Positions 1 through 64,000 are shown, numbered from the stretch's first letter. The stretch: 64,000 bases of DNA from Synechococcus sp. (GCA_047285805.1 JBJBCN010000002.1:416001-480000), one strand, 5' to 3'. Numbers and translations are program-made. The notes: generated by a model from the letters alone, not told the origin.

Positions 1-2003
1 GCGAGTCGAAGCAGGCAGGCCCGGCTGAAGGGGACGAGGGAGGCGGCCTCTCGCTGCTGGAGTTCCTCGCTCAAAAAGGCCTCGTAGCGGCCGTCCACCA
101 GATGCCGAATCACCGGGTGTTCAGGGCTGTAGGTCTGCACTAGGACTTCCCCCGGGCGATCGCCACGCCCCGCACGGCCCGCCAGTTGGAGCAGCAGCTG
201 CAGGCTTTCCTCGGCGGCCCGCAGATCCGGTCGATGCAGCAGGCCATCGGCCGCCAGCACAGCCGCCAGGGTGACCCGCGGCAGATCCATTCCCTTCGCC
301 AGCATCTGCGTGCCGATCAAGACATCGGCCTCTCCACGGGCAAACCGTTCCAGGAGCTGCCTGTGGCCATCCCGTCCCCGAGTGGTGTCGCGGTCGAAGC
401 GCAACAGGCGCAGGTCCTCGAGTTCGTCCGAGAGGTGCTCGAGCACCTGTTGGGTGCCAGCACCGAAGGGCTTGAAGGCCGTCGAGCCGCAATGTCCGCA
501 GCGGCGTTCGAGTTCGGCCCGATGGTCGCACCAATGGCAGCGGAGCCAGGAGCGCTCCCGCTGGCGGTGCACCGTGAGGGCCACATCGCAGTGGGGGCAC
601 TGCACCACCTCACCGCAGCTGCGGCAACTCAAAAAGCTGCTGTAGCCCCGGCGCGGTACTAGAACCACGGCCTGCTCGCCCCGTTCTTTGAGGTTTTCCA
701 GGCGATCCATCAAGGGCCGACTGACGAGTCGGCGATGACCCTCCGCTAGCTCTTGTCGCATGTCCACCACCAGGACCGGTGGAAGCTCACTCGTGCCAAT
801 CCGTTTGGGTAGCCGCACCAGCTGGCAGTCCGCGTGGGGGCCTTGGCAAGCCCGCCATGTCTCGAGGCTGGGGGTGGCACTGCCCAGGATCAACGTGGCA
901 CCGCAGCTCTGGGCCCGCAGCTTCGCGACGTCCCTTGCGTGGTAGCAGGGCATTGGGCTGTCCTGCTTGTAGGAGCGGTCATGCTCTTCATCGAGGACCA
1001 CCAAGCCCAGCTGCTGGAGGGGCAAGAAGATCGCTGAGCGGGTGCCCACCACCAGCAGCGGTCTGTCGCTGTTCAGGCAGCGGCGCCAGGTGTGAATCCG
1101 TGCGCCATCGCTGCAACCCGAGTGGTATTCCGCCACCGCGGTGCCAAAGCGGGCCCGGCTGCGATCTAACAGTTGGGGGATGAGGCCAATCTCGGGGGTC
1201 AACAACAACACGGAACGACCCGCCTTGAGGGCCTGGGCGGCCGCATGGAGATAGACCTCCGTTTTGCCGGCTCCTGTGACGCCCCAAAGCAGGAGTCGCC
1301 TTCCGGGTTTCGCCTGCTCAATCGCGGCCAGGGCCCGGGCCTGATCCGCCGTGAGCTCTTTTGGGCGGCCGTCCTCGGGTCGGTGGATGGTTTCCGGGGC
1401 CGTTGCGACGTGAAAGCGGCGCCGCTCGCGCCGGATGGTTCCCCGGCGCAGCAGGGTGTCACTCACGGATCGGCTGACCTGAGCGGCCTCGAGGGCCTGC
1501 GTTTGCCAGCACTGACCTCCTTGGCTCTGGAGGACCTGCAGCAGACGGCTCTGCCCCTCGCTCCAGCTGGCAACCACCTCCTCCGTGGGCGGTTGAACCA
1601 GCTCGAGCCAGAGTTGCTCCCTGGGGCGTTCCGGGGCGGAGCTGGCCCGTTGTCCCAGCCAGCCGGGCGGCAGGACTGCCTTCAGTGTTCGAAAGGATGT
1701 GGTCCGGCACTGCTGAGCAACAGTCTCAATCAGGCCCTGCCAATGCGGTTCAACCGCTGCCTGCTGATGGATCGTTTCAATCGGTTGCAGGGCTTTACCG
1801 GCCAGGGCTGATGGGACCTGGTCGAGCAGTTCCACCACCAGTCCGACATGGCGGCGGCCCCGCAGTCGAATCTGCACTAGATCGCCTGGGGCGCAAGGTA
1901 GTTGCCGGGGATTGCTGTAGGTGAAAACCTGTCCTTCCCGGCCTGCCTCGAGCCAGACCTGGACCCAGGAGCCCTGGGCAGCAGCTGAGGCGGAGACGGT
2001 CAA
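1..2003 (-). CDS. priA: Primosomal protein N' (replication restart helicase); 3' end runs off the window
   Basis: Not in the ORF track because it is open at the edge. Hand translation from TTG at 2003 gives MTVSASAAAQGSWVQVWLEAGREGQVFTY, with Walker A LWGVTGAGKTEVY (~1255-1290, same frame) and DEEHD (~980-995). Divergent from sigA. Confidence 0.93.
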   Translation of the reverse strand, partial: MTVSASAAAQGSWVQVWLEAGREGQVFTYSNPRQLPCAPGDLVQIRLRGRRHVGLVVELLDQVPSALAGKALQPIETIHQQAAVEPHWQGLIETVAQQCRTTSFRTLKAVLPPGWLGQRASSAPERPREQLWLELVQPPTEEVVASWSEGQSRLLQVLQSQGGQCWQTQALEAAQVSRSVSDTLLRRGTIRRERRRFHVATAPETIHRPEDGRPKELTADQARALAAIEQAKPGRRLLLWGVTGAGKTEVYLHAAAQALKAGRSVLLLTPEIGLIPQLLDRSRARFGTAVAEYHSGCSDGARIHTWRRCLNSDRPLLVVGTRSAIFLPLQQLGLVVLDEEHDRSYKQDSPMPCYHARDVAKLRAQSCGATLILGSATPSLETWRACQGPHADCQLVRLPKRIGTSELPPVLVVDMRQELAEGHRRLVSRPLMDRLENLKERGEQAVVLVPRRGYSSFLSCRSCGEVVQCPHCDVALTVHRQRERSWLRCHWCDHRAELERRCGHCGSTAFKPFGAGTQQVLEHLSDELEDLRLLRFDRDTTRGRDGHRQLLERFARGEADVLIGTQMLAKGMDLPRVTLAAVLAADGLLHRPDLRAAEESLQLLLQLAGRAGRGDRPGEVLVQTYSPEHPVIRHLVDGRYEAFLSEELQQREAASLVPFSRACLLRL

Positions 2004-2459
2004 TCTTGCAAAGCTCTTGGTAGTTTCTTAAGATGAGTCTGTTGTGCAGTCCATAGGGCTGCAGTCGGAACCAGGCAAAGTTCCGTCCAGCGGGAAGATC
2101 TTGAGGACAGCCAGCCCAGCTGAGCACCCGATCTGCGAGCCCCCCTGACAGTCTTGCCGGGCTTCTGGCCCCGTTCCGTAACCCTGTTTTACCCCCCTCA
2201 GTCAGCGCCGATTTATCGACATCACTGCTGAGATCGCCGACACCTCCCCTTCAATCGCCCATGAGCGCTCACTCCTTCACGGCGTGACTGCTGATTTGGT
2301 TGGCCTCAGAGCCAGAACCAATTCGATTGCTGGTTCGTCCTCTGCCGCTTGCGCGGATCAGAAGTCCGGAGTCCGTCTGCCGTCAGTCCTGGATGCATCT
2401 CTCCCCCGGTGATGTCCAGCTGATCTGCCTTCCGCCTCAACTTCATCTAGACGAACGCG

Positions 2460-3890
2460 ATGAGTCCTGCTGCTGCGACCAAAAAGTCAGCGACCACCAA
2501 GACTGCTTCGAAAGCGAAAGCATCAGAGACGGAGAAGAAGACCGCTGCTGAAATCATCACCGTGGCGAACGCCTCCGGTGAGGCCGTCAAGGTGACGAAG
2601 GCCAAGGCCACCAGCAACACTAAGAAAGAAACCGAGGCCGCCAATAAGGTCGCTCCGACCAAGGCCAAGGCCAAGGCCTCCAAATCCAAGACCTCCACCA
2701 CCAAAGCTGCCGCCAGTAAGAAGACCACGACGACCAAGGCGGCCTCAAGTAAAGCTTCTTCCACCAAAGCGGCCGCATCTAAAGCCGCTGGCAAAAAAGC
2801 GGCTTCTGCCGATCTCGACAAGGCGGCTGATCAACTGCTGGCCGCCGCTGGTAAGGCTCCTGCCGCAGCCGCCAAGGCGTCCGAGAAGGACGCGGCCAAG
2901 ACCGCCAAGGCTCTGGCCAGTATCAAGATCGGCCCGAAGGGCGTCTATACCGAAGACTCGATTCGAGTTTATCTCCAGGAGATCGGCCGCATCCGCCTTC
3001 TGCGGCCTGATGAAGAGATCGAGCTGGCGCGCAAGATTGCCGACTTGCTCCAGCTTGAAGAGCTGGCGAACCAGTTCGAGGCCGATAATGGCCACTATCC
3101 CGACACCAAGGAGTGGGCCGCTCTCGTTGAGATGCCCCTGGTCAAGTTCCGCAGGCGCCTGATGCTCGGGCGGCGCGCCAAGGAAAAGATGGTTCAGTCG
3201 AACCTCCGCTTGGTTGTTTCGATTGCCAAGAAGTACATGAACCGGGGCCTGAGTTTCCAGGACCTGATTCAGGAAGGCTCCCTCGGCTTGATTCGTGCCG
3301 CTGAGAAGTTCGACCACGAGAAGGGCTACAAGTTCTCGACCTACGCCACCTGGTGGATTCGTCAGGCGATTACCCGCGCCATCGCGGACCAGTCCCGCAC
3401 GATTCGTCTCCCGGTGCACCTCTACGAGACGATTTCTCGAATCAAGAAGACCACCAAGACCCTCTCCCAAGAGTTCGGCCGTAAGCCGACCGAAGAGGAA
3501 ATTGCTGAGTCCATGGAGATGACCATCGAGAAGCTCCGCTTCATTGCCAAGAGCGCTCAGTTGCCGATTTCCCTGGAAACCCCGATCGGCAAGGAAGAGG
3601 ATTCCCGCCTCGGTGACTTCATCGAAGCCGACATCGAAAACCCCGAGCAGGATGTCGCAAAAAACCTGCTGCGAGAGGATCTTGAGGGTGTTCTGGCGAC
3701 CCTCAGCCCCCGCGAACGTGATGTGCTGCGCCTGCGCTACGGCCTCGATGACGGTCGGATGAAGACCCTCGAAGAGATCGGTCAGATCTTCGACGTCACC
3801 CGCGAACGGATCCGTCAGATCGAAGCCAAGGCCCTGCGCAAACTGCGGCACCCCAACCGCAATGGTGTGCTCAAGGAGTACATCAAGTAA
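2460..3890 (+). CDS. rpoD: Principal RNA polymerase sigma factor (sigma70 group 1) with Ala/Lys/Thr-rich N-terminal extension
   Basis: Motifs [62 protein letters not shown]. Confidence 0.97.
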
Positions 3891-3969
3891 CCAAGCCGTT
3901 GACTTTTACCCAAGCGGTTTAAGGTTCAGGCGCCGGCGGGATTCCTGCCGGCATTGTCTTGAGGATTCC

Positions 3970-5070
3970 ATGGGCTTGCGGGTCTCGATTGTTCTGCCCA
4001 CCTACAACGAAAGGGGCAATATCGAGCCGCTGTTGGCCCAACTGCTTCCCCTCAGTGAGCAGTGGGACCTGGAAATTTTGGTCGTCGATGACGATTCAGC
4101 TGATGGAACCGCCGAGCTGGTGCGTCAGCTCGCCCACAACGAGTCGCGGCTTCGCCTGATCCGCCGGGTTGGTCGCTCCGGTTTGGCCAGCGCGATCAAA
4201 GAAGGATTGCTGGATGCCACCGGAGATCTGGTGTTGGTGATGGATAGCGATGGTCAACACGAGCCGGGATCAGTCCGCCGCGCCATCGAAAACCTGGAAG
4301 CCGGAGGCTCCGATCTGGTCATCGGCAGCCGCTTCCATCCCGAGGCCAAGATCCTGGGGCTGAGTGACCGCCGTGAGACGGGATCCACCTGGGCGAACGC
4401 CAGTGCCCGCTTCAGCCTGCCGAAGCGCTACGCCCATCTCACGGATTACATGAGCGGCTTCTTTGCTCTGCGCTTAGAGCCCCTGCTTCCCTTGATTCGG
4501 GGAGTGGATGTCAATGGTTTCAAGTTCCTCTACGAACTTCTGGCCGTCAGCCGTGGACGCTTGAGTACCGCGGAGGTGCCCCTGACCTTCCAACCGCGCA
4601 CCTATGGCAGTTCCAAGTTGGACCTGGCCATCTTTTGGGACTTTTTGATTTCGATTCTCCACACCCTGAGCTTCCGCCTGTTGCCCAGGCGTGCCATCAG
4701 CTTTGGTTTGGTGGGCTTAAGCGGTGTTGCGGTGCAGTTGCTCATTACGCAGCTCTTCATGGCCCTTTGGGGGCTGGGCTTTGAGCAGGCGTTGCCTATT
4801 GGCGTCATCTCGGCCGCCAGTTCCAACTACTTGATCAACAACGCCCTGACCTTCCGCTTTGCACGCCTGCAGGGTGTGCTGCTGCTACGCGGTCTGCTCA
4901 AGTTCCTGCTGGTGGCCTCCTTGCCCGTGATGGCGAATGTGGGGCTGGCCTCGGCTTACTACAGCCTCATCGCCCCCAATGCCTTCTGGGCGCAGCTGGC
5001 CGGGATTGTTGTGGTGTTCGTCTGGAATTATGCCGCCAGCAGCCGCTTCGTTTGGAACACCCCAAATTAG
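3970..5070 (+). CDS. GT2 polyprenyl-phosphate glycosyltransferase (DPM1/GtrB-like) fused to a C-terminal GtrA-like membrane domain
   Basis: VLPTYNE, VDDDSADGT, MDSDGQH, SGFF, PRTYGSSK motifs, then about four TM helices ending WNYAASSRFVW. ATG at 3970. Confidence 0.88.
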   Translation: MGLRVSIVLPTYNERGNIEPLLAQLLPLSEQWDLEILVVDDDSADGTAELVRQLAHNESRLRLIRRVGRSGLASAIKEGLLDATGDLVLVMDSDGQHEPGSVRRAIENLEAGGSDLVIGSRFHPEAKILGLSDRRETGSTWANASARFSLPKRYAHLTDYMSGFFALRLEPLLPLIRGVDVNGFKFLYELLAVSRGRLSTAEVPLTFQPRTYGSSKLDLAIFWDFLISILHTLSFRLLPRRAISFGLVGLSGVAVQLLITQLFMALWGLGFEQALPIGVISAASSNYLINNALTFRFARLQGVLLLRGLLKFLLVASLPVMANVGLASAYYSLIAPNAFWAQLAGIVVVFVWNYAASSRFVWNTPN

Positions 5071-5072
5071 AG

Positions 5073-6839
5073 ATGCAGAGGCTCCGAACTTGGCTAGATG
5101 CCAACCCCTCCCGAGCCCTCGCTGCCGCCTTGGCGTCCATTGTTGGCCTTTGCCTGCTGGCCTTCTTTAACCAGCTAGGCGGCCTGGGTCTGCTCGATAA
5201 GACCGAAGGACTCTTTGTCGAGGTGCCACGCCAGATGGTGTTGAGCGGTGACTGGGTCACCCCACGTTGGAACGGCGCGACCTTTTTTGATTACCCCGTT
5301 TGGGGGTATTGGATGGTCGGCCTTAGCTTCCAGTTGTTGGGCGTCAGTGAATGGGCAGCCCGTCTGCCGGCGGCCCTGGCGGCCAGCGCCGTGGTCTTTG
5401 CGCTTTTTGGCCTGCTCCTTGCCCTGGCACCTGCCCAGGAGTCCGTCAGTCATCGCCTTGGACGGGCAACCCTCTGCAGCGGCCTCTTGGCCTTGAGCCC
5501 CGGTTGGGTGGGCTGGGGCCGCTCTTCGGTCACCGACATGTTTTTGGCTAGTGGGATCAGCCTGGCCTTATTCGGTTTCGCGCTGGCCTATTGGCGCCGG
5601 GATCGACCTTGGTTGCGCCAGCTCGGACATGTCGCCCTCTCGCTCTTTTGTGGGGTTGCGGTACTGGCGAAAGGACCCGTGGGTTTGCTCTTGCCTGGCC
5701 TCGTGATCATTGGATTCCTAGTTTTGCGGCGTGATTTCTGGCCCGAGGTCCGTCAGACCCCCTGGCTTCCGCTGCTGTCCCTCTTCATCGGCGTCACCCT
5801 TCCTTGGTATGCGGCTGCGACCCAGGCGAACGGTTTCGACTTCCTGGCCCGCTTCATCGGTTTCAGCAACCTGGAGCGCTTCACCTCCGTCATCTACGCC
5901 CACCCCGGCCCCCCGTGGTTCTACCTGCCCTGGTTGCTGCTCTTGGCGCTGCCCTGGTCGCTGTACATACCCGTGGCGATTCTTGATCTGCAGGTCTGGG
6001 CCCCCCAGCGCTGGCATCGCACTGACGCTGGGGCAGCCCTGGCGCAAATGGCACTGATTTGGCTGGTCGTTGTCGTGGCGTTCTTCTCGGCGGCAGCCAC
6101 CAAATTGCCCGGCTACATCCTTCCGGTTGTTCCCGGTGCGGCTCTGCTCGTGGGGCTGTTCTTTGCCCCCCTGTCGTCTAGTCACCCCCGGCCGACATCG
6201 CTGGATCGTCTGCAGCGTGGCAGCGGCTGGTTCAACGCTCTGTTGCTTGGAGCCATGGCGCTGGCGGCGGTGCTCGCCCCGCGCCTGATCGAGGTGGACC
6301 CCGCCTATCCAGGTTTTGCCCATGCGATTGCGCGCTCGGGTTTGCCCTGGCTCCTGGCCCTGCCCCTTGCCGGGGCCTGCGCTGGCTTGATCGTCTTGCT
6401 GCGGGCCGCGAACTCGGAGGCGCTGCGTTGGTTGTGGCTGCCCAACACAGCTGGCTTCGCGGCGGTGCTGGCCATGGTGATTCCGGTCTTGGCGCCCTTG
6501 ATGGATCGCGAGCGCCTCTTGCCCATTCGGGTCTTGGCGCGTCAGGCAGCTGCGGCAGCAGAGCCCGGCGAGCCGCTGTTGGTGGCGGGCTACAAGCGCT
6601 ACAGCGTGGTCTTCTACAGCGGCCGGCCTGTGCTGTTCGTTCACGATGCCCGCTCTGCTCAACAGCAGCTGGAGGCGCAAGCCAATTCGGCTGGATCGGT
6701 TTTGGTGTTGGGCTCTGATCGGGAGCTTTTGGACCTTGGCGTGGGACCGGGTGATGCGGAACTTCTCGGTCGTCTGGATGCCCACCGCTTAATCAGACTG
6801 GACCGCAGCATCCTTGATCAGTTGAGCGAAAGATCGTGA
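5073..6839 (+). CDS. ArnT/PMT-family (GT-C) membrane glycosyltransferase
   Basis: DKTEGLF...QMVLSGDWVTPRWNG, EWAARLP, LAKGPVG, TKLPGYILP; polytopic membrane protein. Confidence 0.88.
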   Translation: MQRLRTWLDANPSRALAAALASIVGLCLLAFFNQLGGLGLLDKTEGLFVEVPRQMVLSGDWVTPRWNGATFFDYPVWGYWMVGLSFQLLGVSEWAARLPAALAASAVVFALFGLLLALAPAQESVSHRLGRATLCSGLLALSPGWVGWGRSSVTDMFLASGISLALFGFALAYWRRDRPWLRQLGHVALSLFCGVAVLAKGPVGLLLPGLVIIGFLVLRRDFWPEVRQTPWLPLLSLFIGVTLPWYAAATQANGFDFLARFIGFSNLERFTSVIYAHPGPPWFYLPWLLLLALPWSLYIPVAILDLQVWAPQRWHRTDAGAALAQMALIWLVVVVAFFSAAATKLPGYILPVVPGAALLVGLFFAPLSSSHPRPTSLDRLQRGSGWFNALLLGAMALAAVLAPRLIEVDPAYPGFAHAIARSGLPWLLALPLAGACAGLIVLLRAANSEALRWLWLPNTAGFAAVLAMVIPVLAPLMDRERLLPIRVLARQAAAAAEPGEPLLVAGYKRYSVVFYSGRPVLFVHDARSAQQQLEAQANSAGSVLVLGSDRELLDLGVGPGDAELLGRLDAHRLIRLDRSILDQLSERS

Positions 6840-7513
6840 TCGCCATGCCCCCTGTTTTTGGCGAGTGGCTGCATGTTCTCGGCCGGCGGCGCCTGCTTAT
6901 TTCCCTGGCCATCGCGGCGGTGCTGCTGGTGTCAGGTCCCAGCATGAAGGCCACTGCTCCTGACGCATGGGATCGGACCCTGCTCGATGGGCTGCATCAG
7001 CAGATCCCGGAGTGGCTCGGCCAGCTGTTGCTCTTGGTTTATCAAGCCAGTGGTGTTCACCTGACCGCCGTACTGGTCTTGGCCGTCCTCTGCTTTCTGG
7101 CCTTCAAGCGGTTGTGGCCCGATTTGGTCTGCCTAGTGGCAGGAACCGGCGGGATTTTGGTGATCGTGGACCGTCTTCTCAAGCCCTGGTTCGATCGTCC
7201 GCGGCCCGACGCCAGCTTGCTGGAGCTGAGTGGTCGCAGCTTTCCCAGTGGCCATGCCGCGGGCTCGGTGGTCTTCTACTTCATGAGCTGCACTCTGCTG
7301 GCCGCCCACTATCCGCGGCTGCGCAGGCCCCTCTTTGTCCTTTCAAGCCTCTGGGTGGCCCTGGTCTGGCTGAGCACGCTCTACTGCCGAGCCCACTGGC
7401 CAAGCGACATCTTGGCGGGGGCCGCCGTCGGTTATGTGTGGCTCAGCTTCTGCCTCGCGGGGTTCACCGTCTGGGAGCGGCACCATTCTCATCCCTTCTC
7501 CTCCCATGGCTAA
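6836..7513 (+). CDS. PAP2-family membrane phosphatase
   Basis: KPWFDRPRP, SFPSGH and HWPSD motifs; GTGA overlap with the upstream gene. Confidence 0.88.
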   Translation: MIAMPPVFGEWLHVLGRRRLLISLAIAAVLLVSGPSMKATAPDAWDRTLLDGLHQQIPEWLGQLLLLVYQASGVHLTAVLVLAVLCFLAFKRLWPDLVCLVAGTGGILVIVDRLLKPWFDRPRPDASLLELSGRSFPSGHAAGSVVFYFMSCTLLAAHYPRLRRPLFVLSSLWVALVWLSTLYCRAHWPSDILAGAAVGYVWLSFCLAGFTVWERHHSHPFSSHG

Positions 7514-7913
7514 CGCCTCTTCACTACTGGCTTCGCTGAAGAGACTCCGTTCAGCCCCAACCATGTCCGCGGCTGAGCAGCGCCAGTTGTCCGACGAGCT
7601 GATGGCTGCGCTTGCCACCTGCGAGTGGTTCACAGTTGGTGTGATGGCCCCCTCCGCCGCAGTCGCCGTTTCGAGCCTGCGGGCCTTGGAGGCTCGGCTC
7701 TCCTGGGAGGCCCTGCAACTGGATCCTGCTGGCGAAGAGCTGGCCTCAATTGAGGGTCCCGTCTTCCTGAAGGCCAACCAGAACACCGGCCGGTTCCTGG
7801 TGCGCCGTGAAAGCGGTCTCGGCGAAGGCCTGCTCATCACTGGCCATAACCCCGTCGATCCCAGCTCGGAAGACACCTGGGGCCCCCTGCCCTTGGGTTT
7901 GTTCGACGACTGA
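7506..7913 (+). CDS. Conserved cyanobacterial protein (DUF1824-like)
   Basis: EWFTVGVMA, GPVFLKANQ, TWGPLPL recall DUF1824; lies directly upstream of hemC. Confidence 0.75.
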   Translation: MANASSLLASLKRLRSAPTMSAAEQRQLSDELMAALATCEWFTVGVMAPSAAVAVSSLRALEARLSWEALQLDPAGEELASIEGPVFLKANQNTGRFLVRRESGLGEGLLITGHNPVDPSSEDTWGPLPLGLFDD

Positions 7914-8007
7914 TCACGACTTTTGGGCCTTTGGCCTGGATGGGCACTCCACTCCCTAGGCTTGACGGCTGTGATTCGGCGGCCCTTTGCTGCCTTGATG
8001 CATTCCG

Positions 8008-8961
8008 ATGGCTGGTTCCCAACTGCGTATTGCTTCCCGTCGCAGCCAGCTGGCCATGGTCCAGACCCATTGGGTGCGTGACGAGCTAGCTAAGGCCCAC
8101 AACGGCTTGGAGATCACCATCGAAGCGATGGCCACCCAGGGCGACAAGATCCTGGATGTGGCCCTGGCGAAGATCGGTGACAAGGGCCTGTTCACCAAGG
8201 AGCTTGAGGCTCAGATGCTGGTGGACCGTGCCGATATCGCCGTCCACAGCCTGAAGGATCTGCCCACGAACCTGCCCGAGGGCCTGATGCTCGGCTGCAT
8301 CACGGAGCGGGAAGATCCCGCCGACGCCCTGGTGGTGCACGAGAAGCACAAGGACAAGACGCTCGCGACCCTGCCGGAAGGGGCCGTTGTGGGCACAAGC
8401 TCTCTGCGCCGTTTGGCCCAGCTGCGTTACCACTTCCCTCATCTCACCTTCAAAGATGTGCGCGGCAACGTGATTACCCGCTTGGAGAAGCTCGATTCCG
8501 GTGAGTTCGATTGCCTGATCCTGGCGGCCGCGGGTTTGGGTCGTCTCGGCCTTGGGGATCGCATCCACGAACTGATCGACCCGTCCATTTCGCTCCACGC
8601 CGTCGGCCAGGGCGCCCTGGGCATCGAGTGCCGTGATGGAGACATCAAGGTCCTTGAGCAGATCAAGGTGCTCGAGCATGTCCCCACCGCTCGCCGCTGC
8701 CTGGCGGAGCGTGCGTTCCTGCGGGAACTGGAGGGCGGTTGTCAGGTGCCCATCGGCGTCAATACTCGTTTTGAGGGCGACGAGCTGGTGATGACCGGCA
8801 TGGTCGCCAGCCTCGATGGCAAGCGTCTGATCCGTGATCAGGTCCAGGGAGATCAAACCAACCCCGAGGTCCTCGGGGTTGGTTTGGCCCACAAACTAAA
8901 GGCCCAGGGAGCAGGAGAGATCCTGGAAGAGATCTTTGCAACCGTTCGGCCCGAGGCCTGA
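8008..8961 (+). CDS. hemC: Hydroxymethylbilane synthase (porphobilinogen deaminase)
   Basis: [45 protein letters not shown]. Confidence 0.97.
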
Positions 8962-10927
8962 CACCCCCCCGGGAGGAGTCGAGCTGGATGAGGCTCGGCC
9001 CCTTCCCTTTCAATGGAGCCTCCTGGCGTGGGCAGCTCTGGTTGGCGCCCTGACGGGCCTCGCCGTTGTTGGCTTCCATGAGCTTCTTGGCCTGATCAAC
9101 AACGGCCTGTTTGGTCCGGCCGTGTCCTGGGCGCTGGCCCTTGTGGGCCAGGCGCAACCGGAGCCGCCACCCCTTCCGGTGGAACCCTTACCGATGGACA
9201 GCGGCACACCGCTGCGTGCTCTGCTGCAGCTCGGTTTAGGGGGCGTGGGCTTCCTCCCTGATCAGGTCCCTGCAGTTCCGGACCCGGACCCGGTCCAGGC
9301 CATGGCTGGAGATCTACCCCTCTGGTTGGCCTCTTGGCCCGTGGTGCTGATGCCACTCCTCGGTGGCCTGGGGGTCGGCGTGTTGCGGCTCTGCTCGAAG
9401 GATTTGGGACCAGGCTTGCCGAGCTTGATGGCCATGGCCGATGGGGCTGTCCAGGCCAACCCGAAGCTGCCCTTTCAACGCCTCCTCGGGGCCTCCTTTA
9501 GCTTGGGGAGTGGTGCTTCCCTGGGGCCTGAGGGGCCGAGCGTGGAGAGCGGCGGCAACATTGGTCTCTGGCTTGGGATGCGTGGCGGCCTGCCGCCGGA
9601 GTCCCAGAAGGCCTTGGTTGCCGCCGGCGTTGCGGCGGGTTTGGCGGCGGGCTTCAAAGCCCCAATTGCTGGGGTCTTTTTCGCTTTTGAGGGCAGTTAC
9701 AGCACTATCCCTGGGCGCCCCAGCATCCGCGCGGTCCTCGTGGCTGCCGTGGCCTCCGCGCTTGTCACCCAGCTGTGCCTCGGCAGTGATCCGATCTTCC
9801 GGCTGCCGGCCTATGAGGTGCGCTCCCCCCTTGAGCTGCCCCTTTATCTGGGGCTGGGGTTGTTGGCTAGCGGCGTCTCCATCGCCCTGCTGCGACTTCT
9901 GGCGGCCGGCCGGAGTCCGCGCGTCCAGCACTGGTTGGGCCGCCTGCCTACATGGCTGCTCCCCGGGGTTGGCGGTCTGGCCATCGGTTTGTTGGCCTTG
10001 AGCTTCCCCCAGGTGCTGGGGGTGGGATACGACACGATTGAGGCCCTCTTGGGAACTGGTGGCGGGATCGCTCTGCTCACCCTGTTGGGCCTGCTTTTTG
10101 TGAAGCTCTTGGCTACCGCCTTGAGCAGCGCAACGGGTTTTGTCGGTGGTGGTTTCGCGCCCTCGCTCTTTGCTGGGGCGGTTTTGGGCAATGTCTACGG
10201 CCAGCTCCTTGGAGACAGCGGCTTGGGTCTGCCGGTGGCGGAACCCCCCGCCTACGCCATGGTCGGCATGGCTGCGGTCCTGGCGGGCAGTGCCCGCGCG
10301 CCCTTGACCGCTCTGTTGCTGCTCTTTGAGCTGACCCGGGACATTCGCATTGTTTTGCCGCTCATGGCGGCGGCGGGCCTAAGTGCGGCGTTGGTGGAGC
10401 GTTGGCAGGGGCTCGCTGATCCTGGTCTGCTCGGACCGGATCTCCTCGAGGATCAGCGCCGCCAATTCCTGACGGCCCTCCCGGTTGTCGACGCCTTTGA
10501 GCCAGAGGTCCCCTTGGTGCTGAATGCCGCTGAGACAGCCCAGTCGGCCCTGCAGCAATTGCTTGAGTCCCACGGCCACTGCCTGATGGTCGAGCAGGAG
10601 AACTGGGTCGTTGGACTCGTGACCCTCTCTGATTTGCAGCTGGCCCTGACGGGGCTCGGGCCTGCGGTCACGCTGGCGGACTGCCGTCGCTCCGACCTGC
10701 TCTGGCTGCCCGCTTCGGCGAACCTGGCGCAGTTGGAGGATCAGCTGCGCCCTAATGGCCTGCGCCAGCTGCCGGTCTTCGACCTCAGCCTTCCGGATCT
10801 GCCCCATCTCCCCAGCGCCCTGCCCACCAGTGGCTTGCCCGTGAAGGCTCTGCAGGGTCTGGCGAGCCGAGACGGAATGGCGCGGGCCGTGGCCCGTGTT
10901 CAGTCATCTATCAATTTCCAGCCATGA
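8936..10927 (+). CDS. ClC-family chloride channel/antiporter with C-terminal CBS-like region (start uncertain)
   Basis: [39 protein letters not shown]...FELT. Confidence 0.9.
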
Positions 10928-10950
10928 AAAAAGCCCCCGCTTGGGGGCTT
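10927..10950 (-). terminator. Intrinsic terminator of ppa
   Basis: Hairpin AAGCCCCC-gctt-GGGGGCTT with an adjoining A6 run (U-tract on the minus strand), between convergent genes. Confidence 0.8.
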
Positions 10951-10972
10951 GGATGGCAGTGAAGAGCTCTGC

Positions 10973-11560
10973 TCAGTTGATCAGCTTTGGAGCGATGACT
11001 TCCATGTAGCGGGCCTCGCACTCCTTGACGATTTTCACGGCTTCGGGGGAGTCGAAGAAGCCGTTTACGCGACAGGTGCCGGGCTTCTTGAGGTCCTTGT
11101 AGTGCTCCCAGTAGTACTTGGTTTCCTTCAGCCAGTGCTCACCCAGTTGTGTGTAGCTGGTGATGTGCTCCATGCGCTTGTCATCGGCGAGCACAGCAAT
11201 GACCTTGTCGTCGACTTCGCCGCCGTCGTCGAATTTCATGATGCCAATGATGCGGGCCTCCACCAGGGAGCCGGGCACCAGGGGCTCCGTCACACCGACG
11301 ATCTCGATGTCGAGGGGGTCGCCGTCCTCATCCCAGGTGCGGGGAATGGTGCCGTAGGCGAAGGGATAGGCCAGGGAGGAATAGCCGACGCGATCGAGCT
11401 TGAGGTGACCGGTTTCGGTGATCAGCTCGTACTTATTAATCGTGTTGCTGTTGAGCTCCACGATGGTGTTCAGCCGCAGCTCGGCTTCATCGGCAAATGC
11501 AGGCAGCACGTGAAGCAGGTTGAGCATCGTGCGGCTTGGGGCGTGATCTATGTTCGCCAT
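10973..11560 (-). CDS. ppa: Family I inorganic pyrophosphatase
   Basis: NKYE, LDRV, YPFAYGTIPRTWDEDGDPLD, DDGGEVDDKVIAV. Confidence 0.95.
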   Translation of the reverse strand: MANIDHAPSRTMLNLLHVLPAFADEAELRLNTIVELNSNTINKYELITETGHLKLDRVGYSSLAYPFAYGTIPRTWDEDGDPLDIEIVGVTEPLVPGSLVEARIIGIMKFDDGGEVDDKVIAVLADDKRMEHITSYTQLGEHWLKETKYYWEHYKDLKKPGTCRVNGFFDSPEAVKIVKECEARYMEVIAPKLIN

Positions 11561-11635
11561 CAGGGCAGCGGGCCTAAGGATGGTCGGCATCCTACGGAGT
11601 GCCAGGAACCTACCCTGTGGAGAGGTCGCGTAGGC

Positions 11636-12160
11636 CTAGAGAGCTTCAGAGTTCGGGTCTTCGTATGCCTGTTTTGGCTCCCGCTGGGCTTCAAAGGCTT
11701 GTATTCAGGACCAGGCCTCTTGCGCTGAATCGGTGAACTGGGAGAGCTCCAGGTGTTCCTCGCGGATCAGGCCTCAGTCCGCTTGCTAGTCAAAATCATT
11801 AGGCGTTACCAGAAGTCTTTGCCAGAGAGGATGACGGTCATCTGCCGTTTCATAGCCGTCTGACGTATGTTGAGAACCTCAAAGAGCGCATCAAGGGTGA
11901 CGAAGCCACCCGGGAAGAGAACGACAGCGGTGGAGCGTTTGAACAAGTTGAACTTGCTTAGAGCGGAGTAATTAGCTCTAGGCCGGTGTGTGGGAAGGGC
12001 TTAGGTTCTTGCAGGAGCTTGATGCTGAGACCAATCGAGTGTCCACCGGCGTCAAAGGCGCCGCAGTCGGTGGCCTCCATGATTCCGGGCCCCCCGGCAT
12101 TGACGATGAAGTGCTTGCTGGCCTGCTGATCCGCTGAGACCAGATGGCTGAATTCGCGAA
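11636..12160 (-). pseudogene. Decayed, 5'-truncated LOG-family (TIGR00730-like) gene
   Basis: Hand translation across frameshifts and stops: REFSHLVS...NAGGPGIMEA...GAFDAGGHSIGL / VVLFPGGFVTLDALFEVL...KDFW* / GLIREEHLEL / QFTDSAQEAW. These are degenerate GGGPGIME and PGGxGTLDE motifs. Confidence 0.88.
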
Positions 12161-12850
12161 TAATAGAGTTAAAAGTAAATACTACCGTCTCTTTATCCGA
12201 TAAACCGAGGGGTGGTAGTACTTCTATGCGAGTTGCGAGGTAGTTTCTATCTAGTACTGTTATCTAGGACTTAGATCACAGACCTACACGAGAATATAAA
12301 GACCAATTATAGGGAGGACAACGGGTTATTGCAGTACTTGTATACTTGTAAGTGTGATAAGAGTAGAGTTTTTCCAAGATCCAGAGACAAAGCAGGTCAA
12401 GCGGTTCCACCGCGATGAGAAGAGGTAGTCACAAGACCCCATGGTTTTCTGGAAACAGTCACTGCGATACCTGGCGAGTCTCCTTTTAAGGCCAGTGTGC
12501 AGCCCTATCGGGACGTTGCAGTTAACCATGGAGGGACCTCATCAAGAGTGCTAATAGCCTGTGGAGGTTCTTTGGGGATGCCAAGAAGAGCTGTAGCCAT
12601 CTACTACATTTAGGTTTAGGTACCAATGGTTCTCAGCCATCCCTGCAACTAAGTATTAGGGCCCCAGAAATTTGTACTGGGATTCACTGATAAGCCGCGT
12701 GCAGTATGTGAGTCGATAGCGAGGGCTGCAGTTACGAGTGGTGTTAGCGATAAGTGGATGGACTAGTGTTTTGCCTTCTCAAGAGCGGTAAGAATTTTTA
12801 TTAGGGGGAAAGTTCCTGTAATCGCTGTTAAAGTAGTTTGTGAACGTCAT

Positions 12851-13144
12851 GTGGCTTGCGACCTTGAAATCGCGTCACGTAGCGGGCGAGCATTGATGGT
12901 TGTTGTAGGTCAACGCGACAATGAGATAGTCAGTGCTTTTTACTTTTGTAGTGACTGGGTGGTAAGGTATACGACTTTCTCAATAGAAACGAAGGATAGT
13001 GTTCATATGAACGGATTAGACTTTTCGAGAAGTATCCATATGATGGCGCCTGAGATCGGTTTCTACGGCGAAAAGTATCAATCGATTGACCATTCAGCGC
13101 TGTTCACAGGTACAGTCGTATTGAAAAAACAATTCAACATCTGA
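12851..13144 (+). CDS. Hypothetical protein (may be spurious or a remnant)
   Basis: 97-aa ORF in AT-rich DNA directly upstream of the co-oriented 13177 gene; no recognised motif. Confidence 0.25.
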   Translation: MACDLEIASRSGRALMVVVGQRDNEIVSAFYFCSDWVVRYTTFSIETKDSVHMNGLDFSRSIHMMAPEIGFYGEKYQSIDHSALFTGTVVLKKQFNI

Positions 13145-13176
13145 GTCCTGCGATCCTTATTATAAGTCATCCCATC

Positions 13177-13908
13177 ATGTTTTGGTTCCTTGATATCGTA
13201 TTTGTGACGCTGATCGGCAGCTGCCACTGGCTAATAAAGACACTTTCCGCAAGACCAGGTGCCTTAAAGACGCAGTTATCTTCATTTGGTGGGGGCGCAG
13301 CAATATCATATGTGTTCCTACACATATTCCCGGAGATAGCAGTTGGAGGTGCGGAGATCAGCAAGGCATCTGGAATGCACACCTATATCCCAAGTGAAGC
13401 CCTAGAGAGTCTTATATTTCTCGTTGCACTCATTGGAGCAGTGCTCCCGTATCTAATTAAGTCAGCAAGTCTTCGTCTTCATACGATGAAGGACTATTAT
13501 GAAAACGCGAATCTGACTAGATTTGCCTTGATAAACTATCTTTACGCGTATTCAATGCCATCATTGCTTACCACAGGATATGTGTATGCGCTTTCGTTCA
13601 CTATTGCGATTGCAGGACATGTACTGCTGTCAGATAGGTCAATGCTAGCGAAGCACCAATCTTCTTATTATAAGAAACTAAGGTGGATAGGTAGCCTATC
13701 CCTTGTTATCGGGACTGTGCATACATTTGCACTTCATCCGATTTCGGAACTAAATCTCGCATATATCAAATCATTTATTGGTGGGAGCTTAATTACAAGT
13801 GTTTTGCAAGAAGAAATACCGAAGCCAGATTCTTCTAGAGTTAGCTTCTTTTTGAGTGGACTGATCCTTATGACAGCAATTTTGATAACAAGAGGATTTG
13901 TAAAATAA
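13177..13908 (+). CDS. Polytopic membrane protein, ZIP-transporter-like
   Basis: SFGGGAAISYVFLHIFPE, AGHVLLSD, FIGGSLITSVLQEEIP; about 7-8 TM helices. Confidence 0.6.
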   Translation: MFWFLDIVFVTLIGSCHWLIKTLSARPGALKTQLSSFGGGAAISYVFLHIFPEIAVGGAEISKASGMHTYIPSEALESLIFLVALIGAVLPYLIKSASLRLHTMKDYYENANLTRFALINYLYAYSMPSLLTTGYVYALSFTIAIAGHVLLSDRSMLAKHQSSYYKKLRWIGSLSLVIGTVHTFALHPISELNLAYIKSFIGGSLITSVLQEEIPKPDSSRVSFFLSGLILMTAILITRGFVK

Positions 13909-14039
13909 GGATACAAGGGACTATATTAAGTCATGGGCATGGTCATGGAAAAAGTCAGAGATAGGAACTGCAAAACGCTTGATTAAATCTTCAGGTAAGC
14001 AATGATCCATCAATTGATACTTAATCGATCACTAAAAAG

Positions 14040-15683
14040 TCATCTACCCTCAAGATGTCGTAGGTCAACAAAATCAAGTATAGAAGACGAGTATGACAAG
14101 TTATACGGATTCATCCCTTCAAAGTAACCGGATCGAGTAGAGGACTGAATATTAACCACAGACGAGAGAAGGGAGCTAAGATTACTGGTATAACCTGTCA
14201 TTGAGGAAGAATAGTCATTTAACCTCTGGACCAAGGTGGTAATATCCGAGAACCCAGCCTTCAAAGCGACAAGCGTGTCATAGAAAGCTTTTTGAGAAGA
14301 CTTAATAGATTGATCACTCGCAATAAGTTCATTTGAATAGTTAATATAATTAGAGTAATATTGATTACTAGACTGTATGGTGTCAAGTGCAGATTGCTTT
14401 GCAGACTCCTTGGTTGATGATGCAGTCCTCCTTTGTGACCGTGCTGAAAGTGCATCCGCTCCAGAATCGAATAATTTCCAACTCATTGTGATAGCAATAC
14501 TATTACCCCATCCTGAATTGTCAGATTGTGAATAGCTGTCAATAGGAAGAGTACCGCTGTAAGGGGCTTCGCCGACAGTCTTGTATGAATAGGATGTTGA
14601 TGGAGACCAACCAAAGGATAGACCAAAGCTTGGTAGATAGCTAGACAAATAGTAGTCTGATTGACGTAGATAACCTAAGTAGCTATAATAACTACTATAG
14701 ATAGTATCGGAATAGATAAGGCTTGACCGAACAATCTCTTCACGACCTAGAGAGCTGAAACCAATTAAATCAGATATAGTCTTACTCATAAAGAACTTGG
14801 CTGAAATGGTCAACTCGTCAGAAGAAATGCCTATGTTAGATGAAAGAGAGGTATAATAATTATTGAAAGAAATAATAGCAGAAGAGAGATTATTCTGATA
14901 TAGACGCAGTTGAGCCAAGGACTGGGCAACATCTGGGACCGCGAGAAGTCCAATTTGATACTGTGCAACTGTCACCTTAAGCGATTCTGAGGCCGAGTAG
15001 ACGTTTTGTAGTTGAACAAGTATATCTTGGTAAGCAATCCAGACATTTATAGCATCAAGAAGGGATGAATTGTACTGAGATATGTCAGATGCAGTTGAAC
15101 TATATGCTGTAGAAAAGGAAACGTTGTTATAGTACCTAGCCAGGTTTATTGCTGTAGGATTAAAGATTGGGATAGAGAATGTTGGTTTAATACCCCTACT
15201 GTAAATCTGGCTTGAAGATGTATCGTATTCTTGAGTTTGACTTGGTTGGCCAGCTGCTGGAGTTGGGTATGTGAGAGTAGACGAACCTGTATAATTGTAT
15301 GACCATGAACCAGAATCCAGGGAAAAGCTCGGAGCAAATGCTTCTAGAAAGTAGGAACTACGTAAATCCTTGGAAGCCATATAAGAAAAATCAGCTGCCT
15401 TAATATTTGGAGAACGCTTTGTTTGTATGATTACATCATCTAGGGTCTCCAACAAAGGCGAATCGCTAGACTCATTTAAATAAAGGATTGGTTGTGGACA
15501 ATACTCCTTGAGACTCAGTAAACCTAATGCGACTCTCACAAAAGGTTCTCGGTCTAAGCAAAGTAATCTACTGATTGTTGGCTGATTGACTTTTCTAAAA
15601 TTGCGTAACTTAATTTGCTCTGCGTTTGCAGGTAAAACTGAGCTCAAGATAAGTGAAAAAACAAGCGGGATTCTGAAACGCAC
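14040..15683 (-). CDS. TolC-family outer membrane efflux protein
   Basis: Two OEP-like repeats: FSIPIFN...AQYQIGLLAVPDVAQ and MSWKLFDSG...LKAGFSDITTLVQ. GTG at 15683 yields the signal peptide MRFRIPLVFSLILSSVLPANA. Confidence 0.8.
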   Translation of the reverse strand: MRFRIPLVFSLILSSVLPANAEQIKLRNFRKVNQPTISRLLCLDREPFVRVALGLLSLKEYCPQPILYLNESSDSPLLETLDDVIIQTKRSPNIKAADFSYMASKDLRSSYFLEAFAPSFSLDSGSWSYNYTGSSTLTYPTPAAGQPSQTQEYDTSSSQIYSRGIKPTFSIPIFNPTAINLARYYNNVSFSTAYSSTASDISQYNSSLLDAINVWIAYQDILVQLQNVYSASESLKVTVAQYQIGLLAVPDVAQSLAQLRLYQNNLSSAIISFNNYYTSLSSNIGISSDELTISAKFFMSKTISDLIGFSSLGREEIVRSSLIYSDTIYSSYYSYLGYLRQSDYYLSSYLPSFGLSFGWSPSTSYSYKTVGEAPYSGTLPIDSYSQSDNSGWGNSIAITMSWKLFDSGADALSARSQRRTASSTKESAKQSALDTIQSSNQYYSNYINYSNELIASDQSIKSSQKAFYDTLVALKAGFSDITTLVQRLNDYSSSMTGYTSNLSSLLSSVVNIQSSTRSGYFEGMNPYNLSYSSSILDFVDLRHLEGR

Positions 15684-15841
15684 AGAAATAACATCACTAT
15701 TTTTTGCCTTATAGGAGTCATCGACATTAACGTCAATAACACAGAAAGCGAAAAAACAATATTGTAACAATATCAAGAATTGCATCACTTGTTTGATGGT
15801 CAGGCGCCGATGAGTATCTTGCAAATATTAATAAGTTGTTT

Positions 15842-17077
15842 ATGGAACCATCAAAAGGCGAAGACATCGACTCCGTATCCAAGCACAATGGAGATCTAAA
15901 CTCAAAAATGGACAAATCAGATCCGTTACGATATAGTCAAAGCGTAAATATACTCATCACACCAATAAAATACTGGTCTGGATTGGCAGTCATTACTTCT
16001 GTCGGACTTCTAGGTTGGTCTGTATTTGGAAGGATACCCGAGAAAACCACTTCTAGTGGATTTATAACAAAACCATTTTTATTGGCTTCTGTTGGCCAAT
16101 CAGCCAGTAGCGACGGAACATACTCAAGTATCTTGGTAAAGCCTGGTGACAAAGTAGTCAAGGGTCAGTTACTCGCGAATCTTGCATTCCCAGCCCTATT
16201 GCAAAAAGTTGACGAAGCTAGAACTCAACTGAAAATTGGTAAGACTCAGCATCAATCACAGTATGAGACACCTTCATTTCAAAACTATTTGAATGAGCAG
16301 AAATCATCAGTCGACTCATCTAAGAAATATCTTATTGCAGCTCAAGGCATTGCAAAAACTGGGGCTATATCTGAGACGACAGTAAGGAACGCAAAACAAA
16401 GCTATCAAAGCTCAGTGCAATCACTGCTGTCGACTCAGAGTAAAGTGATCGAGTCAAACTCGAATATAGCAAAACTTGAAACGACACTAAATGCTGCTAT
16501 TACTACGCAAAAAGAGGCTTCAAATATCTATTCACCATATACAGGCATAGTATTAAATATCTTTCGGTCAAGCGGCCAACCTAATGTTCCGGGTAAACCA
16601 TTACTTCAGCTAGAAATAAATGCTAACGGGCAACCTTCACCGCAACAAAGTGATGGTTTAGCTGTTATTTCATTTTTTACTCCAACAGCCGCTGCTAAGT
16701 TATTGGTCGGACAAGAAGTACACATACTTCCCTCAAACATTCAGGCAAATACAGTAGGTAACGTAGTTGGAAGAGTATCAGAAATATCACTCTTACCCCT
16801 TACTCAGTCAGAGGCATCTGGAATTCTCGGTTCACAAGAGTTAGCTACCGAGCTTCTTCAAGATAACAAAAACATCCAGGTCACTATCGACCTGGAAGAA
16901 GATAAACAATCTCCTTCTGGCTTCAAGTGGATCAATGGGTCAGGACCTCCATCAACTCGTCCCTCACAATTCCCAAGGGTTGGCCTACAAGCTCAGGTTT
17001 CTGTGATTACTAAACGAATTCCCCCAATCACACTTGGTGTTCCGGCGCTCAAGAAATTCTTTGGTATTAGCTCATGA
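15842..17077 (+). CDS. NHLM/NHLP bacteriocin-system secretion protein (HlyD-family membrane fusion protein)
   Basis: N-terminal TM ending WSVFGRIP, VKPGDKVVKGQLLA, coiled coil, IYSPYTG, SPSGFKW..GSGP, C-terminal PITLGVP. Confidence 0.88.
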   Translation: MEPSKGEDIDSVSKHNGDLNSKMDKSDPLRYSQSVNILITPIKYWSGLAVITSVGLLGWSVFGRIPEKTTSSGFITKPFLLASVGQSASSDGTYSSILVKPGDKVVKGQLLANLAFPALLQKVDEARTQLKIGKTQHQSQYETPSFQNYLNEQKSSVDSSKKYLIAAQGIAKTGAISETTVRNAKQSYQSSVQSLLSTQSKVIESNSNIAKLETTLNAAITTQKEASNIYSPYTGIVLNIFRSSGQPNVPGKPLLQLEINANGQPSPQQSDGLAVISFFTPTAAAKLLVGQEVHILPSNIQANTVGNVVGRVSEISLLPLTQSEASGILGSQELATELLQDNKNIQVTIDLEEDKQSPSGFKWINGSGPPSTRPSQFPRVGLQAQVSVITKRIPPITLGVPALKKFFGISS

Positions 17078-19272
17078 ATTTCAAGACACCTTCAAAAATC
17101 CAGGTAGAAGCTATTGAATGTGGAGCCGTTTCATACTGGATTATTAATGGTTTCTACAATAACTGGCTCACAAGTGAAGAAGCAAGAATAGATGTGAATG
17201 TTACAAAAGATGGATCAAATGCATACAATATTGTCCAAGCACTCAAGAGAAAGGGTTTTGATTCAGATGGTTTTCAACCTACCATAGATGAACTCAAGAG
17301 TAATAATCCGGAGTGCGGTCTTCCATGTATTGCTTGGGTAAATAAAGTCCATTGGGTTGTTCTAGAGAAGTTCGATGGGACAAGTTTTTTGATCAGCGAC
17401 CCAGCTAAGGGCCATAGAAAGTCAACTCCTGCAGACTTTGAAAAGGAATACTCAGGCCTAACACTAAGCGCACGTCCTACCAATACCTTCAAACCCCAAG
17501 GCACTAAACCCAATGCGATAGTTGATCTTGTCAGCATTGTTTCTTCCAACAAGAAAGCCATTGCACTTTATGTACTACTTGGATTAGTACTCACTATCCC
17601 CGTAGTGTCCTTAAGCTCATTTATCGGATTTTTTACAGACACGATCCTTGCCGAATCTGGTGCGAGCAATAGTTACATCTGGATCCTAACATTTATAGTA
17701 GGGCTATTCTTTCTTGGAAAATTCCTAGAGCAAATCATTCTGAGAAGGCTTCATTTGTCCGTATTGGCAGCATTGATCCAGAGAACTATCACGAAACTTC
17801 TCTCTCTTCCACTCTCTTTTTACCCACTCAGAGACCTTGGCGAGATAAGTCAGCGCATTACACTTAATATTAGCCTCTCAAATATTCTTACGGGCCCCTT
17901 ATCCAAGGCCTCCGTAGGATTAGCAACGATGGCGATATATGCTGCAATAATGCTGACATATAGTCCAATTCTTGGCATCCTTGTAATACTTCTGGGCGCA
18001 ATAAACTTTTATACTCTAATTAGCCTCGCAAAATCATTAAGCCAGTTCTCACAAAAGAGTTCCATGATGACGGGAAAGATGACATCTAATATTCTATATA
18101 TGGCCAATAACTTTCAATATCTGAAAGCCAATGGACTCGAGCTACCCCTATTTCAACAATGGAGCGATAACTTTTCTCAGTCTCAAACAACAAGCGAGCA
18201 AATGTCCTATATCCAGAAACGCAATACTTCAACTACTTCATTCCTTAATCAACTCGCCGATTATTTAATAGTGATTGTCTCTGGGCTCTTCATAATGATG
18301 GGAAATATTAGCTTAGGTGAATTCATCAGTTTCAGGCTCATATCACTCGCATTCTTGAAACCGATAAATACTCTTGCTGGAGTTAATTCTAAGTTCGCAA
18401 CAGCGGTTGGTGATGTCAACCGGCTGAAAGACTTATGGGATGAGAAGGACGATACCGTAGTCAGAAATTCTTACAAGATGATTGATCAGACTTCTTTTGA
18501 ACTTGACATTAACACAGCATTAAATCTTGTAAGTAATTCAAGCATTAGCCTAGATTCTGGAGGTTTTCGATACACACCAGGTTCACCACCTGTCTTTGAA
18601 GGCATTTCGCTCAATGCACAACATGGTGATGTCATTTCTCTTACTGGGCCACCAGGATCTGGAAAGACAACGCTTTTACAATCTCTGTCCTATCTCACAG
18701 ATCTCGATTCGGGCTCGATTACATTGTCGGACTCACCTATTGGTTCATACGCTCCATCGTTGTTAAGAAGCACCTTGTCCTTCACTTCTCAAGACAAGTA
18801 TATATTTACTGCATCGGCACTGGAGAATATCAAAGTCTTCGATCCACAGATTTCTCAAAGTAATATCTTAGATACTATCGAGCTTTATGGTCTTGCTTCA
18901 ATCTTAAGCTCTCTTCCTCAAGGACTTGCCACTGAACTTGGCCCTTCAGTACAAATAAGCAATTCCGATAAGATTATCATTCACTTACTTCGAAGCCTTG
19001 TCAGAAATCCCAGAATCCTAGTCATAGACGAGCTACTGGCTGACATAGATTCGGATTTCGCTCAGTCTTTACTTATCAGGATCTCCCAGAATATTCCGAT
19101 TGTTATCTTTGTATCACTGGATCCTAATTTAATTTCAATTGCAAATCGATCTCTCGTCTTGAGTTCAAAAGGTCTGCAAGAACTACCCCCACCAGAACTT
19201 ATCACGCGGATTAAAGCGCGCCAAGAATCACAATCTAAACCCCAAACTCAGTACAAGGAGGCTTCCAAGTGA
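17074..19272 (+). CDS. NHLM-type ABC transporter with C39 peptidase, TM and ATP-binding domains
   Basis: QVEAIECG (catalytic Cys), VHWVV (His), ISDPAKG (Asp); TM domain; Walker A GPPGSGKTT and Walker B ILVIDE; ATGA overlap with the HlyD gene. Confidence 0.92.
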   Translation: MNFKTPSKIQVEAIECGAVSYWIINGFYNNWLTSEEARIDVNVTKDGSNAYNIVQALKRKGFDSDGFQPTIDELKSNNPECGLPCIAWVNKVHWVVLEKFDGTSFLISDPAKGHRKSTPADFEKEYSGLTLSARPTNTFKPQGTKPNAIVDLVSIVSSNKKAIALYVLLGLVLTIPVVSLSSFIGFFTDTILAESGASNSYIWILTFIVGLFFLGKFLEQIILRRLHLSVLAALIQRTITKLLSLPLSFYPLRDLGEISQRITLNISLSNILTGPLSKASVGLATMAIYAAIMLTYSPILGILVILLGAINFYTLISLAKSLSQFSQKSSMMTGKMTSNILYMANNFQYLKANGLELPLFQQWSDNFSQSQTTSEQMSYIQKRNTSTTSFLNQLADYLIVIVSGLFIMMGNISLGEFISFRLISLAFLKPINTLAGVNSKFATAVGDVNRLKDLWDEKDDTVVRNSYKMIDQTSFELDINTALNLVSNSSISLDSGGFRYTPGSPPVFEGISLNAQHGDVISLTGPPGSGKTTLLQSLSYLTDLDSGSITLSDSPIGSYAPSLLRSTLSFTSQDKYIFTASALENIKVFDPQISQSNILDTIELYGLASILSSLPQGLATELGPSVQISNSDKIIIHLLRSLVRNPRILVIDELLADIDSDFAQSLLIRISQNIPIVIFVSLDPNLISIANRSLVLSSKGLQELPPPELITRIKARQESQSKPQTQYKEASK

Positions 19273-22001
19273 CAATTCAACCATCATCAATAACCTACTA
19301 TACTAGAGTTTCCTGCAACATACCAGTGCCAACATCAGATGGCACTCTAAAGTATCACCTACTTGATCTCTTGCCAGGTTCGATAGATTCGTCATTCTGG
19401 CGTCAACTCATACCCACATTAAATATCGCATTCGAGGAACTTCCAGCCCTAGATGTTGCTGCAGCTTCGCTTTCTAAATATGCATCTGACCCTGGCAATG
19501 AGTATGAAGTTACGCGAAAGATTCTTGACAACCTCTATCTTAATGTTCGTCTCTCACTTTCAAAAAGTCGTCAAGCAGACATCTCCTTTAGAGAGTCTTC
19601 AACCCTTTCAGTTGATGCACCGACACAACGAAAGATTATCTCTAATCAATCTCTCTACCTTGCGCGTATCGAATCTGAAAAGGGTCTTCAGGCGTTTTCA
19701 ATTAATGATGAAGTGGGGGCAGTCAATGCTCCAACAAGATTACTTTTGCCTTCAGGTTCAAGTGTTACCATCTTTGGACAAACAAGCTGCAATATTCTCA
19801 CGACTCTCAGTAATGATGACATTCAAACACTTGTCGATACAATCGCCCATCTCCAGCTTTTACTTGTTCAGGATATAATATCTCGATCTAGGAAGTTAGA
19901 AGCAGACGAGTCTAAGGCCTATAGCTATGCCCTTCAGGCTTTGGAAGAATATATACCTCCATCTCTTAACAAGTCTGATTCAACAGTCTTATCTACAACC
20001 AGTGACTTTGACAATGTCTTTTACTGTGCTGGTGCTGTAGTCAGAAAGGAATCTCAAGCCTCCAATCTATATACGTCCGTCTCACTTGCAGACTGCACTA
20101 CAGAATATGACGCACTTGTTAAGTTGCTAAATGTTTCGTCAGTTCCCTATCGGATATCTGATCCACCTAATGTTTTTGCCGATAACCGTACCTATCTCTT
20201 TGTCAACGAAGATGAATCAGTTACTGCTCATGTTCGAACATCTTATGGATACCGAATAATCTCGAATACTACTACTACTCAAGCTAGAGATGGAGAACCG
20301 CACCCATCTGGGCAGATTATTACCATCTATCCAATTACTCCCGATAATGGAGGCCCTTGGAGCTTTATAAAAACTGGCCTTAGAGATGCTAATGGTCCGT
20401 TGCTTTCTGTGGTCGGGATATCACTCCTCCTTTCAGCAGCGACACTTATTCCTGCTTTTCTGATTGATCAATTGACATCATTATACATTCCTTATGGTAA
20501 CTACTATTCTCTAGTTTTTTTTGGTGTATCAGCTATTGCAGTTCTTGGAATTACGTATATCATCCAACTTCTCCAAGCACGTTACTTAGTCAGATTCGAG
20601 CTTATTACTGACTCTAATCTCCAGACAATGATGGTGGATAGGTTCCTCCGAATTAAGGTCGACGAAGTCGCTTCATACTCTCCTGGAAGTCTTCAAAACC
20701 GAATAATGGGTATATCACAACTTCGATCAACGATCACCTCTAATCTGACACCAATCTTGACCGCTTATCTATCAGTCATCTTCAACTTTATATATCTATT
20801 CGTCTTTTCATGGCAATTGTCGCTCGTCGTAATGGTAGCTGGAGCTCTACTGGGAACAGCTACATTTTGTGCAGCTCAGCAAAGACTAGTTTACTTTAAG
20901 CAGCTCACTGAGCTCGATGGCAAGCTTCTTGAATATACAAATGATTCCATTAATGGTATCCAAGTTCTCAGATCAACTGGAACAACTGATGAACTCCTGT
21001 CCCGTTTTACAAAAGTTGTAAAACCCCTTATCTCAGCAATCTTTAATGCAACTCGTCTACTTAATAGAGTAGACACGCTTTCTGGCTCAACTACTTACAT
21101 ACTGTATATCTTCTTGCTTCCCTTTGCATATCACCTTTCCCATTCAGGCGATTCTGGAGGACGTGTTTTAACGATAGGTGCCACAGTAAGCTTCCTCACC
21201 TGTACCCAAACTTTCCTTTCAAGCTTCGAATCGGCAATTGATAAGTCTATCTCAAGTTTTGTACAGGTGTCTACATACTGGTCTCGTGCAATGGATATCT
21301 TACATCTGCCTGCTGAGCCAGCGCATCTTGAATCAACACCAAAGAATTTTGATGGCTCATTGTCAGCAACTAATCTTGGATTTGTTTATCCATCCAAAGG
21401 TAATATCTCAAATAGGCCGGTCTTTAGCGGGCTCAGCTTTGAATTGAAACCTGCCACTTCTAACCTTATTCTTGGATCATCAAGATCTGGCAAGACAACA
21501 TTGCTTTCTGTCCTATCAGCACTTCATGATACTTACGATGGAACTGTCACGGCTTCTGGACATGACTTAAATACTATGTCACCACGTATTTATCGGTCTT
21601 TCATTTCCAATGTCCCTCAAAACCTTGTGATGAAACAAGGCAGCCTTAAGTCAAACATTAGCTCTGGCGTTTCTGTCTCATCTGATGAGATCGGATCACT
21701 CCTCGAAACCTTTGGGCTTAGTCAGTTCGTTGATTCTTTGCCAATGAAGCTTGGTACCGTAGTTAGTCCAAAGGCTTCGTCAATACCTGTACAGTATAAG
21801 AAAAGACTATTTCTCCTGAGAGCTGCTCTTAAGCGTTCCAAATATGTCTTCATTGATGATGCACTATCTGGTCTTCCTAGTAATGACATACAAAAAGTCT
21901 TGAACTACTTCACTTCAAATGGCGCCACTGTCTTAGCAACGTCATCGAATAGCAGTCTATCTACATACTTTGATCAGACGTTTAGTCTCGACAAGTCTTA
22001 G
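19269..22001 (+). CDS. Second NHLM-type ABC transporter subunit (long N-terminal region, TM domain, degenerate NBD)
   Basis: About 350-aa N-terminal region, TM domain, GSSRSGKTT, LPMKLGTVVS, VFIDD; GTGA overlap; gene order matches the NHLM export triad. Confidence 0.85.
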   Translation: MTIQPSSITYYTRVSCNIPVPTSDGTLKYHLLDLLPGSIDSSFWRQLIPTLNIAFEELPALDVAAASLSKYASDPGNEYEVTRKILDNLYLNVRLSLSKSRQADISFRESSTLSVDAPTQRKIISNQSLYLARIESEKGLQAFSINDEVGAVNAPTRLLLPSGSSVTIFGQTSCNILTTLSNDDIQTLVDTIAHLQLLLVQDIISRSRKLEADESKAYSYALQALEEYIPPSLNKSDSTVLSTTSDFDNVFYCAGAVVRKESQASNLYTSVSLADCTTEYDALVKLLNVSSVPYRISDPPNVFADNRTYLFVNEDESVTAHVRTSYGYRIISNTTTTQARDGEPHPSGQIITIYPITPDNGGPWSFIKTGLRDANGPLLSVVGISLLLSAATLIPAFLIDQLTSLYIPYGNYYSLVFFGVSAIAVLGITYIIQLLQARYLVRFELITDSNLQTMMVDRFLRIKVDEVASYSPGSLQNRIMGISQLRSTITSNLTPILTAYLSVIFNFIYLFVFSWQLSLVVMVAGALLGTATFCAAQQRLVYFKQLTELDGKLLEYTNDSINGIQVLRSTGTTDELLSRFTKVVKPLISAIFNATRLLNRVDTLSGSTTYILYIFLLPFAYHLSHSGDSGGRVLTIGATVSFLTCTQTFLSSFESAIDKSISSFVQVSTYWSRAMDILHLPAEPAHLESTPKNFDGSLSATNLGFVYPSKGNISNRPVFSGLSFELKPATSNLILGSSRSGKTTLLSVLSALHDTYDGTVTASGHDLNTMSPRIYRSFISNVPQNLVMKQGSLKSNISSGVSVSSDEIGSLLETFGLSQFVDSLPMKLGTVVSPKASSIPVQYKKRLFLLRAALKRSKYVFIDDALSGLPSNDIQKVLNYFTSNGATVLATSSNSSLSTYFDQTFSLDKS

Positions 22002-23337
22002 TCCACCGATCCAATATCTCTTCAAGATCCGTTCTTGTTGGATTCATAACTTTCTTGCAACCTGATTCCCTCGCTTCTAATTTCTGAACCTCTAATGTCT
22101 GTTTTATTATCTTTCTTGTGATACTGATTCCAAGTCTTGAGATCGACTTATATAGTAGCATTGCCAATCTAATGATTGACTTCCTCTGCATGATCTCATC
22201 TATCGATGATAAAGTTCTAATTGAGTCAAGGTAGCTCGATATCGCAAAACTGTTTCCCTGCGAAGTCAACAACAAACCTTCCATTGTATCAACTATATAT
22301 TCACGTATAGCATATCTTATAAACGCGGATCGGACTAGGTAAGTCTTCTTATAAGCACCTGACAAGCTTCCCCAATCACGTCTCTGGATCAAGTCACTTA
22401 TAAACTGATTCAAGTCACTGCTAATCACAGTAATATCATTGCGGATACCCTCTGCAAGTAGCAACTGTCTATAAAGCTGTTCCTTCATTACGTCAGCATG
22501 TAGATTAGTATCCAGTATTGTGAGATCTCTAACCGACTGTGTCGACAGTGTCAGCCCATCAAGTTCAGAGTCTCTCGTATCAATATAGACATATGGAGCG
22601 AGTACAAAGTCATCTATAGCACTCTTGCCTGACCTGATACTCTCCACAGATCTATCTATCTCTGCCTGTGTGATGTATTGCGCATTTCGTTGAGGCAGTA
22701 CAAGCAACTCTGCTTCCCGGATAGTCATTTCTAGATCAATACTCTTATAGTCTATATACTCCTCCTTTAAGACCCGAACTACGTCTTTGCTAGCAGAACC
22801 AGCCACTCTATCCATATATTCTTCTATACGCTTCCAGTCTCTCTCCCCAAATGATAGTGTCGAAAGATAACTAACAAGCAAATCTAGGTGATCCTTTAAC
22901 TCTCTATCTTCTACCTTTTCTGCTAATATTCTTAAGTTGATTAATGGTATGCTCAAATGTCTGTAGCCTGCTTCGTTTAACTCATGCAGTAGTCCTACCT
23001 CGTCATCACCTGTACTAGGATTCTCAATATAGTAGCTGTATACGTCCCCAAAGCCGATCATTCCACAAGACTGCATTTCTACAGCTCGTAATGCACCCAT
23101 GCTTGAACAACCAATAACAGTGTATCCAGATTCAATAACCTCTTTTATCTCCCGATGAAGAATGGCGAATTCTTCAAAAAAGTATCCATCTACTACTACT
23201 AACACCTCTACAGAACTATTCTGCATTACATAGTTAACTAAGTCCCCTGCCTTTGCAGGTGGCTGGATGTCCCAACCACAGAAGATATCTTTACTTCCTG
23301 AAGATGGACCTACAAATACAGTTCTCTTATTGATCAT
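21982..23337 (-). CDS. tfuA: TfuA-like protein 2 with C-terminal extension
   Basis: VFVGPS, PPAKAGDL, VDGYF, HREI, GCSSMGALRAVEM, GMIGFG, DDEVGLLH, PLINLR. ATG at 23337 overlaps the ycaO2 stop (ATGA). Confidence 0.92.
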   Translation of the reverse strand: MINKRTVFVGPSSGSKDIFCGWDIQPPAKAGDLVNYVMQNSSVEVLVVVDGYFFEEFAILHREIKEVIESGYTVIGCSSMGALRAVEMQSCGMIGFGDVYSYYIENPSTGDDEVGLLHELNEAGYRHLSIPLINLRILAEKVEDRELKDHLDLLVSYLSTLSFGERDWKRIEEYMDRVAGSASKDVVRVLKEEYIDYKSIDLEMTIREAELLVLPQRNAQYITQAEIDRSVESIRSGKSAIDDFVLAPYVYIDTRDSELDGLTLSTQSVRDLTILDTNLHADVMKEQLYRQLLLAEGIRNDITVISSDLNQFISDLIQRRDWGSLSGAYKKTYLVRSAFIRYAIREYIVDTMEGLLLTSQGNSFAISSYLDSIRTLSSIDEIMQRKSIIRLAMLLYKSISRLGISITRKIIKQTLEVQKLEARESGCKKVMNPTRTDLEEILDRWTKTCRD

Positions 23338-24356
23338 AATGGGAAGCCTGTCAACATAGATCCTTGCCGAAGACTTGGTGACGGCCAAGCAAATACTTTG
23401 CACACATGCACCGGATCTATCGGGAACCTTGTCTGTATATCTACGTACCCGATCTGAATACCCTGCCTGTTCGCCGATTCAAGCAACTTGTTTCTCGTAT
23501 CTATACTGTACTTGTTCGACTCTATCCCTTCATGTCCTATATAGTCAATAACTTCACTCGTTCGTTCCACCGTATCTGTATACTCTTCATACTGAGCTGC
23601 GTAGAACCAGTCATCTCTCGAGGCTGCAATTCTCATCAACCACGTCTGCATTGCCTCAGCTATACAGTCAGTAATTGCTTGTTGTGGACAGTCACCAAGT
23701 CCAAATGCATTAAAGCCACCAGTGACACTTCTTTCTTTTGACTCAATTGAGCATACCGAAATAGGCCAAGCTGACTTATATACATAACACCTTAGGTCAC
23801 TCACCTTCTTCTTCATCTGAATAATCAACTCTCTATTGTGTGACGATAGATGATCTAAGCTTAACTCGTATCTCTCGGCCCTAGATATGATTACTCGTTC
23901 TACAACTTCTACCAAGCCAGATACTAACGCAAGCTCACTGTTAGTATGAGCACCAAGCCCAGTAGTACCCATTGGATACTTGTTTACCAGTCTAAGCGGA
24001 TTATTTAGCCTATACTCTACTGATTCTAATGGGAAATACTCGACAGATCCATTAAGAGCATTCTTACCAACTATACAGTTCACTTGATTAGATAATCTAT
24101 CATCTTTAATTGGCAAGCTACTCTGACGCCTGACTGTCTCATTGTCTACATTCTCTGACGCATATCTTTCAATTGCCTCAACTGCTGTTGCCAGCCACGC
24201 AGTTTCATCGGTCCATCCTTTACCGCTGTCAACAGTCAAGTGAATCGCGCTTGGCCGACATGACTGGTAGACATGAATTGGAAAGTCGTCATATCCGCTT
24301 ATACAACCAATCCTAGTAACCCCAATGTTATTCAATACAGACTCTATTTCACTCAT
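23334..24356 (-). CDS. ycaO: YcaO-family protein 2 (TfuA-associated type)
   Basis: GVTRIG, CRP, DSGKG, EAIER, TTGLGA, EVVER, EAMQT...AASRDD. Confidence 0.88.
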   Translation of the reverse strand: MSEIESVLNNIGVTRIGCISGYDDFPIHVYQSCRPSAIHLTVDSGKGWTDETAWLATAVEAIERYASENVDNETVRRQSSLPIKDDRLSNQVNCIVGKNALNGSVEYFPLESVEYRLNNPLRLVNKYPMGTTGLGAHTNSELALVSGLVEVVERVIISRAERYELSLDHLSSHNRELIIQMKKKVSDLRCYVYKSAWPISVCSIESKERSVTGGFNAFGLGDCPQQAITDCIAEAMQTWLMRIAASRDDWFYAAQYEEYTDTVERTSEVIDYIGHEGIESNKYSIDTRNKLLESANRQGIQIGYVDIQTRFPIDPVHVCKVFAWPSPSLRQGSMLTGFPL

Positions 24357-25725
24357 TGTAAAATCCTTTCAGAAGTGCCGAGATCGACTGATAGCATCTC
24401 TCTTCATCAAGCAGGGTTATAATCTGTCCGAACTCATAGCCTCTTCTATCTCGGATGCACTCGTCCAGTATTACACTTAGGAGTACATACCATCTATCCT
24501 TATAACCACATGACTTTAACCATCCACTGTCAAAACTAGCCATATCAGCGCTGGGATTCACCAATCGATATCTGCTTCTCCAAGCAAGATATACGAGGGG
24601 GTCGTCACTCTTGGTCGATCTATCCAATACTGGGATCGTTATATCTTGTCTTTGGCCCAAATACATTCTTATAATATTCTCATAGCTCACCTCTGCCCCT
24701 CTACCTATAAGTCTAAATTCTGGCCCCGACTCGATCTGACAATTGTATCTCCGGATAATACCTTCGCAATAACTTGCCCGTAAGATATCATTATCTATAT
24801 TGCAATTCCCGAACACCTTAATCTTATCTGCTAGTTGACTTATGTTGATATAAGCTCCTCTTTTCTCGTCCCAGCCTGTTTCCACAATACACTCCTCTTC
24901 GACATATTCTGGCAAGCCGTTCCACCTATTTACTATGGGCATACACCCATTGAGTGCACACTCGATAACGACCTTTCCTTGCGTCTCTTCCGTCGTCGTA
25001 GAAAGTACTATGCAAAGTGAACTCTCTCTAAATAACAAGTCCCTCTGTCCTGTATCTGAATCAAATATCCATTCTATACATACATTTTGATCATTAGCCA
25101 CTTGCTTTAGTTGATTCAAATAATGATAGCTCTTCTCCGATTGATCAGAAAAGAGACATATAGCCATCGTTGGTTTCTTACGTAGAAGCCCGACAGCTCT
25201 GATGGAGTCTACAATATTCTTCGTATATTCAAGTCTTGATACAACTACTATTCGATTCTTTCTCGCTTCGATGTGCGCACTTTTCAAGGAGGATATACGT
25301 ACTGGCTTAACGATGCCCCTCACTCTTGCACCTACTGGTAGGAAGTTCTCTACAAGATCCTTAGAAAAGACCGTGTTAAATACTAATGTATCTCCAGAAC
25401 TCATGAGTAGCACTACAGACCTTATGTATTTCAAGCGACTAACTATAGTATTAATATAGTAGTGCAGGGTTATATCCTTCCGAGCTCTGTTCCTCCACTC
25501 CATTAAATCATCCCAATACTCGCATACAAACATTGATGGCCATATCTCAATATCGTTAAAATGGGACAGGTAGCTTTCCAGGCTACCTATCTCTTCCTTG
25601 CAACTAAAACTATATACTAATACGTTAATCCCTTCCCTTGACCTGTCAGACACGAAATAGTCATTGAACACCTTGGCTGTTGCATTCTCGTTCTCTGACC
25701 CGTGAACTAACCGTACTATAACCAT
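24349..25725 (-). CDS. GT-B fold glycosyltransferase, GT4-like
   Basis: VSRLEYTKNI and the E-x7-E motif ETQGKVVIE followed by GCMPIV...GLPE. Confidence 0.78.
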   Translation of the reverse strand: MVIVRLVHGSENENATAKVFNDYFVSDRSREGINVLVYSFSCKEEIGSLESYLSHFNDIEIWPSMFVCEYWDDLMEWRNRARKDITLHYYINTIVSRLKYIRSVVLLMSSGDTLVFNTVFSKDLVENFLPVGARVRGIVKPVRISSLKSAHIEARKNRIVVVSRLEYTKNIVDSIRAVGLLRKKPTMAICLFSDQSEKSYHYLNQLKQVANDQNVCIEWIFDSDTGQRDLLFRESSLCIVLSTTTEETQGKVVIECALNGCMPIVNRWNGLPEYVEEECIVETGWDEKRGAYINISQLADKIKVFGNCNIDNDILRASYCEGIIRRYNCQIESGPEFRLIGRGAEVSYENIIRMYLGQRQDITIPVLDRSTKSDDPLVYLAWRSRYRLVNPSADMASFDSGWLKSCGYKDRWYVLLSVILDECIRDRRGYEFGQIITLLDEERCYQSISALLKGFYNE

Positions 25726-27287
25726 CTACTTCTCTCCATACAAATATACATTATGGCTAACTGCCACATATCATGGAAGTACAATCCAAGCACATCATCT
25801 GTATTGCCTATCCAGAATAGATTCTTATTAAGTAGTGATCTCACATCCTTTACAGCTCTAAGGGCTTCCCCCTCTTCCAACGAATCAATATATAGTAAGT
25901 GTGGCCTCAACTGCTGTTCTTGACGCAAGAAAGTATTCCACTCTCTTACCCATTCTTCATATCTCTTACAGGCTAGAAGTTCCTCAAACAGTCTATTCCT
26001 ACCATAGCTATGGAATAGTACGTTTCCAGCCAGAAACTCTAGCAATATAAACAACCTCTCCTCATTCTCTATGTCTATAGACTCACCTCTGCATACACAG
26101 TCAACTATATGCTTCTCGTACCTACCCTTGAAGACCTGGCTACATATCCGCTCATCTCTCACATCTAATACACAATCTAACCACTCAACGGCAGAACTAG
26201 TAAACGATATTGCATCTTCTTTGCTTATCGTGGCTCCAGACGAGTTCGATCCACATTGAACTACTTTGTACCTTCTTATTGAATCATAAAGCCATTCCGA
26301 TTCTATTCTGTCTGTAAATGACCGTACTTCAATTGGAGGCTGTCTTTCGGCTCTAAGTATTTTACTCACGGCATCCTGCCTACAGAACATTGAGGTAACT
26401 TCACATTCTTCACTGCTTGTCTGACCTTTTAGCCTCGCCATGTCATCCACTAGGCTCCTCGTCCAAGTCTTTATGTATAATTCATGAACAATAGCGGGTG
26501 AACGTAAAAAGCAAAATATCATAAAATTGGAGATCGTATTAGCATGATCTGAACTCTCCGATATATTCACGACACGCGAATCTTTACTTAGCTGCCTTGG
26601 AATATATGGAGTCCATGCAACACTAATGTTGGAAACTGTATTACTTTTCCCCAACTCGCCTAGCCTATAAAGCGTTAAGAGGCTCTCTAGATCATTTCGT
26701 TTCTGGGACTGAAAACGATCTACGCATCTATTACTAGCCTCTTTCCCAATTAATGCTTCCATATCTTTCTTTATCTTACCCCATGTTCTTTGCTCAAAAT
26801 AACACAACTTCTCTCTTTCTATAAGGATACTCTTGATTTCACGATCTATCATGCCAACATCTTCCAAATGGTTAAGCCAGAAATATATCTCTACAAATGC
26901 CACCGTTGTTGGTTTCCAGCCTTCATCCTCTCCCATATGCAATAGCGCGACGTCGGAATCGTCACGTATACCATTCTTAAAATATTCATATATCTTGCCG
27001 TAGCCCTTCATTCCAAAACAATCTAGTTCTGAGGCTCTTAGTGCACCAAGGGAGGAGACCCCATAAATATTCTTGCCAGCCTCCAGAGTTAATAAAAACT
27101 CTTTGTGCCACGGTGCAGGTATTGTCTTGTATAACCCGTCTGCAACAATTATGTTCTCAATATCTTTATCTGTGAGATCTTCGAATAAATCAGACTGCTT
27201 GCATGGGCCTTTTAATGTTATTCCTTCAACTAGTGATTCTTTGATTCCATAAAGGCTTGGACCAGCGTATAAGACTGTATTTGACAT
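25716..27287 (-). CDS. tfuA: TfuA-like protein 1 with ~300-aa C-terminal extension
   Basis: LYAGPSL, ADGLY, WHKE, GVSSLGALRASEL, GMKGYG, DDSDVALLH, QKRND; TAATG overlap with ycaO1. Confidence 0.92.
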   Translation of the reverse strand: MSNTVLYAGPSLYGIKESLVEGITLKGPCKQSDLFEDLTDKDIENIIVADGLYKTIPAPWHKEFLLTLEAGKNIYGVSSLGALRASELDCFGMKGYGKIYEYFKNGIRDDSDVALLHMGEDEGWKPTTVAFVEIYFWLNHLEDVGMIDREIKSILIEREKLCYFEQRTWGKIKKDMEALIGKEASNRCVDRFQSQKRNDLESLLTLYRLGELGKSNTVSNISVAWTPYIPRQLSKDSRVVNISESSDHANTISNFMIFCFLRSPAIVHELYIKTWTRSLVDDMARLKGQTSSEECEVTSMFCRQDAVSKILRAERQPPIEVRSFTDRIESEWLYDSIRRYKVVQCGSNSSGATISKEDAISFTSSAVEWLDCVLDVRDERICSQVFKGRYEKHIVDCVCRGESIDIENEERLFILLEFLAGNVLFHSYGRNRLFEELLACKRYEEWVREWNTFLRQEQQLRPHLLYIDSLEEGEALRAVKDVRSLLNKNLFWIGNTDDVLGLYFHDMWQLAIMYICMERSRWL

Positions 27288-28468
27288 TATCCAGCTGCCG
27301 GTGAATGTATCTCTCTTGAGATCAAGTTAGCACTTTCAAGATTAAGTCCACCAAGTCGACTCAGATTTCTATATCCATTGTAATTATACCCATGAAGCCC
27401 TTCAACAAGTACCCTTACAACGTGAATCATCTCGTCAGCTTGATCATACGTGTGTATATAAATGCTCTCTCCATGTTCACGCACTACTTCATCCACGATC
27501 TGTTCTAATGATGGATTATCTCCTAGTGTCCCCTTCCTTAAATCGACCCCATCCCCTACTCTCTTCCCAATCTTGTCCTTAGGAAATGTAGTCAGATATA
27601 GATCCTTGTTCATATCTTCTCTAGATCCCGAAATTGATATTACTCTTGCTTGGTGAGCTTCTGTTATTGCCCTGGTTGCTGCAATTACTCCGTTTGTATA
27701 AGTACCATATCCACACCATGCTTGCATGCCATCCGATATGAGGCACTTATAAGTCGGAAATGCTTCCCAAATAGTGTTATCGTACAAACCAACGACTATA
27801 TTGCTATCTACTGACAACTTATCTCCCAATACCTTCAGTTCTCCTTCTTTCAGCACTGCGCTATCAACTTCTATATCTGTCGATCGCCCATTCTGTTCAT
27901 TCAACGTTATACAATGTCTTTCTATTACCTCGTGTATACCTGATCTGCATGCATCATCCCAGCTTATCCCCGACGCTAGTCCATTTGATGACAAATAAAA
28001 GCATCCTCTTTTTCTCGGATTTGTCATCCTTCTAAAATCCAGGCTTACGCTGTCAAACGGTATGTAAACTTCTTCCTTTGTGATCATGTCAATCGCCGTT
28101 GACCATTTTTCCTTGCTATTTCTTGTATAATCGATCATTGTTATAGCCAAACGATCTACCGAGCATATTCGACCTTCTAACTCACTCTCTTTACATTCTA
28201 TAGTCCAATCTGCTTCTTCTGCGATATGGCATTCAAAGCTTTCCATTAATGCAGATATATTTGCTTGCAGCTGAGTAACACCTTTGCCTCCACTCTGCGA
28301 CAACACTTTTGAATTTGGCCTGTAGGCTATTGATACACCTAATTCTTCTTTTACAAACCCACTAATACTTGCCAACCGTGATACAGAAAACTTACTCTTG
28401 ATCGTATTTAGATACGTGAGCAAACTCTCTGATGCAGTCTTGTTTTCCTTAATTCTGGTTTCAATCAC
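27287..28468 (-). CDS. ycaO: YcaO-family protein 1 (TfuA-associated type)
   Basis: YRPNS, SGGKG, SALMESFE, SSNGLASG, EVIERH, GYG, RAITEAHQAR...SGSRED, VRVLVEGL. Confidence 0.93.
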   Translation of the reverse strand: MIETRIKENKTASESLLTYLNTIKSKFSVSRLASISGFVKEELGVSIAYRPNSKVLSQSGGKGVTQLQANISALMESFECHIAEEADWTIECKESELEGRICSVDRLAITMIDYTRNSKEKWSTAIDMITKEEVYIPFDSVSLDFRRMTNPRKRGCFYLSSNGLASGISWDDACRSGIHEVIERHCITLNEQNGRSTDIEVDSAVLKEGELKVLGDKLSVDSNIVVGLYDNTIWEAFPTYKCLISDGMQAWCGYGTYTNGVIAATRAITEAHQARVISISGSREDMNKDLYLTTFPKDKIGKRVGDGVDLRKGTLGDNPSLEQIVDEVVREHGESIYIHTYDQADEMIHVVRVLVEGLHGYNYNGYRNLSRLGGLNLESANLISREIHSPAAG

Positions 28469-28472
28469 GCTT

Positions 28473-28516
28473 AAAAAAAAAAGCTGACGATCGCTCGCAA
28501 TGGCGATTGTCAGCTT
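28473..28516 (-). terminator. Intrinsic terminator/attenuator between the precursor gene and ycaO1
   Basis: 14-bp stem with one mismatch (28481-28494 with 28503-28516), 8-nt loop and a 10-nt U run on the minus strand (28473-28482). Confidence 0.82.
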
Positions 28517-28540
28517 ATCTTATCTTGTTTGAACTACAGG

Positions 28541-28750
28541 TTATGCGCCAGCAGCACCAGCTGCAACACCAACTCCTGCCCATTCGACAGTGCTCCCACC
28601 AGCGGCCTTTTGAAGGTCTACACCGCGCGTCTTGACAGCCTCAGCCATGTGCTCCTTTTGGAATTTGCTCCCAATCTGACCCATGAGCTCCGGCGTAGGA
28701 CCACTCTTCTTGAGTTCATCCAGAAAAGCATGAGCGTTTTCGACTGACAT
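28541..28750 (-). CDS. Nif11-like leader RiPP precursor peptide (52-aa leader, GG site, 17-aa core)
   Basis: MSVENAHAFLDELK resembles the Nif11 N-terminus; DLQKAAGG is a double-glycine site; core STVEWAGVGVAAGAAGA; directly upstream of ycaO1, with a C39 exporter in the cluster. Confidence 0.88.
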   Translation of the reverse strand: MSVENAHAFLDELKKSGPTPELMGQIGSKFQKEHMAEAVKTRGVDLQKAAGGSTVEWAGVGVAAGAAGA

Positions 28751-28820
28751 GATTTACATGCGGGTACCTTGTAAGGCTAGCCATGGCCTTGATGGATGCC
28801 AACTCGCATGTAACGAAAGG

Positions 28821-29483
28821 CTAATCTTTGCTAGACCCCCATACTGCTGAGGTGCATTCTTTGATACCAAGCTTCTTTCTCACCGCTTCAGTCTTAAGCG
28901 ATAGATCATCTTCTAAATGTCTTAAGCCACAGTATTGACTTGCTTCAAGCCCTTTGGACAACCCATCAATCATTGCTTTTATATGTTGCATGCTTTCCTT
29001 TGTCGGCTCCTTTAAATGACTTGCAATCACTTTAAATAATATAATTGCTGATAGGGTCGTCATTGATTGACCTGCGTAGAAAGCCTGAAGCGCAGTTTCA
29101 CCAAACGGTGTCGTATTGTAGCCAGTAAGCACATGTAGGATGTCGTGCGTATGTCGTAATCTTGTCCTTACATATTCTTGCCGGCTCATTTGAGAGTTCA
29201 CTGGAAACCTTATCATTCCAGGAATACTATGTATAAACTCTTGCTCTTCAGACATTCTCATCAGATGCATTCCGAGATCTTTCCCTAATGTTCCCTCCTC
29301 CATGAATATCAGGTCATCGAGACTGTACTCAGAAGGTCTCCACCTTTCCATAGCATCATCTGCAATAAATGAGTGCAGATGAACGACCTTCCACTGATTC
29401 GAGGCCGCTAATTCCTCCGCTTCAACCCTGATCTCACCAAGTTGGACATCTCTTTTAAACAGATCACCTATTTGTAGTGCCAT
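28821..29483 (-). CDS. Coq4-family protein
   Basis: EGTLG and RLRHTHDILHVLTGY...GETALQAF (HDxxH...E metal-binding motif), C-terminal VRKKLGI. Confidence 0.8.
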   Translation of the reverse strand: MALQIGDLFKRDVQLGEIRVEAEELAASNQWKVVHLHSFIADDAMERWRPSEYSLDDLIFMEEGTLGKDLGMHLMRMSEEQEFIHSIPGMIRFPVNSQMSRQEYVRTRLRHTHDILHVLTGYNTTPFGETALQAFYAGQSMTTLSAIILFKVIASHLKEPTKESMQHIKAMIDGLSKGLEASQYCGLRHLEDDLSLKTEAVRKKLGIKECTSAVWGSSKD

Positions 29484-29530
29484 TCATAGTCTCATTTCTT
29501 ACACTATACACACTATGTCGCCAGTCTTAA

Positions 29531-30334
29531 ATGTCTTCATCATTTGATGTTTATCGTTTTTTTGATCGTCACCCATCGTTTGACTGCATCCTTCCTCTTT
29601 CTTCGTCTAGCTACTTAGTCCGTTCTGGCTCTACATTCTATTCTTGTCATCATTTCGTCACCTTTCATTCGCTTCACAGTCTTTATAGCCTTTACCTTCA
29701 TTTTCTTACCCTCTCTCAATCTACTTTTATCTCCCTGCCCCCATTGTCTGAGATCTTCCAGCTTCCTGATAACAGTTGTTTGCTCATAACTGAGTTTATT
29801 TCTGGTCGTAGACCCTCCTTTTCTGAGCTCTCGTTTCTTCTGCCAGAAATGGTTTCATTTGGTTTAACGGCTACATCTTCCTCTCCACCTTCTGATCACC
29901 TTATTCCTAAAACCCCTAACTCCTTTGAGCTTTTGCGAGCTCAAATACAAGCTTCTCCTTGCTTTCACTCCCTACCCGCTTGTCTTTCACGCTTTCTCTT
30001 GCTTGACCCTCCTCATGGTTCCCTTTCTTTTTGCCATGGAGATTTTTTGCCTCAGAATCTTGTCATTGATCGTCATGACAATGTTTTTCTAATTGATTGG
30101 GAGTTGACAGGTCTCTCCATCCAGCAGTTTGACCTTGGCTGGCTCAATGCTTATTGCATTCTCTCTAGCCTCTCGCTCCCATTTGCTGAATCATCATATC
30201 CCCACGCACTTGATTATTTCACCAGATTTGGGCTGGTTCGATTTGCTTATCGAATCCTCCAGCAGTCGCTTCCTCAAAAGATGACTAGTGAGCGGATGCT
30301 CACTATCATCTCTCTTTTTAATAGATCTATCTGA
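29531..30334 (+). CDS. Aminoglycoside phosphotransferase/choline-kinase-like phosphotransferase
   Basis: LITEFISG, CHGDFLPQN, LIDWE, FDLG. Confidence 0.8.
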   Translation: MSSSFDVYRFFDRHPSFDCILPLSSSSYLVRSGSTFYSCHHFVTFHSLHSLYSLYLHFLTLSQSTFISLPPLSEIFQLPDNSCLLITEFISGRRPSFSELSFLLPEMVSFGLTATSSSPPSDHLIPKTPNSFELLRAQIQASPCFHSLPACLSRFLLLDPPHGSLSFCHGDFLPQNLVIDRHDNVFLIDWELTGLSIQQFDLGWLNAYCILSSLSLPFAESSYPHALDYFTRFGLVRFAYRILQQSLPQKMTSERMLTIISLFNRSI

Positions 30335-30400
30335 CGGCTATCTCCTTTTATCTTCCTGCCTTGTATTACCTGTGGAATCTGTTGGGACAAACTTTGTTTC

Positions 30401-30709
30401 TTGACCTTAACCTCAAGTGTAGCTTCTTTGCCCTTGCCTGCCTTTTTCTTGCTTACTCTTGGGCATCGCTTTGATGTCCTTTTCTTATTACGTACTCCCA
30501 CTTTTTGTTATTTGTCTCTCTCCGGTTCTGCGTATTTCATCATGCGCGGGTGTCGTCCATTAATCATAGACTCTCTCCTTATTCCTGTTTCACTCTCTTT
30601 ACTCTTTGCTATTTCTATTTCATACAACCTCTCTAATTCACTATGCACTCTAGCGCTTTCAGTGCTGATCTTTTGTGCGTCTTCTCTGTCGCTCACCTTT
30701 CGCTCCTGA
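30401..30709 (+). CDS. Small hydrophobic hypothetical protein (doubtful)
   Basis: 102-aa Leu/Ser/Phe-rich ORF with a TTG start; the composition may simply reflect pyrimidine-rich DNA. Confidence 0.2.
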   Translation: MTLTSSVASLPLPAFFLLTLGHRFDVLFLLRTPTFCYLSLSGSAYFIMRGCRPLIIDSLLIPVSLSLLFAISISYNLSNSLCTLALSVLIFCASSLSLTFRS

Positions 30710-31133
30710 GAGTTGTTTCTTTGCATAGCTTTTACGCTGCTGTTGCATTGTTGTTTAATTCCGCCCACTTAATGACGCCTTGCTCGTCATAGAATGTCTC
30801 TTGCAGTACTCCTGGGATGAGTCTATCCTTATCATTGCACATATCTATTGTAACTCCCTCTGTCTTTGTTCACTGACCCGAGACACCATAATATACAAGT
30901 CGGTCGCTAGTTGCTCTTGCGGCACTAACTAACCTGCTCTTTTGATCTGCTCTCGCTTCCTAGTCTTGCCTACACTTTCGTCGAGTGGAATCTGTATTGT
31001 TGCCCAGCCACTTTGGCCCCGGATCACAACTTCCCCCTGCTATCACGCTATTCTCCTCTCAGTCTTCCAGTGCAATTATAAAAACTCGTCGGACAGGGCT
31101 GACAAACCTTTGTCCCTTGCCTTGTTGAAGTGC

Positions 31134-32684
31134 TTACTCCATCGCAAGTCGCTCGAGCTTTCCCTTTAGGTAGCGAATGAACGATTGATGATCTAGCGGC
31201 CGACCGCTTACCCGCTCCACTAATTCCATAGCGTTGACACTGCGACCCAGCGGATAGACCCGTTCACCGAGCCATTGGCCTAGCGCTGCGTCTTTCCTGG
31301 AATCGAGCAGTGTTTCGATAGGGCCGATTTGAGCTTCTACCGTTTCGCTGATTTGTGCGCTTATCAGGTGGCCTAGCCCATATGAGGGGAAATAGCCAAA
31401 CATTCCCTCGCTCCAGTGCACGTCCTGGAGGCAGCCCTCTCGGTCCGTTTTTGGTTGGATGCCTAGGAGTTCTCTCATGCTCTGATTCCAGGCGCTGGGC
31501 AGCTCCTCAACCGGTAGTTCTCCCTCGATCAGCTGTAGCTCTAATTCGTAACGCAGTAGTACGTGTAGGCAGTAGCTGACCTCATCTGCCTCGACGCGTG
31601 TCAACCCTGGTTCGATTCGGTTGAGGTCCCGCCAGAAGGCTCTCGGGCTTCCCCAATAATCTCTGCCTAGGGCACTAGCGAAGCGGGGATGCCAGCGTTT
31701 GGCGATGGCTTCGCTTCGGGCTAATCGGTTCTCGTAGAAGAGGCTCTGACTTTCGTGAATAGCCATTGAGGTCGCTTCACCTAAGGGCCATGGGAACCAG
31801 TGCTCACCGGAGCGCGGTAGACCCTGCTCGTAGAGGCTGTGCCCCCATTCATGGGCGGTGGCCAGGAAAGCGGAAAATGGCTTACCGGTCACCACACGGG
31901 TGGTGATCCTGAAATCGTCCGGTCCGAGTGTGCTTGAGAACGGATGGGGTGAACGAGCTCGGTGGCATCGCTGTTTGCTGTACCCCCACTCCTGCAGCAA
32001 TCGATCGCATATCTTTTCCTGAGAAGCCTCATTCAGATCCCAGGCCTCACTGCTGCCCTTAGGAATCGATCGGGCACGCTCCAGCAACGGAGGTAGTTCC
32101 TGACGCAGCGGCAACAGCAAGCGGGAGATCTGTGCTTTGCTGATGTCGGGCTCAAATGGTTGGGCCAAGATTTCCCAGGGGCTGCGCTCTTGCCCAGATG
32201 GGTCTTGCTCGACGGGGGCCAGTTGGCGGGCCTGCTCTTGCCGCAGCCCAATCAGTGTGTTGAGAGCCGGCGCAAAACGCTCAAAGGCGTCGGCTTCTTT
32301 GGCGTCCTGCCAGAGGGCATAGCCATGGGCTTGCGCCTGGGCGAGTTGGCTCACCAGGGCCGGGTCCAGGCTGGACTGACGCTCCCATTCCCGGCGCAGG
32401 AGCTGGAGATTGCGCTGCTGCTCCGGGGTGGCTGAACCCGCGCTTTCTGCTTCCGCTGCGGCCAGTAGATCGGCGTATTTCGTTGAGGTCTGCCGTTCAT
32501 GGAGCTGAAGCGCCAACAGCGCCAACTGCTCACCCCGCCAGCTCGCCGATCTCGCTGGCATTGCCGTGTTTTGATCGAAGAAGAGCGTGCTCTGGATTCC
32601 CCCGAGCAGTTGGGTGACGTGCAGGTGATCGCGTAGCTGTGCGTAAGCCTGTCCTGCGCTCAAGGTGCTTGGGACAACGATCAC
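31134..32684 (-). CDS. Carboxypeptidase Taq family (M32) metallopeptidase
   Basis: HPF, DFRITTR, HEWGH, HESQ, RVEADE, GCLQDVHW, GYFPSY. Confidence 0.95.
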   Translation of the reverse strand: MIVVPSTLSAGQAYAQLRDHLHVTQLLGGIQSTLFFDQNTAMPARSASWRGEQLALLALQLHERQTSTKYADLLAAAEAESAGSATPEQQRNLQLLRREWERQSSLDPALVSQLAQAQAHGYALWQDAKEADAFERFAPALNTLIGLRQEQARQLAPVEQDPSGQERSPWEILAQPFEPDISKAQISRLLLPLRQELPPLLERARSIPKGSSEAWDLNEASQEKICDRLLQEWGYSKQRCHRARSPHPFSSTLGPDDFRITTRVVTGKPFSAFLATAHEWGHSLYEQGLPRSGEHWFPWPLGEATSMAIHESQSLFYENRLARSEAIAKRWHPRFASALGRDYWGSPRAFWRDLNRIEPGLTRVEADEVSYCLHVLLRYELELQLIEGELPVEELPSAWNQSMRELLGIQPKTDREGCLQDVHWSEGMFGYFPSYGLGHLISAQISETVEAQIGPIETLLDSRKDAALGQWLGERVYPLGRSVNAMELVERVSGRPLDHQSFIRYLKGKLERLAME

Positions 32685-32703
32685 GAAACCCTAGGCGTTG
32701 TGC

Positions 32704-33105
32704 TCAGTTCCAGTGGAACTCCATTGGGATAGCCCCTTCCAGGCTCACTTTGACTGGGCAGCTTTCTCCGGCTTTTTGCAGGAGCTTCCGTGCCTTGGCA
32801 TCTAGGTGGGCCGGCAGTTCAATCCAGACCTCTAAGTTGGCGATCTTGCGCGGCGCTTCGCTGGTCATGACTTTCTCCACCCGTGCCGTGCACCCCTCAA
32901 GACCCCATTCGTGCCGCTCGGCGACGATCCCCATGATCGTGAGGATGCAGGTGGTTAGCGCCGTGGCCACGAGGTCGGTGGGCGAGAAGCGCTCCCCTTG
33001 CCCTTGGTTGTCGGTTGGCGCATCCGTTTCCAGGACTGAGCCCGATGGCCCGTGGACCGATGCACAGCGCAGTTGTCCGCTGTAGCTGCTGGTGATCTGG
33101 GTCAT
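32704..33105 (-). CDS. OsmC-family protein
   Basis: TDAP.DNQG.GE.FSPTDL...C and CPV. Confidence 0.88.
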   Translation of the reverse strand: MTQITSSYSGQLRCASVHGPSGSVLETDAPTDNQGQGERFSPTDLVATALTTCILTIMGIVAERHEWGLEGCTARVEKVMTSEAPRKIANLEVWIELPAHLDAKARKLLQKAGESCPVKVSLEGAIPMEFHWN

Positions 33106-33157
33106 AGAACCGTGAGCCTTTTTGGCCAGGTTGGCAGTTCTGAATCGCTCCCCGTAG

Positions 33158-33598
33158 GTGGAACTGATGGCGCTGCTGCCGATTGATCACGGAGTTGGTT
33201 CACCCATGCTCGGCTTGGCCAGGGCGATTCAGCTCTCGGTGGCCCCGGTCTTTCTGCTGACGTCCATTGCCGGTCTGTTGGGTGTGATCAGCTACCGTCT
33301 GGACAGGGTGCTGGACCTGGCCCAGCGGCTGCAGAGCTTTACGGACGAAGCCATGGATTTTGCGTTGCTCAAACGGCGCATGACGTAGCTGATCCGTGCT
33401 AGCGAGGCCGTAACCACCACCGGGGTGCTTGTGGCGGCGGTGGTCGCGGTCACCTTCATCAGCGCGATTGCAGTTATCGACCTGACGGCGATCGTCGTCC
33501 CGCTGTTTGTTGTGGCGATGGTCTCGCTGATGGTGGGGTTGTCGACCCTGCTGCTGGATGCCCGCATCTCAGCGCCGCTGATTGGCCATCGCTTCTAG
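33158..33598 (+). pseudogene. DUF2721-like membrane protein with an internal TAG stop
   Basis: IQLSVAPVFLL...RLDRVLD. After TAG at 33386-33388 the same frame continues with two further TM helices (…VVPLFVVAMVSL…) to TAG at 33596-33598. Confidence 0.75.
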
Positions 33599-33994
33599 GC
33601 GGCAGCTGCAGAGTTGATCCAGTTCGGGGCGACCGGTTAAGGCCAAGCGCCAGTGTGCCCAGAGGCCATAGGCCCAATCCGCCAACGGTCCGATGACGGG
33701 CCAGGCCGTAGGGGCGTACAACCAGCCTAGTCCGATCAGTCGATAGGCCTCGCGGAAGACCGCGACATCCTTCAGAACGGTTCCGTCCCCCTGAATTGCG
33801 TGGATGCGGCCCATGGCGTCCCGGTAGCTGATTCCCTGGTGCTGCTCAGGCCTGTAGTGTGCTTCGTTGATGTCGACAAATGCAATCCGAGCTGAGCTGG
33901 GGTGCAGCCGCTCATCCCGATGGCGCAGGAAATTCACTTCCCGCAGACAGAGCGGACAGCCTCCGTCGTAGAGGAGTGTGAGGTGGATGTTCAT
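33569..33994 (-). CDS. DCC1-like thiol-disulfide oxidoreductase (DUF393)
   Basis: LYDGGCPLC, IAFVDI, AMGRIH. Confidence 0.88.
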   Translation of the reverse strand: MNIHLTLLYDGGCPLCLREVNFLRHRDERLHPSSARIAFVDINEAHYRPEQHQGISYRDAMGRIHAIQGDGTVLKDVAVFREAYRLIGLGWLYAPTAWPVIGPLADWAYGLWAHWRLALTGRPELDQLCSCRLEAMANQRR

Positions 33995-34067
33995 TGGGGC
34001 AGCCTGAACGATCCGTCGAGCTCTCCGTGGCCCATAGCGTTGACTGGACCTTGCATCAGCGGAACTG

Positions 34068-34526
34068 GTGATGGGCTGGCAGCAGGCTCTGGAGCAATTC
34101 GAGTTCCAGGCGCACGGCAAGGGGTTCTTGCGGATCGACCCTGAGCTGAACCGCTGGATTCGCTCAACGGGTGTGCTTCAGGGCGTTCTTCATCTCAGTT
34201 CGCTGCACACCAGCTGCAGCCTGACCATTAATGAGAACGCCGATCCACGGGTTCTCGACGATCTCGCGGCCTGGATGGAGGCGGTGGTTCCCCAGTTCGC
34301 CCATGGCGCCTTGGATGGCTCCGATTCCCTGCGTTGTTATCGCCATGACGACGAGGGACCCGACGACATGCCCGCCCATATCCGCGCGGCGTTGACGAGC
34401 CAAACCTTGTCCCTAAGCGTTGTGGACGGGGAGTTGTATCTGGGCATGTGGCAAGCGGTCTACCTGTGGGAGCACCGCGCTAGACCCAAGCTCAGGCGGG
34501 TCGCTGCCCATCTGATCGGGGAGTAG
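34068..34526 (+). CDS. yjbQ: YjbQ/UPF0047 family protein
   Basis: HTSCSLTINENADP, HDDEGPDDMPAH, LGMWQ. Confidence 0.9.
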   Translation: MMGWQQALEQFEFQAHGKGFLRIDPELNRWIRSTGVLQGVLHLSSLHTSCSLTINENADPRVLDDLAAWMEAVVPQFAHGALDGSDSLRCYRHDDEGPDDMPAHIRAALTSQTLSLSVVDGELYLGMWQAVYLWEHRARPKLRRVAAHLIGE

Positions 34527-34528
34527 GA

Positions 34529-34783
34529 ATGTCGCTTTCTCTTGAAGAACTGACTGTGGAGCTCATTCGCCTGCAAGAGCGGGTGGAGACGCTGGAGGTT
34601 GAACTGGCCTCGCTGCGGGGCCGGGAGCTGTCGCCTTCAACCCAGTTGGCGCGGCGGAATGCCGAACGACTGGCGGAGGAGGTTCGTCGACGCCGGGAGA
34701 GTACGCCGGAGCCGGAGGACGACACCGACATTGATCTCTTGATCGATCGCCTGCATGACTTGGCCCTCGAGAATGGGCCTTAG
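34529..34783 (+). CDS. Hypothetical coiled-coil protein
   Basis: 84-aa ORF tightly packed in a co-oriented gene run; C-terminal DIDLLIDRLHD. Confidence 0.6.
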   Translation: MSLSLEELTVELIRLQERVETLEVELASLRGRELSPSTQLARRNAERLAEEVRRRRESTPEPEDDTDIDLLIDRLHDLALENGP

Positions 34784-34798
34784 TTCTTGGTTCTGTGG

Positions 34799-35077
34799 AT
34801 GGCCACACCGATCAACGTCCTCCACGGGCCTGTGCCCGATCAATTGGAGCAATTGGGCCTCGCCCAGTGGCCGATCTGGAGCTGCGAGATCAGCTCCTTT
34901 CCTTGGACCTACGACGAGCAGGAAACCTGCCTGCTGCTAGAGGGGGATGTCACAGTGACGCCCGAGGGCGGTGAACCCGTGCGCTTTGGCGCCGGCGATC
35001 TGGTCACCTTTGCCGCTGGGCTCTCCTGCCACTGGGATGTGCATCAGCCTGTGCGCAAGCACTACCGCTTCGGTTGA
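34799..35077 (+). CDS. Cupin-domain protein (DUF861)
   Basis: WPIW.CE.S.FPWTY...ETC.LLEG.V.V, GAGDLV.F..G. Confidence 0.88.
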   Translation: MATPINVLHGPVPDQLEQLGLAQWPIWSCEISSFPWTYDEQETCLLLEGDVTVTPEGGEPVRFGAGDLVTFAAGLSCHWDVHQPVRKHYRFG

Positions 35078-35113
35078 GCCGCGCCAGGCTGAGGGCCGTT
35101 GGATGGGTTTGTG

Positions 35114-35398
35114 ATGGCCGCTGTTCCGCTCACCTCAGCTCAAATCGATCGGCTTGAGCAGCAGTTGCCCGGCTGGAGCTTGATGGACGGCAAGCTGCAC
35201 CGGGACATGGTGTTCGCTGACTTCAATGCGGCCTTTGGCTTCATGACCCGGGTGGCCCTGATCGCCGAAGCGATGGGCCATCACCCGGAATGGCGCAACG
35301 TCTGGAACCGGGTGGTGATTGATCTGACAACCCATGACACCGGCGGGCTCTCCAACCTCGATCAGCAGTTGGCGCAGCGGATCAATGCCTTGGTTTGA
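35114..35398 (+). CDS. phhB: Pterin-4-alpha-carbinolamine dehydratase
   Basis: [21 protein letters not shown]. Confidence 0.92.
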
Positions 35399-35430
35399 CC
35401 GTAGATTCGACGCACTGAGGGGCGCCTCGC

Positions 35431-37245
35431 ATGTGCGGATTGGCAGGCGAACTCACGGGTGGGTCCGCCGAGACCATGCCCCGCGCCCAGGCCGCGCGCA
35501 TTGCTGAACTCCTGCTGCACCGCGGCCCCGATGACTCGGGCATCTGGCAGAGCCGGACCTGCACCCTGATTCATCGCCGCCTGTCGATTCAGGACCTGTC
35601 GCCGGCGGGCCATCAGCCGATGCAGTCCGCCAGCGGGCGCTACCGCCTGGTCTTCAACGGCGAGATCTACAACTACAAAGCGCTCCGCGAGCAGTTGGAG
35701 GCCCGCGGCGAGCGGTTTGTGTCCACGGGCGACACCGAGGTGCTCCTGCGGCTCTTGATCCGCGAGGGCGCTGCAGCGCTGCCGCAATTGCGGGGGATGT
35801 TCGCCTTTTGTTTGTTTGACCAAGAGAGCCAGAGCGCCCTCTTGGGCCGGGACCCCTTCGGCATCAAACCGCTCTATCTCTTCCGATCGGGCGCGGAGCG
35901 TCTTCTGTTCTCATCGGAGGTCCGGGCGCTTCTGCGCAGCAGCGCGGTTCCCCGCGAGCTCAATGGGGCGGCGCTGCAGCACTACCTGATGTTTGGCTGC
36001 GTCCCCCAGCTGGAGACCTTGGTGCAGGGACTGAACGCGCTTCCTCCCGGACACGTCGCCCGCTGGCAAAACGGTGAACTCGCCATCGACTGCTACTGGC
36101 AGCCTCGCTTTGCTGCCGAGCCGGAGGCTGGACCCTATGACGCGCTGGTGGAGCGGGCTCGTGCGGCCGTCGGGGAGAGCGTCAAAGCCCACATGGTGTC
36201 TGACGTGCCGGTGGGACTGTTCCTCTCGGGGGGGATGGATTCATCGGCGATCCTCGCGGCGACGGATCAGCGGCTGACGACCCTCTCGATTGGCTTTGAG
36301 GAGGAGGCCTTCGATGAGAGCGAACTGGCTGAACAGGTGGCGCGTCGTTTTGGCTCGGAGCATCGCCGCTTGCTGCTGTGCCGCGATCAGGCTTGGTCAC
36401 GGCTGCCGGCGTTTTTTGATGCCCTCGATCAACCCAGCAGCGATGGCTTCAACACCTATTGCGTGTCCGCGGAAGCGGCGGAGGCGGGCCTGAAGGTGGT
36501 GATGAGTGGTTTGGGGGGGGATGAGCTCTTTGGCGGTTACCCGCTCTTTCAGTCCGTGCCCAAGTTGCTGGCCCTGCGCCGGCGTCTGGGCCCGGCCGCC
36601 TGGGCCGGCTCCCAGCTGATCAAGCCCCTGAAGCGCGCCAAGCTCCAGCGCTTGGCCGATTACCTCGCCAGCCCCCCTGGTCTCGCGGCCGCCCATCGCT
36701 GCATGCGCACGATTTTTTCGGAGCGGGAAGCGTCGCGGCTGATCAAGCTGTGGAAGTTGCCCCCACCGCTGGCCTTATCTTTGGTGCAGCTCCCTGAAAG
36801 TGTTGTGGGGGCGGAGCTCGCTGATCAGATCGCCTGGCTTGAAACCTCTAGCTACATGGGGGGTATGTTGCTGCGCGACAGCGATGCCCTCTCCATGGCG
36901 AGTTCCCTCGAGCTGCGGGTCCCGCTGGTAGACGTCGCTTTGTTTGAGGCGTTGGCACCGGTTGCGGCTTCAGCGCGGTTGGCGCCGGGCAAGCAGCTGC
37001 TGCGGGATGCATTCCCCGAGGTGACGGCCGTTTTGCAGGATGCCCCGAAGCGCGGTTTTGTGATTCCCTTCGACCAGTGGCTTCGCACACCGTCCCAGTC
37101 GAAAGGATTGCCCCAGCTGGATCTCACAGCTGCAGCGCGCGCCGTCGATTTGAGGCCTTGGGCGAGGCGGTGGGGATTGCTCGTGCTCGCCGATTGGTTG
37201 GAGCGCAATATGGGGATCACACTCCAACCCGGTGAGGGCACCTAA
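35431..37245 (+). CDS. asnB: Asparagine synthase (glutamine-hydrolysing) family amidotransferase
   Basis: MCGLAG (Ntn Cys), [54 protein letters not shown]. Confidence 0.9.
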
Positions 37246-39860
37246 ACCAGCAGCGGCAGCTTGCTGGGGTCCACCTGCTGGAAGCGCAGTTGCCCGTTCT
37301 CGACGTCCACCGCGACGTCGTGGCCGGGGCTGAACTTTCCGCCCAGAATCCCTTTGGCAATTGGGGTTTCCAATTCCCGCTGGATCGCTCGTTTGAGCGG
37401 GCGGGCGCCGTAGACCGGGTCGTAGCCGACTCCGGCGAGCCAATCGAGGGCGTCTGCACTGACCTGGAGGCCCAGCTTCTTGTCTTCGAGCCGTTGGGCA
37501 AGCCGTTGGACCTGAAGTTCCACGATCTGCCGCAGTTCCTCCTCTTTGAGGCTGTGGAAGATGATCGACTCATCCAGCCGGTTGAGGAACTCCGGGCGGA
37601 AGTGGCCGCGCAGGGCTTCATGCACCCGCGCTTCCATTTCGCTGTGACGGTTCGGGTCGCCGGCGAGATCAAGGATGGATTGGCTGCCGATGTTGCTCGT
37701 GAGGATGAGCACCGTGTTGGTGAAATCAACCGTGCGGCCCTGTCCGTCGGTGACGCGGCCGTCATCGAGGATTTGCAGCATCACGTTGAAGACATCGTGG
37801 TGGGCCTTCTCCACCTCGTCGAAGAGGATCACGGCATAGGGCCGGCGCCGCACGGCTTCGGTGAGCTGTCCGCCTTCCTCGTAGCCGACATAGCCCGGAG
37901 GGGCACCGATCAGGCGGCTGACGGTGTGCTTCTCCATGTACTCGGACATGTCGATGCGCACCATGGCGTCCTCGCTGTCAAAGAGCTGGGAGGCCAGTGC
38001 CTTGGAGAGCTCGGTTTTACCGACACCGGTGGGGCCGAGGAAGAGGAAGCTGGCAATCGGCCGGTTTGGATCGCTCAAGCCTGCGCGGGAGCGTTGGATG
38101 GCGTCGGCAATCGCGGTCACGGCTTGGTCCTGCCCAATCACCCGGGTGTGGAGCTCCTCTTCGAGTTGCAGCAGTTTTTGCATCTCGCTTTGCACCAACT
38201 TGGCGACCGGAATCCCCGTCCACTTGGCGATCACCTCGGCGATGTCGTCCTCGGTGACCTCCTCGCGCAGCAGTGACTTCTCATCGCCCTCGCCGCTGAG
38301 CTCCTCTTCCTTGGCGGCCAGCTTTTGGTGCAGTCCCGTCAGGGTCCCGTATTCGAGCTCGGCGGCCTTGTTGAGGTCGTAGCTGCGTTTGGCTTGCTCG
38401 ATCTGCAGTTGCACCTGCTCGATCTCCTCTTTGATCGCGCTCAGCTCATCGATGGAGCCCTTTTCCTGTTGCCACTGGGCATTGAGGGCACTCTGCTGCT
38501 CGCTGAGGTCGGCGAGTTCCTTCTCCAACCGCTCCAGCCGGTCCTTGCTGGCGGCATCTGATTCACGGCCGAGGGACAGCTTCTCCATCTCCAACTGGAG
38601 GATGCGGCGATCGAGCTCGTCGATCTGCTCGGGCTTGGAGGTGATTTCCATCTTCAGCCGCGCCGCGGATTCATCCACGAGGTCGATGGCCTTGTCCGGC
38701 AGGAATCGATCGGCGATGTAGCGGCTGCTGAGCACCGCGGCAGCCACCAGGGCGTTGTCGGCGATGCGCACGCCATGGTGCACCTCGTAGCGCTCCTTCA
38801 AGCCGCGCAGGATCGAGATCGTGTCCTCGACGGTGGGCTGATCGACAAAGACCTGCTGGAAGCGTCGCTCCAGGGCTGGATCCTTCTCAATGTGCTGGCG
38901 GTGTTCGTCCAGGGTGGTGGCGCCGATGCAGCGCAGTTCCCCGCGGGCCAGCATCGGTTTGAGCAGGTTGCTGGCATCCATGGCACCGCCGCTGGCACCG
39001 GCCCCCACCACGGTATGGATCTCATCGATGAACAGCACGATCTGTCCCTCGGAGGCGGTCACCTCCTTGAGCACGGCCTTCAGCCGTTCTTCGAATTCAC
39101 CGCGGTACTTGGCACCGGCGATTAGGGCCCCCATATCCAGGGCAATGAGCTGACGGTTCTGCAGGGCCTGCGGGACGTCGCCATTGACGATCCGTTGGGC
39201 CAGGCCTTCGACGATGGCTGTTTTACCCACGCCGGGTTCGCCGATCAGCACCGGGTTGTTCTTGGTGCGGCGGCTCAGGATCTGAATCGTGCGGCGGATT
39301 TCCTCGTCGCGGCCGATGACCGGGTCGAGCTTGCCGTCCTTGGCCGCCTGGGTGAGATCGCGGCCGTACTTCTCCAGGGACTCGTAGGTGCCTTCGGGGT
39401 TCTGATCGGTCACTTTTTGGGATCCGCGAATCGCCTGAACGGCGTCTTTGAGCTTGGCGGCATCGGTGCCGGCCTGCGAGAGCAGCTGTTTTCCGCAGCG
39501 ATCATCCGTCGCCAGGGCCAGCAGAAGATGCTCGATGGCGATGTAGCTGTCGCCGTAGGACCCTTTGAGCGTGTTGGCTTGATCAAGGACGGCGTTGAGA
39601 CCCTTGCCGAGGTAGACGTTCTCGGGGGGAGAACTCAAGGACGGTTGCCCTTCGATGTGGGCGTCGATCCTTTGGCTGAGGGTGCCGACATCCACTCCGG
39701 CCTTCTCCAGCACCCGAGAGGCCAGCCCCTGTTGCGACAGCAAGGCGGCGAAGAGATGCTCGCTTTCCATCTGCTGCTGCCGGCGCTGCTGCGCCAACTG
39801 CTGCGCAGCCACGATGGCGGCCCAGGCTTTTTCAGTGAAGAGTTCGGCGGTCGGATGCAT
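37242..39860 (-). CDS. clpB: ATP-dependent chaperone ClpB
   Basis: Two AAA modules ([16 protein letters not shown]), a coiled-coil M domain (KAAELEYG) and YGARPLKR. Confidence 0.97.
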
Positions 39861-39996
39861 GGTGGTCCTCCCTCAGTTGGGTGGTGACCAAACCGTATGG
39901 CGATTGTTGGGGGAAGGAGGAGCGGAGAACCGAAGCTCTTGCTTCGGTCCTCCACCCCCCTGTCGTGTGAGCTGTCTGTTCGGGACGGTTACCCGC

Positions 39997-40359
39997 TCAG
40001 CGCGGCGAACCGTTGTAGATCACTTGGGTGACTTGGCGGCCATCGACGGAGACCTGCAGCTCGGTTTCGGTGGTCGGGGCAATGCCTTGCTCAATCCACC
40101 CGGGTCGGCCGCCGAGGAACTTGAAGCGGAATCCCTGGCTGTTGTTTTGCGTGAGGCAGCTGCCCCCGCCGTCACCGGTGTTGAACATGCAGGCGGCTGG
40201 GCGATAGACGCTGAGGCCGCCGTTGTTGTTGACGGCCCAGTTGCGTGCGACGTTGAGCGCGCGCACATTGGCGGCACTGACCTGGGCGATGACAGGCAGG
40301 CTGCTCAAGAGTGCGCTGCCAGCCATCAAGGCAGAGGTCTTCACCAGGGACTTGGCCAT
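39997..40359 (-). CDS. Secreted hypothetical protein
   Basis: Signal-peptide-like N-terminus, two Cys, host-like codon usage. Confidence 0.7.
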   Translation of the reverse strand: MAKSLVKTSALMAGSALLSSLPVIAQVSAANVRALNVARNWAVNNNGGLSVYRPAACMFNTGDGGGSCLTQNNSQGFRFKFLGGRPGWIEQGIAPTTETELQVSVDGRQVTQVIYNGSPR

Positions 40360-40410
40360 GACCGAGGCGGTTGAGAGAGGAGAGACCTCTTCAGTGTGGC
40401 CAGGGTTTCC

Positions 40411-40779
40411 CTATTGGGCCGCGGGGAGGGGCAGGACGCCGCTGGTCTGGCCGCACAAGCGGGACGGGCAGCCATCAGCGCTGTAAATCGCATCCCCTGG
40501 GGACAAGCATCCCATTCGATTTTTCTGCGGCACCTCGCTTGGAGCAATGCGCAGGGGTTGCAGCGCCGGGAGGGTTGGGTTGACCACCAGCCGGCAGTGT
40601 TTGGCGCCAATCACCCGCAGTGCGTTTGTACCAATCGTCGCGGGTGTCCCCCCGCCTTGGATCAGATCGAGGGGCGACCGGGCTTCATTGGTTTGGGCCT
40701 GACCCGTCGATCCCCAGAGCAGCTGGCTGAGCAACAGCAGCAACCAGGCACTCCGAGTGGCCATCATGACTGGATCCAT
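40411..40779 (-). CDS. Secreted Cys-containing hypothetical protein (start uncertain)
   Basis: Hydrophobic leader (AWLLLLLSQLLW...AQ) and KNRMGCLS..DAIY..DGCP.RLC. Confidence 0.6.
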   Translation of the reverse strand: MDPVMMATRSAWLLLLLSQLLWGSTGQAQTNEARSPLDLIQGGGTPATIGTNALRVIGAKHCRLVVNPTLPALQPLRIAPSEVPQKNRMGCLSPGDAIYSADGCPSRLCGQTSGVLPLPAAQ

Positions 40780-40808
40780 TGGCCCTAGTCTGCTCAAGAC
40801 CACCGGAG

Positions 40809-41030
40809 ATGACCGTCGATTCAGCTGCTCAAGACCCATCCCGGTCTGCATTGGTCCAGCGGTTGGCCCAGGAGTCTTTTGCCTTTGATGGCACCGCCCG
40901 CGACCCCGAGCGCAATTGCTGGTTGGTTGTTCACCGGCACCAACATGGTTGTCTGCCCAGTGAGTACGACATCCGCGAAGTGGACGAGGCGCTTTATTTG
41001 GAGGTCCTCGAAGCGCGACGTTCCGGCTGA
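40809..41030 (+). CDS. Small hypothetical protein
   Basis: ERNCWLVVHRHQHG.LPSEYDIRE; fills the gap between minus-strand genes. Confidence 0.6.
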   Translation: MTVDSAAQDPSRSALVQRLAQESFAFDGTARDPERNCWLVVHRHQHGCLPSEYDIREVDEALYLEVLEARRSG

Positions 41031-41220
41031 TCGCAGTCCGTGTGTGAACCGTTCAGTGATGGGATTGCCGCGAGCTTTGATCGCTTGAGGAACTCTGCTA
41101 CGGAGCGGGCCGGATCCCTTGCTGCCTGAGTTTGAACGGGGCCCTCGCCCATGTCTTTGCCAGCTGAACATTCATCAGCGTCGCGCTCTCAGCGCGCTGA
41201 TGCAACGAAAGAAATCAGGC

Positions 41221-41250
41221 AAAAAAAAAACCGCCCCGTCGGGGGCGGTT
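41221..41250 (-). terminator. Intrinsic terminator of petJ
   Basis: Hairpin AACCGCCCC-gtcg-GGGGCGGTT with an A10 run (U-tract on the minus strand). Confidence 0.85.
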
Positions 41251-41277
41251 GCGGATGTCAGTCGTTCAGGGACTGAA

Positions 41278-41619
41278 TCACGCCCAGCCGTTCTGGCTCT
41301 GGGATTCGACGTAGGCAGCGACGTCGGCGATATCACCGGCGCTCAGCTTGCCGCTGAAGGCGGGCATGGCGTTCTTGCCGTTGGTGACTTGGTACTGGAT
41401 GGCCTCTTCATGGCCAGCGCTGTAGTTGGCCAGGTAGGACTCGAGGGCATCTTTCTTAAGGGTGCGCTCGGCGTTCACCACGTTGCCGCCGCCCATGTGG
41501 CAAGCAGCGCAGTTCGCGGAGAAGATCTGGGCGCCGTGGTCGGCGTCAGCGGCGAAGCTGGGGGAAGCACCCAGCACCAGCGCCAGGCAAAGGGCAATCA
41601 AGGAGAGGAGACGGCGCAT
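41278..41619 (-). CDS. petJ: Cytochrome c6
   Basis: Signal peptide, NCAACH heme motif, QVTNGKNAMPAF. Confidence 0.95.
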   Translation of the reverse strand: MRRLLSLIALCLALVLGASPSFAADADHGAQIFSANCAACHMGGGNVVNAERTLKKDALESYLANYSAGHEEAIQYQVTNGKNAMPAFSGKLSAGDIADVAAYVESQSQNGWA

Positions 41620-41713
41620 CTGAGCTCGTGCAACCTCGACAAATTAGGAGGCGAAGGCGGTCCTCGTCGTGATTGCCGCAGAGGTTCGCAACATTTGAAA
41701 CCTGATGTTGTGA

Positions 41714-42712
41714 TCAGCCGCGGTGTTTCAGTCCGGCGTCATCAAAGACCGCCTCCAGGGTTGGCGCATGGCTTACCAAGCCAAACCGTTCCGGTGGGCT
41801 AATCGGGTAATGAACAAAGTGGCGCTGGCGGATCGAGAACCGATCCCAGGCGTTCACTTCAATGCGCAGCAATTTGATGAGGCCTTCGATCAGCCAGCCC
41901 CGCAGGTCCAGGCCAATCGGCGGATACCACCCGCGGCGCCAGCGACAGAGTCTCTTCACGGTCTCGTTCACCGTCACTGAAGGTTGGCCGAGGACCAAGC
42001 GCCGGACGGCCCCTTGACCCACCTCGGGGTTCGTTTGATGCGGATTCGTCGCCAGATGCGCGCAAACCCGCGCGATGTCAGCAGCATGGATGAAGTGGAA
42101 ACTGGCCTCCGCACGGAGCCACTTTGCTAGCCAGAGCCATCGAGCTCCCTCTTTCAGGCCAGCCGTAAGGTAGCTGGTGGGGAAGACGCCCGAGCCATCG
42201 ACGCGGCCACCGAAGACCAGCGTGGGGAAGACCGCCACGATCCTCTGGGCCAGAGCATGCTGCTCCAGCTGTTCAAGGCAGAGGGCTTTGGTCTGGATGT
42301 ACTCGGTGCCGTAGGGCATGGCCTCCGGCATCAACTGCAAATCCTTGTTGAGGATGCTGGCGGTGGAGAAATACACCACCTGCTCGAGGACCTGGGGATT
42401 GGTGGCCGCCAACATCTGCTTGACCGCGACCACATTGACCTGTTGAGCCCGCTCGGGATCTCCCCAAGCCGTAGCTGTGTGGATGATCCGCGTTGCTGAA
42501 GCAATCTGAGTGCGGTGGGGGTCCACGTCCCGCAGATCACCCACGAGCAGAGTGATGCGCGGATCGTCCGCGGGAACAGCCGTCAGCTTGCTGGGATCCC
42601 GCAGCCAGAGCAGCAGCTCGGCGTTGGTTTCCCGGTAGAGCAGATCAGCGATGTGTTGGCCAACGCAACCACTGGCCCCCGTGATCAGGATCCGTGCAGG
42701 GGCAGAACTCAA
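41714..42712 (-). CDS. NAD-dependent epimerase/dehydratase family protein
   Basis: ITGASGCVG and YIQTK; overlaps the hemE stop. Confidence 0.88.
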
Positions 42713-43767
42713 ATCGCGGCTCCGAGGCGATCCATGACGGACTTGCCGGCCTCGAAGAAGAACTGACCGTTCTCTTCAGGGGTACCCGGGAGGATGCCGT
42801 GGCCAAGGTTGAGGATGTGCTTGCGATCGCGGGCCTTCCGCACGCAGTCGTCGATGCGATCGCGGATGGCGTCTTGGCTGCCGAAGAGCAGGCCAGGGTC
42901 CACGTTGCCCTGAACACCGATGTGCTCGGGCATGCGGGCTAGGCCTTCCGCCATGTCCACGGTCCAGTCCAGCGAGACGATGTCCACGCCGGTGTTGGCC
43001 ATCCGCTCGATAACGCCAGCGCTGCCGGAGATGTAGAGGATGAAGGGGGTGTCGGGGTGGGACTGCTTGACCAGGTCTACCACTTTCTTTTGATAGGGTG
43101 CCGCGAAGGTGTCGTAGTCCGCGGGGCTGAGCTGACCGGCCCAGGAGTCGAACATCTGCACCACTTGGGCACCGGAGTCGATCTGGTAGCGCAGGTAATT
43201 GGCGATGGACTCTGCGAAGTGATCCAGCAGTTTGTGCAGGATCTGCGGTTCGCGGAAGGCCATGGCCTTGATCACAGCATAGTTCTTGCTGCTCTTGCCT
43301 TCCACGACATAGGCGGCGAGGGTCCAAGGAGCACCGACAAAACCCAAAACGGCAGCTTCGTTGCCAACGCTCTGGCGCAGGCGACTCAGCACCTCACCGA
43401 CGAAGGGCATGGTCTCGGCGGGGTTCAGGGGAGTCAGCGCCTCCACCTGAGCCATCGAGCGGATGGGGTCCTGGATTTGGGGACCTTTGCTCTCGATGAT
43501 GTCGAAGTCAATTCCCATGCCAGGCAGGGGCGTGAGGATGTCCGAGAACAGGATCACGCCGTCGGGCTTGAAGGCGTTGAACGGCTGCATCGAGATCTCG
43601 TAGGAGAGATCCGGGTTCTCAGAGCGCTCGCGGAAGCTGGGGTATTTATCGCGCAGGTCGCGGTAGATCTTCATGTACCGGCCGGCCTGACGCATCATCC
43701 AGACCGGTGGACGCTCCACCTGCTCACCACGGGCGGCTCGCAGCAGCAGGGGCGCGTTGGAAGACAT
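42709..43767 (-). CDS. hemE: Uroporphyrinogen decarboxylase
   Basis: [32 protein letters not shown]. Confidence 0.97.
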
Positions 43768-43820
43768 GAGGAGTTGCGATGGGGCCTTGGAAGCTACCCG
43801 AGCGGCCTCCCGAATGCGGC

Positions 43821-46148
43821 CTACCGGGGACCGGGTCCCGCCGCTTCTTCACGAACTTCAGTGTCCGCATCCGCTTGGCGTTGCTGGCTGTGCTTCTCAT
43901 CCCGCTTGAAGACGAGCACCGATAGGGGAGGAAGACAAAGGTCCAGGGAGTTCTCGTAGCTGTGGATCCCCCACTCTTCGGTGAATTTGCCCCCCAGGTT
44001 GCCCAAGTTGCTGCCGCCGTAGCGGGCGGCATCGGTGTTGATGACCTCGGTGTAAAACCCGCTCAAAGGAACGCCAACGCGATAGTGGGAATGGCTTTGG
44101 GGTGTGAAGTTCGCAACTACCACCAGCCACTGGCCGGTGGTGCTCTCCCGGCGCATGAAGCTGATCACAGAATGCCGGTTGTCATTGCAATCGATCCACT
44201 GGAAGCCGTACTCCTCGAAGTCGTCGCGCCAGAGAGCTGGTTCTGACTTGTAGAAGACGTTGAGGTCATCCACCAGGAGCTGCAGTCCTTGATGGGGTTG
44301 GTACTGGAGCAGATCCCACTGCAGATCCCCCCAGACATTCCATTCAGCCCGTTGGCCGAATTCCATCCCCATGAAGATGGTCTTCTTGCCGGGGTGGGTC
44401 CACATGTAGGCCAGGAGGGCCCTGGTGTTAGCAAACTTCTGCCAATCGTCCCCGGGCATCTTGTGGAGCAAGTTGCTCTTGCCGTGAACCACCTCGTCGT
44501 GGCTTAGGGCGAGCATGAAGTTCTCGGTGTAGGCGTACCAGATTGAGAAGGTGACGTTGTTCTGGTGGAACTGGCGGAACCAGGGATCGAGCTCGAAGTA
44601 ATCGAGCATGTCGTGCATCCAGCCCATGTTCCATTTGAGGTTGAATCCCAACCCGCCCATGTCCGTGGGCTTGGTGACCATCGGCCAGGTGGTGGATTCC
44701 TCGGCGATGGAGAGGGCGCCAGGGAAGTGCTGGAAGAGCACGTGGTTCGCCTGCTGCAGGAACTGCACGGCTTCCGTATTCTCGCGTCCACCGTGCTCGT
44801 TCGGGATCCATTCCCCGTCGGGACGCAGATAGTCCCGGTAGAGCATCGAGGCCACGGCATCCACCCGGATGCCGTCGATGTGGAACTGTTCGAACCAATA
44901 GATCAGGTTCGCCACGAGGAAGTTGCGGACTTCGTTGCGGCTGTAGTTGAAGATCAGCGTCCCCCACTCCTTGTGCTCGCCGATCCGCGGATCCGAGTGT
45001 TCATAGAGGTGGGCACCATCGAAGAAGGCCAGGCCGTGGGCATCCTTGGGGAAGTGTCCTGGGACCCAGTCGAGGATCACGCCAATGCCCTCGGCGTGGC
45101 AGCGATCGACGAAGGCGCGGAACTCATCGGGCCGGCCGAAGCGGCTGGTGGGGGCATACCAGCCGGTCACCTGATAACCCCAAGACCCATCGAAGGGATG
45201 CTCCGAGATGGGCATCAGCTCGATGTGGGTAAAGCCCCTCGCTTTGACGTAGGGGATCACCCGATCGGCCAGTTCGGGATAGGTCAGCAGACGGGCCCCG
45301 GGTTTGAGGTCCGCTGCGGGGACGGGCGCCCGTGCGTTTCCGTCGGCTTCGATGTAGGGCTGATCAGCAGCGGCATGCATCCAGCTGCCGAGGTGCATCT
45401 CGTAGACCGAGATTGGCTGATCGAGGGGATTGCGGCTGTCGCGTTCCTGTATCCAACGGCCATCGCCCCAGCTGTACCCCTCCAGGGCTTCGACGACCGA
45501 TCCGTTGTCGGGCCTGACCTCATGGCGGAAGCCATAGGGGTCAGCCTTTTGGTAACAGTGCCCCTGCTGGCTGCGGATCTCGTACTTATAGATCTCGCCA
45601 GGTTTCAGGCCAGGAATGAACAGTTCCCAGCCACCACCCAAGCGGGCTTGCATGGGGTGGTGGCGTCCGTCCCAACTGTTGAAACTACCCAGGACGGAAA
45701 CGCTGCGGGCGTTTGGAGCCCAGAGGCAGAACATGACGCCGGCGACCCCGTCGCGCGTCACCACGTGGGCACCCATCTTTTGCCAGATGTGGTGGTGGTT
45801 GCCTTCAGCGAAGAGATGGCGATCGAGCTCGCCCATCCACTCGTCGCGGAAGGCCCAGGGGTCGTGGCTGACGTGTTCGATGCCCCCCCGTTGGACCCGG
45901 ACCTGGTAGCCACTGCCGGGGTTGCCGGGGAGTTCGGTTTCGAAGACCCAGGGGTGATGGGGGGTCTCCATCATCTGGGGTGCACCGGCGACGATCAGCT
46001 CGACACGATCGGCTTCCGGCATCCAGACGCGAACGGCCCATTTGCCGTTGTCGAGTGGATGCGGACCAAGGACAGCTTGGGGATGGTCATGGCGGCATTC
46101 CGCAAGGCGCTGACCGTCTTCAACCATCCACTCGAGCTGAGCCAGCAC
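43821..46148 (-). CDS. glgB: 1,4-alpha-glucan branching enzyme
   Basis: [41 protein letters not shown]. Confidence 0.97.
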
Positions 46149-46193
46149 AGGACCTCAAGGCAAAGCGTGGATGGGAGCTTAAGCGGGTTTTGC

Positions 46194-46310
46194 TTAAGAA
46201 GCTGCAGCCTGTGCATCAGGTTCTTCAGGGAAGTCGACCACCTTGATTTGGTTCTCGTTGTTGAAAATCACGTAAAGGTTGTCGCTCAGCGGGTTGAAGT
46301 GCACGTTCAC
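46194..46310 (-). CDS. Candidate 38-aa small protein upstream of glgB
   Basis: Hand translation from GTG to TAA: MNVHFNPLSDNLYVIFNNENQIKVVDFPEEPDAQAAAS; host-preferred codons; fills the cocE-glgB gap. Confidence 0.5.
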   Translation of the reverse strand: MNVHFNPLSDNLYVIFNNENQIKVVDFPEEPDAQAAAS

Positions 46311-46366
46311 GAGCCGCAGGCGTATGTCCGGGGTGCATTTCGTATTGCAGAGGCTCGAGGTGGGCC

Positions 46367-47935
46367 TCAGTTTCCCCCAACCAATGGAAGAATTCTGAGG
46401 GTTCCATCGCCCAGCTTCAGCGTGACCGTGATTACGCGATGCTCAGCCCCCACGCGCGAGCGAGGCTGTGATCCATCGCCAGGATTGATGGCGATCTGAG
46501 GCCAGGCCGCGAGGGCGATTGAGAGCCTCAGGGTGCAGCCCGCCTCGAGTTTCGCCAGCAGCGGTTGGAGTTCCACCGAACGATGTTGGCTCTGTTGGGC
46601 GTCTGGGCCAAGGAAGCGGGCGAAGCCGGTGGAGAGCTGCTCGACCCGGCCATCCCGGTGGCAGACGGAGAGTGCGGCACAGAGATCAAAGCCGGGTTGA
46701 TCGGCAGCGGCCTCCAGCTCCAAGTGGGGTCGGCCATAGACCTCGATGGGCTCATCCAAGGTCGCCGCGGTGAAACAAGCCACATCGGTGCGGGCATCGA
46801 GATCGCAACGATCAACCGGTCCCGCGTCCAGCCCAAGGTGACCGCCCCGGCCGGCAACGGCACGCCAGGGGTCATGCACAATTACCACCTCCGCCGCCCC
46901 GGCCACCTGCTCAAGCAATCGCCCTTCGCCGGGAACCCTGGCGGCCAGTCCTTCGCTGGCCAGGTGCCAACTCTGCCCCGAGCAATCCTGGGGTGCGCGG
47001 GCTTGCCACTGCCCGCTCCTTTCCATCAAGACCGTCTCCGCTGGGGCGATGGGTTTTTGACCGCAGAGGTATCGGAGGAAGAACTCCAGCTGCAATTGAT
47101 CGATGCCCACTCCCCAGTCCAGGTGGGTCCAGGCACCGATGCGCAGCAGCGGCCCCCCGCCAGCCGCTACGGAGCGCCGCCAGAGATCCAGGACGCCGTT
47201 GAGGTGCGGGTCATGCCAGCCGCCAATGATCAGCATTGGTCGGTTCCAGAGCTCCGGGGGGGGCTCATGAACGCGCCACTTGGTGCTGTTTTGGGGATCA
47301 GCCTTCAGCCACTGCAGTCCTAGCCCTGTGGGGTCGAAGCGCTCCAGCAAAGCCAGGCCATCGCACAGGAAGCTGCCGTTCTCGAGGCTCAGGCGAATCT
47401 CTTGCCAGCCCTGCCGGTCCCCCTGGCGCTGGCAGCGTTGGGCAGCGAGCTGCAGGGCCCAACCCAACCCCAGCGCCCACCAGTGGCATCCACCATCGCT
47501 GGCCCAATGCAACCGTTCGTCCAGTCCACACATCGCTGGTGCGAGTGCGTCGGGCAGATGCTGCGCATCGGAATAGAGCAGTTGGCTGAGGCCCTGATAC
47601 GAGAAGCCATAGGTGCCCACCTTTCCATTGCACCAGGGTTGCTCTCGGATCCAGCGCAGGGTCTCCGTGGCGTCGCTTGCCTCCTGGGCAAAACCACCGA
47701 AATCACCACCCGAATCACCCCGTCCGCGGACGTCTTGAACGAGGACCGCAAATCCAGCCTCGCTGTACCAACGCGGATGGGCATAGGTGACCGTCGAAGC
47801 AATGGCGCGGCCGTATGGCTGGCGCATCAGAAGGCAGGGCCAGGGGCCTTCGCCTGCGGGCGTCCAAAGCGTGGCTGTAAGGATTGTGCCGTCAGCGCAG
47901 CGCAGCTGCTCCTGGCTCAACGGACGTTCGGGCAA
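46367..47935 (-). CDS. CocE/NonD family serine hydrolase
   Basis: RQPYG, QDVRGRGDS, GFSYQG, GGWHD, GAWTH. Confidence 0.9.
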   Translation of the reverse strand: MPERPLSQEQLRCADGTILTATLWTPAGEGPWPCLLMRQPYGRAIASTVTYAHPRWYSEAGFAVLVQDVRGRGDSGGDFGGFAQEASDATETLRWIREQPWCNGKVGTYGFSYQGLSQLLYSDAQHLPDALAPAMCGLDERLHWASDGGCHWWALGLGWALQLAAQRCQRQGDRQGWQEIRLSLENGSFLCDGLALLERFDPTGLGLQWLKADPQNSTKWRVHEPPPELWNRPMLIIGGWHDPHLNGVLDLWRRSVAAGGGPLLRIGAWTHLDWGVGIDQLQLEFFLRYLCGQKPIAPAETVLMERSGQWQARAPQDCSGQSWHLASEGLAARVPGEGRLLEQVAGAAEVVIVHDPWRAVAGRGGHLGLDAGPVDRCDLDARTDVACFTAATLDEPIEVYGRPHLELEAAADQPGFDLCAALSVCHRDGRVEQLSTGFARFLGPDAQQSQHRSVELQPLLAKLEAGCTLRLSIALAAWPQIAINPGDGSQPRSRVGAEHRVITVTLKLGDGTLRILPLVGGN

Positions 47936-48201
47936 TAAAGGCCCACGACATAGGTTGACAAAATTTCAGCGTCGGTGCTGTTCAGGCCCTGTTGCTTTGC
48001 GATCTGGGCGGTGGTTTCAGGGGAGTTGTAGGAGAGGCCGCGTGCGTTGAGCGCCTGGAGTTCGGCGCAGAGCGCTTTGGCCTTCTGGGGATTCTGTTTG
48101 ACCAATTCCAACAGGGCGGAGTCCGCCAGAGCTGGAGCGACCGGGATCAGGTTGAGGAAGGTGGCGGCCAGGGACAGGCCGCAAAGGCGGAGGCTTGTCA
48201 C
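47917..48201 (-). CDS. Secreted hypothetical protein
   Basis: Signal peptide (ALA), two Cys, C-terminal YVVGLYCP. Confidence 0.7.
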   Translation of the reverse strand: MTSLRLCGLSLAATFLNLIPVAPALADSALLELVKQNPQKAKALCAELQALNARGLSYNSPETTAQIAKQQGLNSTDAEILSTYVVGLYCPNVR

Positions 48202-48262
48202 TGGTGGGGCTCCTTATTTACTTATTTCAGGTCGCCTCCGCTACAGCGAACCAACCCAGGGG

Positions 48263-48676
48263 TCAGTTCCTTGAGCGACCGGCGTCCTGGGCCCGTTGGA
48301 TCCAGGCGCGAACTAGTGCCGCGGTGATGCGGGCTGGAGCCATTCCGGTGAGGGAGCGCTCAAGCCGCCCGAGTTGTGTAAGCAGTTGTTGAGGGGAGGC
48401 TGCAGCAAGGCCCTGCCGACTGGCGATGCCCGCGTAGAGCAGCAGTGCCGCTTGGTAAGGCTCCAGACCCAACTCCACGATCAGTTGGGCTTGTCCCCGC
48501 AGTTTCCGCAGTTGGCGTTCCAGTGCCCCACCTCGCCTCGAGAGCTGATCGAGCTCCCGATCGCTCAGGCAGGCAATCGCTCTCCAGCTATCGATACCGG
48601 CGGCGATCAGCACAGCCTGCTCCCGAGAAAAATGAGTGGGAAGCGGATAGGGAGAGGAACCCGGCTCGATGCTCAC
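48263..48676 (-). CDS. DUF4332-like protein
   Basis: AALLLYAGIAS...LAAA...VRAWI; GTGA overlap with ycf51. Confidence 0.7.
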   Translation of the reverse strand: MSIEPGSSPYPLPTHFSREQAVLIAAGIDSWRAIACLSDRELDQLSRRGGALERQLRKLRGQAQLIVELGLEPYQAALLLYAGIASRQGLAAASPQQLLTQLGRLERSLTGMAPARITAALVRAWIQRAQDAGRSRN

Positions 48677-49146
48677 CGGTTGGCGTTCACGCTGACGCTG
48701 ACCTCGCCACTGGACCAAGTGCGCACGGCAGTGGCCAGCACTACGGGACGATCGCTGCCATCGCCTTGGGGGTCCACGCGGCGGAGGCGCACCTCCACGG
48801 TGGGGTCCTTCCGGCCGCTGCCCCGCAGGTTGCGGGCCACCTGCTCAACGCTGGGTCCAAAGGTCTTGGCATCCATGTCAGCCGGGGCGGCGGCGACGAC
48901 CAGATCGGAGCCGTTGTCGAAAACCACCGGAACGCTCACGGCTCCATCGACGAGCAGCCTGGGGGCATAGCTCACCGCGAAGGCCAGGCAGGAGAGCGAG
49001 AGCAGCACGGTGAAGCTGGTGACGCCAACGAGGCGAAAGCGAAAGCCCCAGCGCGCCATAAAGGCCACAACGGTGATCAGCAGCAGTCCACCAGCGGCAA
49101 TCCCCAGCCATTCGCCAGCCGTGAGCAAGAGGGGATCGGCGCGCAT
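48673..49146 (-). CDS. ycf51: Ycf51 (DUF2518) family protein
   Basis: WGFRFRLVGVTSF and VVFDNG. Confidence 0.82.
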   Translation of the reverse strand: MRADPLLLTAGEWLGIAAGGLLLITVVAFMARWGFRFRLVGVTSFTVLLSLSCLAFAVSYAPRLLVDGAVSVPVVFDNGSDLVVAAAPADMDAKTFGPSVEQVARNLRGSGRKDPTVEVRLRRVDPQGDGSDRPVVLATAVRTWSSGEVSVSVNANR

Positions 49147-49179
49147 GGGGAATGTTCTTGATCGGGAAACACTCTTATA

Positions 49180-52100
49180 TTGCTGCCTTCTCAGCCCCCG
49201 AGACCCACGGGCCCAGCGCGCCGCCGACGGAATTCCAGAACGCGCGGCCCCGCGGCCTCTTCCCTGCCTGCCCTGCTGGCGGCTGCGGGTGTTGCGCTGA
49301 CTTGGGTTGGCCTCGACCGGGTCGCGGCTTGGCAGTACGGCCTGCGCAAACCCTGGCTCGAATTGCTTGCTAGTCGCTCCATGGGCCACCCCTTGGAGCT
49401 GGGTTCATATCGCGGCTTGCGTCCTTTCGGCTTGGCCGCTGGGGCCAGTCGGTTTAAGCCGGGGATCGATAATCCGTCGACAATCGAGGCTGAGTCAGTT
49501 TCGGCGGCCCTCGACCCCCTGCGGAGCCTTCTGAGCCGCCGTTGGGTCCTTCAATTTCAGATCCATCGCGCCCGCATCGACCTTCGGCGCAATAGCCAGG
49601 GTTCCCTCTGGCAGATGGGCCGTGTGCCCCCCGGCGCTGAGCCGCCACCACTCACCCTTCGCTACAGCCTGAGCGGCGGTCCGGCCCAGGTCCAGCTGCA
49701 TGGGGTCAATGGATCCAAGGCCTCATTGGCCATGGCCGGATCCCTCGCGGTCGATTTGCGCGGCCGTCGCCTGGAGTCTTCGCTGCAACTCCGGCCGGCT
49801 GGTGGTGGTCGGCTTGGTGTGGACATCACCAATGCCTGGCAACGCCAACGCCTTCGAGCCCAGCTGCAGCCCAGGGCATTCAAGCTCGCCTCGCTCTTGC
49901 CCTGGCTGCCCGGCGGCCTCAAGGCCGATGTCAGCGGAGCGCTCAATGGACGCCTGAGCCTGGAACGCTCCCCAACCAGTGACCGCTGCCAGGGCCAGAT
50001 CCAGCTGGCTCAGCTGCGTTGGCGCCCGTCTTCTAAGACGGACCCATTGCAGTCCGATCGCTTGGATCTGCGCTGTAGTCCCCAGGGACTGCGTTTGGCT
50101 GCCTCACCCCTGGAGTGGGGGGGCTGGCGCGGGAGTGTGCAGGGGGCGTTGCCGTTGGTTGGTGCCCGCGCCAATCAGCTCGCGCTGCAACTCCAGGCCC
50201 GTGAGCCCAAGGCCGGCCATCGCCTGCGGGCGGAGCTCGCTGGACCGCTGGATCAGCTCCAGCTGGACCTGGGTGGCCAATGGCAGGGGGCCGAGCCATT
50301 GCAACTCCAGGCCAAGGCGCTGTTGCGCAACAAACGGGGCTTCAAGGCTGCTTTGGAACGTTTGGTGCTGCGTCAGGGCGGCGGTGAGCTGGTGGCTCGC
50401 GGTGCCCTCTGGCCAAGGCTGCAGCTGCACAGCGAACGCATCAAGTTGGGTGCCCGTCAGCGTCAGGCTTGGGGGCCGGCCCTGGGCTCCACGGACACGC
50501 TGCAACTGCAGCTGCAGCTGCAGCAGCTCGGCGAGTGGAGTCAGCCCCAGCTTGCTCTTGAGCTCCAGCAGCCTGAAAACCCTCTGTTCGGCTCGATTCG
50601 CTCCCGCTTGACGTGGCGTCCCTCGGCCTTGCGTCTGGAGTCCTTTGACTCCCCCTATCTGACGGCCCAGGGGCCGTTGCCTCTGCAGGGCAAGCCCATG
50701 CGCCTGGCCATTGACCTGCGGCGTTATCCCCTTGCGCGGCTGTCTCCGCTGGTCGGATCCACGCTGCGCGGAGTGCTGAGTGCCGCCGGAACCGTTGAGG
50801 GGTCCTGGCAACAGCTCCGGCCGGATCTGCGCCTGCAGGCTGATGCCCCCGGGGTGGGACTGATTGGTCTTGAGGAGCGTTGGGTTGGCCAGCTCCAAGC
50901 TGTGGCCCAAGGCGGTGCCCGTCTACGCCTTGAGACCACCACGGTGCCTGGCGTGCTCGAGGCTCAATTGGATTCTCGTTGGCAACCGTCGCGGGCCAGC
51001 CTGAGGCGGGCTGGGGGCGAGTTGGTCCTGAGTGGAGCCAACCAGCGCTACCGCTGGCGCGCCAAGCGCCTCCCCCTCTCGGGCTTGGATCTGGCCCTGT
51101 GGCGGTCGGCGGCTCCCCAACCCCTCTCGGGCTATCTGAGCGGCCAAGGCGCCTTGGCCCTGAATCCCTTTGCTCTCAATGGCGAGCTTCGTGTTGAGCA
51201 GCCCCAGCTCTTCGGGCTCTTTGGCCGCTGGCTGCAGGCCAAAGCGGACTTCAGCCAGCGTCGCTTCCGTCTGGATGGCCAGTGGCAGGCACTGGGCTTT
51301 GGATCGGTGGGGATCCAGCTCAAGGGTCAGCAGGCCGGTCCGCTTTGGTTGCGCCTAGAAGCGCGCCAACTCCAATCGCAAACCCTGCAGGAACTGCTGG
51401 CGGCTGTGCCCCAATGGGGCGGCTTAGCCCTGGCCCCATCCGGCAGGGCCTTCGATTTGGGCACGCTGGTGTTCAACACCCAGGGCTTCTCCCTCGGCGA
51501 CCAGCTGGGGGCCTTGGCCCAAGCCCAGCGTCAACGCCAACGGGCGAGCTCCCTTGGCCGGCAGGTTCAACTTGAGGATCTGCGAGGTGTCCTTGACGCT
51601 GATTTCACCCTGCGGGGGCCATCCGCCGATCAACTGTTTGTCGACTTGGCGGCCAAAGGCCATCTCTGGCTGCAGGGCACCGACCGCGATCTGGCGCTGA
51701 CGGATCAGCCCACGTTGGTTCGGCTCCATGGGCCCCTGAATCAGGGGGGGGAGTTTGAGCTGTCCCACTTGCCCCTGGTGCTGTTGGCCCTGGTGGCCCC
51801 CATTCCTGAGGGCCTGCGCGGTTCCCTCTCCAGCCGCGGTTCCTATCGCCTCGGCGGTCGGGATCAAGCCCCGTCGTTCGCGCTGAATTTGGGCCTGCAG
51901 GACGGCTCCCTCTATGGGGAGCCGCTGTCCCTGGAACGGGGTGAGCTGACGCTGCAGGACAACCGGTTGGCGATCGACTGGGTCCTCCGGGGAGGGGGGG
52001 CATCGGAGGTCGTCGATCTGCGCGGTCAGGTGCCGCTGCAGGTGGCAGCGGAGGATCTCGAACTGCGGATTGGTAGCCGTGGCGATGGCCTTCGCTTCCT

Positions 52101-53574
52101 GACGGCGCTATCGGGTTCCGCGGTCCATTGGAAGCAGGGCAGCGCCGATTTGGAGCTGTTGGTGCGTGGCTCTTTGCTCAAGCCGGTCGCGAACGGTTTC
52201 TTGCGCTTCAGCAATGGGGTGATGCAGCTCGCGGATCAGACGGTTCGCGACCTCGATGCGGTGGTGCTCTTCGACTTCAGCTCCCTGGAGATGCAAACCT
52301 TGAGTGCCCGGGTGGGGGACAAGGGTGCCCTCAGTGGCAGCGGTGATCTGAACCTGTTCTCCCCAGGCCAGAAACGACTGAACTTCACCCTCAAACGCGC
52401 TCCGTTCAAGCTGGCGCGGATGGCCGCTGTTGCGGATGGAACCGTGGAGGTCGGTGGCTCCCTGTTCCGCCCGGTCCTGGGGGGTGAGCTGGCCTTGAGC
52501 CATGGGGAGATCAATGTCCAGCCCGGTGAACTCGCGACTGAAGAGGCGCAGAGCAAGCCCACATCGGTGCCGGCCCTGCTGGAGTCCAAGTGGGACTTCA
52601 GCAAGCCCCTGTTGGTGATGGGGCGTCAGCTGGAGAGCTCCAGCAGCCAAGACCTTCGCGCCGCCCTGCCCAACTTGGGCGCGGTTCGTTTTGAGCGTTT
52701 CCGGGTGCGCTTCGGTCGGGACTTCCGGGTGGAAGTCCCCAACGTTTTGAACTTCGGCGCCGGTGGTCAGTTGACCTTGAACGGTCCCCTGGATCCCGAC
52801 ATTCAGATCAGTGGTGTGGTGCGGCTCCTGCGCGGTCGGCTTGGCCTCTTCACCACCACCTTCAGCCTGGACCCCGATGCCCCCAACGTGGCAGTGTTCA
52901 CCCCGAGCCTGGGGCTGATCCCTTATCTCGACATCGTGCTGCGCACGCGGGTATCCGACACCCTCTCAGCCTTCGGTGATGGCAACCGCTCCAGCATCTA
53001 CGACTGGAACACTTCCGGCTCCTTCAACAACTCCTCGTTGACCCCGAACAGCTTTGACCAGTTGCAATTGGTCCGGGTGCGGCTTGAGGTCACGGGCCCG
53101 GCGGACCAGCTGATGGACAACATTCGCCTGAGCAGCACCCCGCCGTTGCCGGAGGACCGTCTGTTGGCCTTGATCGGCGGCAACTCACTGATCGGTCTGG
53201 CGGGGGGGGACGCTGGAGCCGCCGTCGCCACGGTGGTGGGCCAGTCCCTGCTCTCTCCTCTGGTGGGAAGCCTGACGGAACTGCTGGGGCAGCGATTGAC
53301 CTTCGCGATCTATCCGGCCTATGTCTTGCCGACGAACTACGACGCGGAGTCCAACCGTTCAGGTCAGGTTCCCTCGCAATTGGTCCCGGTGACCGACATC
53401 GGCTTGGATGTGTCAGAGCGCTTCAACGCCTCGGTCCTGGCTGCTCCAAACCGCAGTGACATTCCGCCCCAATTGACCCTGGGCTACCAGGCCAAGCCCT
53501 GGTTGGGACTGCAGACCTCGATTGATGCCGAGTCCCGCTGGCAGACCCAGATGCAGGTCTTCTTCCGCTTCTAG
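49180..53574 (+). CDS. TamB-like translocation/assembly protein (DUF490 C-terminus)
   Basis: 1464-aa beta-rich protein with an N-terminal TM; PYLDI and LSSTPPL...LLALIGG; ends in F. Confidence 0.85.
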   Translation: MLPSQPPRPTGPARRRRNSRTRGPAASSLPALLAAAGVALTWVGLDRVAAWQYGLRKPWLELLASRSMGHPLELGSYRGLRPFGLAAGASRFKPGIDNPSTIEAESVSAALDPLRSLLSRRWVLQFQIHRARIDLRRNSQGSLWQMGRVPPGAEPPPLTLRYSLSGGPAQVQLHGVNGSKASLAMAGSLAVDLRGRRLESSLQLRPAGGGRLGVDITNAWQRQRLRAQLQPRAFKLASLLPWLPGGLKADVSGALNGRLSLERSPTSDRCQGQIQLAQLRWRPSSKTDPLQSDRLDLRCSPQGLRLAASPLEWGGWRGSVQGALPLVGARANQLALQLQAREPKAGHRLRAELAGPLDQLQLDLGGQWQGAEPLQLQAKALLRNKRGFKAALERLVLRQGGGELVARGALWPRLQLHSERIKLGARQRQAWGPALGSTDTLQLQLQLQQLGEWSQPQLALELQQPENPLFGSIRSRLTWRPSALRLESFDSPYLTAQGPLPLQGKPMRLAIDLRRYPLARLSPLVGSTLRGVLSAAGTVEGSWQQLRPDLRLQADAPGVGLIGLEERWVGQLQAVAQGGARLRLETTTVPGVLEAQLDSRWQPSRASLRRAGGELVLSGANQRYRWRAKRLPLSGLDLALWRSAAPQPLSGYLSGQGALALNPFALNGELRVEQPQLFGLFGRWLQAKADFSQRRFRLDGQWQALGFGSVGIQLKGQQAGPLWLRLEARQLQSQTLQELLAAVPQWGGLALAPSGRAFDLGTLVFNTQGFSLGDQLGALAQAQRQRQRASSLGRQVQLEDLRGVLDADFTLRGPSADQLFVDLAAKGHLWLQGTDRDLALTDQPTLVRLHGPLNQGGEFELSHLPLVLLALVAPIPEGLRGSLSSRGSYRLGGRDQAPSFALNLGLQDGSLYGEPLSLERGELTLQDNRLAIDWVLRGGGASEVVDLRGQVPLQVAAEDLELRIGSRGDGLRFLTALSGSAVHWKQGSADLELLVRGSLLKPVANGFLRFSNGVMQLADQTVRDLDAVVLFDFSSLEMQTLSARVGDKGALSGSGDLNLFSPGQKRLNFTLKRAPFKLARMAAVADGTVEVGGSLFRPVLGGELALSHGEINVQPGELATEEAQSKPTSVPALLESKWDFSKPLLVMGRQLESSSSQDLRAALPNLGAVRFERFRVRFGRDFRVEVPNVLNFGAGGQLTLNGPLDPDIQISGVVRLLRGRLGLFTTTFSLDPDAPNVAVFTPSLGLIPYLDIVLRTRVSDTLSAFGDGNRSSIYDWNTSGSFNNSSLTPNSFDQLQLVRVRLEVTGPADQLMDNIRLSSTPPLPEDRLLALIGGNSLIGLAGGDAGAAVATVVGQSLLSPLVGSLTELLGQRLTFAIYPAYVLPTNYDAESNRSGQVPSQLVPVTDIGLDVSERFNASVLAAPNRSDIPPQLTLGYQAKPWLGLQTSIDAESRWQTQMQVFFRF

Positions 53575-53582
53575 TCCTCCCC

Positions 53583-54470
53583 ATGAGCCAGCTGATCGGA
53601 GTGGATGTGGGGGGCACGGCCCTCAAGCTCGGCCGCTTCTCAAGCGATGGAGAGCTGTTGGCGGAACTGACATGCCCGACGCCGCAGCCGGCCATGCCCG
53701 GTGGCGTGGTCACCGCCATCGTCGATGCGGTGGCGGCCCTGGACCCGGAGGGACTGGCCCGTCGGGTGGGCATCGGTTTGCCTGGCCCGATGGATGCCGA
53801 GGCCCGCGTGGCCCGCGTCTGCATCAACCTTCCGGGGTGGCAGCAGGTGCCCCTCGCGGAGTGGCTCGAACCCCAACTTCAGCGCCGCGTCACCCTCGCG
53901 AATGACGGCAACTGTGCCCTGATGGGGGAGGCCTGGAGAGGGGCTGCTATCGGCTACGACGACGTCCTGCTGCTCACCTTGGGCACAGGCGTGGGCGGTG
54001 GGGTCTTGCTGAACGGCCAACTCTTCAGCGGCCATGGCGGCGCCGCGGCGGAGCCGGGGTTGATCAGCGTGGATCCCGAGGGCCCCCCCTGCAATAGCGG
54101 CAACCGTGGTTCGTTGGAGCAGCACTGCAGCATTGCAGGCTTGCGCCGCTTGATGGACCGCAACCCCGAGACCCTCGATCAGCTGGCCCGTGTTGGTGAT
54201 CCGGAGGCCCTGGCGGCTTGGCGGGACTACGGCCGCTGGCTTGGGGTGGGACTGAGTTCCTTGATCTATGTCCTGACTCCCCAGCTGGTCTTGATTGGTG
54301 GGGGACTGAGTGCGGCCAGCGATCACTTTCTGCCCAGTGCCCTGGCGGAGGTGGAGCAGCGGGTTCAGGCCGAAAGTCGCCGTGGCTTCATCATTCGCCG
54401 CGCCCAGCTCGGAAACGGAGCCGGCCGACTTGGGGCCGCGCGCTTGGCGTTGGAGCGCCTTCACGATTGA
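53583..54470 (+). CDS. ROK-family sugar kinase (glucokinase-like)
   Basis: GVDVGGT, LANDGNC, TLGTGVGGG, CNSGNRGSLE. Confidence 0.9.
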   Translation: MSQLIGVDVGGTALKLGRFSSDGELLAELTCPTPQPAMPGGVVTAIVDAVAALDPEGLARRVGIGLPGPMDAEARVARVCINLPGWQQVPLAEWLEPQLQRRVTLANDGNCALMGEAWRGAAIGYDDVLLLTLGTGVGGGVLLNGQLFSGHGGAAAEPGLISVDPEGPPCNSGNRGSLEQHCSIAGLRRLMDRNPETLDQLARVGDPEALAAWRDYGRWLGVGLSSLIYVLTPQLVLIGGGLSAASDHFLPSALAEVEQRVQAESRRGFIIRRAQLGNGAGRLGAARLALERLHD

Positions 54471-54509
54471 GTCCGGCTGGGATGATGCTGATTCGAGCCA
54501 AGCAAGTGT

Positions 54510-55814
54510 GTGAACGTTCCTGATCCATCGCCTGAACTGCTGCAGCGCGCTGGTGCCGTTCGCACCGCTGCGATGGCCTTGGGACGGTGCAGTGATCAGG
54601 AGCGGCGGAATGCGGTCTTGGCGATGGCGGACGCCCTTGAGGCTGAGGCAAGCCAGATCGTGGCGGCCAATGCCGCTGATCTGGAGGCCGCGGCGGCCGA
54701 TGGCTTAGCGCCCGCTCTGGTGGCCCGGTTGAAGCTCGATGCCAAGAAGTTGGCTGGGGCGATCGAGGGGGTGCGCCAGGTGGCCCAGCTGCCTGACCCG
54801 GTCGGTGTTCGCCAGATGCATCGGGAGTTGGACTCCGGCTTGGTCTTGGAGCGGTTGAGCGTCCCCCTGGGTGTTCTCGGGGTGATTTTTGAGGCACGTC
54901 CCGATGCGGTGATGCAAATCGCTTCCTTGGCGATCCGCTCCGGCAATGGCGCCATCCTCAAGGGGGGGCGCGAGGCCAACCGGAGTTGCACCGCCATCCT
55001 TTCCGCGCTGCGGTCCGGCTTGGCCGCCTCCGCGGTTTCCCCCCAATCCCTGGAGCTGCTGACGTCTCGCCAAGAAAGCTTGGCGTTGCTCAAGCTGGAT
55101 GGCCTGGTGGATTTGATCATCCCTCGCGGTTCTAATGCTCTAGTCCGCTTTATTCAGGACAACACCCGCATCCCTGTCCTTGGCCATGCCGATGGGGTCT
55201 GCCACCTGTACGTCGATCAAGAAGTTGACGTTCCCCAGGCCGTTCGCGTCGCCCTCGATGCCAAAACCCAATATCCCGCCGCCTGCAACGCGATTGAGAC
55301 CCTGTTGCTGCATCGCTCGAGTGCCGCGGCCTTCCTGGAGCGGGCCTTTCCAGTTTTCGCCCAGGCCGATGTGGAGTTGCGCGGTGATGCGGCGAGTCAG
55401 GCTTTGGGGATCTCCAAGGCGGCCGCTCAGGAGGACTGGCGGACGGAGTACTCCGATCTGATTCTTTCGGTCCGTGTTGTGGATGACCTGCAGCAGGCCC
55501 TCGACCACATCGCCCAGAACGGCTCGCGCCACACCGAGTGTATTTGCACCACCAATGGCGCAACGGCGGAGACGTTCCTGCGCAGTGTCGATAGCGCAGG
55601 GGTTTATCACAACTGCTCGACGCGTTTCGCCGACGGTTTCCGCTACGGCTTTGGCGCTGAGGTCGGCATCAGTACCCAAACCCTGCCGCCCCGTGGGCCC
55701 GTCGGACTGGAGGGTCTGGTGACCTACCGCTATCTCCTGCGTGGTGATGGCCATATCGCGGCGGATTACGCCTCCGGAACCCGCAGCTTTAGCCACCGCG
55801 ATCACCCCTTGTGA
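54510..55814 (+). CDS. proA: Gamma-glutamyl phosphate reductase
   Basis: [46 protein letters not shown]. Confidence 0.96.
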
Positions 55815-56182
55815 GTTCCTCTGATCGCATCGTGGTGCGGGACCTCCGCCTCTGGGCCCATGTGGGTGTCCTTCCCCATGAGCGTGAGCTGGGTCAGTGG
55901 TTCGAGCTCGACATCGAGCTCGGTTGGGATCTCAGTGCGGCCGCGGCTGATGATGATGTTGGCGCCACCCTGGACTACAGCCGTGCTATCACGGCCCTGC
56001 AGGGCCAGGCCCTCGCCTTGCGTTGTCAGACCTTGGAGCACTGGACTGCGCTGATCTTGGATCTACTCGAGGACCTCTACGGTCCGGTGCCGATGGCGAT
56101 TGAGCTGCGCAAATGTCAGGCGCCCGTCCCCGGATTTGGCGGCAAGGTGGGTGTGCAGCGCCGCCGTCACCAGACTCCATGA
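55811..56182 (+). CDS. folB: Dihydroneopterin aldolase
   Basis: [25 protein letters not shown]. Confidence 0.9.
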
Positions 56183-56185
56183 ACC

Positions 56186-56785
56186 ATGTCAGAGCGTCCT
56201 CTGCTTCTGATCCATGGACTTTGGGATTCCCACCGCTTGTTTCGGCGACTGGAGCAGACGTTGCTGGAGCGCAATCCGAATCTGGAGATCTTTGCCCCCC
56301 ACTTGCCCCATCGGCTGGGGGCAACCCCGATCCGTCAGCTCGCCGCGCAATTGGATGAGTTGATTCAGGAGCGCTTTGGCCCCGAGATCAGCGTTGATCT
56401 CTTTGGCTTTTCGATGGGTGGGGTCATTGCCCGGACTTGGCTCCAGGAATGGGGAGGCGCAACCCGGACCCGCCGCTTTGTCTGTTTGGGAAGCCCTCAA
56501 CAGGGAACATTGACGGCTCAGCTGATTCCGAGTTGGCCCCTGGCGGGCATTGCGGACATGAAGATCGGCAGCCCCCTGTTGCGTGATCTCGATGCTGGGC
56601 GTGATCACCTGGATCAGCTGCAGTGCGTGAGTTTGTACAGCTGCACGGACATAACGGTCTTCCCGGGTTGGCGAGCAGTGTTGCCGCAGGGGCCGCGCCA
56701 GGCCGTGCCGGTGTTCACCCACCGTCAACTGATTGCCCATCCCCGGGCAACAGCCGCCGTGGCTGATGTGTTGCTCGCCCCGTAG
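56186..56785 (+). CDS. Alpha/beta-hydrolase (lipase/esterase)
   Basis: IHGLWD, GFSMGG, LGSPQQG. Confidence 0.88.
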   Translation: MSERPLLLIHGLWDSHRLFRRLEQTLLERNPNLEIFAPHLPHRLGATPIRQLAAQLDELIQERFGPEISVDLFGFSMGGVIARTWLQEWGGATRTRRFVCLGSPQQGTLTAQLIPSWPLAGIADMKIGSPLLRDLDAGRDHLDQLQCVSLYSCTDITVFPGWRAVLPQGPRQAVPVFTHRQLIAHPRATAAVADVLLAP

Positions 56786-56861
56786 CAACAACGAATCTCA
56801 TCAGAGCTGTTGTCCCTTGCCTGCAGCGTGTCTATGGGTAGGCCACGTTTGAAGGCCTCGC

Positions 56862-57566
56862 ATGTGCTTTTCAGCCTCGGCAAGTTTTACCGCGTCAGCG
56901 GTCTTGATGCCGTTGGGGCTCTACAGCACCCACGTTGCGCAGAAGACCGGTAAACGTGACTACGTGCCCTTGGCCTTGGTGCCCTTTTTCTTCGGCGTCC
57001 AGCAGTTCGTCGAAGGATTGGAGTGGACCGCGATCGATAACGGTGGGGTGGAGCCCTTGAGCAGGTTGGCCGGATTGGGCTTCCTCTTTTTCGCCTATTG
57101 CTTCTGGATGATCTGGATTCCATGGAGCGCCTGGTCCATTAGTCGAACGGCTGACTCCAAGGGTCTTCAGAAGCGCCTGCGCTGGGTTGCGATTGTGGCA
57201 ACGGTCCTGGGTGTTGCCTTCTATTTGCCAGTGCTCCTTAATCCGCCGGCTCTGCAGCCCGCGGTCCATAGCAACGGTCGTTTGCTGTATGACGTCTCCA
57301 ACCTGCACAGCATCCTTCACAACTTCGTGAATACCGAGCCCGTGGGTGAGCTGGTCTATTGGGGCTTCATTGTTCTCCCCTTGATCGCTGTCTCAGATAA
57401 GGCTGTGAAGCTATTTGGTGTTCTGATCTTTGTCTCGATCTTCCTGACCTGGCTGACCTACAGCGCCACCTTTAACTCGGTCTGGTGTTTCTATTGCGCC
57501 GTTCTCTCGATCTATGTGATCTGGATTGTGAATCGGCCGGCCCTGCGCGCTGCATCGGGCCAGTAG
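56862..57566 (+). CDS. Integral membrane protein (DUF6629-like)
   Basis: MCFSASASF, QQFVEG, SVWCFY; about 7 TM helices. Confidence 0.7.
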   Translation: MCFSASASFTASAVLMPLGLYSTHVAQKTGKRDYVPLALVPFFFGVQQFVEGLEWTAIDNGGVEPLSRLAGLGFLFFAYCFWMIWIPWSAWSISRTADSKGLQKRLRWVAIVATVLGVAFYLPVLLNPPALQPAVHSNGRLLYDVSNLHSILHNFVNTEPVGELVYWGFIVLPLIAVSDKAVKLFGVLIFVSIFLTWLTYSATFNSVWCFYCAVLSIYVIWIVNRPALRAASGQ

Positions 57567-57585
57567 ATCCAGGGGAGGTCTCGGT

Positions 57586-58131
57586 ATGGGGATCCAAACA
57601 GCACTGGATGCTCTCGGTGACTGGCTTGTCCAAACCGATATCGGCTTGGGCCTGCTGCTTCTCGTGGGACTTTCCATGTCCCTTTCCCATATTTTCACCC
57701 TTCTGGCCAATCGTCTTAATCGCCGTCAAATCATCATCCATCTGATCCTCGATGGTTTGATGCTTTCGGTTGCTTTTCTCTTAAGCAGCACCATCGATAT
57801 GGTGCTGCTCGCCACCAGTGCCACCGCGACGATTCACCCCAGTGATTTCATTAATGGGGTTGCTGTTTGTTTGCTACCGGCAGTCTTTTATCTGTTGGTG
57901 GCTGCCCCCTATGTCGGTGAGACCATCGGCTTCGGGATCTGGGTGCTGATGCATCTCAACGTGATCACCTTGTTGCATGTCCGCTTCGCGCTGCCTTACG
58001 GCGAGGCCCTGCTTCTGGCGACCCCTGGTTATGTCGTGGCTATTTTCTTGGTCTGGTTGCTCTTTCGCCAGGGTTGGCAGGCGGGCTACAGCACCTTGGC
58101 CTCCCATCTCTCCGATGCCTACGGGTCTTGA
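57586..58131 (+). CDS. Hypothetical membrane protein
   Basis: About 5 TM helices; tightly linked to the next gene. Confidence 0.7.
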   Translation: MGIQTALDALGDWLVQTDIGLGLLLLVGLSMSLSHIFTLLANRLNRRQIIIHLILDGLMLSVAFLLSSTIDMVLLATSATATIHPSDFINGVAVCLLPAVFYLLVAAPYVGETIGFGIWVLMHLNVITLLHVRFALPYGEALLLATPGYVVAIFLVWLLFRQGWQAGYSTLASHLSDAYGS

Positions 58132-58134
58132 TTG

Positions 58135-59265
58135 ATGCAGAAACGCTCCCAGGTCAGTCCTAGTCATCCAAGGGCTGCTGACGCTGCCATCCAGGTGCAG
58201 CAACATGGCCTTCGCTCCCGCTTTGGCTTCGTCGTTTTATTCCTGGCGATCGGGCTGGGGGTGAGTTGGTTGGGTTTAGGCCATGTGCTCTTGGCCCTAC
58301 GTTCCATCTTCGACTGGACCGATATCAACCTGTTGTTGCGTTGGTCTGGCCTGTTGCTTTTGGTATTAGTCCCGACGGCTGGGATCTACTCATTAGTGAC
58401 GCAATTTGCGTTTTGGGAGGGCTGGTTAGATGGGCTCCCGGAGCCCACGGCCCTCTTCCCCGATTCCCCGCCCACGAGCGAACACCGCTGTTTTGTGGTC
58501 TATCTCGATGGGATCCATCAATTGGAGCGGGATCACCCGCCCAGGGTCTCGGCCTTTCTTGGATTGCTGGATCAGCAACTCAATCCAGTAATGCGACTGG
58601 TAAAAGGTTTAGAGGCTTACACCGTTCTCCCCGTCGCCCTCGAGCAGGACATCGGTAGTGCCTGGTTCTGGCGCAGCTTGTTTGCACTTCAGGAGGAACA
58701 CCCCAACGGTTGGATCCAGCTGCTCGCCGCTGTTTTGGTTCAGGCGAACAACGTGATCAAGGTCGGGATCTCATCGGACCACCGCTACGGGCCGATCATG
58801 AACTATGAGCTCTCGCTGAAGATTGCCTTGCGCTTGGGCGAGGTCGGGTTTCGGCCGGATCAAGGGCAGAGGGTTGTGCTTGTGGGTTACAGCGGGGGCG
58901 CCGAGATGGCGATGGGTGTGGCGGATTACCTGCGCCGCATCTGCAGGGCCCCGGTGAGCATCGTGAGCTTCTGCGGTGTCTTTAGCGGCAACCAACTGCT
59001 GAAAGAGCTCTCGAAGATCACGATGATCATTGGCAGCCGTGATCCGGTGGCGGCCTTTGGTCGCATTGCCTATCCGGGGCGATCGCCGTTGCTTCCTCTC
59101 TCCAACTGGAATCGAGCCCTCAAGCACTCCTGCATCGAACGCCGCGAAATCAAAGGGATGAACCACAACGGTCTGCAGGGTCCCTTCGCCGAGCTCCATC
59201 GCGAGGCCGTTGTCGACCAGATCGTCCAGGCAATTGAGTCAGAGGACGCGGGCGCTCTGGGTTAG
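58135..59265 (+). CDS. Membrane-anchored alpha/beta-hydrolase-like protein
   Basis: Two N-terminal TM helices, VYLDGI, GYSGG nucleophile elbow, GSRDPV, late His. Confidence 0.7.
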   Translation: MQKRSQVSPSHPRAADAAIQVQQHGLRSRFGFVVLFLAIGLGVSWLGLGHVLLALRSIFDWTDINLLLRWSGLLLLVLVPTAGIYSLVTQFAFWEGWLDGLPEPTALFPDSPPTSEHRCFVVYLDGIHQLERDHPPRVSAFLGLLDQQLNPVMRLVKGLEAYTVLPVALEQDIGSAWFWRSLFALQEEHPNGWIQLLAAVLVQANNVIKVGISSDHRYGPIMNYELSLKIALRLGEVGFRPDQGQRVVLVGYSGGAEMAMGVADYLRRICRAPVSIVSFCGVFSGNQLLKELSKITMIIGSRDPVAAFGRIAYPGRSPLLPLSNWNRALKHSCIERREIKGMNHNGLQGPFAELHREAVVDQIVQAIESEDAGALG

Positions 59266-60621
59266 CCGGAACGGACTGCTCTCGGGTTGGCATGCCTGAA
59301 GCCGTCGCTTAGCGTCCTTGCTGGCTTCGCCAAAACAGAAGCCATCGTGCGGCAAGTCCATGACCGCTTGGCGGTAGCGCTCTAGAGTCCTCGGCTCCGC
59401 CTGCACCGTGTTGGCCCGACGCAGCAGCCGCTCGCGCCAGATGCCGCCAAGCAGGCAGGGGAAGAGATCGCAGCGGCCCTCGAGGGCCTTTTGCAAGAGC
59501 GCTGAACTGTCGATGCAGAACCCCAACGCGCCATAGCCCCCCAGCCAGAGGCCATCGGCGTCGCTTTCCTGGTTGTTGATCAGCGCCACCAGATCGCAGA
59601 GATCCATCAACTCAAGGAGACGTTCCCCCTCATACGCCTCCCCCAGGTAGCGGATAGTTCCATTGCGGCGGTCGTTCTGCCAAGGACGTTGCAGGTCGTT
59701 CAGCGCTTCCCAACCGCAGAGGCCCTCCGTGCCTTGGTAGTACTGCAGCCGCAGGAGTTCCGCTCCCTTGTGCCATTCCAGCTCGAGGCAGCTGTGGGGC
59801 AGGAGGCTTTGAATCTCCCCGCCATTCTCCCCAAGCAGACCCGTACGGATCGGAAGAGCCAGGGGGATCTGACTCCAGTTCGGATCTGAAGGCTCCGGTC
59901 CGGGGAGGCTGGCACCGAGCCCGAAGCTGGCCACGCTGGCCCGCAACTGAGCCCGCAAGCTCCAGCCGCTGTCCTGCAGGTGGGCGAACCAGGCGCGGCA
60001 GCTGCTGGCTCCATCGATCCGCCAGGGCTCGCCGCCCAGTCCGTTCGCCGAGAGGCGATTCAGGACACGGGCGGCCAGGGCGTTGCGTTGCCGTTCCCCT
60101 GGGGATTGCTCATGGCAGAGCCCGACGTTGTGCCAGATCAGCCCACCGCTCATGGGGCCGGCTTCGGCATTCAGGGCTGGTTCCGGGTCGGCTGGGGCGG
60201 GATCGAGCCGCAGGAGCCCCTCCAAGTGGGTGGGGAGCGAGCCGTCTGCCGTCCCCCGCCGCCAACGTCCGATCGCTCCGTCCCCCTCCGGCAAGAGGTG
60301 GGGCAGGGCATCGGCCACGGCAGCGAGCAGGGCCGGAGTTAACAGTTCATGTTCGACGAGCCCGCCCAGGGATTGCAGCCGCTGGGGTAGGTCCGCCGGC
60401 TCCAGCTTCCATCCCTTGGGTAGGAGCCAGAGAAGCGGCAGCAATTGGGGTTTGTGCAGCTGTTGGGCCAAGCGTTTGAGCCAATCCGCTCGGGTTAAGC
60501 CCGCGCGAAAAATGCTCTGCTCGAGGGCCTCCTCAAAGGCGAGCAGTGGAACGGAGCAGGACCAGTTCGGATCCAGCTTCAGCGGATCGGCATGGGACAA
60601 GCGGGGAGAGACTCCAGCCAT
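59239..60621 (-). CDS. Hypothetical protein
   Basis: About 460-aa ORF with host-like codon usage, co-oriented with prlC; no recognised family. Confidence 0.65.
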   Translation of the reverse strand: MAGVSPRLSHADPLKLDPNWSCSVPLLAFEEALEQSIFRAGLTRADWLKRLAQQLHKPQLLPLLWLLPKGWKLEPADLPQRLQSLGGLVEHELLTPALLAAVADALPHLLPEGDGAIGRWRRGTADGSLPTHLEGLLRLDPAPADPEPALNAEAGPMSGGLIWHNVGLCHEQSPGERQRNALAARVLNRLSANGLGGEPWRIDGASSCRAWFAHLQDSGWSLRAQLRASVASFGLGASLPGPEPSDPNWSQIPLALPIRTGLLGENGGEIQSLLPHSCLELEWHKGAELLRLQYYQGTEGLCGWEALNDLQRPWQNDRRNGTIRYLGEAYEGERLLELMDLCDLVALINNQESDADGLWLGGYGALGFCIDSSALLQKALEGRCDLFPCLLGGIWRERLLRRANTVQAEPRTLERYRQAVMDLPHDGFCFGEASKDAKRRLQACQPESSPFRLTQSARVL

Positions 60622-60659
60622 GTCACGCCCCATCTCTCCCCATCCTGGAGGTGTTGGCC

Positions 60660-62786
60660 TTATGCGGCCACCAGGCCGGAGTGGCGAATCAGGGCCTCAC
60701 TGCTGGGTTGACGACCTCGGAAGGCTTCGAAGACCTGCTTGGGATCCAGGCTTCCCCCGAGGCTGAGCACCGTGTTGCGGAAGCGACGGCCGGTTTCACG
60801 GATCTGCTCTTCGTTATCGAGCCCCACCTCTTCAAAGGCGCCGTAGGCATCGGCACTGAGCACCTCGGCCCACTTGTAGGAGTAGTAGCCGGCGGCGTAG
60901 CCCCCCGCAAAGATGTGCCCGAAGGAGCAGAGGAAGGCGTCCTCCTCGATGGGGGCCAACACCGTGGTGTCCGCGGCGATCTCACGGCGCAGCGCCTCCG
61001 GCGTGAGGCCGGCATCGGCTCTCCACTGGCTGTGCAAGCGCAGATCCACCAGGGCAAAGTGCACCTGCCGCAGGGTTGCGGATCCCCCCATGAAGGTGCG
61101 GGCCGCCAGCAACTTGGCGAATTCGCTCTCCGGTAGGGGTGCGCCGGTCTCCCAGTGGCGGGCCATCCCCATCAAGGTGGCGCGGTCGTAGCACCAGTTC
61201 TCCATGAACTGGCTGGGCAGCTCAACGGCATCCCACTCGACCCCATTGATGCCGGCGGCCTGGGGGTGCTCGACGCTGGTCAGCATGTGCTGGAGGCCGT
61301 GCCCGAACTCGTGGAATAGGGTCTCGACCTCGTCGAAGGTCATCAGGCTCGGGGTCTCACCGACCGGTGCACTCTGGTTGCAGATCAAGTAGGCCACCGG
61401 GAGGACCGCGCTGCCGTCCTCGCGCTTGGCGCGCACGAGGCACTCATCCATCCAGGCTCCACCGCGCTTGCTGCCCGGCCGGCTGTAGGGATCCAGGTAG
61501 AACCCGGCGATCGGTGTGTTCTGCTCGAGGATGCGGAAGAAGCGCACATCTGGATGCCAGATCGGTGCCTCGCCATCGGCGGCCTCGATACGGATCCCGA
61601 ACAGCCGCTCGCTCAGGTCAAACAGACCGTTGAGCACCTGGGGTAGGGGGAACCAGGGGCGCAGGGCTTCGCTGTCGAGCTCGAAGCTTTCCTGGCGCAG
61701 GATCTCCCCCCAATAGCTGATGTCCCAGGGCTGTAGATCGTCCGCTTCCGCGGCCCCGTGGGCCTTGGCACAGCCCGCGAGGGTCGCCATCTCCCGTTGG
61801 GCAATCGGGTAGGCGGCGCTGCGTAGTTCCTCCAGCAGGGCTTCCACGGCCTGATCCGAATCGGCCATCTTGGACGCGATGCTGAGCTCGGCCCAGTTGG
61901 CAAAGCCGAGGCGCTCAGCCTGCTGCCGGCGCAGGGTCAGGATCTCTTCGATCAATGGCCAGTTGTTGAGATCGCTCCCGTCCTGTCCGGATGCGCGACT
62001 GATATAGGCCTTGTAAACCTGCTCCCGCAGGTCCCGCCTGCGGCTGTATTTCATGAAGGACACAAAGCGCGGCATGTCTAGGCCCAGCAGCCAGGGGCCC
62101 GTTTCTGCGCTTGCCGTCCGATCGCCAGCCTGGCGAGCAGCTTGGGCCAGCTGATCCAGCAGGCTCGCGGGCAATCCCTCCACGTCGTCAGCAAGCGTCA
62201 GGCGCAGGGTCCAGTTGTTGGTGGCATCCAGCACGTGGTTGCCAAAGCGTGTCGAGAGCTCCGCCAAGTTCTGACTGGCTGCGTTGAAAGCTTCTTTGTA
62301 AGCGCCGCTTAGGCCAACGCCCCGCAACTGCATGTCCCGCAGCTCGGCATCGAGGATCCGCTGTTGCGTCCCGTCCAGCTTGGAGTGTTGTTCCTTCAGT
62401 TGCTGGAGGGCGCGGTAGATGACCTGGCTTTGACCCGCACGGTTGCCGAATTGAACGACAGCCGCCTGCTGGCTGGCATGGGCATCGCGGAGCTCCGGGC
62501 TGTTGCAGACCCCGTTGAGGTGACTAACGACGCCCCAACTCCAGCGCAAGCTTTCACCCAGTCGCTGCAGTGGATCGATCACCGCGTTCCAGTTCAGAGT
62601 CTCACCCTGCTCCAGCTTCTGGCTGAGGGAGGCCTCGAGGGATCCCAGCTCAGCCTCGAGGGATTCCATTAGGCCTGGGATGTGGTCGCGGACCGCTTTC
62701 GGAGTGATCGCATCAAATTGCGGCAGCCCTTCTCCACGAAGAATTTCCGGCTTAGCGGTGGCGATGGCGGAGCGGCTGTCGGTCAT
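60660..62786 (-). CDS. prlC: Oligopeptidase A (M3 metallopeptidase)
   Basis: KRGGAWM, FHEFGHGLQH, WDAVELPSQ, HIFAGGYAAGYYSYKWAE. Confidence 0.95.
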   Translation of the reverse strand: MTDSRSAIATAKPEILRGEGLPQFDAITPKAVRDHIPGLMESLEAELGSLEASLSQKLEQGETLNWNAVIDPLQRLGESLRWSWGVVSHLNGVCNSPELRDAHASQQAAVVQFGNRAGQSQVIYRALQQLKEQHSKLDGTQQRILDAELRDMQLRGVGLSGAYKEAFNAASQNLAELSTRFGNHVLDATNNWTLRLTLADDVEGLPASLLDQLAQAARQAGDRTASAETGPWLLGLDMPRFVSFMKYSRRRDLREQVYKAYISRASGQDGSDLNNWPLIEEILTLRRQQAERLGFANWAELSIASKMADSDQAVEALLEELRSAAYPIAQREMATLAGCAKAHGAAEADDLQPWDISYWGEILRQESFELDSEALRPWFPLPQVLNGLFDLSERLFGIRIEAADGEAPIWHPDVRFFRILEQNTPIAGFYLDPYSRPGSKRGGAWMDECLVRAKREDGSAVLPVAYLICNQSAPVGETPSLMTFDEVETLFHEFGHGLQHMLTSVEHPQAAGINGVEWDAVELPSQFMENWCYDRATLMGMARHWETGAPLPESEFAKLLAARTFMGGSATLRQVHFALVDLRLHSQWRADAGLTPEALRREIAADTTVLAPIEEDAFLCSFGHIFAGGYAAGYYSYKWAEVLSADAYGAFEEVGLDNEEQIRETGRRFRNTVLSLGGSLDPKQVFEAFRGRQPSSEALIRHSGLVAA

Positions 62787-62839
62787 CGATGAGGCAATAA
62801 ATTGCCCCATTTCAGCCCAGGTGAAGGGTCCTCGGGGGA

Positions 62840-64000
62840 TCAGCCGAGGGCGGGTAGCCGAAGCGCAACGACAGCGTGTTGGGCGAGGTCGTTGGAGAGG
62901 GCGGTGGTGGTCGCCTCGTAGAGATCAATGGCGACATGGGGCCAGAAGCCAATCACCAGTGTGGGCACCAGCAGGGTGAGGCCAATCAGGAGCTCCCGGG
63001 GCTCCATATCACCGAGGACCGCAAGGGCGGGGATTCGTGGGCCAAAGAAGACCCGGCGGCAGAGGCTCAGCAAGTAGATCGGAGTCAGCACCACTCCGAT
63101 GGCGGCCAGGACCACGGCAATCACCCGGAAGCCAACGGTGAAACCGTTATTGCTGGTCACGCCCAGGAACACGGTGATTTCACTGACAAAACCGCTCATG
63201 CCCGGCAGCGCCAGGGAGGCCAGAGAGCTGGCCACAAAGAAGGCGAAGGTGATCGGCAGGACCTTGGCCAAGCCCCCCATGTTCGGGATCGAGAGGGTCT
63301 TGGTGCGCTCGTAGAAGACCCCAGTGACAAAGAACATCGCCGCGGCGATCAACCCGTGGCTAATCATCTGCAGCATGGCGCCACTCATTCCGAGGCTGTC
63401 GATTGCTCCGATGCCCAACAGGACAAAGCCCATGTGGCTTACTGAGCTGCAGGCGATCCGGCGTTTGACGTTGTCCTGGGCGAAGGCATTTAGTGCTCCG
63501 TAGACGATGTTGACGATGCCCAAAACGATCAGCGCGGGTGCCAGTTGTAGGTGCGCCTCAGGGAGCATCTGCACGTTGAAGCGCAGTAGGGCGTAGCCGC
63601 CCATCTTCAGGAGCACCCCGGCCAACAACATCGAGACCGGTGCGTTTGCTTCACCGTGGGCATCAGGCAGCCAGGTGTGGAGCGGGAACATAGGCAGCTT
63701 CACTCCGAAGCCCACCAGGAAGCCCAGATAACAGAGCAGGCCAAATAAGCCGCCGGGGGAGCGGGCGATGAGTTCGCTGAGGTTGAGCGTGAAAGTGCCG
63801 TTGAGGGCCAGGGCCAGGCCGCTGAGCAGGATCAGCAGCGAGGCCGTGGCGGTATAAAGGATGAACTTGGTCGCAGCGTACTGACGCTGTTGGCCGCCCC
63901 AGATAGCAATCAACAGATAGACAGGGACTAGCTCCAGCTCCCAGGCCAAGAAGAACAGTAGGAAATCCTGCGAGAGAAACACCAGGGCCTGGGCCGAGGC
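62840..64000 (-). CDS. ndhD: NAD(P)H-quinone oxidoreductase subunit 4 (NdhD/NuoM); 5' part outside the window
   Basis: [47 protein letters not shown]. Confidence 0.94.

Follow-up and report, generated by a model that had tools for sequence, protein, structure and literature searches.

The window analysed here, a stretch of 64,000 nucleotides from a Synechococcus sp., contains a genomic island of low GC content (0.39–0.45, about 0.41 overall, from ~12.2 to 30.9 kb), whereas GC is 0.58–0.66 in most flanking intervals (about 0.62 for the flanks). All cluster genes in the island are intact with open reading frames (Table 1). A sequence-only reading of this DNA had described an operon of ycaO1-tfuA1-GT4-ycaO2-tfuA2 with overlapping stop and start codons, facing genes for HlyD, a C39/ABC protein and a second ABC protein, with a divergent tolC and with Coq4-like and APH-like genes upstream, all in an AT-rich island; positions, strands and order agree with this description. 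The overlaps are 1 bp (ycaO1/tfuA1), 10 bp (tfuA1/GT4), 8 bp (GT4/ycaO2) and 4 bp (ycaO2/tfuA2), the last for a tfuA2 start at 23337, which is most likely used rather than 23403. In each YcaO-TfuA pair, the two genes lie side by side and are coupled in translation; coq4 and aph sit outside the ycaO operon. Each hlyD/C39/ABC2 junction has a 4-bp overlap, and ABC2 and tfuA2 are convergent and share 20 bp. The true start of TolC probably lies 150–250 bp inside the listed reading frame; TolC homologues align only from residue 60–84.

Table 1. Features of the island and the gene cluster (positions counted from the first nucleotide of the window).
Feature	Position	Strand	Evidence and remarks
Low-GC genomic island	12200..30900 (edges approximate)	.	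Between ppa and M32 carboxypeptidase gene
TolC-like outer-membrane channel	14040..15824	-	PF02321 (OEP/TolC) E 3e-14
HlyD-type adaptor, NHLM type	15836..17077	+	TIGR03794 147 bits vs cut-off 156
C39-peptidase ABC subunit (ABC1)	17074..19272	+	Cys16, His93, Walker A intact; signature, D-loop, switch His degenerate
Second ABC subunit (ABC2), TIGR03797-like	19269..22001	+	Signature, Walker B Glu, D-loop, switch His degenerate
TfuA2, 451 aa	21982..23337	-	PF07812 E 7e-30; TfuA domain and helical C-terminal domain
YcaO2, 340 aa, separate clade	23334..24356	-	PF02624 E 4e-21
GT4 glycosyltransferase, cluster-specific subfamily	24349..25725	-	Glycos_transf_1 E 3e-9; E-x7-E intact
TfuA1, 523 aa	25716..27287	-	PF07812 E 2e-29; long helical C-terminal region
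YcaO1, 393 aa, core thioamide-forming candidate	27287..28468	-	PF02624 E 5e-40; in all family loci
Stem-loop and U10 between precursor and ycaO1	28473..28516	-	Stem 28481-28516, then 10 U
Precursor, 69 aa	28541..28750	-	52-aa Nif11-like leader ending Gly-Gly, 17-aa core
Coq4-like metal-binding protein	28821..29483	-	Coq4 E 4e-10; H-D-x-x-H...E motif invariant
APH/choline-kinase-fold phosphotransferase, cluster-specific subfamily	29531..30334	+	APH E 3e-9; HGD..N and DWE invariant

An E1/ThiF-like partner, a SagB dehydrogenase, LanM and ThiS are absent from the island, and a Pfam scan of 16 island ORFs gave no match to a decarboxylase or HopA1 family. No tRNA gene was found in the window. Over the whole region, terminator-like sites are not enriched (11 vs 12.8 in shuffles) and promoter-like sites occur about as often as expected by chance (43 vs 44.9). 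A 243-aa ORF at 13177 was dropped as a member of the cluster, being without a homologue in related loci.

Related loci

Relatives of the cluster were found in one genome of the same genus (G098) and at 19 metagenome loci. In G098, the cluster is located three genes further on and is inverted, with the carboxypeptidase and osmC genes in unchanged orientation; flank proteins are 63–97% identical and cluster proteins 27–57%. Of 80 metagenome loci retained, 61 have distant YcaOs (26–32%), most with short TfuAs. Among these 61, only L040 shows both a GT4 and a Nif11 precursor, in a cluster resembling that of Tha-1 (see Discussion). Its GT4 matches the profile of the cluster GT4 family at 1e-15, no other host glycosyltransferase doing so at E<0.01, and its YcaO falls outside the YcaO1 group in a quick tree. 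A search of genome contigs with YcaO1 alone returned no relative among 21 candidates, and one with alignment A1 a single distant locus (L102) of 13. There was no relative among 25 candidates from viral contigs and no match in phage records. TfuA is also encoded in three further genomes of the family (G021, G248 and G345), in clusters of other kinds.

Precursor peptide and hairpin

The Gly-Gly site is at leader residue 52, beside an NHLM-type exporter, and leaves a core of 17 residues, as had been read from the sequence. The core has Ser1, Thr2 and Trp5 followed by a Val/Gly/Ala run, contains no Cys and no further Ser or Thr, and has a computed unmodified mass of 1472.73 Da. In 19/20 distinct family precursors, the fifth or sixth core residue is Trp. 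The leader had been assigned to Nif11. Its Gly-Gly character stands, but membership in Nif11 does not: scores are below the curated cut-offs (PF07862, 15.8 vs 23.8 bits; TIGR03798, 13.6 vs 32.3), and because the match is this weak we refer to the leader as Nif11-like only. Two of five family relatives have precursors with similarly weak matches and three have none.

The terminator noted after the precursor corresponds to a real minus-strand hairpin (z -2.74; equally stable in 2/200 shuffles), which probably acts as a leaky terminator or RNA stabiliser. By eye, the G098 precursor is likewise followed by a hairpin and a T-run.

YcaO and TfuA proteins

YcaO1 aligns with the thioamide-forming archaeal YcaO structures 6PE3 and 6CI7 over all three ATP-site motifs. 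The motif-1 Arg is replaced by Cys, and the same Arg is missing from most outgroup TfuA-type rows too. The top NCBIfam score is to TIGR03266; matches to TIGR03604 are weak and lower. YcaO1 and YcaO2 belong to distinct conserved clades (support of 99 for the YcaO2 clade, quick tree), and on this separation together with 24% identity we reject YcaO2 as a recent duplicate of YcaO1. YcaO2 retains every metal-binding Glu position and has T-T-G in place of S-N-G. The motif-3 Arg is missing from all 17 YcaO2 rows and present in 35 of the 38 others, the Q-x-R Arg after it is lost in 16/17 YcaO2 rows, and the window protein has E-R-V where E-R-D is expected. A sequence search with YcaO2 against the PDB gave no match. 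Neither its altered ATP-site motif nor the split into two clades was found in the literature searched.

Predicted structures of TfuA1 and TfuA2 both match 6XP8 (for TfuA2, model pLDDT 79, Z 23.2 over residues 3–216). In TfuA1, the motifs H-K-E and S-x-G-A-L-R are invariant. In TfuA2, Ser79 is invariant and the window protein shares H-R-E with 6XP8, the residue following the His being R13/K5/S3/A1 among 22 sequences. We take the conserved Ser and Lys/Arg to be catalytic. Since the motif-3 Arg is lost from YcaO2 and the residue after the TfuA2 His varies, the second pair may not form a thioamide. In all loci long enough to show it, a dedicated TfuA comes after YcaO2. The second pair is present in 7/9 informative loci, G098 and L023 being those without it, and is under purifying selection (dN/dS 0.10–0.25; dS was saturated in 4/14 of all comparisons).

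The C-terminal domains of the TfuAs gave nothing consistent in Pfam and nothing usable, or TfuA clusters at 0.75, in the Atlas, and PDB searches matched the N-terminal domain only. The two tails align neither with each other nor with that of L040. The TfuA2 tail appears SurA-like by eye only, a likeness that was not confirmed. A possible sulfur source is encoded within the cluster in some relatives: among 22 sequences searched, four (L032, L033, L037 and L038) have a ThiS ending in GG immediately upstream of ycaO1. The host genome of the window encodes a close ThiS homologue (C2:837932-838243, E 5e-23) as well as ThiF/MoeB.

Tailoring genes

The GT4, Coq4-like and kinase genes co-occur as a group in related loci, and in another branch ThiS and a sulfotransferase take their place. 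This linkage with its alternative was not found in the literature searched. Strong matches to the kinase subfamily occur only in the two cluster-bearing genomes of 401, with one additional weak match at 1e-9. The host carries two unrelated Coq4 paralogues in ordinary contexts.

Exporter

The best NCBIfam matches of the exporter are TIGR03794, TIGR03796 and TIGR03797, each under its cut-off. It had been read as a C39 type I exporter. This applies to the peptidase, in which the catalytic Cys16 and His93 are invariant in 5/5 sequences, but not to an ordinary ATPase. The LSGGQ signature, D-loop and switch His are missing from both ABC subunits in 10/10 family sequences, the Walker B Glu being retained only in the C39 subunit of the window, whereas 28/28 other C39 exporters of the same family have canonical ATPase motifs. 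The sequence-only reading had overlooked this loss, which affects both subunits and makes the exporter less ordinary than had been assumed. The same degeneracy is common to loci of GC 0.28 to 0.44. The ABC subunits are the best-conserved genes (46–57%, against 35–48% for YcaO1 when the same loci are compared). The nucleotide-binding domain of ABC2 has a dN/dS of 0.19 between G098 and L023, and that of ABC1 evolves faster than the remainder of the protein (dN 0.256 vs 0.094). No doubly degenerate peptidase-ABC exporter is described in the literature searched, a result that argues only weakly for their absence. In heterodimers already known, TmrAB among them, a single site is degenerate (PMC8277102).

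Discussion

The gene content supports a genuine RiPP cluster in which YcaO-TfuA thioamidation is combined with a Gly-Gly leader, an intact C39 peptidase, and GT4, kinase and Coq4-like genes specific to the cluster. The type of chemistry had been proposed from the start, and domains, motifs and the position of ThiS beside ycaO1 in relatives favor it. The claim that no characterized precedent exists is not supported. Tha-1 from Desulforegula conservatrix, listed in the order precursor, YcaO, TfuA, glycosyltransferase, yielded upon expression one thioamide, whose position was left unassigned, and showed no sign of glycosylation (Ayikpoe et al., 2022, PMC9576775); the cluster also appears in Malit et al. 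(2021, PMC8120280, Fig 4D). As presented in these sources, Tha-1 shares with the window a Gly-Gly Nif11-type precursor, Trp5 followed by a Val/Gly/Ala run, the listed gene order and family transporters, and its core has seven residues from Trp onward identical to those of the relative L028. Tha-1 differs in having one YcaO-TfuA pair, two precursors ending in Cys-Gly-Trp, and a radical-SAM methyltransferase. The window carries two pairs together with genes for a Coq4-like protein and a kinase; its leader is shorter, and both Cys and radical SAM are missing. Because the YcaO of L040 is outside the YcaO1 group, the link stands on the core, the GT4 and the gene order and not on YcaO orthology.

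Other described systems are related in part. Malit et al. (2021) list Nif11-like precursors, GT4, NHLP transporters, ThiS/ThiF, and clusters with two tfuA or several ycaO genes. Their cyanobacterial examples are from Nostocales, Oscillatoriophycideae and Gloeobacteria, whereas ours is a Synechococcus; Synechococcus, Prochlorococcus and Cyanobium have 0 occurrences in one of their supplements, and two complete pairs with a Nif11 precursor, GT4, Coq4 and kinase appear in none of the legends examined. The YcaO clusters of marine Synechococcus described by Arias-Orozco et al. (2023, PMC10783134) likewise combine a picocyanobacterial YcaO with Nif11/NHLP precursors but are of azol(in)e type with SagB, and the main text contains no occurrence of TfuA. 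The thioviridamide-type pathway of thiostreptamide S4, as outlined by Eyles et al. (10.1101/2020.12.17.423248), shares YcaO-TfuA thioamidation and an APH-family phosphotransferase. There, Thr is dehydrated by the kinase together with a HopA1 protein, and a C-terminal Cys is turned into AviMeCys through a decarboxylase, whereas our core is without Cys and the island without either partner. The NHLM exporter (TIGR03794/03796/03797; Haft et al., 2010, PMC2887384) has the same HlyD, C39-ABC and ABC components with TolC and an intact C39 Cys/His, but all three scores in the window are below cut-off, and neither subunit has the signature, the D-loop or the switch His.

Since Tha-1, with a near-matching core and the same listed gene order, gave one thioamide, thioamidation of the precursor is likely. 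From genes, motifs, conservation and co-occurrence, we propose a picocyanobacterial pathway of the Tha-1 type that was acquired horizontally; taken as a whole, this explanation is probable. The precursor would be made in excess, the hairpin probably limiting read-through into the enzymes. The chemistry of the YcaO-TfuA family, O-phosphorylation of an amide and replacement of oxygen by sulfide, is established. YcaO1, using ATP, would thus O-phosphorylate a backbone amide, presumably in the Val/Gly/Ala run after Trp5, and TfuA1 would free sulfide from a ThiS thiocarboxylate, with ThiS encoded elsewhere in the genome, to replace the oxygen. YcaO2-TfuA2, an old and separately maintained pair, would most likely add a second, site-specific thioamide, giving one or two in total. 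GT4, kinase and Coq4-like protein may form a linked tailoring module placing a sugar and/or phosphate most likely on Ser1/Thr2, the sister branch having a sulfotransferase instead; oxidative decarboxylation or donor building is our guess for the Coq4-like step. The C39 domain would then cleave after Gly-Gly and the product would exit through the ABC-HlyD-TolC channel, the ABC pair, judging from the motif loss, hydrolysing little or no ATP. The peptide is likely to have an allelopathic or signalling role.

The number of thioamides and the role of the second pair are where the alternatives lie. YcaO1-TfuA1 could be the sole thioamide maker, with YcaO2 performing other backbone chemistry (amidine or azoline at Ser/Thr) or serving as a non-catalytic partner. 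The substitutions in its ATP site (T-T-G, E-R-V and the two lost Arg), its dispensability in G098 and L023, and the lack of a PDB match fit this reading, which we consider possible but not probable given that the metal-binding Glu are all kept and that YcaO2 has its own TfuA, with invariant Ser79 and H-R-E as in 6XP8, and is under purifying selection. YcaO-TfuA pairs of the thioviridamide type work iteratively on Ala-rich cores, and the long Val/Gly/Ala run could similarly be converted by both pairs to three or more thioamides. The sequence-only reading had favored such poly-thioamidation, possibly with glycosylation or phosphorylation. We find it unlikely, as the closest precedent, with a similar core, received a single thioamide and no sugar, and as the core lacks a C-terminal Cys and the island ORFs a decarboxylase or HopA1 match; one or two sites would fit better.

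The remaining two explanations are very improbable. The YcaOs might cyclodehydrate Ser/Thr in a linear azol(in)e pathway with TfuA incidental, in keeping with the TIGR03604 matches and the azol(in)e clusters of other Synechococcus. Against this, the island has neither an E1/ThiF-like partner nor SagB, the core offers only two Ser/Thr, a TfuA is coupled to each YcaO, and TIGR03266 outscores TIGR03604. Alternatively, the degenerate exporter and the elevated dN of the ABC1 nucleotide-binding domain could be signs of lost function in a decaying island. Open frames, degeneracy shared across loci of widely different GC, the high conservation of the ABC subunits, and dN/dS of 0.03–0.25 wherever computable all argue for maintenance. 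A more far-reaching version of the proposed thioamidation pathway, which we hold to be rather doubtful, is that two specialised YcaO-TfuA pairs, the second possibly with new chemistry, and a Coq4-like tailoring enzyme make a thioamide glyco-/phospho-peptide, exported by a peptidase-ABC heterodimer that can hydrolyse ATP at neither nucleotide site, through gating by ATP binding or passively.

Compared with Tha-1, the window adds a second YcaO-TfuA pair and a Coq4-like/kinase module, and its doubly degenerate ABC exporter has no counterpart in the literature searched. Two distinct pairs and one 17-residue core make a testable case of thioamide site choice, and the Coq4-like protein is a possible new RiPP tailoring enzyme. 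The conserved, doubly degenerate exporter provides a natural experiment on whether ATP hydrolysis is needed for peptide export; a non-hydrolysing peptidase-ABC channel, if true, would go against the rule of obligatory hydrolysis for such exporters. The pathway would extend thioamidated RiPPs to the picocyanobacteria, for which the main text of the survey by Arias-Orozco et al. (2023) makes no mention of TfuA.

Results

All twelve genes that the sequence-only reading had proposed for the cluster are intact and carry the corresponding Pfam and NCBIfam domains, their stop/start codon overlaps are borne out, and they lie in an AT-rich island of the 2.37 Mb genome. Genome size and gene content, with a YcaO1 relative (47% cluster) labelled Synechococcus, point to a picocyanobacterial host. 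The proposed Nif11 leader is only Nif11-like, scoring under the cut-offs of both Pfam and NCBIfam. The proposed terminator after the precursor is a real hairpin followed by U10 (z -2.74), and such hairpin and U-run sites are not enriched across the region. The left edge of the island holds a stretch of 240 bp that shares 73% identity with C2:1145872-1146110, perhaps a mobile-element remnant, and its left end a 243-aa membrane protein with no Pfam or NCBIfam matches and no homologues in the related loci; by motif it resembles a ZIP-type transporter. A small membrane-protein gene interrupted by an in-frame TAG is probably a pseudogene or a sequence error; its copy in G098, the same-genus genome with a related cluster, is a whole 142-aa ORF.

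Coordinates of features in the window (C2:416001-480000) and in related loci
Sequence	Position	Strand	Feature
Window	~12.2-30.9 kb		AT-rich island, GC 0.39-0.45 vs ~0.62 genome
Window	12373-12605		Repeated stretch
Window	13177-13908	+	Membrane-protein ORF
Window	17074-22001		Both ABC subunits
Window	23337		tfuA2 start (corrected, most likely), 451 aa
Window	28541-28750	-	Precursor
Window	33158-33599	+	Interrupted gene, TAG 33386-33388
L017 (G345)	8801-19285		Other ycaO-tfuA pair
L020 (G248)	6229-20000		Different YcaO-TfuA island
L026	613-1143		2OG-Fe(II) oxygenase-like gene
L027	2956-3453		2OG-Fe(II) oxygenase-like gene
L028	1912-2409		2OG-Fe(II) oxygenase-like gene
L045	1985-2482		2OG-Fe(II) oxygenase-like gene
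L037	7875-8729	-	Leader-enzyme fusion
L040	8750-16239		Tha-1-like cluster

Of the host family's 401 genomes, five contain TfuA, and the present cluster occurs only in the host and G098; the YcaO1 profile matches 2 of the 45 genomes of the genus. The G098 cluster comprises aph, coq4, precursor, ycaO1, tfuA1, GT4 and exporter, without the second YcaO-TfuA pair. Because it is inverted, lies three genes away relative to the window position and encodes proteins less identical to those of the window (27-57%) than the flanking genes are (63-97%), the two clusters appear to have been inserted separately. A metagenome scan (227 candidates, 98 confirmed, 80 kept) yielded 19 further family loci (L022-L039, L045) with GC 0.25-0.50; judging by GC alone, the lowest may be Prochlorococcus-like. 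An integrase adjoins the cluster in L027. Elsewhere in the host genome (G000) there are 11 Nif11-domain matches above cut-off, yet the cluster's own C39-ABC gene is the only one in this genome to match its exporter at E<=1e-45. Other ycaO-tfuA pairs occur in L017 and L019 (genome G021), the former flanked by 263-aa and 1923-aa ORFs with starts that by eye look similar and lectin-like, and L020 and L021 (both G248) represent a different low-GC YcaO-TfuA island of the host family, which has ThiS, a MoeB-like gene and an NHLM exporter of canonical type; no precursor was identified in it.

Among loci with enough DNA to judge, seven have GT4 after tfuA1 (window, G098, L022, L023, L027, L028, L030) and four lack it (L032, L033, L037, L038). 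The coq4-aph pair accompanies GT4 in 6/7, and L022 has coq4 at a contig end; in L030 the pair is relocated as one unit downstream of tfuA2. It was not found in any of the four loci lacking GT4, within 7.8-20.7 kb of DNA each. These four have ThiS ending in Gly-Gly directly upstream of ycaO1, and both that extend past tfuA2 carry a sulfotransferase. Since the loci are kin, the pattern counts as one split, not as many independent events. Strong matches to the kinase subfamily are confined to 2 cluster-bearing genomes of 401 (one weak match elsewhere), no host gene besides the cluster GT4 matches the GT4 profile at E<0.01, and GT4, the kinase and the Coq4-like protein have conserved catalytic motifs. 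In four related loci aph is followed by a small gene resembling 2OG-Fe(II) oxygenases (Table; weak Pfam matches in the two scanned); none was seen in the window island.

Of the 20 different family precursors that have a Gly-Gly site, 19 carry Trp in the core, at position 5 in the GT4 branch and at position 6 in the ThiS branch; it comes after Ser/Thr/Cys and, in most of them, before a Val/Gly/Ala run. The count leaves out three ORFs (two in L037, one in L038) that have a leader-like part but no core of this kind. Beside three ordinary precursors, L037 has a 284-aa ORF in which the family leader is joined to a duplicated core-like stretch and, at the C-terminus, to a 2OG-Fe(II) oxygenase domain (E 3.5e-16); a frameshift or an assembly error could account for it.

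The second pair is present in 7/9 informative loci (window, L028 up to ycaO2, L030, L032, L033, L037, L038) and absent from G098 and L023; YcaO2 and TfuA2 have 30 and 24 further 90%-clusters. YcaO1 and YcaO2 share 24% identity and form separate clades in a quick tree (11 and 17 rows, 99* each), so the arrangement of two enzymes is an old one. The metal-binding glutamates are retained in both, and dN/dS, where it could be computed, is 0.10-0.24, showing purifying selection. The motif-3 Arg is missing from all 17 YcaO2 rows and present in 35/38 others. The N-terminal domains of both TfuAs match PDB structure 6XP8; for the long helical C-terminal tails, PDB and Pfam searches gave no fold.

The sequence-only reading overlooked a loss of motifs in both ABC subunits. 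The LSGGQ signature, SALD D-loop and switch His are missing from all ten family sequences, five for each subunit. Walker A remains, and the C39 subunit of the window is the only sequence still to have the Walker B Glu. As controls served the 28 best-scoring other C39-ABC genes of the host family, out of 79 matches in 67/401 genomes, and 28/28 have the signature, the switch His and the Walker B Asp-Glu; the second subunit has a single control, the canonical G248 pair. The C39 domain retains its Cys and His, and the ABC genes are the best conserved of the cluster. The ABC2 nucleotide-binding domain has a dN/dS of 0.19, in a single unsaturated pair, and in the L024/L030 comparison the nucleotide-binding domains have changed more rapidly than the membrane parts.

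Discussion

From anatomy, motifs and conservation, a pathway can be proposed that is probably correct as a whole. YcaO1-TfuA1 would install a backbone thioamide with sulfur supplied via a host ThiS homologue and ThiF, the second pair would add another site, the GT4-kinase-Coq4 module would decorate the N-terminal Ser/Thr of the core, and C39 would remove the leader before exit through ABC-HlyD-TolC. The product had been suggested to be poly-thioamidated: at least one thioamide is likely and a second, from pair 2, is slightly favoured, but three or more are improbable. Glycosylation has a little under an even chance, and phosphorylation is somewhat more doubtful.

The cluster is real and uncharacterised, but the novelty claimed for it is lowered by a partly characterised relative. 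TfuA clusters are already reported to include Nif11-like precursors, GT4, NHLP transporters and two-tfuA arrangements (Malit 2021, PMC8120280). Tha-1 from Desulforegula conservatrix, refactored by Ayikpoe 2022 (PMC9576775), combines two precursors, YcaO, TfuA, a glycosyltransferase, a radical-SAM methyltransferase, ThiS and ThiF; its product has one thioamide, at a site not located, and no other modification. Its cores have Trp5, then Val-x-Val-Gly, then an Ala/Gly run, and the L028 core shares seven identical residues starting at Trp. The Tha-2 cluster, which combines a sulfotransferase with two YcaOs and a single TfuA, was not produced (PMC9576775). Metagenome contig L040 carries a Tha-1-like cluster with two Nif11 precursors ending in Cys-Gly-Trp, ycaO, tfuA, GT4 and B12 radical SAM; its GT4 matches the family profile at 1e-15, and its YcaO falls outside the YcaO1 group (quick tree). 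The window cluster is therefore most plausibly a relative of Tha-1 in a picocyanobacterium. A survey of RiPP clusters in marine Synechococcus (PMC10783134) makes no mention of TfuA in its main text. A literature search covering few subscription papers, and neither MIBiG nor the Malit spreadsheets, returned no description of this cluster family; within the same limits on subscription papers, neither a Coq4-like RiPP enzyme nor a doubly degenerate peptidase exporter was found described.

Peptidase exporters are described as systems in which export is coupled to ATP hydrolysis (PMC11491471). Known ABC heterodimers have one degenerate site (PMC8277102), whereas both subunits are degenerate in the window family, and we infer from the motifs that the window pair would hydrolyse little or no ATP. 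What makes the family notable is its two old YcaO-TfuA clades, its swappable tailoring modules and its doubly degenerate exporter.
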